64,000 nucleotides of DNA from Lingula anatina (taxonomy: Eukaryota > Animalia > Brachiopoda), in contig CM120641.1 in assembly GCA_051362555.1 (NCBI GenBank), forward strand, positions 7,750,001 to 7,814,000, read 5' to 3'. A model generated the notes under the pieces. It had not been told where the DNA came from. It saw nothing but the letters and a program-made list of their open reading frames with translations, and searched no databases. This document shows, one piece after another, positions 1 through 64,000 of this stretch; positions within the stretch are counted from its first letter, which is position 1, and every line of letters starts with the position of its first letter. A program made the translations under genes and the position numbers.

Positions 1-85
1 GCAGGAGCCGCAGGAGCCGGCGGAACATACGGGTCGGGACTAAAACCATGTGTACCGCCAGCGCCTACGCTGGTGGTACAATAAT
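1..85. mobile_element. End of a Helentron/HINE (DINE-1-like) non-autonomous element in a CCT4 intron (truncated by window edge)
   Basis: GC-rich island in an AT-rich intron. Short tandem GCAGGAGCC units are followed by a terminal hairpin, TGTACCGCCAGCG (51-63) / CGCTGGTGGTACA (68-80), and then ATAAT. The family call is inferred from architecture only. Confidence 0.45.
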
Positions 86-254
86 CAAGCATAACAATAT
101 TGTCTCATTTATTATCATTGTTCTGATTCCCAAATTTTCAAAGTTCAATTTTCCTTTAATGATACAAAGTGTTACTTCCTACTAGATAAGATATAATTTT
201 TCACATCCATGACTCACAAAACTTTTAACTGGTAAATTTTGTTAACACACTCAC

Positions 255-3200
255 CTTGCAATAAAACTCTATGTCTTCCCTTTCTATATCTTTTATCACC
301 AAGATTTTCATTTTGGCCAGAAAATGTAGAGCTAAATCACTTACAGCATCCCTGGAAATATAATACACATTGAAGATAACTAGTAAGAATAATGAAAAGA
401 CATATTTAAAGACTGAAATAATTTCCATCACATTTATTTTAAAACTTAACAAGTACACATTTCAAATATATTGCATTCCACAGCAAACCAATTACATAAG
501 TTTTGAGTGACAGATAAATTATTTACCTCAAGATGGACTTTTGTATTAGGAGGACATTACAGCCAGCTTTCTTTATCTGTTTTACAATATTGAGGATATA
601 TGTTCTCTCTTCTTTCATTATTCTGTCCATTTGTGCATAGTCAGAAATAATCACATTGTTCTCCATCTGCAACAAATATTAGAAATTTGTTTATATAATT
701 TGAAGCCCTTTTATAACTTTATTATCAAATCAATATTTCATATACTCTAACGAAAAGTGAATAGTTACACGTCTTATTTCTAAAACACTGATGTCATACA
801 TATGGACCCAATAATTCAAATAACAGGAATCAATACATTAATGACTTACATCAGTTTTTGGTGGTGAAATACAAAACTGTATTAAACCAATCTTTGCTTT
901 TTCCACTTTATTTGGACCCCCACTGCCAGCAGTTCTCTGTGTAAAGACAACACCATCAATGAGCTCCGTGTCATCTACTGTGCCCCTGTAAAGTATATCA
1001 ACAGATGAGATTTTATTAAATTCATATTTTATCTAACAGTAACAGCTAGGACATGAAAAGAAGACAATTTCATTATCAATTGGGATAGAATTTCAAAAAT
1101 AAAACATTTACATACTACAAAAAATTAAATTTTCTTACTCTAGACCAATCAAGCTGGGGAAAAATATCTGGACTAAATAGAACATCCCTTACAAAAATAT
1201 GTAAAACGCTCCAACTCACCCAAGCTTTTTGACAACCCTGATGTCCCTTAAGTCTACATTTGTATCTGATGCTGGGTCTACCACTTTTAAAACTGCATCC
1301 ACAGCAATTGGTGAAAGGGAACTGGAGTATTGTGATACAACCTGAAATAAAAGAAATGGTTTGCACGTTTGTCATATAACTTGTAATAAAACATTCCCAA
1401 CTTAAAGGATAATTTACACTAAAAAAGAAAAATTATGCAAAATGCATTATTCTATTTTCTTTCACAGAAAGGACCACAAGGACTAAAACTGATAATTGAA
1501 AATATCTTTTAGAGCACTTAGCAGTATAACAGTTTTTCTGGTTACTATAAAACCCGTAACACCACAAAACTACTGATAATATTTTATCTCAATCATCTAA
1601 AGATAAAGGGGTATTCTCACACATTTAGTTCATACTAAGCAAAACACCACTTCCATTTTTGCTCACCTTAGAATTGAGAGAAGTGGAGGCACTCTTAAGT
1701 AAAGAGGCACGATCACTTAGTTCTACTTTTGTTGCCATTGTGGACTCCAGAATTTCACAACATTTTACTGCTGCCGACTGAAACGCTTCAGATATAGTTG
1801 TTGGATGGATACCTGACAAAAATGATCAAACACTATAATCCTCTGTAAAAACAATTTCTGAAAAAAATAAATAACACTCAATAACTAAGCTCTTTTCTTC
1901 CAAATAAGACATTATCCAATTAGCCTTTTAATTAGCCTTAGCCTTAATTAGCCTTAATTTTAAACTGCTGCTCAGAACATTCTACATGGATTCCATTAAA
2001 AGTATTACTATCAGATATGGATGTAAAATTGCCATCATCTCACCTTTGGCTAATAGCTTGGCACTGGCATCTAGAAAACTTCCAGCAATGACAACAACAG
2101 ATGTGGTGCCATCTCCAGCTTCAACATCTTGGGCTTTGGAAAGTTCCACCAGCTGCAAGGCAAACCCACACCATTCACAGTATTACACTTGAGCAAATAA
2201 TACAGCTGGCAGTAATTAGATGTTACTTGCACACTGAGATTACATGTTATTGATGACTCAACAGATGACTCTTTCAGAGTAAATGGCATTTTTACGTGAT
2301 CAAAACTCCATGAACCTTATTCATCAATTCAGGGCACAATATGAAGGTACTAATATAAAGAAAAGTCGGGTATTTGACTTTTATAAATTTCTTTCCAAAC
2401 ACCTTGATACATTCACAATATTTATTATAAATGATTCTGTATACTATATTTTGTTGGATAAAGATAGATTAAGTTATTATTTACATTACATACCATTTTA
2501 GCTGCTGGATGCAACACTTGCATTTGTTTCAGAATTGTGGCCCCATCATTTGTAATGGTCACATCTCCATTGGCAGACTGGATCTAAAGTAACATTTGCA
2601 AATATAACTGCCTTTCGTTTTCAAATATATGGTTTTAACTGCTTTTGTGCATTTTTATATCTGCAATCCCACAAATAATTCTTTTGCAAACAAGTTATAA
2701 AATACTTTCAATCAGTTTAAATAATTACTTAAATAAACTGACTGATCTAAACCATATATGTTTGCCCTGCCCTGGTAACATAACAGTTTCTGGGCTCAAT
2801 CTGGAATAAATTTTCTCTCCAACAAACAAATAGATAAATTTAGCACAAATCAAAATGTTTCACAAATTGCTTTATGATAAATACTGTTACTAAGATTTGG
2901 TACTTCTGATTTGGTAAAAATTTTCAATAATGCAAGCTTGAACTTAGATATAAGTACGTTTCTGTCTAGACACCAAGTAAAATGTGCAAGAGTAACTTAC
3001 CATTTTGTCCATGCCCCTTGGGCCTAGACTTGTTCGGATGGCATCAGCAACCGCTGCAAACAAATGTTCAATAATGTCATTATATCATGTTTGACAGCAG
3101 ATTCATTTCTTGCAATAAATTAAAGCCCTTTTGAAGATATTAACAGTTATCTAATTATATCGTATCAGATAAACAATCAAAATCAACCTCAAAAAGGAAA

Positions 3201-3685
3201 ATTGTGGAGCTGCCGAAATTGGAATGCTCGCATTACAAAAAATAATTTTATTACATTTATAGAGCAATAGGAAAAAGCGATCAGGGACTGAAAATCTTAG
3301 ATCCCAGTACAGACAACGAATCAACGTTAGGCTTTTACAAAACTCTGTGATAACTGACATCAAACTGAGATGGTCGACGAGTGAGAACAAGACTCGGCAA
3401 ACTACCATTTACTTCAGTACAGTATCAGAGCTTTGCTTCGAATGTGATGTCCAAGTCTTTGGTACTTTCACACACAATAGCAAAAAAAAAAACCTTCATA
3501 TTAAAATATGCAATATAGAGAAACGCATCAAAATGTTGAACTTAACTAAATTTTTATGTTACAATTTATTTTTCGTATGCCATACCTTTCGCTGCAGTAA
3601 TATTACTGTCCCTCACTGCAGTTGGCTTCTCTCTGTCCCTGTATTCTGACCGACTACTAGGTTGTTGCGTTTTCCCTTTCGACAT
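255..3685 (-). CDS. CCT4: T-complex protein 1 subunit delta (chaperonin CCT4), exons 1-9; gene continues past left edge
   Basis: Exons (-): 3586-3685, 3001-3053, 2494-2583, 2044-2152, 1667-1812, 1220-1341, 850-985, 527-666, 255-351. All are GT-AG and phase-consistent (331 codons). The translation contains [81 protein letters not shown] and [17 protein letters not shown], matching CCT delta. Confidence 0.96.
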
Positions 3686-3929
3686 GGTGAAAGATCAAAG
3701 CTTTTAATGTGTAACTGAAATAAATAAAGGGTACGATGCTCTTAAAAATCTAATGATTTTACTGGATTTTGGGACTGAACCTTCTAGTAAATCTGTGCTT
3801 CCAATATGGCTTCCACTTAACGCGAGATCTCCTCAATTGAATTAGGTCAAATATGACGTACATGGCGGGAAGTTGTTAAAATTCACACCAGCTTATTTTC
3901 CAGTATTTTCCATCAAAGAAGTTATATTC
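3686..3929. promoter_or_regulatory. Bidirectional promoter between CCT4 and DTL
   Basis: Divergent ATGs are only 244 bp apart. The region is locally CpG-containing, with TGACGTA (CRE-like, 3854-3860) and ATGGCGGGAA (3862-3871, E2F consensus overlapping a YY1-like core). Confidence 0.7.
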
Positions 3930-6900
3930 ATGGCTTTATTGTCTCGATTATTTGCAAGGGAGGCAACAGCATCGTTTGGTAAAGAAGGTATGTTCATAAA
4001 TGCATTTGAAACATTAGAGATTGCTCATTGTGGTCAGTGCTTCGCTCCTTGTCTACAGGACTAAGACAGACTTATCGCAGTGCTGATTTAGTTACCGAGT
4101 GTTTATAATTAGATGAAAATCTTTTGCCCTGGACTTCAATTCCAGGTACCTTAACGTCCTGCTTAGACCGGATCACAGAGGATTTCAGGTGCTACAGCTT
4201 TGACCAGCACCTGATTGAAGGACAAGAATATGAGGTAAATTCTGTACTCATTGGTATTAGTCACTATCACTGAATATGCATTTAAATTGTAGGCAGCAAC
4301 TTGAGCAAGGCTTTGGGTGTCTAGAATTACTGCACAGCGTAATAGTTCTTGGTGAATAGATAATGATATACTGATAAAGAACACCTTTGAAAACACCAGA
4401 AAATAGTTGTGTGTGTATTTATCCTTTCATTAGTTACCAGCAATTTATAGGAGTAGATGATGCATGGCAACATACTTTTTTTTGTACTCAACACTTCCAT
4501 TGATACAACACATGCAATAAAGCTTGTATTTTTAGTGCATTGTTGCAATTTTCATACAGTTAAAATAAAAAAAATGTTTTTCATTACAGATTATCCCCCC
4601 TTTTGCATGCAGTTTCTGCAAAGGTAAGCAGTGATATATATTTTTCACTTATTGAGATATTTTGATTGTTGTTTTGTGAAAAACTTAAGCAATTTATGTG
4701 TAAATTTAAAAGGTTTTTATAGATCCTTTAGATTGATTTTCATTTAACATTTTCATAACTTTTATTCACATTTGACAGTATACTTGCCTCACTTACTTAA
4801 AACTTTAAAAAATGCTATATTTGCTCAAAAGCCATGAAAGTATTAAGTTTATGATATTTGATTGCATACATATTGATGTATAATGATTTTGTGTTAAGTC
4901 CCAGGGAGTTTGCATTTTCTGGCTGTGGCAGATGAAGATGGAACAGTGGTGCTTTACAACCTGAATAAAACAGGAACTGAAGCTGTTGTTAAAGGTAATG
5001 CCTTCATGTTTTATTTCTCCTCCTGACAAACTTTTTCTTTTTCTTATGAAAGAAATTGTGTAAGCTTGAAGGAATACTTCAGGGGCGGATCCAGAGCTAT
5101 TTTCTAACAGTCTTCCAAATTATATTTATTGATCTATCCTCCAATTTTGACCGTCTTCCAACAGAAAAAATAAGATACCTTTTAATGTAAACTTGAAAAT
5201 CTGACCGTCTTCTGGAAGACCCAGAAGACGGCCTAAATCCGCCCCTGTACTTAAAGGTTACTAAACAACTACATCACAATGTGGTTTAGTTATGAATTTT
5301 CATGCAATTTTGTGAGTAAGTAGATTTTTTGATAGGGTATAAGTATCTATGCACTGTCATGAAAATTTATACATGTAAGTAATTAGCATGTTCATATCCA
5401 GATATATTATAATAGTTAAACTTAAGTCAGGAATAACCTGTGCACTTTATTTCAGATTGGTCAGCCCATTCCAATGCCATCTTTGATGTCAGTTGGGTCA
5501 TTGGTGAAAACAAGATACTTACAGCATCTGGAGACCAAACAATAGCTTTGTGGGATGTGGAAACTTCACAAAAACTGGCTGTATTTCGTGGTCACACTAG
5601 TAGTGTCAAATCAATCAGCTCACGTTGGAATGATCCATGTAAGTAAATCTAGTAAGATTTATGTTAGAAAGTCCCACTAACCAGGGATACCATGAAATAA
5701 GTAATTTAAATTAATTTTCAATTTTCAATTCATTTCAGTTCAGTTTATACATATATAAGCATTTACACAAGTTAAAATTAAGCTTGTAAAATATAGCTGT
5801 TTAGCAGGCTGCAGGGTTTTATGTTCCCGTTGATTGTCATGCTCTTTATAGAGTGATGTATTTACTCATGTTTAAAGGGATATCCTCTACTTTTGAATTT
5901 TTCAGACATATTCAGCTCAGGTTCCAGAGATGGGCATATCATGCTCTGGGATACTAGGTGCAGTAAAAAAGGTCAGTGATAAACAGTGGTTCTTTGCAAT
6001 GAATTCCATGAGAATTTCCTCTGTAGCTGAAATTGATTAACTGGGATAAAAATATGTAGCTATTTGCTTAATTTTGAATCTTTGGGAAGAAAAGTGTTGC
6101 CAGGGAGCCTTGTAATTAAATGGATCAGAAATTATAAGTTTACAAATTTGGGTAATGTGCATACAGTATTCTGTTCCATTTGGGTTTAAAAGAACACTTT
6201 TCCAAGCTCTTTTGGCTGTAACAAACTGTAACTTAGTTCTAATTCTTGGTTTAAGATTTAAGGAAACTCATGGATTATTGCTGTTTTTGTTTTTAGATGG
6301 TTCCATCCCATCTGTTAACATTGTAAGGAATGCTCACCTCACCACAAGTACAGGCTCCACACCCAAACCAAAGAAAAGAACAAAACTTGGCACAGCTCAG
6401 GTATACATAACATTTATTTAAAAAAAAGTTAAATTTTTTCACAGTGTTTTGCCAGTTTCTCAATGATTTAGCAAAAACAAAAATGTCCTATTTGACCTAA
6501 ACAAAAAATTAACTCCAGTAAACCTAGTATGTATAGCAATATAATTATTTGCTTCTACTTAATATATATTTGATTTTGTTGTCACAATCCCGATGTGATT
6601 TTATGACAAATGAGGGATGTTTTAACCTATGTTCTTTGTACTGCAACTTGAAAGTGTTGTTTTGAGAACATTTTTGAAACTTAAGTCCTAACTAAGATGA
6701 AGATTATCTTGAAGGTATGTGAGAAAAATATCGTAATTATTTTATGAATATTATTTCAGGATTCTCAGCAAAGTGTGACATCTGTTTTATTCCAAGATGA
6801 GAATCATTTGGTTTCAGCAGGCGCTGTGGATGGGTAAGTTACTGCACTTTTTTTGGGTTTGGGTTCTGCAAAAAAAGAATTATGTAGTTGTCTGTTTTGT

Positions 6901-9900
6901 TCATTAAATTGATATGGGCATTTTTACAATCCTGGGCTCCTTTTTTTCCCACCAAGGGTCAAAAATAGAAATCATTATTGTGTTGAAATTTGTACCTTTC
7001 TTGAAAGTATAGACCTGAAGGGTATAAGAAATGACAATCCTGAGATAAAACCTTGTGTATGTATAAAGATATAATTATTTGAATTTTGAAAATCATTTTT
7101 TTAATTTTCATAAGCTAAACCTTAAAGTGTGTGACTTTTATAATTATTTAAGGTATTGATCTCCAAAAAACCACTTAGATTTACTCAGAGAGTATTGCTC
7201 TTTTATGATGTATTTGCAAAAAAAATGGATGAAAATATCCAAAATTTGACGAATCAATGATATTTTGTAATTTTCCTGTTTCAGTATTAAATGTGACTCC
7301 ATGAAGTTTTTGATTCTGAGATATTCTGAGGACTTCTGTACTTCACTTTACCTTGCATTAGTTCTTTATGTTATGCTTCATGATTGTGTAAAATATTATT
7401 TTGCACAGACATGTGTGCTAATTGCAGTGTCATGTTAAAATAAATTTCCTTTCCGAAACATCCTTGTTTCGGAAAGGACATTTTTTTAACATTCATGATA
7501 TTGTTGTAATATATTGTAGTATTTGAGTTTATAAGTTTTAGGTAAAGTCTATGAATAACTGGGCAAAATAGGTGGAAGCTGAACTAAAATTGAAGTCTTT
7601 TTATTACATTTTGTGCTTGTTTTGTCTATTCTGTACTAGTAATTCATTACTGGAATTTTATTTTACAAAATATTGATTCTGAGATATATTCCAGGTATTC
7701 TTTATGCCATTATACCTTATTCCAGTTTCTTTTGTTACAGTTCATAGCTGTATAAAATCTTATTTGACAATGTCAGATTTACCAACAGTAAAGACATGTT
7801 TAAAGATATGTCCTTTTAGACATGTACTTGTTTCGGAATGGACATTTATTTAACATTTATGAAATTTCCTTAAGATCTCATAGTACGTTGGTTTACAAGG
7901 TAGAGGTGAAGCAATCATTGGACAATATGAGTTAACTAGATTAAAACTGAGCTGTTTTTATTACATTAATTGGTCATTTTGGAAAGTTTTTGATTCTTTT
8001 TTGAAATGTTACTCCATTAGTATTTGATCATGACATAAAATAGAGTCTTCTACACTCCATTATACCCTATTCTACTTCCTTTTGTTACAGCTCATAGCTG
8101 TATAAAATATTATTTGACAAGTCCATGTTTAAAGGGATAATAACTCTTCGTTTTGGCCAAAAAATGAATTTTCCTGGAATAAACAACAATTTTCCCATAC
8201 TTACCAATGGTTAATGAATCCATTTTTACATTCAAAGTTAGTCTCTGGTTTTTTTCTAAAAAGTTTGGTTATTTGTTAAAATCTCTTAAGAGATTATAAC
8301 AGAGCATAGCCATCAATGGAGGTCACATGGTCTGAAGACAAACTTAGATATCAGAATAATAGCTATAACTGCCATTTTTGTGGTAAAACAGAATATATTA
8401 TATTTCTATGAGTTATTCACAATGTTTTTATTGTGAAATATAGATCTCATACGAAGAGTTATTATCCCTTTAAATTAAGAAATTACATTTTTAAATATGT
8501 CCTTTTAGGCATGTCCTGTGTTTCGGAATGGACATTTATTTAACATTTACGAAATTGCTTAAATGGTATATATGTATGCATCATGATGTATGTATATGTT
8601 ATAAATAATCACAGGAAGTTAATTATAACCTGTGTCTGCCTGCAAGCGCCTCTGTTAACCATGCCAGTGAACTGACTCTCGCAACTTTAACATGTGTAGC
8701 CTCATAACTATTTTTGAATACTTTTATGTACATCATAAGTAAGAAATATTTAAAGTAAGGTAAGCCATATTATTCAAAATTATATTCTACATAAATTTGA
8801 TGTGCTTCCCATCATCCTCTTCCTCATGAATAATAAATAAATGAGCAGACCAAAGAGTAAACAAGTGTTTTAGACAATCTGTTAAAAAATGTCCTTTCCG
8901 ATACAAAGCATCCAAATTGCCTTTATTTCTATTTAAACTGATATAATCTCTTCAATTAATTGTTAATTTAACTTTGAAATACATGAACTTTGGGAAGTTC
9001 TAGTAGATCCAAAGAAAATATGCTGACTTGCAAAAATGATTTTTTTTTGTTGAGGATATATATAGAAATTTAAAAAGATGCCATTGAAGAAATATTTTTG
9101 TATTATTTTTTATGTCATATGCATGATGCTCCAACAGTAATTTGCTTATGTCAAGTGAAACATACAGCATTAAAGACAGAATTCTCTCTGTTTATAACAT
9201 TGGCAATGTAAAGGTACTTTGTTTCGGAATGGACAATTTTTAACAAGCATCTCAAAAAAGGCCACAATTAAATGTGTTTCTGTGCACTGGGGTTTTCTTA
9301 TATAAAAATAAATATCACATGTCCTAGGCTTTAGAGAAATATATATTGTTACAGGCTAGGTGTCAACATGTTCTTTTTATGTAAGAGAAACCCAATGTTT
9401 CGGAATGGACAAATTTAACGGAAAAGCACAGTAGGGTTATTTTGCACTCCATGTCAAGCTCCAGGATCATCGCACAGATTTCATTATTTGATACAAACAA
9501 TACCAATACATTCAAATAATGATTAGTATGGTTAATTATACTGTATGTTTTATGATATATTTTCTGAAAGTAATTTATTTTTGTTTCGGAATGGACATTT
9601 CGTTTAACGGAAATACCAGCATGCTATTAAAAGACTTTTTTTTCTAGGATACACCTCTCTCTTGTTAATATTTAAACTTTTTTGCTTCCACCATACTACT
9701 GAGTGTTTTATAATCCCAAAAAATGCAATGTCAAACACTGTTTTAATTTGTTTCAGATTGCTTTTTATTTCATATCACTAAAACGGGAAAAATTTTTGGT
9801 CATTTTTCGGACTTTGCTTTAGCATAACTTCGGACTCGGTGGTGATATTTGGTTTCTATTTTCAGTTTTTATCTTCACTTACACCATTCTCTAACATAGT

Positions 9901-12900
9901 GATAAAAGAATTCTTTGATCATATGTATGTAATTTGTTAATTAGCAATATGTGGGAATATCTGAAAAGTGCCAGGGATTGTAAAAATGCCCATATATAGA
10001 TTATCAAGCGCTTACTTTGTTGTATAATTTTGAAATAACACAAAATAGAAAAGTTACTCATTGATTTTCATCAGTAGGTTAGTTTTCTACTTTGCTTGTG
10101 GATTATATATCCCCCGTGTTCTGCAATATCTGTTTAAAAGTTTTTCTTACAGATTTTGTAAAATATCATTCTGTTATATTTAAGTATTGATTGTATTTTA
10201 TATCTTGGCAATTTATTGGTATATTTTGTTTGTATGTTTCCAGGACAGTGAAAGTGTGGGACATGAGAAAGAACTACTCAGTTTTGAAGATGGGGGCACA
10301 ACCCATGCACAACTTTCCATACAATGGTTCAAGCATCAGAAAACATGGTAAATGTTAATTTGAACTTTTTGGACCAATATTAGACTTGTTTTGATATTCA
10401 TGTTTTGCATCTTATAACATTTTGCTCAACTCTTCGCATTTATGTGAAGGAATTTGTGTGTACAGATTTTTTTGTATACAATAAGAGTATATCATTTCCA
10501 TTTAATGTTTTTAGGCTTCTCTAATCTTGCATTTGACTCTAGCCGCACAAAGTTGTTTGCAAGTTGTACAGATGATCATATTTACCAGTATAACTGTGCC
10601 AGTTACACTTCTAAGTCAGGTAAGTATCTATGTGTTTTACATTATCTGAATCTGAATAATAAGTAGAAGAAATGAATGTCTGTATTTTCAACCAATGAAT
10701 CAGCTGGAATAAACAAAAGAAAACTAAAGATTGATAATCAGCAGGGATTGAATATAACCATGTGTTTATCCCTCCACCAAGCAATTTTGAAGCTGAAAAT
10801 ATTGTCTTTTTTTTTCTAAAAGAAAAAAATGTTTAAATTGTGTTAAGTTTATGATTGAAAAGAATTGTATGCATTATATGACCATCATAATAGTAATGAA
10901 GCATGTAAGTGTAGGTATTTCAAAAGTTGTGATTTGTATTGTTTCAGAGGGTGTGTATAAAGGGCATAGGAACTCCACATTCTATGTGAAGGCCTGTGTC
11001 AGCCCAGATGACAGGTTTCTCCTCAGTGGATCCAGTGATAACAATGCTTACATGTGGAAGGTTGGTTTCAGATTTTTAAATTAACACTGGAATAACTTAC
11101 TAGTCACATGTAAAACTGTTTATTATATAAAGGTATGTCAAGCTCATTTTTAAGAAAATAAATAAATTTTGAGGTTCTTGATCAAAAGTTTTTTCCCTTT
11201 GGCAGTTTGAATTTGTACTTTTCTGCTGACAGAAATTTGTATTTTTGATTTTTATGTAGCAGATATGGTGTTAGGAAATAACTCAAAATATTTTGATCTT
11301 AAGTTTAAGGTACCAATTAAGTTGGATTTTAGCTTTAAAAATTCAGTAATTTGTACATTGTGATTTTATCAGATTGATGATCCATTGTCCAGTCCAGTTT
11401 TATTGAAGGGTCACTTGGGAGAGGTGACCAGTGTGGCATGGAATCCTTCTGACTTCACACAGGTATTTTGAAAATATTTTTGGGATAAAATAATTTAAAT
11501 TTATTTTGATAAAATTATATATGCCATGGCAAGTGTGCATTTTGTTTTTTACTTCATAGAGACTTTAATAATTGGATGTTGTTTAATTATTGGGAGCTAA
11601 GAGGATTATTTTATTAAGTTATGCTGTCAACTAAGTAGCAGCCATACCACAAAATTCACTTTTCTTTCAAATGACCCCTCTCTTCTCTCAGGCTGTGACC
11701 CTAAGTGATGATAGCACCATGCGTGTGTGGCGGTTGTACAGGCACAGTACCGCTGACTCAGAAAGGGTGACCATTGGACATGCTGAGAGGGCACCCCAAA
11801 CCAGGGGTCAGTACATTGGTTATGTGGAAAAATGTAGCTTGCTATTTCTGTATACATTGCCTTAGTTCACCATAGCGTGTAACATTTTATGATAAGTTTT
11901 TGCAAGAGATTAACCATTTGATTAAAATTTGATATTGTGAACCTAGGGGACATTTGGATAGCTCTTTATTTATAAAATATATCAGAAGCTTAGCTGTTAT
12001 TGTGATGTAAAATGAAAATAGTGTCTCATGAAGAAAGAATTTTAAAATGTGAATGTCTTGAAAAGTTTTAAAGTTTTGTTTGGTATGAATTATTTAAAAA
12101 AGTCCCTTTGTTTGCGCAAAATTGTACACGTAAAAATATTGAATTGTTACATTTCTTCCTAATGTTAACAAAAATTGATGTTTGTCTGATTTTATGTTAA
12201 ATGGTATATTGGAATAATTTTGCTACTTCCTGTGTATATTGAAAAGTTATTTAGTATTATAGTACTTTGTTTGTAAATGACAGCTAATATCTTTCATTTC
12301 ATTTTAGTTTCACCTTCTAAAAATCTGAAGCCTCCATCCTCATCAGGACAAAAAGTGTCACCTTACAGAGACTCCAGAGTTGTCAGAAATGTTAATGTCA
12401 ATCCGACCACTTTATCAGTCACAGCAAACCTGAGTAACATTAGGAATATGACAGCTAAATTGGTACCAGTAACCCTAACAAAGTGGCTGAATAGGACTGG
12501 AAAAGTTGACAGTGCACTTATGACTTCCCCACGGAAACCACCTCCACCATCCCCAAGAAAATTAATTATTAGTCCCATGAAAAGGCCATCTGTTCCAACA
12601 CCTGTCAGAAGTGTGGGGATAAAGAGGCAACACAGCAGTGGAGAATTAATGCAAAGAAATAAGGTGGCAAAAACTGTGACAAATGGCCAAGTAGAGTATG
12701 GGAATGCTTTAGATGAAGTGAACTATAATAGTCCAGAAAAAGTGAATCAAGACAGTAGTGGTGATTTATGTTTTAGTGAGACTGTAAAGACACCTCAAGG
12801 GGCAAAAAAACAGCTTTTCTCTTCAGACTTTAAAGAAGGAGAAACTGTTCACAAACTGAAAACAATTGAAAGTTCTCTGACCCGCTCCCCAACAAGCAAT

Positions 12901-13482
12901 CTCCCAAACTGGGTTCTCAATCCAGAACCAAGGGTGCCACAAGCCCCTCAAAATAAAGAAAACTCTCCCAAATCTATAGACTGGCTAACAAAAATAAGTC
13001 TACAGCGAAGAGGTTCAGTAACCTTAGAGAGTGGAGAAATTGGAAAAAAGACAGCTGTGGATAATGCATGTGGAAAATTAAAACTCAAAGTGAGGAAGGA
13101 GAGAATTCTCTCTAAAGAGGAGACAGTGGACCAAGTCAAAGGAAGTCCAAAATCTGTAAGCCGCTCAGCCTCTCCAACTTCACCACTGGTAAGTAAACTA
13201 TTGTTTCTCAGTCATTTTTACCCATAAAATACTTCTTTCTGGTTCTGGATCTGTTCTGCTAGTAGCCCACTTTTAATATAGAGTAATTTTTGAACAGTTG
13301 AATAAAATGTGATTAATCACTGGTTAATCACTGAGAGACAAGCCATAAGTATAAAAACAGTTATATAAAGTAAAATGGTGCATCAATCAATAACCTTTAT
13401 TCAATGTTTTGCTTCTTTCTTTCAGGTTGCATCACCAAGAAATCGGTCAATCTTATCCTTCTTTAAGCAGAAACCAAAGTAG
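3930..13482 (+). CDS. DTL: Denticleless/CDT2 (DCAF2), WD40 substrate receptor of CRL4, ~722 aa
   Basis: Exons (+): 3930-3987, 4146-4234, 4590-4623, 4899-4994, 5456-5638, 5906-5971, 6297-6400, 6760-6833, 10244-10347, 10515-10619, 10948-11060, 11373-11462, 11692-11806, 12308-13188, 13426-13482, all phase-consistent. Motifs: PPFACSF, LAVADEDG, WSAHSNAIFD, TASGDQT, SGSRDGHIMLWDTRC, QQSVTSVLFQDE, VSAGAVDG, GHRNSTFYVKA, an S/T-P-rich tail and a C-terminal PIP-like RSILSFFK. Confidence 0.93.
5080..5247. mobile_element. 168-bp MITE with 5-bp TSD (hAT5-like) in DTL intron 4
   Basis: Terminal inverted repeats CAGGGGCGGAT ... ATCCGCCCCTG, flanked on both sides by TACTT (5075-5079, 5248-5252). Internal CCGTCTTC/GAAGACGG repeats. 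Confidence 0.75.
6915..9992. mobile_element. ~3.1-kb non-autonomous TIR DNA transposon filling DTL intron 8
   Basis: Perfect inverted repeat ATATGGGCATTTTTACAATCC (6912-6932) / GGATTGTAAAAATGCCCATAT (9975-9995), with a probable TA TSD. Internal ~360-bp degenerate tandem units and a reiterated TGTTTCGGAAWGGACA motif. No ORF in the track. Confidence 0.75.
8133..8469. mobile_element. 337-bp Kolobok-type MITE (TTAA TSD) nested in the 3-kb element
   Basis: Perfect 19-bp TIRs AGGGATAATAACTCTTCGT / ACGAAGAGTTATTATCCCT, flanked by TTAA at 8129-8132 and 8470-8473. AG...CT termini with a TTAA TSD are typical of Kolobok. Confidence 0.8.
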
Positions 13483-14968
13483 TAACAAACTGCAGACAAG
13501 TTTCAGTAACAATCAAATAAAATGGACATTTGGTATTTTCGGACATCATCTTTAGGCGGCAGAAATCAGACATTCATTTGATGTTCTTGAAATATCCAGT
13601 TTTTAGAGAAAAGAATTTGCATCAGGGATTAAAAATTGTGGAACTGATTTACTCCTGATAAAAATTTGAAAAAAAAATCCAAAAAATATTTGCAAGTTTT
13701 TTTGACCTGCGGCTGTTGTAAACCTGGAGAGAAGATTCTAATTATATGATGAATGGAGATTGGAATTGGTGTCTTACTGGTTGGATGATATACATGCATG
13801 TATAGGAATTGGAACAGAGTTGATCATAAATTTATGTTGTTATCAAATTAGAATCTTTCATTGGTGCCATGGTTTGGTGGGATTTATGAACAACTGTTAG
13901 TGAATTTGCAATGCTAAGATATTTGAATTTTTTTTGTGTGTGTAAATGCATGCAAAGGTACACTTTTTGTAGCTATCTATGATATACTTATTAGGTGCTT
14001 AGCTGAAATTGATAACTTTGCTGAATGAGTCAATTTAAGAATAATGTGATTTAATTAGTTCTTAATTTAAATACATGATTCTTTCTACCCCTTTATAAAT
14101 TGTTTTGAATGATAAAAAAAGCAACTGTTGTTTATCATTCAAAATTTATTTATTTTATTTACTTAATGGTAGTATTTCTAACCATTTTTTTAAATTAAAA
14201 ACTGCAGGAAAAAAAGACAAATAATGTGAATGTTTTTTGAGAGAAACATTAATTTGGTCATAGAAAATTATTATCTCACTAGTTTGTATGGACAGACACT
14301 ACATCTGGACTAAACAGCCAACACCTCCATCTATCTCTGTACACTCCTGGAATTTTTACTTAGGAATAAAAGTAAAAAATGTTATATGTATTATTCTCAA
14401 ACTTACATGACTTATTCACAGACCTAAAATACAGTTCAAATTATAATGTCAGCCTGATTTTCTTTTTTACTTGAGATTGATTTTTTTCCTTTTTGTGAAT
14501 TTCTTATTTTTAACACTTTTCTATGTGTAAGTTGAAATTCCCACATTGGTTTAAATACTACATGTAAGTATAGTGGTAATTACATTATTTGAGTTTTTAC
14601 AGTAACTGATTTTTATGAATCGTTTTAACGTTACAACAAATTGACAAAAAGAATTTTGTGCATTTTGAAAGCTGAATTGATTTTTCAACATTTTAGACTG
14701 CGTCTGTGTGATTACTGCTTCCGTCAGTTGTGATTTATATCGTGTACCCGGTATGTCTGTGAAATTTCTAGTTTTACTGCCTTTCCATTTTATACTGGCA
14801 TGCTCATTTCCCCCTTCTCTCAAGAAAAAAAATCCGCGGTGCTTGGGACAGTTGGCTGCCAGTTACATATCCAAAAAACTTTAAGTATTTTAAAGTTTAA
14901 GAAACGAAATATAAGATATTTAGAGAAACGAAAGAGCATTCGAAGCCCGCTCGTCTGTGCGACAAGGT

Positions 14969-15012
14969 AGGTCAAAGGTCATCCACTATGTCACGTGCCG
15001 ATCAACTTCCGC
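14969..15012 (+). promoter_or_regulatory. STX8 proximal promoter motif cluster (DR1, E-box, ETS-like)
   Basis: AGGTCAAAGGTCA 14969-14981, GTCACGTG 14990-14997 and ACTTCCG ~15005-15011, all in a CpG-containing patch just upstream of the ATG at 15027. Confidence 0.55.
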
Positions 15013-15026
15013 AAACTGGGATCAAC

Positions 15027-18000
15027 ATGGCTGGAGATATGTGGTACGTCTCGGTCTTTATTTTGGTTTGTAGTTGTGAAACCTCCCTGATTAAGAAACA
15101 TTGAACACCTTGTGTTGTTGAACTGAACTTAACTTAACTGCTTTAAGTGTCTTATGTATACATAATGTGCGATTTGACTGCAAAAGGTCTTCATTAAACC
15201 GGCGTTTTAATTTGACATTTCTTGTACAGTATGATGTGGTGTTCCGAGTATATTGACATTACATGCATAAATAATAGTATTTATAATCAGTAGTAGTACT
15301 AGAACTTAGAAGCTAAACAATGGCTGTGGCAATAACATTTTTGTCTCCTATCGTTTAGACCCGATGATTAGGTAGACTGCTCAGGATAAATTATTTGTTT
15401 GAAATAGCACCCTGTGTAACCACAGACTAAAAACACTTTTAGAAATTTTTCTTACTGTAATACATGTAACTTTCTAAAGCAAAAATGCCACTAGCTCGAA
15501 ATTTCTTGTGTTAGCGCTCATATTTACAGTTTCAGATATGTACTATTTTTGGTAACTGCAATTGTTTGTGCTAAGATGCTATTTGTAATAGCTAGCATTT
15601 CCAGAGGCTCACTTAGACCCCATTCCCAGAGATTAAATCGATCTACTTTAGATCGACCTAACTAAATAGCTGTCAGCCGAGCGGGCACGAAAGTTAATTA
15701 CCCCCTTACAGCTTGTAGTAGGCGGGACGGACATTTAAGCCGGATTATCTGACAGTAATCTAGTAAGACTCCCCGCGGGGATAGATCGATCTAAAAGCTC
15801 TGGAAATATGCCCTTAAACATGAAAAACTAATAATGATTTTTTACAGGCTTTCAGAGTATGACAGCTGTGCTGCTCTGGCACAGGATATACTGCAAAGAA
15901 TCAATGAGAGAAACAGACATGATAGGACCAGTGCACAGTACACTAAGGTATGTCCAGTGTTGGGCTTATTGCCATATAAAAAAAAGGGGCTTTGAGGCAC
16001 TGTTGTCCACAACAGTTACTATATACCAGCATCCAAAGTTTTCACTTTTTTAATATCTTCTGCTTTAATTGTAACATGGACAGTATTGGTATAGGATACT
16101 TTAGTAAAAAAATTAAGAGTTAGGTATCTCATCATCATGACCTTAGATAAGACAAAAAGCATATAGAGATAATGCTGCGTAAAAGTACTTCTTCATGCAT
16201 ATAACCTTGTGCTAGTTCCTAGATTATCATGGCGTGAAATAATTTATGAAACTTTTTGATTGAGTTAACAGTACTTTTCCCTTTATTGCTCACAGCTATA
16301 TTTGTAAACCTTCTTATGTATTTCAGCTGTCTGGCCAGATTCGCAGTATGATAAGACAATTTTCCAATGATTTAAACAGACTGAAAGTAAACTTAAGTAG
16401 GACAGCAATGTATGGACTGTATTCTTTTTATTGATCAGTTTGCTACACATTACAAAAATATTTCCTTACTGATAAAAGTTGGGCTCACTGTCCGATAATC
16501 TTGCTTTAATATTTCATAATGATGATAAATAGTACTAATACACATTATAGATCAAGAAACTTAACAACAAACACTCATATCAAATACAAAAACTTTATAT
16601 CACCAATAAGTGTAATGAATTGTTGGCCTGATGAATCCAAATTCCAAGAGTTGTATTACATTATCCCTTGACTGTAATACCAGAACAGAGAGAGAAAAAG
16701 AAAGACGTCAGTCCAGCCTTGACGAACTTATGTCTAAAGAGAAACAGATTGACCAAGCATTTAATTTGCAGAGACAGGATTCTGGTGCTGGAAGGTGAGT
16801 ATTATAATTTGTTACCAACCCAACAATTGTGATTCATCCATACATCAAAACCAGACCATGACACCAATCTTATTACCAAATTTCAGGTGAAAAGCAAGAC
16901 CTTGTCAAGATTTTGAAATATTTTGTGACTACCTTCAAGTACAATGATTAGTATATTAAATGTCCATATGTTAAATTGTTTTATCATATTTAAATGATCT
17001 ATGTGGAAAAAAGACTGATATTATTATGAAATCCAGATTAACATTCTAGTTTATCATATAAATGCAATATATTGATCATTGGAATCACTATAAGACAAAC
17101 ATGCAAGAATAGGATAGTGTAGATGAAATAGTCACGACTTTGCTGCATGTATTTTCAGATCAGCCCTTCTTGGAGCAGGGCCAGCAGGATGGAATAGTGA
17201 CCCCTGGGGAGTGAGGGAAGAACCAGAAGCCATCAGAGGAATGTCCGTAGATGAAATTAGGCAGCAGCAGCAACATCTTATAAAAGGTTGATTGTGAAAC
17301 ACTATTTAATGCCTTACATGTGAATTATTAAATTTGATATGCAATAGCAACAAATTACTTGTTTCCTGTGTGGAGAGGTTTGTTAACATTTTATAAAACT
17401 GAATACGTGACATGACAACAGCAATTTGTGTTGTGGTATTCGTTTGAAAATTGACTAAAATGTTACAAATTAATTAAGCATTTTTTTAAAAGTGTATTGG
17501 TCCTAATTGTACTGATACTGCAAATGTGCCATTTTACAGCATGTTCCACCTCATTGTTTTAGTTGAGATCATGATTGTGTTTTCCTTGCAATTTCAGCGC
17601 AGGACCATGGTCTTGACAGTTTAGCTGATGTTGTGGCCAAACAAAAGAGGATAGCTTTAGACATAGGAGATGAAGTAGATCATCAGGATGGTAAGATTTT
17701 CCTTAGTGTTTTAGAGAAATGTAAGAATTTATGAACACAAAGGAACGCTTTTAGTTTCATTCATCATCCAATTTATGGAGAAATCACTGAAACAATTGAG
17801 TGTCAGGGTATCCTGCCTAGGAAAAATGTTGAAATAATTTGTTTGTTAAGCTAAAAATAATGGTGCATGTAAACATTTTGCTTTCCTGGATAATAAAATG
17901 TGAGAAATTTGAATAGAAACACTTATTTATACGACTTATAAACACAACTCCCCATTTCAGTATAGTTACTTGTATATAATATATATAGTGTCTCTTATTC

Positions 18001-21000
18001 ATGAATATTTTAGTGATTTTCTTCTATATATGTAAAACTGTATGAACACAGCAAGTTTTTGTAGCTGTCCTGTTACATAGGTTTTAGTCATGAATGGTAT
18101 TTGATGATTATTTGTTTTAGAGATCCTTGATGACATCCACGACCACATGGATACAACAAATCAAAGGCTGATCACAGAAACCAGACATATAAGAATTGTT
18201 GATAGGAAATCCGGTGCATGTGGTAGGTGACAGAACTTTTCAATAAGTTAAATAACTTTATGCTTTCTTTGATTTTTCCATTAAAAGGAAGATATCTTAG
18301 GGTGCAATTCCAATGAAACTATCATTCTATGTAGATTGATCCAACTCAGCATGGACTCTTGCTGAATGCAATCATATGAACTGAATGATGTGCCTCTTCA
18401 AGCAGCTTTGGGTCGATAAACTTTCAAGACATTTCATTTTGAGTACAACCAAATCAAAGGAAACTGCTGTTGAGTAACTCTAAAATATACTGCTGCATTT
18501 GCTAGTTCTGTCTTGTATAAGTTTTTGCTGTAGCAACTTACATGTGGAGATCATTGAAATTCTTGAGTCTTCTGCTGAGGTAAACAGTCCCTATTTGTAT
18601 GCCTCAATGTCAGACTAAACCCCCTTTCTGTGTAACTAACACCATAAACAAAGTGAAAGAACATTTCTTCAAATGTCTCAGTCATCATGTGTTTAAATGT
18701 ACTTGATGATAGAAAATTGCTCTTGTTTGATATGCTAATTTTGTTCTCTCTATATGCTTTTTGTTCTCTTTTATGTCCTGTTAATGTGAATAATCTATAC
18801 ATATCATTGCTGTGATTGATATCTCTCTTTTTCATTCATTCATTCATAATAGTTTCTTTATTTATTAAATGTAATCAACTAAAAATTCGTTGACATTGTT
18901 TTCTCTGTTTGTTTTTAGTTTCTGGCTTAACTGTAGTGATTTGATAACTAACTTTAATGGAAATGGTTAATCAAACCGTTACATGGAGTATCACATTACT
19001 CAAGAGCAGGAACCAACATTGGTAAATACATATAACTAATGAGTCAGTGACATTTTGAGCTTGATTTATATGTCTGATTATACTAGTGGCTTTCAAAATT
19101 AATTGTGTGGCTAATTGAGAAATATCCCAGCACTGAACAATAAGTTGCTTTGTTAACCTAAAGAGATAATAAATAGGTTGAGTGAAACTATTCTTAGGAA
19201 TGGAGGAAATGGTTGTTTGTTTTGTTAAAGAAAACCTTCCGATTCAAGTAAGGTGTGTTTAAAGAAAATATATCTTCCCTGAAAGAGACATTTATAGTTT
19301 TAATTACCATGAATTACTTCAGTAGTTTCTTTGTTTCATAATTGTATTTTAAGGCACTGGTAGTTCATGTGTTGACAAATTGTGTCTTTGTTAATTGATG
19401 TTTTCCTGTTGGTAAAAGATCATTTGTACTGCTATTTAAAATGATATCAGCTAACAAAATGAACTTCAGAAGGCAAATGAAGAGATATAATCCAGTTATG
19501 TACACTTATAACACCTGTAGCCTATGAGCAATTTTAACAATTAGAAGTTCATGTTATTATGCAATAAAAGATCTGAAAAATTGACTTGCATATCACTTCA
19601 CAATTTAGAATATATAATATCTTTTTGAACATAAAAAAATATTGATACATGTACAAACAAACATATAAAAACTGCTTTGAAACTCAGCAGTAAGGTCATT
19701 GGGTGTTTATGTGTAGGGAACTTGTTTATTAGTTATGCTGAAAGAAGGTGATGGATAGACATGACTGAAGGGTTATTTGGTACTTTTTAGTGTAAATTGG
19801 GACATTTTCAGAACCTTGTCCTTGAGAACAGTATATGCTGTGGGCATTCAATGATTTTTTTTCCTTTATATAGGACTTATTTATTTATTCTATTAATTTA
19901 GCAGATAAGTCCCTAGTCTAAATAACTGATATTCTATGCATCTGAGATAAGTGAGTGAGCATTTTCTATTATAGAATTTTTATTTTCTTGAAATTGACTC
20001 ACTAATGTTGAAAATCCTAAAACATACTAATTGAATGCTAATTAATGCTTAGATAATGTAAATGAAAACAATTGATGGAAATGTTCCCACTAGTTTTATC
20101 TGTCACCAAGGATATTTTCTTATGTGATATTGGGTTCTCTTTTGAAAACAATTTTCACAGAAAGACGATTATTTTGATTTTTGACAAGACTAAACAAAGT
20201 GGACCATAAGTAGAAAGATTCAATTAATCTTACCATTTTGACCAACTAATTTTATTTGATTTTCTTTTTGAAAATTGAGATACCCCATGATTAGGATTAA
20301 AGCTGGATTGAAACGTCTTGTAGTCAGACTTACCTTTGTTACAACTGAATTTGACAGTTTTACCTAACCTTTATTAGGCGTGATCACAAGTGTCACACAA
20401 CTTTCAAGCTATGATACATGCTAGTTGATGTTTTGGGTTGTTTTCATGATATTTAGATTGTTAGTTATGGTCAACTCCAAGGAAAAATTTCATTTGATAC
20501 ATGTATGTGCATATAGCACACTTTTGAAAAAGTCATTGTTGCTGTTGGATTGTAGGGGCACTGAGAGCAAAGTAGTTGGCCAATTTACAAACATTTTGTT
20601 CAAACTTAATGGTACAAATCACTGTTGTGACAATGACATTTTTACCAGTACAAGTTTTTCCCACATATGGTTGTATTTAAAATGCCAGCAGAAACCCAGT
20701 AGCAAAGACCAAGTGTCATTTTCAACAGCTCCGTGATTTATGTTCATGTTGCCCTCTGCTGCTGTGATATCTTGACATTGGTTTTGCACCATTGTTATAG
20801 AAACATCTACACCATACTTGCCCTTTACATGGCTACTTGATAGAGATCACAGCTTTTATTGAGGATATTCGAATTATCACCAGATATTGCATGAAATTTG
20901 AGCAGCAGCTTGAAAAATATTAAGCAACCTGCTGAGCTGTTTTTATATTTGATTTCAAAAAAAATAATTGATGTTGAAGTGTTTTTTAAAGATACTATAA

Positions 21001-22730
21001 ATAAACTGAAATCTAGATTTAGACTCTCTTTTAAGTTGCATCATACCATATAGTGCATATAGTTGTAATTAATATCATATCATTCAGCAGCTTGATTTTG
21101 GATTCCCGGAGAGAAATGTCAGCAAATTCAACAGGGTGTAGCTCAACTTACATAAAAAATATGGAGCGGAGAACATAAATTTCAACTAAATAACTCCATT
21201 GGGCTACTCCTGTGGTGTCTTCTACACAGTTAGACTTCATAAATTTTCACACACTTTGGGGCTTATCTTGAGAGTCCAATCAAAACTACCATTTTGCATT
21301 TAATATAGATTAAATTGATATAAATTGAGAGCTTTTTTGGAAAGTTTTTGTATTTGTCTGAACTCTTAGTAGGGGGAGGGAACATATGTCATGTAGTGGC
21401 AGGGACTTTGGAAATTGGAATAGATGAATCTGGGGATAAATCGAGGCACCTGCTATTGTTTAGAGCTTATCTTCCACTAAAATCTCAACTTTATAAACCA
21501 TGAATCTTTATATTACAAGATTAAAAGAGTTGCTAAATGAGTAAAGTAACCATTGTAAGTCTTAGTTCATATGTTCATATCAAATTGTTATGTGAAGGAT
21601 ATACTGAGGATATGTAAATCTATTCTGATGGACCTTTATTTTGGTGACCGCTAAGATCCCAAAGGTTAAAAGCTATGACATGGAAGCATTCTCTAGTACT
21701 GTTGACATTATAAGATGTGCTGTTTGTTTTCTCTACAAGTTTGGATAAGCATGTTATGATCTATAATAAGCATAAGTACATATGTGAAAAGGATGTTGAT
21801 GCTAATTATATCAATTAAAACAAAAATACAATTGATGAATATAAAAACAAGTCATTCCTGTTTTAATTTGGTTTAAGAATAGAGATACCTAATTTTAGAT
21901 TGTTTGGTTTTGACTAAGAAGGATGTATGCTGTGATTTTTCCTCAAAGCCAAAGGTGCTATAAATGAATATTTTATGAGTAATTTTACCAGTGCGTATGT
22001 TCACTATATAAAGATTATTTTTTCCTTCACAAATGGTTAGGCAACATAACACCAACTAGAGAAATGGTAATGCAATAACTGTATTGTATCGTCACTAGTA
22101 TAACATATTGTACAAGGTCATGACAATCTATGTACCAGTACAGAAGTAAATTGAATTGAATTGAAAATATAAAAATCCAAGATTTTACCAGTTATTGAAA
22201 GAGAAATTACAATATCCTCTGTCTGTAAGGTATAAAAATCATTCCCTGTTATTTGTATTTTATATTATATATATAAAAGAAGGATGTAGCATTTTTACAA
22301 AGATATTAGAGAATTGTCTCTTGATGGGGATATGCAGTGCTCTTTCTTCTTATCAAGACATGGAGGATATCTGTTGAGAAATAACTTATTAAACCAAAAA
22401 ATTTACTTCGTTTCTTTTTATTTCAGGAGTATGGGTGGTTGTTGAAAATCATTTCTCTTTCCATTTGTTTTCAAGGCAAGAACAGAAAACCAGACTTTCA
22501 TGGCTTTATAAAGAAGCATTCACTCACAGATATATTATTTTCTTTTTTTTTTCTGTTTATTGCAGAAATATAATTGGGTATTGTTGTCATTACGAAAGGG
22601 GCAGAAATTGCTTAGTAATCGGGAGATAAAGTATTTTTCTTTTTCTATTTCAGGGATGTGGGTGGTGATCGTCCTCTTATTTATCGCCATTGTTGTGATA
22701 GCAGTTGTTCCCTACGATGGAAAACCCTGA
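15027..22730 (+). CDS. STX8: Syntaxin-8 (Qc-SNARE), ~239 aa
   Basis: Exons (+): 15027-15043, 15848-15947, 16327-16418, 16684-16794, 17159-17286, 17598-17690, 18121-18222, 22654-22730. Translation MAGDMWLSEYDSC...ERRQSSLDEL...EEPEAIRGMSVDEIRQQQQ...QDHGLDSLADVVAKQKRIALDIGDEVDHQDEILDD...VDRKSGACGMWVVIVLLFIAIVVIAVVP matches the STX8 SNARE motif and C-terminal TM. Confidence 0.93.
15596..15813. mobile_element. Degenerate MITE-like insertion in STX8 intron 1
   Basis: CpG-rich island with imperfect inverted ends (ATTTCCAGAG ... CTCTGGAAAT) and repeated TAGATCGATCTA-type palindromes. The left end is eroded and no clean TSD is visible. Confidence 0.4.
16419..16683 (+). other. Probable U12-type (minor spliceosome) GT-AG intron, STX8 intron 3
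   Basis: 5' site GTATTCTTTT (U12 consensus GTATCCTTT, one mismatch). Branch site TCCCTTGAC at 16664-16672, with the branch A 12 nt from the acceptor end. No polypyrimidine tract. Confidence 0.7.
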
Positions 22731-25041
22731 GTCACGGATATTAAATGGAAACAGGAATAAGTAAGTGGGTGTCTCTCTGATTATTTGAAGGGTACAAGGG
22801 TGGGACTGTTAATTACTAAAGGACCAGGAAAGAACAGGGGCCAAAATTCCATGTTAATTATATCTTTGGTTACCATAACATATGTACTGTGGAGTACATG
22901 CAGACCCACACCCTCACATCCAGGTTAATATTTTTCAAAATGACTGTCATTCAATTTAAATTACTTCAAATGTGTTGTTCTATTTTGCCCCAATGTCCAA
23001 TGCCAACATGGACAATTGCTTTTTTTTTCTGTGCAAAAATTCAACTAAAATTGGTCTGAAATTTGCATCGTAGTTTTTATTATAATCTGTTGTTACTAAG
23101 TTTGGGTTGAGCTGTGCATGATTAGCTATTCTTTCTTGATTAGCTATAGCATTTTTGTCCGATTTTATCACTTGCCTTTTTTTTTTTTTTTTTTTTTTGT
23201 GCACTCTATTTGTATCCCGAGCACATTACAGACATGTAGATAAATGAGTTAAGACTGTTGTATACAATGTCATTTTTGGGACAAAACTTGTAAAGCCACT
23301 GTACAATATGCCCTTAGATTTTTCTCTCATTTAAACACAGATATAAGTAAGGAAAATGATACCTTTAATCTATGCGTTATTGTGTCTTAGAAATGTTGTT
23401 GATGTGGCTTTGCACACCTGGGGTAAGAAGAGAGAGGGATTGCTATTATTGTCCTTGCACTCTATGTGTGTGGCCTTTCAGCATAAGTATACAGAGTAGA
23501 TGAGCCATGGAATGTGTGTGCATGCTGCCCTTTGTTGCACAATAAGAATTTGAAGAACTTCTGCATGTGCGTGCATGTTCATTTGAGCTCTTCTGGGCTT
23601 TAACTTGGGTGGGGACTGAGGTGTCTTATTCAACAAAGTGTATTGGCCAAGTGCTTTCACGCAGAAACAAATTTTTCCACTTAAAAAGGGATTTTATTCA
23701 AACTTGCCTTTCAGCATGAAATAGAAATTCCTCTTAACGTCAGTTGTCATGTTTCATCCTTTTCCAGTTTATCTTAATCTGAAAATGTTTGTTTGTTTGT
23801 TTGTTTGTGGAAAATCAAATATGCATCTTTTACCATTTTTATAAGTCAGTTTTTGTCAATCTTTAAATCAGTCAGAAAATCTCAGAGACTTATTGATATC
23901 CTTTGTAATTTTGTAGTAATGGTGCAGGAGCTCCAAGGAATTGGAATAATTCACACGTAACAGATCTGCTGGTGACACGAGATGTTCAGCACTTCCTTGA
24001 CTGTGGTCTGTAACAATTTTTCTGAATTGATTTAAAAAAACTATAAGACTATAAGAACTTTATGCCAAACTATATCAAGCCATGTATTTCAAAGTGTCAC
24101 ATAAATTTCATGAAATCATCCCCATTAGCTCTGTAGCTTTTCTTTAATGGCAACCTGATCCTTATTGTTACATGATCAGTGCTACTGTTGATATCCATAT
24201 TATACTTACATATATAGCACTTAGGCATGTTCACACTAGGCTCAGGTGGACTGTTTCTGATTTAATAATGTGAACACTGCTTGCTGTATCAGATTCTACT
24301 ACAAGGTGCCCCATCTCAGGAACTGGCCTTTTTTTTCTTTTTTCTCATTGGTGGCTAGCAATTCACATGGCAATGATGTACTGAGATGAGGCTTACTTCG
24401 CTTAGACAAATTTAGCTTGGTATTTCATTGTTTTGTATGAACATGGCCTAAAACATGGTTCAGTATGTAGTAATTTTAGTAATGGTTAGTACATGGTGTG
24501 GGGTTCAAAGGAGTCTTTACTTTGAACAGTGGGGTTTATGCTCTGATGACATTTTACTTTGGTTCCCATGTAGATGTTATTGCCTTGTTTGACACAGGGC
24601 AACAATAAAGAAATAAAGGACTGTTTAAACTTGTCTTACTTCAGAACAGAGATTGTGTTTGGGGGGACTCTCTGTAAACTGGTTTCTTGAAATAAGTTTT
24701 CCTGGTCTAAATTGACCTTGTAGCAATGTTCTGTATAAACCTGTATGTTTTATTAGTATCATGATTAAATATATGTCTACACATCATGACTGAGTATGTG
24801 AAGGCTGTAATTGTAACAAAGATCTTGTAATTTTCAGTGCAGATATTTCTTCTTTTTTCCCTTAAAACAGCTTATGGTACTTGGTTGAAATATTTTTGAA
24901 AGTTTGCACATAAAAAGTATCCTGTATTATACATGTCATATTTATCCAAGTACTGGGAATAGAAGTGTGGATAGTACTTGAGATGAGGGCAAAAAGTTTT
25001 CAAACATTTTTAAATACTGTGACCATTTTATTTACATGAAC

Positions 25042-25042
<1 letters not shown>

Positions 25043-25088
<46 letters not shown>

Positions 25089-25091
25089 TTT
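25043..25091. repeat. (TTTA)n microsatellite
   Basis: About 12 tandem TTTA units. Confidence 0.9.
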
Positions 25092-28000
25092 GGTGAGGTA
25101 GTGGTAGACGTGTTCCATGAAAACTGCCTTAGAACCTTGCTGTATCTAAGAGACTAAGACCAATGAATATATCTGAACTCAGGTCAATGAATTGGTTAAT
25201 AATAATTTATATGGAATAAACTGTTTCAAATCAGTTTGTTTTGTTGTTTGACTGCATTATAGTACCAGTTATAGAAGGACAAACCAACAGTACAGCAATT
25301 TTATGTAAAGGTACTTTTAACTTTCTAAGGGGACAGAGTTTTAGTCTGTTACAGAGGAAAAGGCATTCTCCTTTGTGAGATATTTGAATACATAACAAAA
25401 CGGTGGTCTTCCATAAGATGCGGGCCTGGAATGAATAGTGTCAAAAACTTTTGAAAAGTTAAGTTAAAAGAAATTTCATTGAAAAGACAACATTCAGTCA
25501 AATATTACTCTACAGTTACATCATTAATCATTTGGAAGGTAGATTGATCAGACATTATGACGTTTCATCCTTTGTGCACTCTGCTTTGAAGATTGTTCTC
25601 ATTGTTGGTCCTGTAAATTTTTCAACTTCACACAGTTACAGCAGTTTAAAAATAAATAGAAAAAAATTTGTAAATTAGGTTTAACGGTGATGTAGAACAC
25701 ATGATTTTCATTAATTGTACCTAGAATGAAGTGCCCACCAGGTGGCATTACTGGCAAAACGAAACCCAAAATTAAGTTTGTTATTTCTGCTATAAATGAA
25801 TGTAAGGTGCAAAGAAAAGATTGGCTAAAATAAGGAGAGATACCAATGGGGATTGATCTTATAATCAGCTGGAGCTTCTAGCAATGAAAACATTGGCAAA
25901 ATGGCTTACAACACCCAACTGCCTTAGCAGCTGCTAATGGTTGTTTGACTTGGCATCAAGAATGAAAACTGAACATCTCTGTCAGAAAAAAAATGTGTCA
26001 TAGAAAACCACCTATGTGTTTTTGGAGGGAGAACTTTGGCACATAAATTGCCTTTGGCCTGATTGTAAAGCAATTAAACCACTTACCAGTGATGAAGGTT
26101 GCTTACTCTTTCTGTCTGGTTATGTATTTAAAAATACATTTTCAAAGAATTTTCTCTTGGTTCAAATAAAAATGACTTGGAAATAATCATCTTGTATCAT
26201 TTGACTTAAGTAAGAAATATTAGAGATGACTTTTTATTATGTGGAAGAAAAGTTACATTGCTGTAATGCTATCTATTCAAAAGTACAAACAAAGTGGGTT
26301 AAATAACCAGTGTGTTATAATAAATCAATATTTTATTCATCGAATCTAACAAATATATATATACAGAGGAGAAGGAAAAGGAGTAGTTTGATATCTCCCA
26401 AGATTTACTATTGGCTTATTCTACAGCAAGTTAATGCATAGCTTTCTTTCCTAATTTTCATTAGTTGAAGATGTCAAACTAAGAAAATTGTTTTCATTAA
26501 AAAAAAAGCTAAAAAGAACAAAAAAGAAAGAAAAGGAAAAGTGGATATACAAAAAATAAATGTACAGAAAGACTGTTATTTAAAAAATGCAGTTATGCAA
26601 TCTAAGAAGGGATTGTGACATTGATGTATTTCTAAGTGTAATGTACACAGTATGATTTGATCATAAATAAGTATTTACAATATGTAAGAACTGATTTATT
26701 TATTGAATTGTTACCTGTTTGCCTTCATACTATACAAAGGAGTAACATTAACATGTTTCAAAATGTATTTATGAATTTATGTACACAGACACTAAATATT
26801 AAGTAACTTGATATAGGTTAGACTATATACCCAAGCAGGTCAGGCCCAGATTCACAACCAATACTATATAATTCTTCACTCCTGTGTTCATTTCCACCCA
26901 AAATGAAAAGACAAACTTTGTGAAGTGCTTTATATACCATCCATCTTTTTGTTTGAGATTTTTAATTTTACTTTTGCAAGCCATGATATACTGCAATTTA
27001 TACCAGAGGGATAATTTTTTCCGTCTCTACAAGAAAAATGATAAAGAGTCTGATTTCAATTTCACAACCCTATGGTTTGTTTCAAAACAAACAGGTTCAT
27101 TCACTCTTGATATGTACATATTCACCATACTACAAAGTTTCCCATTTTGGTGTTTTGCCAATGCAGCAAATGTCAGAATTGTCCCAATTGTTTAGTATAT
27201 GATCTATCTGTAACCCCTGTCATTTTTAATTTTTCTCCACCCATATTTTTTTCATTTAACACAACATGTTGTTCTGAGGGTGGAATTTTTAAGGAAAACA
27301 AAACAAATTCTCATGATTACAAAGGCAGTATGAAAACCTACACACTAGGACAGGATCATTCAGTAATTATCATTATATCACATTGTAACATATTATGCAC
27401 AAAAAGTATTGAAATTCTCAGTATAAACCCTCACAATATCCTGTACATGGAAATTTGTTATTTACTATCAAATATTCCAAGTTCCATTCAGAAGAGTATT
27501 TTAGGGGCAGGGTGTGTACACATTCTGTGGCTGTAGGTTCCATCTTTGTCTGTTATTTATTTACATACACATTTGATGTGGGTTGTTCCTAAAGTTCAGT
27601 GTGGCAAGCAAAAGTATCCTCCAATTTGCGCATGATTAAATGACCTTCAACGCTTCCCTCATCTGAACTCCAGAGAAGGGTTTTGTTCTTATCTACCATC
27701 CATTTACACAAGGAACTATCTGTTACTTTAAGGTCAGCAACAATGAGGGGAAAGAACACGCCCCAATACACAGAATACAGGTCCCTTTACTTCTCACTTT
27801 AATATTTTGTAAGTCGAAGCATAATACTGTTATTGACAGATAGTTTGTCTAAGTCACCTCAGCCTCTTAGCATTTAGTCTGTCCCATGTGTGGTTACACT
27901 CAATCTACTTTGAATTCATTCTTCTGCCTTGATAAATTCATCAACCACTCACACCACTGTGATTTGAATGGTTGGAATGCACATCAGATGTCATTTTTAC

Positions 28001-28323
28001 CTTCTGCTGAGGTAATTTTGCCATATAGGATATCTTTCAACTAGTTTGTTTGCCATTGCAGACATATTAGATTTCCTAACTGGTATTGTCTGAAACGATT
28101 ACTAGGGCTGAGTTTTTGTGTCCCTTCTTTCTGTCGGGTTGCACTTTTTGTGCTGAGGTTCAGTGCAGAAATTAACACCCACATGGTTTCCATAGAGTAA
28201 CACATCACCACTCAACATAAATATATTGTACACTTTTTTTACACTACAGGCTGTCATTTTGTCATCACACATGAGAAAATAAAAAAGAACCTTCGATAGG
28301 CTGGCAAGAGATATGCGATTTGA

Positions 28324-31300
28324 TCAGTTCCGGCATCTTCCTTTACGTTCATATCGCTGGAATTTTCGTAGTCTTCTCTGCCATTCATCTTTCCATGGTA
28401 TCACTATACTCCTCCTGTCTAAGACTAATCCATCCATGTTTGTGTTTTGGTGATCATGTCCCAAAAGCAGGTAGCGCCTGCCGACTTTTAAACGAGGGCA
28501 TTTGCAACGAACATCGCTGAGCTGTATCCAAACCTGCTCTTCACCACGGCGTAGTTTTGAGGAACTGCTTCTCTTGAACATGCTGAGGATGTTTACTGTG
28601 AATTTCACCCATTCACCAATGTTTTCTCTGGTGATCACTTGGACATTTACAGCTAAAATGGACAAAAATATGTTGCTGAAATGCATTTTTAGAGGCAACT
28701 TATGCTATTTGAGAATTTCTGATGATATTAGCAAAGGGATGGAAATTTGTTACAAAAACTTTTAATGCTGCAATTCTTTTTTCACTGGCAACCTGTGCTC
28801 TAAGTTTCAGGATTTATCAATGGTTTAACCACATAGTAAAGGGTTCAATTGTTTTCTTATAACCTCTGTAGCACTGATCCCTGAAACTACATGTGACAGT
28901 GTCTTGTTAGAACTATTTGTGCAACTTTTCAAAAAGCACTAAAGTTTAATGTAGCAGACAAGGACAAGTTATTTGGCTGCCAAAGCCACCTTCCCAGCAA
29001 TTATGAACAATTAGAGTGTGTCTGAAAAATTGGTCATTCTTATTGTTTCTTCCTAACAAGGTGAAACGACTTTCTGCTATCAATTTTTTTCTTGAATAAC
29101 CTCAGGAAAAATCTGGTGGTTTGGAGAAAAAAGGTGATTGTCAATTTGAGTTGAAAGTTAAAAAATGTCTTAGTTCTTGAGTGCAAAAGGAACTCACCAA
29201 AGTTGTACTTGCAGAACTTCTTCTTGCTGATGCGTTTAGAAGCAGCTTTGCATTTGTCTCTGTCACATGAAACAGGTTCTGCTAAAAGAAATTGAACATA
29301 AAAAAAATTAAATACTAGTTTAAACATGTTAACACATAACAGATTCACTTAGGAGACCATATTCTATAACATTTATAAAATCTGTTGTTTTAATGTGCAT
29401 GCATCTTTCAATGGACACTGAACAGAAATGGAAAGGCATTAGGTACTTACTTGGTTTTGGACTTGTTACTTTAGGCTGGTGAGTTTCTAAAAAGTAAAAA
29501 ATTCAGACATAAGAGGTGTTATAATTGAAGAAAATGCTTTCTTCAGACACTGAACTTACGGAGTTGACAATTTTTTAAAGTTGTATTATATCAGACATTT
29601 GGTTGACTATAATAACCATAGATCCCTGTTTTCATTTTACATGCATGCTATTGAGGGAAAATCCTTTAGCATCACCATACGTTAATGATTAACATGTCAA
29701 AATGTATTTGTATGCAATGTTTAGACAGTAAAGTGTGTATCTAGTTGCCCTTTCTATATCCTGTTGTCTCTGTTAATTCTTATTTGTCAGGAAATCAAGG
29801 TGAAATGTTACATGTAAACATGTTGCAACTGGCTCTAGCTGAGCTGTCAGCTGAATCTCTCTCTCTTTGTGTGTGTGTGTGTGCGTTGATTTACTTAATT
29901 ATTTTATATTTCCTAATACCTTTGTCTAAGAGAGTCATTAGTATTTCTTCAATCATATTTTATTTTAGCAGATGTCACTGTGCCATGGCTGATGGCAAAG
30001 ACAGAACCTTGTTTTTTTCCCTTTCTTTCAAGCTGTGGCCAGTAATTACTATGATCATGGAATGGCTTACAGATACACTTTGAACATTATAGTTCCACCC
30101 ATTTGTCTTGATACCTTTTGGCATTTTTGGATGTTTTTATTCATACTGGAATCAATATCTCTGTTTTCACAAAAGAGGACGGTCAGTTTGATATCAATAT
30201 CAGAATAAAATGTGCTCTAGAAATAACCACCACCAGGTGAATTGAAGAAATGAAACCTAATAAAGAGTCATGACAATGAATAGGGAGACCTGGTATTTAA
30301 TCTGCATGCTTAGACAAAAATAGAACTAACTTGTTGTTAATGATGAATCTGCAGATGAGTTACTTGCCTCTGGAAGAAAATGAAAGAGTTATGAAAGTTA
30401 ATAAGAAACACCTGAAACCTTTGAGTTAAGACACCCGGAAACACAGAGTCAAAGTAATTACTGTCAATCACAATTCATTGATATTTCCTGGTATGACTGT
30501 TAATCACTTTTGGATATTTGCCTGGTACAGAAAATGGGCACAGATTGTTTCTGACATTATCTGGACACGTAAAAATTAAAATTACATTTGTTTTTATTTC
30601 TTCGCCAAAAAAGTGATCACTTAAAAAGAAGTGGTGCAAAGTATATTTCATGCTGGTTGATCTTCACCAAACAATTTTACTAGATTATTTTGCCATTGAT
30701 ATCTTCTTTTTTTACAAAAAAAAAAAAAAAAAACAAAACAAAACAAAAACAAAAACCAAGTGATTGACAGTATTTCTGAAAATATTCATGAAACTGAGCT
30801 GTCAGTAGTAACAACAAAACTTGGACTTTAAAATGCTTTTTCTTCAATTGAATTCAAAATTATTCAATGGTTTTGACTGTAAAAATGAAAAGAAAAGTTT
30901 ATGAAGCAAAAAGCAGAAGGGTTCCAAGAAATATGATAGAGGAAGAGCTAGGCTTTGAAACATGGCCACAAAATGACATTTTCATCAAAAGACCGTAAGT
31001 ATTTTTTATCCTACTGTGTGTCCTCACAATTTGTGGTATAATATTTATATGACAAATAACTCAAGCATGGATGGAGTTCTAATCAAGCAAAACATGCAAA
31101 GGAATGTATCTACAGTTTAGCATTCATGCTTTTTCTCTATTAAAAGGGGCATTGCCACTACCTAGTCATTATTTTTCTATATTGATTAAGTCAAATACTT
31201 TTCAAGATGATTTTTACTTTGATTCTCTAAAACCAGCATGCAGAAAGTCTCTGTTAACTGGAATAGCATGGGCAACCACTATTTGCAAAACTGAAGCGGC

Positions 31301-34300
31301 CTATAAGCACAAATTACACATCAAATGCAGAAAAAAGAGGGAAGCATGCTTCATTGAAAGAACAAGTAACTTTGGCAGTTGTCTCAGTACTTCGTGATTT
31401 TCTTCGCACTTTTTTTACTTGTTGTAGATGTTATCCAGTAATGTTAAACAAGATTATTAATGAACCTTACCAAATAAGGTATTTCGTGCACTTCACAGGA
31501 AGTTCACCACCATGCCTCTTTGTATCAAACTGTGCAAGAGCGCCCATTCAAAATATTTCTTCCTTACCCCAGCTAACAGTTTTGATACCATGTGGCCACT
31601 GAAAATATTTCTTTTTTACTTGGGCTAGACTGACTCTAAATACAATGTCATAAGATATCAAGTAGCTGCTGATAATTTTGATCAATTTCCTTTTTAATCC
31701 CAAGGTGAATTTGTGATAGGAATCATCACAGTTCTGAAATTGGGGTCTACTTGATGTAATTTTCAGCAATTATATTATGGGGAGAAGAAATGAAAATTCC
31801 TCCCAGTAGACTTTTGTTTAAAGGCCAAATGTTCTCAAAGCTTCTCAGATGACGACTTCATGACACATAAAAATTATTATGGTACAGATTTGGGACATAA
31901 TATTTTTAAATTTGGGAACAAATAAGAGAAGAGGAAGTATAGTAATAATTACCAGCTCTGAATTATGTGTGGCAAATTAAATTAAAAACTGTCGATGGAT
32001 GAAAATTGAATGTTCCCCTTGTCATATTTGTTATACTTAAAATGCTTTTTTTCAATAATAAAAAAGCTCCATTCTTCCTAACATATAAATACAAATATAT
32101 TGTTAAAAATTGAATCTGGAGTAAGACAACTTGGCTGTTATGATAAAATCATTCAGATTAATTCTGCACTTGAATACACAATTTCATCTAGGTGGTCTGT
32201 TTTTGGCAGAATATAGTGCAAAGGTGGTCCTGGTGGCCCACCCAGGATACATTACACAGTAGTAACTGCAACATCATTAAATCACCATGCCACAATAGAA
32301 TTATCTGTTCAGAGGGATCTCTCAGAGTGAATGTAGCTACATAACTAGAATCATACCTCAGTTTCTCATATTGGCCTTGGCAGCCTATCATCCTGCCAAG
32401 CCCTTGAAGCTGTATGACAGTGATGAGTAAGTCGGATAGGAATCTGTATTTGTATCAAAATACCCACCTGCCCATCCCTTTAATAAAGTTCTATACAAAT
32501 TGTCTTATGAAGTGTGGAGTTAATCCCCCAGAAAATGGGTCCACTTTGCTTTGAAAGGGGATCATGGGGAGGATTGGATACCCACCACATACAAATTGGA
32601 AAATTAGTTTTTCCCAGGTCTACGGCTGGGATTGATTTGTAGTAAAATTAGAAAGAAAAGAAACTTGGGCTAGAATTCCCGCTCATGTAATGCCAAGGTT
32701 ACACACTTGGTCATGAGAACAGGAATTTATCCTACTACTATAAAGAGCAGACTTACTAATTTCATCTTTATACAGAGTTACATGGATTTATTCAAAAATT
32801 CTATTTGTGTGTTTTATTCACTTTGTTTCCTTCATATCCTGGGAACTGAAACTGCTTATTTATTTGATATTATATCAAAATCAAAAGATAAATTTACCCT
32901 CCAAACTTTCTTCATATTCTCACACATCATTATAAAATGGATTTTTTTTTTAAATCTTGCCTTTAAACTGCCAATTTAGCTATAAACTAGCTAAATATCC
33001 CAATAACAAAGCACACCCGCAGGGATGCACAAAGGATCTAGCATTTACGGGAACTACTCCCTAACTGAATTGGGGCAAAATCACACCATGTTGTTCCCTT
33101 CAACATGGGTTTCATTACAAACTGCTATTTCTGTATGATATATACTGACAGAAACTGCTATTTGTCTTTTTTTATGGAAGTAGTGGGTGGTTTTTACGCA
33201 TATTGCTTTGTGTACAAACAGTTCCTGACTTAGTCTAGAAATCTATGTTACTTCACATTTTGCTCCAAAAAATTAGGTCATTTAAATTAACATTTCTCTT
33301 TTATGAAATTCAGGAACCATATAACACTAAAAGGCTGTTAATTTTCAATAAGCCTTAATTTTTTAAAGCATCTTGTCTTAACAACTAGAGCAGCTTTACA
33401 AGCTTCTCACTTTCTTGTATACAACCCCAGTTTAGTTTGTATTTAATGTCCTGCTAAGTTAAAAAAGACAATTATCCAATTTTTCAAATAACTGTAGGCT
33501 CTACTCATTCTTGCTGTGTTGGTAAGTGTGAATGCAGGCTACAATTTGCTACCAAAAGTTTTAAGTCAATATTCATAACTACTATGAGATGCAGGGAGCT
33601 ATATTGTGTAATATTACAATGCACATGCATGTCTTGGCATGGAGAAGAACATAATCTGGGATGCAAAATAAGTTGAAAATGAATGCACTTACTGACGCAG
33701 GGCTGAATTGGAGAGTTGCTCTGTGTGTACCCTGTGGCACAACGATTACAAGTGATACCAGTCACTCCGTCTTTGCATGGACACTGGCCATTGGTCTGGT
33801 TGCATGTTTTACCCAAAGATCCAATAGGATGGCAGTCACATGCTGAAAAGAAAAAAAAAAGAGAATAATGTAAATAATATTTGGTAGAAAATATGATAAT
33901 AGTAGAGCACATGTGTGTGTTAGACATTTGGATGTATTAGAGTTTACTTATATGTGTTAAATATTTGTACATTCTATCCTTTGTCTATGTTTGAATTTAA
34001 ATATGGGGTAATTTTTTCTTCACAAGGGTGGAAGTTTTCCCACATTCTTGCATGAGTAACACAGCTTGTAAAGAAAATCTTTTCAGTGGGAAGTTAAATA
34101 CTATAATCCCCGCTTTGTGTGCTATAGACACAGCCATGAGGATTTTTGACTAAGTTTTTTATCCCAACACATGCTGCTCCTGCACGCAAGGTGAAAAGTC
34201 ATTATCTCCCAACATTTACCCAAGGCATGTATGGGCCAAAATCTGTCTAATAAACAAATTAAACGTGCAGTTAACAATCATGGAGTGAAAAGATTTAATT

Positions 34301-36298
34301 TGGGAATGGCCACCGCTGTTTTGCAGTTTTGGGCTCTACCTCCCACAGGGAGATGTCCTCTAAAAACTAAAAAAATATTTTTTGAAGATTCCTTTATCCA
34401 AATTATTTCTTAAAGCCCAATGCTGGTCTTTCTTTTTTTGACAGGCATCATCTTGATGGTGAAAAATGAGGAAACATTAGAATGAGGGTGTTGGTGCTTT
34501 TTTTTTCTCACATCTTAAATTTTTCTTTGATCATATAGAGCCATAATGAGCTATGGAAAAGTTTAGGCCGACTCATTTTCAAAAGTCACCACATTTTAAG
34601 TATAAAATGTTGTTAACAATGTTGAATGGTTCTGAAAACTGCTGAAATGAGTCTGTTGGGAATCCCGGAAGGTCAAATAAACTTTCCATTAAAAACCTTT
34701 GCTTGGCAGGGTTTTTGAACTTAAGTTCTGGTCGATGAAACTCAGGAATTAATACTGTACCACAGGTATTTGCATTTCACCAAGTTTCAGTAATACGTTC
34801 AAAAGTAAGAAAATGATATATCATCCTCTACCAACTGTGCACAGGTTTTATTTGACCTTTAGGGTGACAAGGAATTTAGTGGAAACTTTAATTTACCTTA
34901 ATGGAGAAGTAATCAGCATAAGAATCCAGACACTGAAAATAATGCTGCTAAAAACAGTTAATTTGAAAGATGTGTTCTACTCGGTGAAGGACTAAAATGT
35001 CCATAAATTTTGAGTATTGCGGATCCACAACTTGAACATATGTCAGGACAGATGTGTGAATTCAAACTGTGGATAAACACAGAGATAACAGAGATAACTT
35101 TAAATGGTCACAATCATTGGTATGAAAAGATACATTGTGGTCACATACAAAAAGATACATAATGGTTTCACACACATTTAATTAAGTTGGGACAGATTCT
35201 TATAAGGTTGATAATTTTCTTGCATCATTAGACCATCATTAAGTTTGCTTTTACATAACAAATATCTTGGTCCTGTAATTCACTAAAATATCCCCTGGGG
35301 AAGGGTCTTGTAAGAAGACACTAGAGTAGCAATGTTCAAAGGGGATTCATTACCCTCTCTCAAGGTGACACTCATTCCAGCATCTCACCTGTGAAGACCC
35401 ATGTTATATGATAATGCTGCAGTAATTTTCTAAGCACACCACACCATAAATTGGTCATGTTTTAGCACCGTTTTCTTATCCTCGGGCTATAAGGGTATGA
35501 TACCATGGATTGGAGCATATTGATTCTTTCACATTTAAAGTTTGCATTTGTCAGGTTTATTGAGATGCATTTTCATTTTCAAACTGTCTGGCTGTTTCAG
35601 ATTCATACTCAAAAACTTCTTCCAATTTTAGAATATTTTGATAAAGTACTAAAACAGCTACTATTTATATGTATTTGTCAGGTGGAATCTTAATAAAATA
35701 AATATCAATAACCATGTGTGTGTGCTCCTTCCAAGACTTACCATAACTTTGTACATGCCATTATTTGCAATACCTTATTATACAACCTGTACACCATGAA
35801 AGATTTCTTAACCATTAAAAACCCACCCACCTTTTAAGTACTGCAGATGTTAACACTTGAAAGTTAGTTATAATATCTGTTTGAAAAGTAATTGCAAATT
35901 AGACATAAGGGATGGGAGATTAACGTCATCTTCAAGAATGACAATATCTTGGCAAGTTTTGGAGTGCTTGCACCTGCAGTTTTGAGTGGCTCATCACTAG
36001 TGAAATTAGTGATCAGCTTGCTGTGGTTTTTTGGCAAGGTGCACAGTAAATTTGACTCATGTTTTTTTCACATTCTAGCCCAAATTAATTTGCCAAATTA
36101 ACAAAAGACGCCCTGTTTTATTTAAACCTGTAGAGTTATTGTTATGCATTATTCATCTAGCCACAATATTCACAAAATTACATGTAAAAGGTAAATTTTT
36201 CAGTACTAAATTAAGTATAATTTGGAAGGCTAATGGTTGTTTTTATATTAATACCAAAACTGTTTAGGAGTCAAATCATTGTCTTTTAATTGAATTTT

Positions 36299-36353
<55 letters not shown>

Positions 36354-39300
36354 ATAAACAGTGGTAATATTCTGAGAATGTCCACAGGATTTTTAATCAT
36401 ATTCTAATAAGATATGTTTTAATATATATTCGTCATTGAGAAAATTTTTCATGGAGTAAAAATAATATTCACTCCCCCAGCTGTTCAGTGTTTCAGGCTA
36501 AATACTCTTTCCAACAGGAAAAAGGTTGATTGAAAATGTTTCTCTGAGAAACGTGAGCTCTTCATCAACTCTCTGGGTCCTATTTTGCCATCTGTTGAAC
36601 AAATAAACTCCCCTGTACATGGAATACCAGTACAAATTACATGTTAAACATGTGTTAATTACAAAGTTATCAGGGGGAGCCCATAATTGCTTTAGCAAAG
36701 AAACCACTAAAACCACTTTTATCTCTCAAAATTGCTGTATCTTTTTAAGGAAAATGTACTTTAAGGTCAGATTTTATTAGATATAGGGTAGAACCACTGC
36801 TGAAATGTATCCTGTCCCCAGACAGACTTGAGAACAGACTCAGGTTGTGTACAACAGAGAATTTTGTCTTGTGATTAAAAAAATAAACAATTATTTTGTT
36901 ACTTATTTAAAGAAATGTACTTTAGGGTCAAGGTGACAAAAATGTTCAAACCTTGCTGAGACACAGCATTTCCTGTTCAAAACTATAATTGGTTTGAAAG
37001 CTCAATGACAACACCACTCTTGCGAGTTCAAGGTTTTTTTTAATCCTTAACATTTTTAAAGAGTGCTGCTTCGTGGGTTATACAACTTTTTCAGCTAAAC
37101 AGCAAATACTGACTAAAATTCATAAAGATAAACAAGAACTAAAATACAGTATTAATTCACAACATACAGTGCAAAGGACTTTATTTTTTGATAATACAGA
37201 TTCAGAATATGTGGGAAAGTTTTTTTTTCTAAATGTAATACAGAGGTGAAAGCTCTGCCCAGTGCTAGATAGATAGATAACCTTTAAAAACTGGTGTACA
37301 GAAATCCTGAGTTGCAGCTTTCTGGACAAGTTGATTTATCACATTTTCAGCAGCTAGATAAATATATACATTTGCAAACATTATTTACCATGTATTTTCA
37401 AAATACAAGCAAGAAAGACTTTTTTACCTTAAAGGTGTTGGGTTTGTTGCTATAATTTTTTCTTTTGCTTAAAATGAAAGGGTTTTAGTATTTCTTAAAA
37501 TTTGTTTCATTCCCTAGGTTCAAAATAAGATTGGGGCATTGTAAATTATGTTTTTTTAGATTTAATTTAGCCACCTGCTTTAACATAAAATATCAATTTC
37601 TCTTAAATCATTTTAGTATAATTTTTCCTGCCTAAAATAATAAAAGTATTTAATTTTTTGAAATGCAAATGCTGTATTAAAAATGCTGCAGCAAAACAAC
37701 CTGTCCCATAAAATGAATGGATATTTTTTTAATATGTAAAAAAAATCATTTAGTAGCATTAACCATGGAATAAAAAACCATATGGGCCCTAATTTGCTGG
37801 CTCAACATGTGAAATTAATAAACATCAGAGGGTGGATAAAACTTCCACACATCCCACCTGATAAAATTTAAGTATAAAGTTAGCTTAATGTCAAGACCAG
37901 TGTTTCACCTGCCACCATGATAAGTTACCCTGCTGCCCATTAAATAAAATCCCCCCAAAAAATATTATTTTATTGCTGAATAGACAGAAGCATTGAAACC
38001 TTCTAGAAGGAAGCAGTAGCAGTACTATTTGTATGTAGATATATATATGTGACAATATATTTCCCACACTTTTGGAATTCATTTGCCAGTGAATTTTCTA
38101 CCACGTGGAAAACAAGCAACACACGGCAGTGTTTTCGGAATGGGTGCATTCAGTGAAAGACACACTTCAGTTTACCTTTACAAACTCTCCGATGTGTCAG
38201 AGGTTTGGTAGGGTCACGGTAATATCCCTCTACACAATAGTGGCAATGCCGTCCTTTAGTATTGTGTCTGCATTTGATGCAGACGCCACCACTGCGCCTC
38301 CCAGACAGCAGGTACAATTCCTTGTTGAAACGACACATACGAGCATGTAGGTTGCAATTGCAGGCTGCAAGAAAAGAAGGAGTAGAAAGTGGTAAGAAAA
38401 CATACTATACCTTTGCAAGCCCTACGGTGGGTCATGGGTTTTGTGGGGTCACGATAATACCCTTCTTTGCAATAGTGGCAATTGCGTCCTGCCGTGTTAT
38501 GTCTACAGTTTAGGCAGACACCACCACTCTTGCGCCCAGATAAATTGTATAACTCCTTATTGAAGCGACATTGCCGGGCATGGAGGTTACAGTTACAGGC
38601 TGAAAGTAGATGGAAGGTAGAAACACACTTAACAAACAAATTAGGTGCAGTTAGTTTGTGGAAAAAGCACATTATTATTTTGTCAAACAAATTAGTAATG
38701 CGGCACACTTTTTACTGAGGGTAATCATTTCACACAAAAAGTGCACAACAAAATAAATAAATAAAGTACTAATGGCAGATCCATTCAATTTTAGAAGTAA
38801 ATGTTATAATTGAGAAAAAAGGATGAAGTCATAGCAAACTAGCACTAAACTATGCAACTGGCTGTCACTAGATTCCATATTAAAAATGTGTAAGTAAATG
38901 ATGAACATATTGCATGTGATGATAAATTTGCGTCACAGTATTTTTCAAAAGATGTGTGGAAACCGTGTGTATTATGATATGGGACCCTCTGCAGTTGTAT
39001 TTAATATTTTGTTAAGAAAGATGTTTATTTCAGCAATTTGATAGTTTCAGGAGTGCTGTTATTCTACGTTGATTTTGGAGACTAGATATAAAATAACAAT
39101 GAAAATGTGTGTTACATTAAAAAAGGTGAAAGATATGAGGTTCTTTTTCAAGATCTAAATTGAAAAACAAAATTCGATATGCTGTCATAAAGAGAAAGAG
39201 AATTAAACAAAATAGGTACAAACCATTACCAAGTGATCATTTTATCAAATTTTAGTCACAGTGCAAGTGCGAGTTAGCAGAGATTAGTTTTGTTTTTAAA

Positions 39301-42300
39301 CTTGTCCTAGGATAGAGACTATTTTGCTTCTTTATTCCATCAGAAATCAGGTCAGCCAATGTCACCCAGCCAAATAAGGAAACCGTGTCTGATAACTGTA
39401 CCAGTTGACATAGATACTAGAAATCGATTTATTATATCCACATCAATGCATGGAATTTTGCTTCTATTTTCATAAGAGATAGAATGGCATATTTGATAAT
39501 GACAGCTGTCCTGAACAAGGGAGTGAATTTTGGCAAAAAAAAGAATCCAACGCAATTTGTGGTATCTGACTACCTTTTCCGTGACATTAAAGTTGATCAT
39601 GGTGTTGATTTACAATTGATCCGAAAATCGCATGATGTTTTTTTTTTCTTTTTAAGAAATATGAGGGTTCTGAATTAGATTTCGACACAAAGATATAAAA
39701 TAATCAACTAAGATTTCCATAATAAAATAAATGAAAAGGTGTCAATTTGGAAAAAATAAATTAGTAAAGAAACTACTTTCACAGATTTTGATAATCACGA
39801 AAATAAAGCAAATCAATGCATAACTTCAAACTGTCTGATAATGAATCAAAACAGACAATTGGAAAAACAAATTTATAATTATTAATTTTTTATCATTAGC
39901 GACAGCTTCGTTTCGGGTATCGGTCGTAAGTAGCAAAATCGACACCCTTGCATTAATTTACATTTACGAAAGTTTCCTGAATTCATTAAAGTCAATTTTA
40001 AAATTTAGCCACGAAATTCGGTACAAAAACTAGAATTTGTAAGCAAATGCATGACCAAACTGTTTCATTCTTGGTTTAGAAATAGGAAGGGCGCAGTAAA
40101 TTTGTCCTTTTTGGCATTGAGGAGCAGCTAGTCTGAATACAGCAAAACTATCACCTGGCTCGCGCTAAAAAGACATGCCTAGAATCTAGACTATAAGCAA
40201 CTGAAATTAGACTTGTCAGGCGGGGCAAAGGAGCAGACGATCAGAGCATGTTTTTTGGGTGAAACGGATGGCAGCTTTAGTTATGTTATTCGTAGGTCTA
40301 GAAAGAAAAGTTATGGAGTGAAAGCTGCGCAGCACATGGTGCATATTAAAAATAACAAAATTAGTAAAAGAGGTTGTTATTGGTTTTTTAAGAATTCTGG
40401 TTAAAGAAATAAAGAATCCCGGTTCCAATAAGCAGTAAAACTCAATAAAGGTGTGTTTGGATTTCTCCTTTTTTATCCAGCCAGTTGGTCGTAACTTTGG
40501 CGATTTTTAAAAAGATATTTAAACGCACACAATTGCACAAGACATAATATATATGAGTTTATAGATATTTTAAACATCAGACAACAAATGTCAACATGTT
40601 CACATTTCAATATTGGAACATATTGCACATATTGACATATGTAAAACACACATACACTCATGGCAATAAATATCTATATTAAAAAAAACTAGAATATCGC
40701 ATTGATAAATAAAGAAAACATCATTTATCAAAAGCTATGAATTCAAAAAAAAGTACATGATTTAAAAGTCGTTGTCAACAGAAACGAGTATTATTATATT
40801 CGTATTAATCAAATACCCTTTTGCTTGGGCGCTGGAAGGCATGGTTGCTTCCCCATGAAAACATTTCAAATGAGTAGATCAAAGTAGCATTGAAAACTGG
40901 GATAATTTGCAGGTGTGTAAACTCCATTGTGAAACCGGTATACGTGATTTTACCTTGCTCACCATCAGCAGCGCTAGGGGTGTTTTTATCGGAGTTAACT
41001 GACTGTAAGACTGACGAACTAATTATTATATAGATTTGTTTTGCCGTCCCAGTTGAAATATGCAAAAAGTTGAAACGATATTGTTGTAAGGCCATTATCA
41101 CAGGAAGGGCGCGTCGGGGGCAAGTTTCTCACAATAAATACAGTTACATTCTTTAAATTTGGATTTATTTACAGTCGGGGATTAACAGTCCAGTAGCAAT
41201 ATTTGCACTTTGGATTTTGGGTTATTTCCCTTCTCTCAATTGCTGAATAAATAGAGAGATGTTGAAAAAGGTAACCTCAAATTTCCCATGGCAATATATA
41301 CTTGCCGACTATCTACCCGCTTGACACCACACCACGACGTATGGCCATTGTTAAATTGTTACAAAGATTTCTTGTGTACATTTCAACTGGGGGTGGAGGG
41401 TTAAGTATGAAAGCGGTATTGTAGATGTATTGAATATAGCCACGTTTGAGAGCTCACTATTACAATCTTCAAGTCTTCGTAAGTGCGAAAGATGATGGCC
41501 AAATTCCTTGTTATGTGCTCAAATTTCCGCCCTGTATAAAATCATTATGTTTGCTGTAAAGGATCGGACAGAAGTTGAATCAATCAATCACTCCTCACAT
41601 AGTATTACCACTGTCACTGGACTTACGTTCAAGAATACTAACTTCAAATACTAAATATATTGGAGTTTTGGCATAGAGCACGGAGCATATTTTTTGTGTG
41701 GAACTTTAATTACTAGATGCTTTGAAGTTAATGTATAAAAATCTTTGGAAGATATTATGAAGCAAGCAAATTTATGGACATACGTTGTTATACTGTGTGG
41801 CCTTGTAATTATTTTATGCCACGGAAATATGCAAAGGGCATCTTTGCATTCGTTTGAGAGAGAGAAAGAGAGAGAGAGAGTGCCATCTCTCACGACCTAA
41901 CCGTGAGCTAAGACGGGCATTGGTAGGTCCTAGCCGTGAGCGAGAATGTGATGAACAACAGAACGCATTTTATGTCACAGGAGTAATAAATTATACGAAG
42001 GTCGTTAATTTCCTACAAGCCGTGGTAACAGTTTAATATGGGATAAATATCGCAACATCTAGCTATTTATATTTCGAATCATTTTAAAAAAGGAAAGTCT
42101 TAAGTGAAATATTTTAATAATTTGTTAGTGCCTCAGAAAGGTCTATTAGTTAATATGTAACAGATGTCTCAAACGTTTAGACCTGGATTTACTGATAAAA
42201 AGGGTATGGGTTATTAGTGCTACAATAACGCTGACAATCAGAACACTTCGTCCACACAATATAGCAACACCGAATTGACACTTCGATGTTAGCGAGTAAG

Positions 42301-45300
42301 TCTTATGGGCTTTATAATTATATACCAGCGCATACCTTAACTGGGTAATTGTAAATACCTATCATTGGCAAACTGTATCAACACTTAGGATCTGACCAAC
42401 GCCACGTAACACCTTAACAATCGTTTGATCTTTATCGCACCAAGCTCCCAGCTTGACCGGGGGTGAAGGGAGACACCCGTCCATATATAGAAAAACAGTT
42501 TATTGCTTTCGTGCAACGTTTTTAAGAATGTCTTTCCTTTGAGAGAGTACAGTAAGCCTTAAGTTCTAAGTTTGCCGCGGTGTTTGATTGTAAATTTACT
42601 CTTTTGTATCTTCACAGTTTGGTGTGAGAAACGGTGGCCCGAGTTCTTTGTTAATTGAGGTTATCGCATATTTTTTTTCATCAAGACGCAACAATTGCTA
42701 AGAAGCTAATAGGATATCACCGAACGCACGGGAGAAAATTACTTGCGATAGAAAAACTGAAAGTCGAGCGTGAGTCTACGGGTGCGATAACAGAAAGAAA
42801 ACAAGAGTCAGGTTGCTATGAAAACCACCTTCTCTGTATCCCTCTAAAGAACGCACCGTACACCTTTTCGGTACCTTCTTATTTGTGAAATAAACATAGA
42901 GGCGAGGTCGTGAGATATAATAGACTGACACATTTCAGAGTTCAATTTGCAGGAAATTGGTATGGTCGGAGAAAAATATATTCATGGGTGTTTTTTCTTT
43001 ACTTTGCTGTTCCGAAGCTTTCGTGTATTCAAAGTTGTAATTAACTCTGGTTTTCGAAAAATACTTCCACGTGATGGTTTCAATGGTGTTGATGAAGAAA
43101 TAAAAGATTGATCATGTTATCGATGAAAGTACGTTTGTTCCCGTTACACAAGACCCGCGGGTCGTGCACCGAACACGACACCCAGATTGGATGCAAATGG
43201 TGATGACATGAGCTCTTGCTTACATTAACCGATAATGGTATCAATCGCTACTTCATTATAACGTATAATTTTCATAAACATTGCAAAAATGCCTGTCTTT
43301 GAGCTCAAGACAAATATTTCTGCAATACGATGCCTGCATCTCTACTTCTTTGCACGTCGAACATTTAGTATGACCAACGTTATGCAATGTGTAATTTGAA
43401 TCTGGAAAAGGATTCTGTCATCAAACGTTTGTTCTGAGCGTCGACGTGCGAAAGGAATAAATATCCACCATCACCCCTTGAAAAGACACAAGAGAGCACA
43501 CCGCCACTTAAAAACAGTACAAGTCTGGTGCTTGAACCATGGCAGAAAGTTTTACGACAAAGATCTCTCCTATATCACCGTTAATCTAGACGGAGGTGAT
43601 TTATTCCAATGTCTGCTGCTCGTAAAAATACGACATACCTCTGGATCAGTTCGCATTTTGTCAAGCTCCACATTTCACGAGCGACCACGGCGTGGGTCTT
43701 ATGCGATGTACCTATTATAACAATTTAGATTGACAGATTTACAGCTATTTACAAAATATGTATTAAATGTTTATACATGAATTATGAGTATTTATCAATT
43801 TGTACGCGAGTAAATTGCCGGAAAACGCTATGTTATGTGTCCATTATACCGGACACAAAACCAACTATTTAAATCAGAAAGAAAAGCAAATGTCTGTCAA
43901 ATTAGATATTTACTTCTTACTTTAATGGGTACCGGCGATCACCTTCCACTGACACCTGTATAAATGATCAGAACAATAGACTGGAATTTACGAAAAATTA
44001 GATCTCTTCTCGTCATAACAAAAGGCCACCGCAATCGCGCTGCCAGCTGGGGGGAGAACGACACAGATGGCCGGAAGTGAAGCGAAGTTTAAATGCTTGA
44101 TATCATGTAATCGAAATACTAACTTTTGTCACCCTATTGTTTTCCAGCAGGGCAGATCCGCATAGAACATGTTGATACAAGCCGCAAGATTGGTCGGTAT
44201 TCATATATTGATTCAGCAATTAATTTTCACTTTACAGGCTTTGTAAGTAATATATTTATCTTTATGCTGAAGTGAAATGAAGATTACTGCAGGTTGTTTT
44301 CACTAGTATTGAGAGATGTTTTTTCAAGGCGCGTCATTTTGAATCACCATGTGAGTTCCTTCCTGCTCTTAAACGACTATTCTTTTGCGTAGAATGATCT
44401 GATCCCCTGTAAGAATATCTCCTCTTCCCATTAAAGTGAACGAAGTGAATCATTCAACTTCTTGGCCTTGGGCGATCATAGGGGGCAAGATACGTTAAAG
44501 GTGTCGAACAATAAAGAATTTAATGGCACTCTCTAATTGACTCTTTTTACCGAGTGACACTGAGGGCACAAAAGTTCTGTCGGCAAAAACACACAGGAGA
44601 ATTTTTCACAAAGTCACTGCTTTGACAGTGTAAATTTGCACTCGATCGTTTTGGCAAATACAACATACAATGATACTACAATCTGCCCTACAAAAGAAGA
44701 GAGGGGAATAGTGCGTGCCGCTGTTATTTTTATTTCTCCCGATTATTTATTTTCCAATGCTCTCTAGACTAAAATTTAACACGGGATGTGTAGTCACGAA
44801 TCCATCTTTATTGTAAGACGGGAGAAAGTACACAGCAAGTAATTATCGTCGTCTCTCATTTGCCTTTTTATACCTTTATAAACCGCGAGGGCAAATTTTA
44901 CTATCCTTGTATGAGCCAAATTGGCCGAATTCCATGAACCGAGACACAGGTGCACCGTCTTTTTTTGTCAAGTGACAGGTAAAAAGGAAGAAATCAGTAA
45001 AGTAAAGGGGAGACAATAGAGATAATGTGAAAAAATTACGCATGTGTTACTGGCTCTATCTTAACAAGCTGGCTGATAATGTTAACAGTCGACTAGGTGT
45101 GAACCAGAAAGATAGACAGAGATACTGAGGGGGTTGTCAAGCGGAACGTTCAGGGGTTTGTAGTTCATCTGTGCACCTGTGACCCGTGAAAATCACTGCG
45201 GGATCCGAGAAGAAAAGAGGGCTTTGTCGTACAATTGATGTCAAATCAAGACGCCCGTGATTACAAAACTTCTTGAAAGTTTAAAATACAGAGGCGACAC

Positions 45301-48300
45301 AAGTCGCATTTCATCACATTTTTGCCCCACCACTAACTTTTTACCGCAGACAGATTTCTTTGTTATCGTCTCTATGATTTTGATTGTGCCACCTTTCTCA
45401 GTGATTTCTGTCTCTCGGCGAGTGGTCATTTCCCTCGTGTGTTAAGTGTGTCAATCACCGCCTGTTAAGGAATTCTTTTCAATTAATGACTTCACAATCG
45501 ACTGCCCATCGCTGCTGTTTACCGATTCAATGATTAGCCACTTAGAGTAGGTGTGAAACGCTGTCACTGTCAATTAAGCTCGATGCTAATTGGACGATAA
45601 AAATGATATGTCGTAGTGCAGCTATATTCTTGCCTGGGGTAACAACTAGGATTTGGTAGGAGGAGATGTGATTCTTTTGATGTATTTCTCATATGCTTTG
45701 GGCATATTCAACATATAATCCTGCAAATATCATCCACATATGCTACAGGTAATTTGAGCCGTCTGAAGTTGGGGTGATCACGATGGCATAGCTCGTTTTT
45801 ATATAAAAAAGAATAAAAAACAGTGTTCTTTTTTGCTTTAAGCCGGGAAAAAGGTAAAGGCCCAAGTCTCATTGTAACAACAACGAAGCCGCCCCTTCCA
45901 GGTCATGAATGATTAAAAGACAAACAGACAAACACATTAGAACCCTTAAGCTACCAAAAGTGCAGGTTCCGCTTTTTAAGTCACGGTAATTGTCCCACCC
46001 TTAGTGAAGAAGTGTTAACCGCCTGTGGCGGACCCATGAGTAAGAGGAAAAGGAGTTGAATTGAGCTATACATTTTGAATTGAACCAAAACGTTTGTATG
46101 CTATACCATTACCCTGTGTTACTCGATAGTCCAAATAAATACCAGCGTAAAAGCTTAAAGTTTAGGTAAGCGCCAAGCTTCCAGTTGCAAGTATCCCTCT
46201 TTAACTTGATGAAGTAGCGGTAGTTTCCCGTAAAGATTTACGAGTGAAGAACGATATCTGTGCTTGTGGTGTGTTGATGTGCATAACATATAAATATTGA
46301 AGGGTATTAACTCTCTGTTGAAAGTTCAGGAGTAAATATGCAGAGGGAGGGAAAAGTATCCGCAATTGTGGGGATTAATTGGGTGCCTGATCGCTTACCA
46401 CTAGCAGCCAGCCCATCAAAGGTTTTAACACGTCAGGAAACACGTGAAGCGTTAACACACGAAACATTCGTGCTTGGTCCGGAGGCAAATAACGAGCTAC
46501 TACTAACAAGATGGTCGGGGATAAACCAGTTATACGGATTAAGGGTCAGAGTATGTGTGAAAAAAGAGACAATATTTGCGAGCTTAATTAAATTTCGAGA
46601 TCGCGTTCACTCCCTTTCTATCATCTCATCTCCTGCTTTCGAGTGCGCTCTGAGAGCAGTGACATAATGTTATCAATGATAAAGCCAAATTTTCCCTTTT
46701 TTCATTCAAAAATGTTCACCCCACTGCTAAAACGCATTTATGCTATCAGAATGAGCTTAACGACTGCATGTGTGCTCTAATTACACCTTTCCCAAAAATA
46801 TAGATGTTGAGACTCCATAGCACTCTGGTATTCATCCTTACAAACCACTTCATATTTGTCAAGATCTTATTTCATCACTTCTGTAGTTCAACTCAGCGAC
46901 GCACGCTTAGGATTTCAGAGATTGACAATTCGTCCGCAAAAATTTTTTTTTTCAGTCATCAAGGTCTGCGTAGTTCTTTTACACGTAGATGGTAGATGCC
47001 TATACCAAACCCGATTTTAAGAAAACAAACAACTATCGCTGGTGCAATCACGATTAGGGACATTAGAGTATATATGACAAGGCGTATCGTATTTCATCAA
47101 GTTTTTACTGAAAACATTCGGATATTATTAAGAGCACATTCCCGCCGGCCAAAGAGCTAGGGGTTGGAAAAAAACTTTTCATTCATACATTAGTATTTGC
47201 TCCATAAAATAGACATTTTAACGCCCTGCTCTTGTTAGTGACATACGCCTGAGATGTGAAAAGGTCGTTTAGAAAGAACCACAAACAAAACATCACATTC
47301 GTCTTGTTAGGAAAAGGGGTTGGTGTTTTGACAATCGGGCGATGTACGAGTTGGCGGGGACATACATCGATGAGTTGACTGAAAGCTGCGACGAGCTGTG
47401 GGGATTAAGCCATGTGGGAAAACACTTGGGGATTATACAGACAAACCCAACAAGCAATTATACAAAAAAGACAGAGAGAAAAACGATGTGTGGAAAAGCT
47501 TCACATTTCTACACAGCGTTTTAATCAATGAGAGATGTTCTCGGAAGGAGGAAAAAATCGAAGTAAATGAAAAAGGTCTCTGTATTAATTCGCACTTTGC
47601 TGAATGCTTTAATTTACATTCCGAAAAGTAATAGCACTTCCTGTGATTGACAGGCCCTTGATAACAATCTATCTTCAATCTTAACAAGCTGAAACCGATT
47701 TCAGGGAGGAAACAAGAAGTTGAATGAATGAATCTCTGCCGTAGATAGAGAGATAATAAGAACCATCTCCCTGGCTTCTTTTAGCTCTGGTAGGTCGTAA
47801 GAGACAAAGGTACATACAGTAATTGAAAGCAACGGATAGTATATCCACAATAAATAAATTTTATGAAGAACAGAACTCGGTAATAAATAAGACTGAACTG
47901 ACATGTGCAAGGGGTGTTTGGGGGCTTTGATGTTTGTGGTTGTTGAAAGGTACGACTCGGCCACATGAGCTGAGAGCGGTATGTTTCTTTAGTCCTAGAC
48001 ACGCGTTTCAGAGCGAACTGGTGTAATTATGAGAGGAATTCGGGGATTTTTCTCGCACTGTTTCATCCTGTCCACAGTTAGCAGGTTTATGTCGTCTCGC
48101 AATACACTCCATGCTTTATGGGAGGTCAAGTTATTATAACGTGAATGAGTGAGGAGGCCGCGAACGATAGGTGATACTTAAATTATGAAAAATTACCCGT
48201 TTCTCTGACAGCTTCTTATCTTTTCCATCTACACCTACTGATGAGTTAAATGAAGCCCTTACCTAGGTAAAGGATAAGATCTACTGACAATTCGGAATAT

Positions 48301-49405
48301 TTACTAACATTCTTTTCATGGAATTGTTGGTTTACAGAGAAAGTGAGAACTTACCGACACACTCGTTGGCTTTCTGATCAGTAGCCCGCGCCCAGGGTCG
48401 GTCGAAGTGGAAAGGCTTGCACCGCTCACAGTCTGTCCCTGCGGTGTTATGTTTACACTCGCAGGCAAGGGTACCGTCTCGGTTGATATTACATTTCGAA
48501 GCGTGGCCATTACATTTGCATCGTCCTCCCACCGCAAAATCAGCCAAAGAGTAGTAGAAATTATCCTTTGCCTTGTCGACATTTTCATCGATGGTTCGAA
48601 GGCGGTTGAAAACCACGCGGATGTCTGTCGCTGTAACCCAGTCTTGAAGCACGGGACTGTTCATAAAATCATAAGCCGAGGGTCGCCCTTCCAGGGTGCT
48701 AAACGCCACTCTCCCCCCACTGATGGGTTCGGGGGAATTACTGTTAATATCAGTACACAGTGCCTCCTGCTCGTTGGCCTTAGTTATCATCCCCCTGGGG
48801 GGCTTGCCGTACATTTCTTTGCACTGACTTGAGTAATACTGGAAAGGTACCCAACTTCTGCCGTGGTCCACACTTTTGTATAAAGCCATGGATTCAGGTC
48901 TCGGCGAACAAAATTGTAGGCTGATGTAAGTGAGTTCAAACTTCTTCGCCAGACTCAGGGTGAGGGTGACGTTATTTGGGTATTGGACGAACGGCTCGGA
49001 CATCCAACACGTTAAGTTATTGGGGTTGTTTAAGTCGGTAAGATAGCTCGGAGGATGCATCCTTTTAGGGTGTTTAGCATCACAAATATCACAATGCATA
49101 GCCTTGAATTTATCGACACTGGGCGAAACTTGGCAAAAGCGATTTGGAGGAGAGCCGCACGTGCTGGACGCTGTGATTTCTTTACCGAAAGCCGCATTGA
49201 CAAAGTCTGGAATGCATCTCTTCGGATTTCCCATTTCGTCGTAACAAGGATCGGGTGGATTTTGCTGGGCAGCAAACATAGTTAGAAAAGAGCTTGACGC
49301 TAAAGCTCCCTTGCTGAACAAAGTTAATAACAGGAATACGCCGAGTAGGGCCTGTGTATGAAAATCCCTTGATAAAGTCCAGGTTTTTATTCCTCGCGTG
49401 TTCAT
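28324..49405 (-). CDS. NTN1: Netrin (netrin-1/UNC-6 family), ~612 aa with one LE2 exon (~675 aa if both)
   Basis: Exons (-): 48355-49405 (signal peptide, laminin VI domain, LE1; [36 protein letters not shown]), LE2a 38411-38599, LE2b 38176-38364, LE3 33693-33842 (ACDCHPIG...[17 protein letters not shown]), 36-bp linker 29451-29486, 29198-29281, and NTR/C345C 28324-28652 ([29 protein letters not shown]). All junctions are phase 1. Confidence 0.95.
36304..36350. repeat. (TA)n microsatellite
   Basis: About 23 tandem TA units. Confidence 0.95.
38176..38364 (-). CDS. Netrin LE2/V-2 exon, copy b
   Basis: ttgcag|CC TGC AAT...AAA G|gtaaac; 189 bp; [63 protein letters not shown]. Confidence 0.9.
38411..38599 (-). 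CDS. Netrin LE2/V-2 exon, copy a
   Basis: tttcag|CC TGT AAC...AAA G|gtatag; 189 bp; [63 protein letters not shown]. Confidence 0.92.
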
Positions 49406-49859
49406 CGTGAAATGATATTGCGTATTTATGTCTGGTTCAATTATCTTAGACTATTAAAGAGCACTGACTTACCACTGCAGCTGCAAACTTATCTTTCACT
49501 AATCTCCAATATCTCCAAAGTTCCTTTGGCTCTGTTTATGTTTTATGCATTGGTTCACGGGTGTAGACGCATCCAATAAAAATGCGCTAATTGACGTTAC
49601 TTACTTTCAGACAAACGTGCATTGCAATGTTACTTCCACATCCTATATCGGTTTCACTATGAAATCAGCAGAAATCGGTAGCACTCACAAATCTTTTTGT
49701 GCCAGTAAAACAGAGAGCTCCTTGGTTAAGAGATGGTGTTCTCTGGGAAGACTGCAGTGATTTGAATCTTGTCACAGCTTGTCTAGGTTCACGTGGATGA
49801 CCAACTGAATGAGCTGCCTGCGGCTACCTTCGCCTGCTTTCCACGACCACTCCGAGTGT

Positions 49860-49910
49860 ACGAGTGGGCGGAGCTTATATCTATTCACTACGTCACTACC
49901 AATTAGAATA
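49860..49910 (-). promoter_or_regulatory. Putative netrin core promoter
   Basis: Clustered GC box (GGGCGGAG), TATA-like ATATAAG on the - strand, TGACGTA CRE-like site and a CCAAT box, about 470 bp upstream of the ATG. The TSS is not known. Confidence 0.4.
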
Positions 49911-52742
49911 CAAAATCTCAGCGAGTGAGAGCCGTGGAATAACTGTAGGTGTGGGAGGGAGTTCGTCGGTCTCAGTCCTCTCTGATATGTAAGAAAAAAA
50001 GATACACTAGTTCCGCTTGAGAAACATCACTAAATCTGCGCTCTGTGGCATTTATTTCACATAAACAACCGATTTTGTTTAGCACGCTGGGTTAAACATC
50101 GCAGTATCGTCCCTCTGGTTAAATGCGCCTCTTCCAACCCCATTATATGTCAATCAAATTTAATAAAGCCAATGATAATTTTATTGCCCAATCAACGTTC
50201 TGTGTCTGTGATGAATGCAAACCACTGCTTTAAGCTAAAACTCAAACATATACATTCGGATTTAGGAATATATAGAAAAAAGTAGCGATAATAACTCGAT
50301 ATCAAAATTCAGTCTCACGTTGCTGGTCTTTGATTTAAAACTTTTAAGTCCAGATGTGCGCTTAAATTCCGATTTATCACTTGACAAAGTATGTTGTGAA
50401 AGGGTTTTAACTTTAGTCATTAAATCACCGCACTGTTAATTAACTTTGTCATTTCGCCTTACTATTGTGGTGCTGGTATAAGCCGGTGGGTTAATAGTCG
50501 GGTTTTAATGTAAGGCTATTGTGAAAGAGCGAATGAATGCGAGTTCAATTGCGTTGTAATATGCGCGTGCACGCCTTGGGACTTGTGGGAGAACTAAACT
50601 ATTTCTTACTTAGAAATACCATCGTTTGCTAATCGGCGATCATTTGATTTTGACCTATTGAATTGCCAATTTCTCTTTTGCTGTGATTGACAGCCGAGAG
50701 CCGACAGCGCGAAGTTTCAATATAAGCTTGTTTACAAGGCCCCGCTTTTGTTACACACACTGCGGCTTTACAATGCTGTTGGGAATTTGCGCTTATTAGA
50801 GCCAAGTGCGAAAAGCAGCTATGTCAATATTTTTGTTCCTAAATTTGTGAGGGGATGTATGTATGAGGAAAGAAAATCGAGAGAATGGTGAAATACCGCT
50901 ATATAAAAGATCACCCTTCTTGTTTCGGTGCTCCGTTCTATGATCAATTAGAGCGGTTTTCTTTCCAATCACGCTCGTGCTGATTCAGATTTTTGGATAA
51001 ACTTATTTTTCCTTATCCACGGGCGAAATGGCTCAGAGCTGACGTGTAAAAGCGATAGTTTTACACTGTTTAATTGAATTTAGATTTGCACATTATCTAC
51101 TGTTTATGTGTGAGATTTCACACCTGACTTTGCTGCGGAGTAACATAATATTGTCTGGCAGGACTCCGTGTAATAGAACCAATTAAGCATACACTAAATT
51201 CTTCTTCGCACTCGGAAGCAGAAGGGTCCCGGCTCACTAAGCGTCTCAAAAATGGAAGCGCTTAAACAGACCAAATAACCTGTCGAACATCGCTATCCAT
51301 GGAGAAAATTGTCTTGGACTTTTACATATATCTACCACTCGGTGTGTTTGTAAAACACCCAAATAACATATTTAATAGCAGAATCAATTTGCTACAGTGA
51401 GCTTACAGCATAAAACAAGGTGCAAAGGACATTTCATAACTCCCTACCCCGTAGCTTTTAATAATAGTTGCCCCGGTAACTAGTCTATGCTCCTATGGGT
51501 GGGCTGTTAAGTTATATTTGTGTAACAGGCCCACCAACAATAAAACCCCATATGGTGAACGTTTGAGTTAATCGTGTAGAAATACCCAGCTGCGGTACAA
51601 GATTTTAATTTCGATTGGCTACTTCTGAAAGCAGTTTTAATTCAAAAGTTTAAAGTTAAACCTAGAATGATCTAAAATTAAGCGCTTTTGGTTACTTGTT
51701 TTTGGTTTCCTGGTGTTTAAGGCGTGGTAATGCCAGCATTTGGACTCGGTTGGCATTCATTCAGCTGTATAATGCTATAGAGCCTATGAACTGGAATCAC
51801 ATTGATTGCGATAGCTGTTCCTCTCTCACAAAACGCAATGATAACTTGCCGGTTCAGCAACGTCGTCCCAACTACCGCATTCCAGGCGAAGCTCATTACT
51901 GCTCTACAGCTCGATACCTGTCTTTACCCCTGAGCTTAAAACTGATGTGACACGATGTCTTCTTTCGTTGACCAAATGGTGCTTACTTGAAAGTTAAATA
52001 CTGCATTTGCACACGCTAAGTTTGTCCAGTTGAATAAACGGGGACATTTCCATTTTTACTATTTGTTTTTTATTTACTTACTTTAATATTTTTTTCGATG
52101 TGAAAGATGATAAAGAAAACCGGTTTAGCTCCCGTTTTGCACATATAGAAATTGAAGTTTATTAAAAGGTTATTTTAATATAATGTGTTTTGAGCCTTCG
52201 CATATATTTCAATAACTCAACATTTGTCAATATGGGCAAATTTAAGACGTTGCCACTTTTGTTTGTAAGAATGATTCTGATGCAAATTTTTGTTACACCG
52301 ATGGTAACTTGAACTTAACTTCTTTTTCTTTCATTATTCTCATGTTTTTATGACTTCAGTCTTAGTTTTCTTCTTTCTTAACTCTAAGCCTTTTAAAACA
52401 ACAGGGTTTTCCCATCAAAATATTAATAATGCACGGACCCATTGATGAGACGTTTAAGGATTGCAGATAATAGCTACATAAATGACAAAAACTGTAACCT
52501 GTTTTATTTAAGAGAGTGTTTTTCTCTTTTATCATGTTGGGTAATGCAAAGTTTGAAGACGACGCCTACTTGAGAATTTGTTTGTTAGCAGAAAAAAAAT
52601 GGCAAATAATGAAGATAAGATTGGCGTACAGTTCTAATTATATGATTATATGTAGTTTTGTATGACACCGAAATCTTATAAAATTTAATGGTTGACTTCC
52701 TGTGTGTTATTTTAGATATACACTATTCTGTAAAGTGTTTTC

Positions 52743-52744
<2 letters not shown>

Positions 52745-52790
<46 letters not shown>
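52745..52790. repeat. (CT)n microsatellite
   Basis: About 23 tandem CT units. Confidence 0.95.
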
Positions 52791-52796
<6 letters not shown>

Positions 52797-54916
52797 ACAA
52801 AATCAACAAATCAACAAGAGGGACGCTCCCTTCAGATCCACAAGAATAAACCAAGCTGAATTCTGCCATAAACTCACGTCTGCCATGAAAATCATAAATA
52901 CAACGACCCAGACAAATGTATTTTTCTTTTTACTGTTTTTTATATACCTTTTGTTGAGTTATCACAAATTACAATAACGCACTGGACCTACTGTTTATTA
53001 GCCTACACCAAAAGATAAAATGATGTACTAAAATGTGTTGTTCTATTTGTAAACGAAACAGCCATTACCATTATGACCACCCGTCGGTTTGTACTTACAC
53101 ATTGCCTATCGTTTTGGCAGTGTTCGGCAACTTGTTCTTAGTTCTCGGGGTTCTTTAAGATCCCTAGGCCTACATGTATCAAATGCTTGGAAAAATTAAC
53201 TGAGGAGTATTGCTAATGCTTCCTCATGTTTGACATCTGCTTTAATGGCTTTAATGTTATGCATGTTGTCACTATTATTCCCCTCGTAAGTGGTCTACTC
53301 AGAAAAAAAATTAAACAAACAAACAAACAAAAAAATTTTTTACTGTTACGACTGCGAATGCGGCGCGTATTGATTTCACCCCCATCTATAGCACTTTAGT
53401 TGTCATCTGTCTACACGTGCACTCAAGCACAGTAGCAGACTAGATTTAATTCAAAATTCCGTATTCTGATAACCGCTGAAAACACCCTACTTAGCAAATC
53501 AAGGTAAAACAAATCACCTTTTTATTGGCGTTAGTTCAAATGGGATTAGTTTAAAGTAAGAGCTTTTACTCCCGCAAACGTATACAACCAGTGGATAACA
53601 GATAAGGTTTTGAAAATTTAGAAACAGCACTACATGATCTGATCTAATCATTTTAAAAGACATAAAATGAATTACCCTAGAGATTAGTCGATTTTTTGGT
53701 ACTCTTTTACAAAAAGAATACTTTATTAGTATTTTTAAAGTTTTTGTGTGTGTGAACAGTATTAGTACGTAGTAGTAAGTCACGTACCTGTAGCACGAAA
53801 ATCTACATTGTGTACTAGTACGTTGGCACAGCTGTTCATAGGGTCTGATTGTGATATGTACTATAGGACTAAGGTGTTAACGTATGAAATGTATAGATAC
53901 GCATATCTGTAATTGTAAAATGACAGCCAGCTATTGCGTCAACTGTGCTGCACGGCCTCTCATTAAAACCTTTAACTTACCCGTCTCCTCCCCCAGTTGT
54001 ACACTACTGTAAAGCCAACCAGTTTTCCTATTGACAAAGCTGTGATTAAAGTAAAATTAATCTGCTTATCTGGCAGTTGTGCTGCTGTAAAATTACACAT
54101 TAAAAGTAAAAATGCAGGTCTAATAGCCACTGTGAACTGAGTTCTGAATGTGCAAGTTAGATCAAATAATGACTCAAACTTTTTACCTACGATGTACACT
54201 ACATGTACCTACTCCAGCACCAGTACACTTGAAGTTGCTCGTCCAGTGTGATTGCTTGAGAGTTTGTTTCCAGGTGGGAAATAATCCCCAACATACTATC
54301 ACTTTCAGATGTCTGTTTATGCAGGAATTTTTTTCTATCGTTAATTATCTCATAGTACTTGTCAACTTCGTATTGTTCAATATCTTGATCCTGAATCATG
54401 CCCCTACTTGCCTTTCTATAATGCATTAAGAGCAGATTTAGTTCTTTGAGTCTTTTTCTGTGTGGGTGGCTGTTTATTTCTGTACACAGTTTTGTTGCTT
54501 TCTTTTAAATTTTTATTTACATGTATCTTATTTACATGTGTTTGTCACCTAAAAATTGTGTCAGTCATGGCATTTCCATATTCTAACGCAGTGTACCTTG
54601 AGTATGTTCCAGCATACAATTGTTCTATTTATTACCTCCAAAATTGAATTAGTCTCCTTCACTGTCTGTGTGCGGGTGGAAACTTAGCCTATCGTTGTAG
54701 GTAACAAATTAACCTGTACCTGTGAACCAGTGGCTCTTTGTTTTAATCCCTGATCCATTATCATCTGGATTAATTCCCTTTTGAACACCAGCCTTAAATG
54801 ATTAGCCCCTACTGTAGCTACCTATAATGTCTTATATTTGTGCCATCGAGTCTGTCTTAATAAAATGCATCTTGTGATATGTTATCATAATATTTTTTAC
54901 TTTGCAGTGTGAATCC

Positions 54917-56346
54917 ATGGGAAAGGAAAAGAAAAGGAAAATGGATGATTCATCAAATCAAAATGTTGAAAGTAAAAAATCAAAAAAAGAAAAGAAAGAA
55001 AAGATTCCCAAATCAGGAGATGCCAAGAAAAAGAATGAAAAAATTAACAACTTGGTTAATAATGACAAATATTTATCAGATGAAGTAACAATTAGAAAGA
55101 GACACAAAGATGAGCGAAAACAAGTGGAAGCTGATGATAACTCAAATGATGAAGCTTCAGCTAAGAATAAAATCAGTGAAGAGAACAATGAAAATTTGAA
55201 CATGACCAAAAAAAGGACGGCAAATGAATCACAACAATTATGTACAGAAACAATAACAGAAAAAAAGAAGAAAAAGAAAGAAAAGAAGAAGGTTTCTTCT
55301 GAGACAGACAAGGTTGTAGGAGACAGTGAAAAGACAAGTGCTAGGGACTTAGCTTTGGAATATCTGAAAAAGTGGCATGAAAATAGAAAACAGTGGAGTT
55401 TTCAGAAAGTGCGTCAGGTGTGGATTCTGCAACACATGTATGATACACAGAAGGTACTTTAAATGTATATTACATTTGTTTTTTTAGTAACTACTAATTA
55501 CTGTAATTATTTTGATTATTATATAAAATGAACAAATGTTCTTTCACTTCTAAGGGTTTTCACCATGTATGCCACCTAACTTATCCTTGCTTTAAAAAGT
55601 ACATACAAAATAGGCCAAGTTCTGTGATCATGTGGCAAGAATCCCATGAGTGAAAGTTTTCAGGATTAGACCTGGTTTTTCGGTCTTCATTTTGATCATT
55701 TTTTCATATGGTCGAAATGCATTTGAGAAACTGCAAGCTACTGATGTGTTTTCAAGATTTTCAGTTTTTACAACCCAACCCATGACTTCCATTATGTAGG
55801 TTTACATTTTTAAACCTCTTTCATGTTCATTTTTAGGTACCAGATGAGGAGTTTAAAATACTTTTGGAATACATGGAGAATTCTAAGGGGAAGGCAAGGG
55901 AGAATACAATAAAACAAGCAGAAGTAGTGATTGAGAAATTTGAAGAAACAGATAATGACACAGGTATAGTTTGAAATCTTTTTAGATTGTATAATTATAT
56001 AAGGACTACCAATAGTGTTATTCTCAAACTATATTGGTTTACTGTACAATAAAAACAGAATAATACTGAAAAACAAATGAAACATTGTCATTAAATATGT
56101 GGAACATGAGAAATGTGCTGAGTATGCTAATACCTTTCTCATTACTTAAATTATGTTGTTGTTTTTTTTTTTTTGTTTTTTTTTCATTATAAATATTTTT
56201 AAAGTGTTAATTCTAATACAGTTGTTGTTCAAGTATTACTTTTGAAATGCAGTACTATACTTTAATTAAATATATTTCCACTTTGTTTTACAGCAGCTAA
56301 AGAGGGCTATATGCGAGCAAGACAAGTCCTGCAGATGCTAAGCTGA
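54917..56346 (+). CDS. C7orf50: C7orf50-like WKF-domain protein with Lys/Glu-rich N-terminus, ~238 aa
   Basis: Exons 54917-55453, 55837-55963, 56294-56346 (NAGNAG acceptor). ALEYLKKW...WSFQKVRQVWILQHMYD...VPDEEFKILLEYM...RARQVLQMLS* matches the WKF domain. An acceptor at 54907 implies an upstream non-coding exon. Confidence 0.85.
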
Positions 56347-57477
56347 CTATAAACACTCAGACAATATAAATGCTTGGAGACAGACATTTTTCATTACCCA
56401 AAAGGAGATAAATGCATAAAGTTATTTTTGATTAGGCCTTTATTTCTAGTTTCTAAAAATGTGTGATAACCTCCTTACACAGGCAACTTTTTATGAGCTA
56501 TCATTTTTTAAATTCCCCTCTCCATTGGATCTGTCTGTATGCATTCTGATCACTTGTGTATGTCTTTTGTCATTACCATCTCTGATGCTGTCTGATGTGT
56601 TAGTGAGTTGTGCACCATATAATTGCCAAACCACATTGTTTGTTTTACTGTAATTTTACTGGATGGCTTTGTGTGATAGAAAAAGAGATTGTTCCAAGAA
56701 AATCAGCAAGATCAAATTATTATTACAAATGTTATGCTTTTTGCATGTATTTTGGTGACATAACAAACATATGAAGCATAGGGAGAGGCTTCTGAAGTCA
56801 GACATATTGAGTGACAGCTATTGATATACACTCTTGATAAAAAAGCTTGTTGCACCTCTTTCATGTGACTGGAAATAATCACAACTGTAAACCATTTTAA
56901 GTAAAATTAAGTACAGCTATTTTTATTCCAGATTTAAACAACAACACGCATTGCCCCTTTAGAAAAATTTATCAGTTACTAACTACACTAGGACTGAAAA
57001 AATCACAACCAATAACAAATTTTAATAAGCTTTAATAAGAACATTAGGTCCACAGTGAAATAAAGATAAAAAACCCCATGTGCGTTTGATGAGGTGACGA
57101 CATAACTAGATGATGGAATGTTATTCCTTTATAGATAGTACCAGAATACCGGAGTATCTAAACACCAAATTACTGTGAATAACTTTGGCCCCTTTTGCCC
57201 TTGTGCACTTGATCTCGAGTTGTCCTTGGTTTCCTGGTGTCGTTGCCTATATGATTTTCATAAATATAAACTTAGATGTTGTTTTTACTCTACGGGTGGA
57301 ATTGCTTCTACTCTTAAAAATGTGTATCTTTGATGATTGATTAGCTTTTGATGACCATTTGCACTTAGTGGATCAAGCACTGCAGCTCAGCTGCTGGACA
57401 TGTGATGCTTGGACTTGATAGCCTCTGTTTGTTGCCAAACCAAATTAAACTACTATAACATTATCAAAAATGTTACA

Positions 57478-59640
57478 CTCCTGCCCTTAAATTTGTCATA
57501 AATTAAAACTAATAAAACTCCCTTTCTAATACTACGATTTTTGTAACTGGCTTTGTTAAGAGCATTGATCTTGTCTTGAATTTTACGGAACGCACTAGTT
57601 TGTCATCTCCTGGGTTCAATTGCATGATTCTGCCCAAAGGTCAGAGATTTCGGGGCATGTTCTCTTCCACCAGTAATACTAAATCTCCTTCAGACATTTG
57701 GTGATGCTGCGTGCCACTTCATATGACATTGTAATTCTGGCAAATACTGTTTGGTCCATTGCCACCAAAAGGTGGACCTGCCATGCATTGCACTTGGCGC
57801 CAGCATCTTCTGCGTCTTTCTGTTCTGTCACACATGGAGGAAGGAGAGGTCCATCGTTTAACATGAGCAATTGAATGGTCATTTGAATCTTCACTCACTG
57901 GAGTGATGGGTCAATTGTTGAATATGGCTTCATCTTCACACATCAAAGTGTACAAGGTTTTGTCACTCAGCGGCTGCTCTCGCATGAGACAGGTTAGCGT
58001 CTTTTTTATCTTCTGAATTTGTCACCCATGAAACTCGACAATGGTGGGTTAAATTTCCAAATAATCCCTTTTTTCAGAAGACTTCCAATAATTTTCTCCT
58101 GATCCAGCTCCATTTTCTGAGGAAATTGTCCTTGGCTTTCCTCATCTTGCTATAAACCTTCTAAGACCATTGATGAAGGAATCTGTGTCAAGACAAGTAT
58201 CTCTATGTGTATGGCTCGGGTTGTAAGGCATGTGAAGATATACCCATAGCATTTAATTCAGATCTTCCTCTTTTGACAGGAAAAGTGACGAAGCCTATAC
58301 CAGCTTGAGTAATAGTCAACTATGCGCTGCACTGGATTCCATTCAATCTTGGTTTTCTTACAAGGGTGTCTTGGTACAGTGCAGCCATGGGACACTTCTT
58401 GTGTACTCTTTTCCCTTGACGTCAAGATCTTCTTCATCTACTTCAAAGTATTGACTTTCATGGCACCATTCTGACTTATGTTTGCCTGAAAATTTGGTTC
58501 TGGTTTTCTCACTTGTTATATCTGTCTGTAGGATGCCTATCTCTGTATGTATTGTAATGAAGTGTGACGTCACTTTCTTATTTACTGTCGAATATTGGCT
58601 GGGCCATTCAAGGACCACCCAAGTATGGTCCTGGTGGCAAATGGTTTTCCACTGTTTCCTCTTCTTACTTCCAGTGGAATTAGAGCCTCAGAATTATCTT
58701 GTCCTATAAGGATTTCAACCTTGACATTTCCCTTGGCGAGGGGTATTCCCTTGAGGTCTGGGAAATGATCAACTTCTTTTGTTGGCAAGTTTGCTGGGAT
58801 GTTTTCTACTTCATAAACATCATTCTCCATGTGTCTGCCAATCCTTAGCTGTCTAATTCTAAATGGACACATTTCGTATTTTTTTCTTCATCCTCTTTGC
58901 TGAGCGTGCTTAGGCTGTAAGACGCTTCTCTGGTCTGCAATCCAAATGTCTTCACTTATATACAACTGTATTTGTACAAAAACTAGAGGTAGATGCACTA
59001 TCTAAAAGTGTGTATGAATAATACTGGGCATTTACTCTCACTTCTACAACTGGAAGATATGGTGCATCAAACTCAGTACTTGAGCTGCAATTGTTGATAG
59101 TAGATTTCTTGGGTATGGAGTTTTCTTCCTTGGAGATACATGTATGTAGAAATTTGGTGTTTCATGCCACACCCAGGTATGCTGCACACGGAGGGCTTTC
59201 TACAATTGAAGGTGGAGTGGTTGTTCATCAGACAATTTTCACAAAGTCGGTGAATTTTTTACTGAGTCTCGTCGCTCACTGACTTTCATGTCCTTGAATC
59301 TGGCAATACCAGAGGCGGTGAGTCTCTTCAGGCCAAGTGGTTGTTGTCTCTGAAACTGTTTTTTATGCATATGGGTCAGCACATGGAAGGCCGTCTTCTC
59401 TAACAAAGCCTGATCAAAACTGTCAATGATGTAATCAAGATTGTTTCCATGGTATATTAACAGCAGGGCCTTCTTCTGTACATGGTTTACAATGCCACAC
59501 CCACTGAATACATTACATTCCAATCTCCATAGCCATTCTGCCCGTCTTCTTTCTTTACCCTCTGAGAGACAATTGAATGGCTCTTAAGCCTGGGGCTGAA
59601 GCTGAATGGCTGCCATGTTCACTTTTTTTATTGCTCATGG
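57478..59640 (-). mobile_element. Decayed, internally deleted BEL/Pao LTR retrotransposon
   Basis: Frameshifted fragments on the - strand: protease-like YTLLDSASTSSFC (~58976-59014), VEILIGQDNSEALIPLEVRRG...PFATRTILGWSLNGP (58582-58872), integrase-like YGYIFTCLTTRAIHIE...DSFINGLRRFIAR (~58145-58250), and a C-terminal WPLGRIM...LVRSVK stretch (~57525-57660). Polypurine tract AAGGGCAGGAG is followed by TGTAACA (3' LTR starting at 57477 and running left). No RT motif seen. Outer boundaries are approximate. Confidence 0.8.
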
Positions 59641-60227
59641 GTCATGACCTACTGATGATCAATAAATACAAAGCCAATACTAGGATGTTACAGTTCCCAA
59701 CGGGGTGAGGGTAGGGATTAAAAAGGTGACAGCTCATAAAAACCTGCCAGTAACAGAAGACTATAATCACACCTTTTGAAATTAGATGTGCTTGTAGACC
59801 TTATCAATAGTTTTTTTTTTTTTTTTTTTTTTTTTTTTGTAATGACTCAAAGCCCAATAGAATAAATTAATTAATAGATATCTTTTTTAAAAGATTTTTC
59901 TTTCTTAAAAGAAAGTAAGGCTAGAATCAAATTGTACAAATGCCAATACTATGCTGAAAGAAACACTAATTTTTAAAAAGGCTTTTATTAACAAAAATAA
60001 ATCTGAAAAACAAATAAAAATGACTGCATTTTGGAAATAAAGCTTTGTTGGTGTCAATGCTGTGGGAAAACCTTTAGTACAATAAAGCTTGAACATAATT
60101 TTTGTGTTAGAAAGTTCTTGACCAAAGGCAGGTAAACAACATGAGAGGAGCCACTCTGAAGAAAGGCTGTAAAAGTTCCATTGCTGCTAAGCTTTTGCAA
60201 AGCACTTCCTGTTATTTCTCATTGAAA

Positions 60228-60495
60228 ACTAGAAAAGCACTCAGAGAGCGCAGACCTCCACCAAGGCAGCAAAGTCTCCATCCAATGCCATTTCACCCCT
60301 AAATTTTTGATATTTTTGATTATTGATTGATTATTGATCCGGATCACCACCAAAAACTTATTTCTTCCTTGGCCCACTTCTGACAGTTCCTGAAAATTTC
60401 ATCAAAAACGGTCGATAACTTTTTGAGTTATGTTAATGACAGACAGACAGAGAGACAAACGAACGGGTGAAAACATAACCTCCCTGGCGGAGGTA
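60228..60495 (+). mobile_element. Helentron/HINE-like non-autonomous element
   Basis: Subterminal inverted repeats ACCTCCACCAAGG (60254-60266) / CCCTGGCGGAGGT (60482-60494), a terminal hairpin ACCTCC-CTGGC-GGAGGT and an internal (GACA)n microsatellite. Confidence 0.65.
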
Positions 60496-62241
60496 GCTAA
60501 TCACCAATTTTGCAAAAAAAAAAAAAAAAAAAAAGCTTTACGGGAATTATTTTTACAATGTGTAAAATGATTCATACCATGTCTTTTAAATGTGTGGTCT
60601 GACATAAAACATTAGTTCAAGGTATGAAATAGTGTTGCATGAAATGCACAGTACTAGTAAGCAACGAGTTATAACTCCTTGTAGTAAGAAACCTTTTCTG
60701 TATCATTATTGGCTAGAAGTATTTGCTACTAATATATCTTGCACAAAGCACATGAAATGTCACATTAAGGACGGAACTTACTTGCCCGATTTAAGAAAGC
60801 TTTATCTTTAAATATGTACCTGAATTGAGATTTAATAATTTTGTCAAAGGTTATCATTTGTCATTCAATAAAAATTCACTTCATACTACTTCATAGTACT
60901 CTGGTACTCAATGAGATCAGGGAATTATATCGGATATAATTCCCTGATGAGATGTAGCAGGGCCTTTCAAATGTCGTGGGGTGAACTAAAATGAAAGTTC
61001 CTCATGGAAAAGAAAGAAATTATTATAATATGATGTAGACAGTCAACCAAGTCATTACTGTACTTTTAAAAGAGGTAGGAATATGCAACTGTTAATAATA
61101 AATTTATTTACCACAAGTTTTTGGTGTAAGAACAGCCTGCCGTTGTGATAAAAATTGGTACTCTTACCAGCATGCAATTTAAACAACTTATGCCTGATCA
61201 AATGTTCTTTTGTAAGTAGCATAAACAGATGTGAGACAAACAATGCACACAAGCATAATTTTCAAAACTTCAAAACATAAATTTTAATTATTCATCATTT
61301 ATGTAGAGACTGCAAGAAAAAGCCAAACTCCCTTTGTATGATTGCATACTTTGGCATTAAAAAGTACTTTTCATTTAAATCAATTCTTTTTATGTGGATG
61401 TAATTTGCATCTATAACATTTTTATCCTTAGTCAACAGAGAAAGTTGATTTATTCCCAAAGTTACGTCCTTTTTCCTTCCAAAGAAAGTCAATCTAGATG
61501 TGATATTGTCACAGATTTACCATCTGGATGTAGGTGGATTAATCCAGGTATCCTCTTCACCAGAAACCTCATACATAACACAAGGAGCAAAAGAGAGATG
61601 CTGCCTCCAATGAGGTAAGGGGAAGGGAGAGATACAGTTTCTCCTGATAACATTTCCATATAAAATCCAATTGCTAAAATATAAATATAATATGGGGGTA
61701 AATGGAAGTATTATCATACTATCTGGACCACAGACTGATTTTTCACCAGATATTTCACAGATATATCTTTCGTTTATTCATGAAAGTTTTCTCCACTATT
61801 AGAGAAAAGTGCACGTAAATCTGAGGCCCTGGTAGAGGGTACCAATACATGTGGTACTAACGTCACATGTACCACTACAGGTACTAATCACTACATGTAC
61901 TCACAACGATTCTCTGTCTCAGTAAAAACGAACTTCATAAGTACACAAATTAGCAAAATAATCTATTGTAACATAAGTTGTCGTTTACAACAGTACATCA
62001 AGCTTTAGAGAAATCACATGCTGCAATTATCAGATACGTTGCAGAAACACTGATACATGTCAACACGCGCTTGCTAGAGGGTATGTATGGAACTTTTTGA
62101 TTGGACATTGAAACTAGGTCATTTAAAATGGGTCACAAGTGTCAATAGTTGGAGGGGTGTAACATGCACAGCACAGACAACAGCGCCAACAACATCACTA
62201 AGGGGAAAGAACTATTAGATTAAATAGAGAGGCAATAAAAC

Positions 62242-63928
62242 ATGTCGCTTGCAGTTCCATTGAAAGATATCCAAAGGGCACAAACCACATTAAAGGGGAC
62301 AGCTTTAAGAACGCCGCTTGTCCCGTTGAATTACTCTGCTTCAGAAGGTATCAAGGTAAGTAGTAGTTTAAACATATGTTAGTACGGGTTGTACTGTTGT
62401 TCACTGAAACAAATGTGCAATTTTTTATAAGAGATTATTCTATGCGCCAATGTAAATGTGTAATTTACCTCCAATATATTTAGAGGAAATTTATACGGAA
62501 GACATACCCAGAACAGCTACTGGGGTATACAATATATGTAACTGCAACATGTACATGTACTCTACCCCCGTTACTCAATTGGTCAGTGTACAGGAGATTC
62601 ATTTGACTTTGTGGCAGTTAACAATAGAATACACATACAGGGTACTCTGTATCTGGTGAACCTGTTTTGACATCGTATATTTTTATAGGTTACATAGTAC
62701 AGTATGTAGGTACAGTATGTACATTTTGTAACATGTACCAGTATATCCAGCCAATAACTGATGATGATAGCATTTTCAATTTCTTCTATCCACTATAGAT
62801 TTACTTGAAACTTGAAAACCTACAACCTATTGGTTCATTCAAATTGAGAGGAGCTTACAACGCTATCAACTGTATTCCACATGAAGAACTATCTAATGGT
62901 GTTTACACTGCCAGTGCTGGGAACTTTGCCCAGGGTTTATCATGGGGAGCCAAGCAGATGAAGATACCATGTAATACTATTGTTCCAGACCATGCACCAC
63001 AGACCAAATTAGATGCCATTGAGAGACTAGGTGGAAAGTATTGCAAGGTGCCTTTTAATACATGGTGGACAGTCATTCAGGAGCATCACTACGATGGAGT
63101 TGCCGGGACCTTCATTCATCCAGTTTGTGAAAAGACTGTCATGGCAGGTTTGTTAAGACTACAAATTGCTTGATATGATAATTGGAAACTGGTTGTCTGC
63201 ACCTTGTGTTACGATCAGAGATAAATGGAAACTAACATCAACTGTTATATTTTGTTTTCAGTTATCCCCGAAACCTACTTTCTTGGTGCTCTTGATTTAA
63301 TATATCTCCTTTTCCCATCAGTCCAAATGCAAATACATCTTTATAGTCTCTTGTCTAAGAAACCAGCCCGATGAAAAAATAATATATGCTCTGTATTTCT
63401 TTGTCAATTTAATTTTCTGATATAGGTAATGGTACTATTGGACTTGAGATTTTAGAAGACCTTCCAGAAGTTGATGCTGTAATAATGCCATTTGGTGGTG
63501 GTGGACTAAGCTGTGGCATTGCCTCAGCTTTTCATGCTCTCAAACCTAGTGCCAGAATGTATGCTTGTGAAGTAGAAACTGCTGCACCGCTGGCTGAGTC
63601 ATTCAAGATACAAAAACCTACTTCCTGTGATTACAAGGCAAGTTTTGTGGATGGCATGGGAGGGAAGTCCGTACTTGATGAGATGTGGCCAATGGTAAAG
63701 GAACTTCTCATAGATTCTTTGGTAGTCAGCTTACAGGAGGTGGCAGATGCAGTGAAGTTATTGGTGGAGAGAAATCGTGTAGTGGCAGAAGGTGCTGGTG
63801 CGGCCCCCGTGGCGGCAGCACTGGCTGGGAAAGCAGGCACTGGGAACATTGTATGTGTTATATCTGGAGGAAACATTGACACGGATAAACTGATACCAAT
63901 TCTTCAAGGAAAGGTACCCGTCAAATAG
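62242..63928 (+). CDS. PLP-dependent (fold type II) serine/threonine dehydratase / serine-racemase-family enzyme, ~321 aa
   Basis: Exons 62242-62355, 62799-63147, 63426-63928, phase-consistent. Motifs RTPL, LKLENLQPIGSFKLRGA (PLP lysine), SAGNFAQG, GNGTIGLEI, PFGGGGL, EGAGAA and ISGGNID. No ACT regulatory domain. Confidence 0.9.
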
Positions 63929-64000
63929 TATCCTAATTACTACAGTTACTGGTTTCATATACTATGTAAGCAGCAAATAAGACAGAAACAATTTTCAGAA

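Follow-up and report, generated by a model that had tools for sequence, protein, structure and literature searches.

Whether a netrin attracts or repels is usually ascribed to the receptors on the responding cell. In other systems a binding or selectivity part is itself swapped by duplicated exons, as in the FGFR IIIb/IIIc and Dscam Ig exon clusters, and in netrin-G isoforms splicing alters the LE stalk by deleting domains. Duplicated exons also exchange the selectivity part of NALCN, giving alternative selectivity filters (PMC3557258). Fifty-seven human exon clusters with a donor-to-branch distance below 50 nt have been reported, netrin not being among them in the survey's main text, and a steric threshold of about 50 nt between donor and branch point is given for vertebrates (PMC5740500, PMC7969005). 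Within netrin, LE2 is described as the main heparan-binding site (PMC9984387); it also contains DCC site 2 and is required for the functions of UNC-5 in the worm (PMC10871540). The accessible text of a review of netrin structure and evolution does not mention an LE2 exon pair (PMC10084454). The window analysed here, a stretch of 64,000 nt from the brachiopod Lingula anatina, contains such a pair, which we call exons A and B.

The netrin locus and its two LE2 exons

The gene in question is the Lingula anatina netrin-1 locus (Table 1): the LE2 encoded by exon A is 100% identical to that of RefSeq netrin-1 isoform X1 in a protein search, and isoforms X1 and X2 map onto the window by tblastn at 99% in the large exons. 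RefSeq holds five Lingula netrin isoforms, of which X1, X3, X4 and X5 contain A, X2 contains B and none contains both; in Pfam, X1 and X2 each consist of Laminin_N, three laminin-EGF stretches and NTR.

The window sequence bears out the original prediction of two 189-nt, phase 1-1 LE2 exons, each with AG/GT ends, eight cysteines and no stop, and the ten residue differences that it listed (A/B: Q/M, N/L, K/R, L/I, N/K, A/K, N/H, K/V, M/L, A/V) are exactly those found. It had also set the 46-nt spacer against introns of at least 158 nt elsewhere, and the shortest other intron, counting those of netrin only, is about 170 nt long. Both exons pass the Pfam laminin-EGF cut-offs, and LE2 of the solved netrin-1 and UNC-6 structures is matched by exon A along its full 62 residues, in netrin-1 at E 3e-36 (residues 341-402 of the 604-residue chain). 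Between A and B, 51 of 189 nucleotides differ, with a synonymous change in 30 of 62 codons; synonymous sites are saturated (pS 0.77; dN 0.13), which puts dS beyond correction and leaves dN/dS without value. The proposal of an old duplication with both copies kept agrees with this saturation, with the intact frames and with the occurrence of the pair in other spiralians (see below). The pair is the sole long direct repeat within 33000-49500, and it is not an assembly duplication because reads cover both copies and the spacer. Both exon lengths are divisible by three, so that a frame shift arises only from the retained spacer; A and B thus do not belong to the type of exclusion that works through frameshift and nonsense-mediated decay, for which exon length is not a multiple of three.

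Table 1. Features of the Lingula anatina netrin gene, in window positions
Feature	Position	Strand	Evidence
Netrin coding exon 1 (signal peptide, LN domain, LE1)	48355..49405	-	tblastn with RefSeq X1/X2, 99.4%, 351 aa; RNA joints from 48355; donor GTAAGT
LE2 exon A, upstream, major form	38411..38599	-	Reads joining exon 1 to A and A to LE3; RefSeq X1, X3, X4, X5
A-B spacer, 46 nt	38365..38410	-	Retained in part of the transcripts; no splicing across the spacer listed
LE2 exon B, downstream, minor form	38176..38364	-	Loose ends from exon 1 to B, reads joining B to LE3; RefSeq X2
Premature stop when A reads via the retained spacer into B out of frame	38256..38258	-	Translation of contiguous window sequence
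LE3 exon, common acceptor of A and B	33693..33842	-	Joints 33842-38411 and 33842-38176
39-nt cassette exon, LE3-NTR linker	30331..30369	-	Present in RefSeq X1-X3, absent from X4-X5; mixed loose ends at 33693
36-nt linker exon	29451..29486	-	Loose ends at 33693
First NTR-domain exon, tandem TAGCAG acceptor (29281 or 29278)	29198..29281	-	RefSeq X1 and X3 one residue apart here
Last coding exon, NTR/C345C domain with stop	28324..28652	-	tblastn 99%, 110 aa; Pfam NTR

At a synonymous third position of a cysteine codon in exon A (38478), the window has G and all covering reads have A in 7 of 7 runs, reflecting either a private allele or an assembly error. The acceptor of A ends in TCAG in Lingula, as it usually does in relatives, and that of B lies at a spacer end whose translation is often F-C-L-A-A and whose nucleotides end in GCAG, similar across distant species. 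The LE3-NTR linker is varied by the 39-nt cassette and by the tandem acceptor, and linker variants of equal size also appear in the isoform lengths of Lineus, Mytilus, Haliotis and scallop. Elsewhere in the window, on the plus strand, lie exons (10797-13224) for a WD40 protein with a long tail of low complexity, presumably similar to denticleless/CDT2, a lysine-rich ORF (54878-55459) ending in a WKF-like motif that we take to be typical of C7orf50-type proteins, and two ORFs (62799-63925) that we assume to encode a serine/threonine dehydratase or serine racemase-type enzyme.

Expression of A and B and the intron between them

Reads came from 7 of 10 listed Lingula anatina RNA-seq runs, from 3 studies (runs X2, X3, X4, X5, X8, X9 and X10, with run X8 used twice; runs X1, X6 and X7 were left out), 6-30% of each run being read; in the fine-scale mapping, a junction was listed from 3 reads per run upwards. 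Broad mapping over 33500-48700 in runs X2, X3, X5 and X8 gave 13, 1, 0 and 12 reads, respectively, from exon 1 to A, 18, 8, 2 and 8 from A to LE3, and 1, 0, 0 and 3 from B to LE3, with exon 1 to B and A to B both absent from the listed joints. Fine mapping over 38105-38704 in runs X4, X8, X9 and X10 gave 3, 10, 11 and 5 loose ends from exon 1 to A, and fewer than 3, then 4, 3 and 6 from exon 1 to B, whose consensus is the end of exon 1 (agreement 1.0). In the same four runs, A was joined to LE3 by fewer than 3, then 8, 6 and 7 reads, and B to LE3 by 3 reads each in X8 and X10 and by fewer than 3 in X4 and X9.

All four junctions are present in the reads, in line with the expectation that both copies would be transcribed as alternatives. 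Those foreseen for isoform a (48355 to 38599 with 38411 to 33842) were both seen; those foreseen for isoform b (48355 to 38364 with 38176 to 33842) were both seen as separate junctions, since 150-nt reads are too short for exon 1, B and LE3 together, and B-to-LE3 reads could stem from a spacer-retained form. The junction from A to B (38411 to 38364), expected to be missing, is listed in none of the 7 Lingula runs, a statement to which the threshold applies in that up to 2 reads per run would escape listing, and no joint or deletion across the 46-nt spacer is listed in the 4 finely mapped runs. We are highly confident that A and B are used in Lingula as alternatives, one at a time.

In study P4, exon B accounted for 13 of the 39 acceptor reads (95% interval 19-50%), and in study P2 for 1 of the 27 donor junction reads; the difference in donor use between P2 (1/27) and P4 (6/27) is not significant (Fisher p 0.10). 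A minor form with a single donor read in P2 is what might be expected if B were decaying, spliced as noise or an artefact of assembly. This would be a most surprising outcome, given that the frame of B is intact at saturated synonymous sites, that B makes up a third of the acceptor reads in P4, that it is intact in relatives of several phyla and that both copies and the spacer have matching reads.

In runs X9 and X10, read depth over exon B falls from 9-14 near the acceptor to about 2-4 at the donor, the next intron is without reads and the exon B reads are biased to one mate direction; the stop of the retained frame shares nucleotides with a variant poly(A) hexamer at 38260-38255. The drop in depth could be due to polyadenylation within the exon, to decay of the retained form or to small-number noise.

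The spacer itself was covered to a depth of 0, 2, 2 and 8 in runs X4, X8, X9 and X10, compared with 0 in all eight flanking intron bins in all four runs. It is thus retained in 3 of the 4 finely mapped runs, in perhaps only about 6 fragments since mates may overlap. When A, spacer and B are read through, the frame shifts and translation meets the stop given in Table 1, so that spacer-retained transcripts are a third, frame-shifted netrin form besides A and B. The only match to the branch-point consensus yUnAy in the spacer is at nt 18 (38393), a predicted site, and with an intron of 46 nt in its entirety the distance from donor to branch point necessarily lies under the vertebrate threshold of about 50 nt. 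Retention of the spacer fits an intron that cannot be removed, because this only match lies far below about 50 nt. A branch point 17 nt from the donor of A would block the joint assembly of U1 and U2, and each transcript would then take A, or take B, or treat A, spacer and B as a single exon, the last form probably being lost by nonsense-mediated decay. It is likely, then, that A and B are kept apart by a spacer too short for splicing; the spacers of 99-129 nt in relatives count against a steric block in that they require a distant branch point. As to exclusion of the docker/selector type, in which RNA stems at the exons compete, the local RNA fold of 38340-38440 is no better than shuffles (z -0.5, short-range structure only), and none of the 25 longest of 141 inverted repeats touches the pair.

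Distribution and origin of the pair in Spiralia

Protein searches and cluster look-ups gathered 452 proteins, in a survey that by name left out cephalopods, leeches, planarians, bryozoans, chaetognaths and priapulids. The conserved pair anticipated in relatives was found by the protein searches across Spiralia, with A-B spacers of 45-129 nt in 15 read-through ORFs (this method detects in-frame spacers only). At least 20 of the 36 named spiralian species tabulated have two LE2 types, and 16 have one type among the matches listed. A and B occur in separate single-LE2 models in 16 RefSeq species (brachiopod, two nemerteans, bivalves and gastropods) and in the annelid Owenia, and a matching pair is found in molluscs, annelids, ribbon worms, rotifers and a tapeworm. 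No protein with two whole LE2 motifs was present among the named deuterostome, arthropod or Xenoturbella proteins retrieved, and the isoform sets of amphioxus, horseshoe crabs, shrimp, ticks and echinoderms contain one LE2 type per species. A near-identical tandem LE2 in the tick Hyalomma (P0016) has its second copy out of frame, and no more than one LE2 is present in any of 14 other tick models; it is likely an assembly or annotation artefact and was excluded from the trees.

Two whole LE2 motifs were found in 30 proteins, namely 12 genomic read-through ORFs, 14 bdelloid rotifer proteins, 2 of Echinococcus, and those of Plakobranchus and Tegillarca. A and B, 189 nt each, are in frame with one another, 18 named GenBank-type gene models join them (14 rotifer, 2 tapeworm, 2 mollusc), and for Rotaria socialis there are models with A alone, with B alone and with both. 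From this one might conclude that A and B are spliced together into a four-LE netrin, rarely in Lingula and regularly in some lineages such as bdelloid rotifers and tapeworms. We give this reading very little credence: gene finders join adjoining in-frame exons by default, 0 of the 17 joined models with listed accessions are RefSeq models, and the joint from A to B was listed in 0 of 7 Lingula runs. Database models of a 'four-LE' netrin probably result from mis-joining, and mutually exclusive use of A and B is the reading that we retain.

For the origin of the pair, we built LE2 trees from 62 alignment columns, the second of them with 45 rows (18 pairs and 9 single-copy outgroups); the order of the copies is known for 8 pairs, and the other 10 of the 18 were labelled A and B by resemblance. 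Sixteen of the 18 B copies group together in both the first 45-row tree (support 98/93) and the second (93/92), and in the second tree 17 of the 18 A copies group at 80/89, together with two long-branch B copies (Echinococcus and P0011). The copies mostly sort by A/B position rather than by species, which points to one old duplication. Among seven AU tests (uncorrected), clades of all B (0.28), all A (0.19) and all spiralian copies (0.32) were not rejected, and duplications confined to molluscs (p 0.016) or to Lineus (p 0.035) were rejected. A single ancient duplication in an early spiralian is the simplest reading of these alignments and, we believe, a distinctly probable one, and it would place the one origin of the pair before rotifers split from lophotrochozoans.

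If instead the pair had arisen several times, or gene conversion had homogenised the copies, the residues that they share would be convergent. The AU tests do leave clades of Lingula A+B (p 0.15) and Adineta A+B (p 0.16) unrejected with 62 columns, the B group does not take in the B copies of Echinococcus and P0011, and mean LE2 identities are nearly equal, at 0.72 for A-B within species and 0.72 (A-A), 0.71 (B-B) and 0.69 (A-B) across species. Repeated origin nevertheless seems to us quite unlikely, considering that order, phase and short spacer are alike in all order-known pairs, that leave-one-out tests scored the first copy as the more A-like of the two in 10 of 10 cases (both signs being right in 8), that no pair was seen outside Spiralia among the proteins retrieved, and that the mollusc-only and Lineus-only duplications are rejected.

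Residue differences in LE2 and relation to known systems

Three LE2 positions carry residues typical of A or B. Across the 18 pairs, position 14 (mouse M354) is M, I or L in 14 A copies and K or R in 13 B copies, position 18 (mouse K358) is L, I or M in 14 of 18 B copies and K or R in 0 B and 6 A copies, and position 39 (mouse H379) is N in 15 A copies and H, F or Y in 16 B copies; in the single-copy outgroups, position 18 is K in 8 of 9. Among the 8 order-known pairs, position 18 is L, I or M in 7 B copies and in no A copy, and position 39 is N in 7 A copies and 1 B copy. In Lingula, position 18 is L in exon B (codon 38311-38309) and N in exon A (codon 38546-38544), where it makes an N-L-S sequon that B lacks and that is also found in Novocrania and two hemichordates. 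Both Lingula copies have K at position 14, so that A carries the B-type residue there, and the canonical K18 and R9 are missing from both.

Of the three regions that contact UNC5B in a structure at 5.3 A (PMC13759497), one is the loop-b helix of LE2; that paper places chicken K360 (mouse K358) in interface region 3 and reports that a four-residue mutant including K360 weakens UNC5B binding from 113 to 535 nM. Mouse K358L lowers the binding of the UNC5-blocking antibody NP137 (Grandin 2016, as cited in PMC13759497). A loop-b helix of the B type, basic at 14 and hydrophobic at 18, the reverse of the ancestral M/K, would be expected to change UNC5 affinity, and position 18 of Lingula A may carry an N-glycan that B would lack. 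Whether the difference between A and B really affects UNC5 or heparan binding is, on this comparison of residues, an evenly balanced question, and the switch of guidance-cue specificity put forward in the original prediction is here a hypothesis. Tuning is likelier than an on/off switch because the core residues are common to both copies and the canonical K18 and R9 are in neither; a true switch between attraction and repulsion seems rather improbable. Equally doubtful is the fullest form of the idea, by which the pair would have been a spliceable switch on the ligand side since before the rotifer-lophotrochozoan split, B being a natural K358L-type variant, with UNC5 repulsion turned up or down, DCC/Frazzled signalling kept and a glycan added in Lingula A. 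The AlphaFold2 model of the B isoform (35-row alignment) had a mean pLDDT of 50.8, with the LE region below 50, and was left unused.

The pair could also be exclusive and old with the two domains alike toward receptors, B being kept, for instance, for dimer or filament assembly, for retention in the matrix or, through the retained form, for setting netrin dose. The core heparan and DCC-site-2 residues (positions 8, 11, 32-33, 53 and 57-58) are identical in Lingula A and B, as is position 13, and this set, which takes in part of the UNC5 patch, is mostly the same across the 18 pairs; the net charge of LE2 is +10 in A and +11 in B, LE2 also forms the netrin dimer interface, and the spacer-retained form is common in study P4. 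Receptor equivalence would not, however, predict that the residues telling A from B at positions 14, 18 and 39 have been kept through five or six phyla; two of these positions sit in the loop-b helix that contacts UNC5B, and we hold equivalence to be unlikely. Taken as a whole, alternative LE2 exons separated by a steric spacer, derived from a single early spiralian duplication and predicted to tune UNC5 and heparan binding, are probably the best explanation of the locus.

If the LE2 swap alters UNC5 or heparan binding, part of the choice between attraction and repulsion would move to the sending cell, in many animal phyla. A and B offer two natural, long-selected LE2 variants for comparison against UNC5, DCC and heparin, and the pair is a possible shared character of Spiralia. 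A netrin probe or knockdown used in molluscs, annelids, brachiopods or flatworms could be targeting just one isoform.

The original prediction knew of no description of such a pair in netrin-1-type genes, and we found none in the accessible text of the literature searched, including PMC3319590, PMC12084653, PMC13121700, PMC3912159 and PMC10084454; most subscription journals (for example, older reports of leech, snail and planarian netrin cloning) and bioRxiv supplements lie outside that scope. Both Lingula isoforms are already in RefSeq, as unlabelled models. Exclusive exons that arise by tandem duplication are known; a pair that sits in netrin's receptor-binding domain and is kept across Spiralia appears to be a new case of them.

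Models of netrin-1 that lack LE3 resemble the Lingula isoforms in that splicing alters the LE stalk; they differ in that a domain is deleted, whereas Lingula swaps an LE2 of equal length. Such LE3-lacking models are met repeatedly, in fish, amphibians, horseshoe crab, amphioxus and Daphnia (of 87 flagged by a loose pattern, 7 were inspected), and deletion of LE3 is reported to turn netrin monomeric (PMC13759497). The Lingula isoforms share LN, three LE and NTR with the netrin-1/UNC-6 family, but their LE2 is encoded twice and splicing picks one. Like the steric exclusive pairs, such as OGDH exons 4a/4b and the human clusters, A and B are tandem homologous exons with a short intron and a predicted branch point near the upstream donor; the netrin intron differs in being 46 nt in all, with its branch point predicted, and the pair is apparently conserved across phyla. 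Finally, the switches in FGFR, Dscam and NALCN sit in receptors or channels, whereas the netrin pair, with its putative effect on binding, sits in a secreted ligand.
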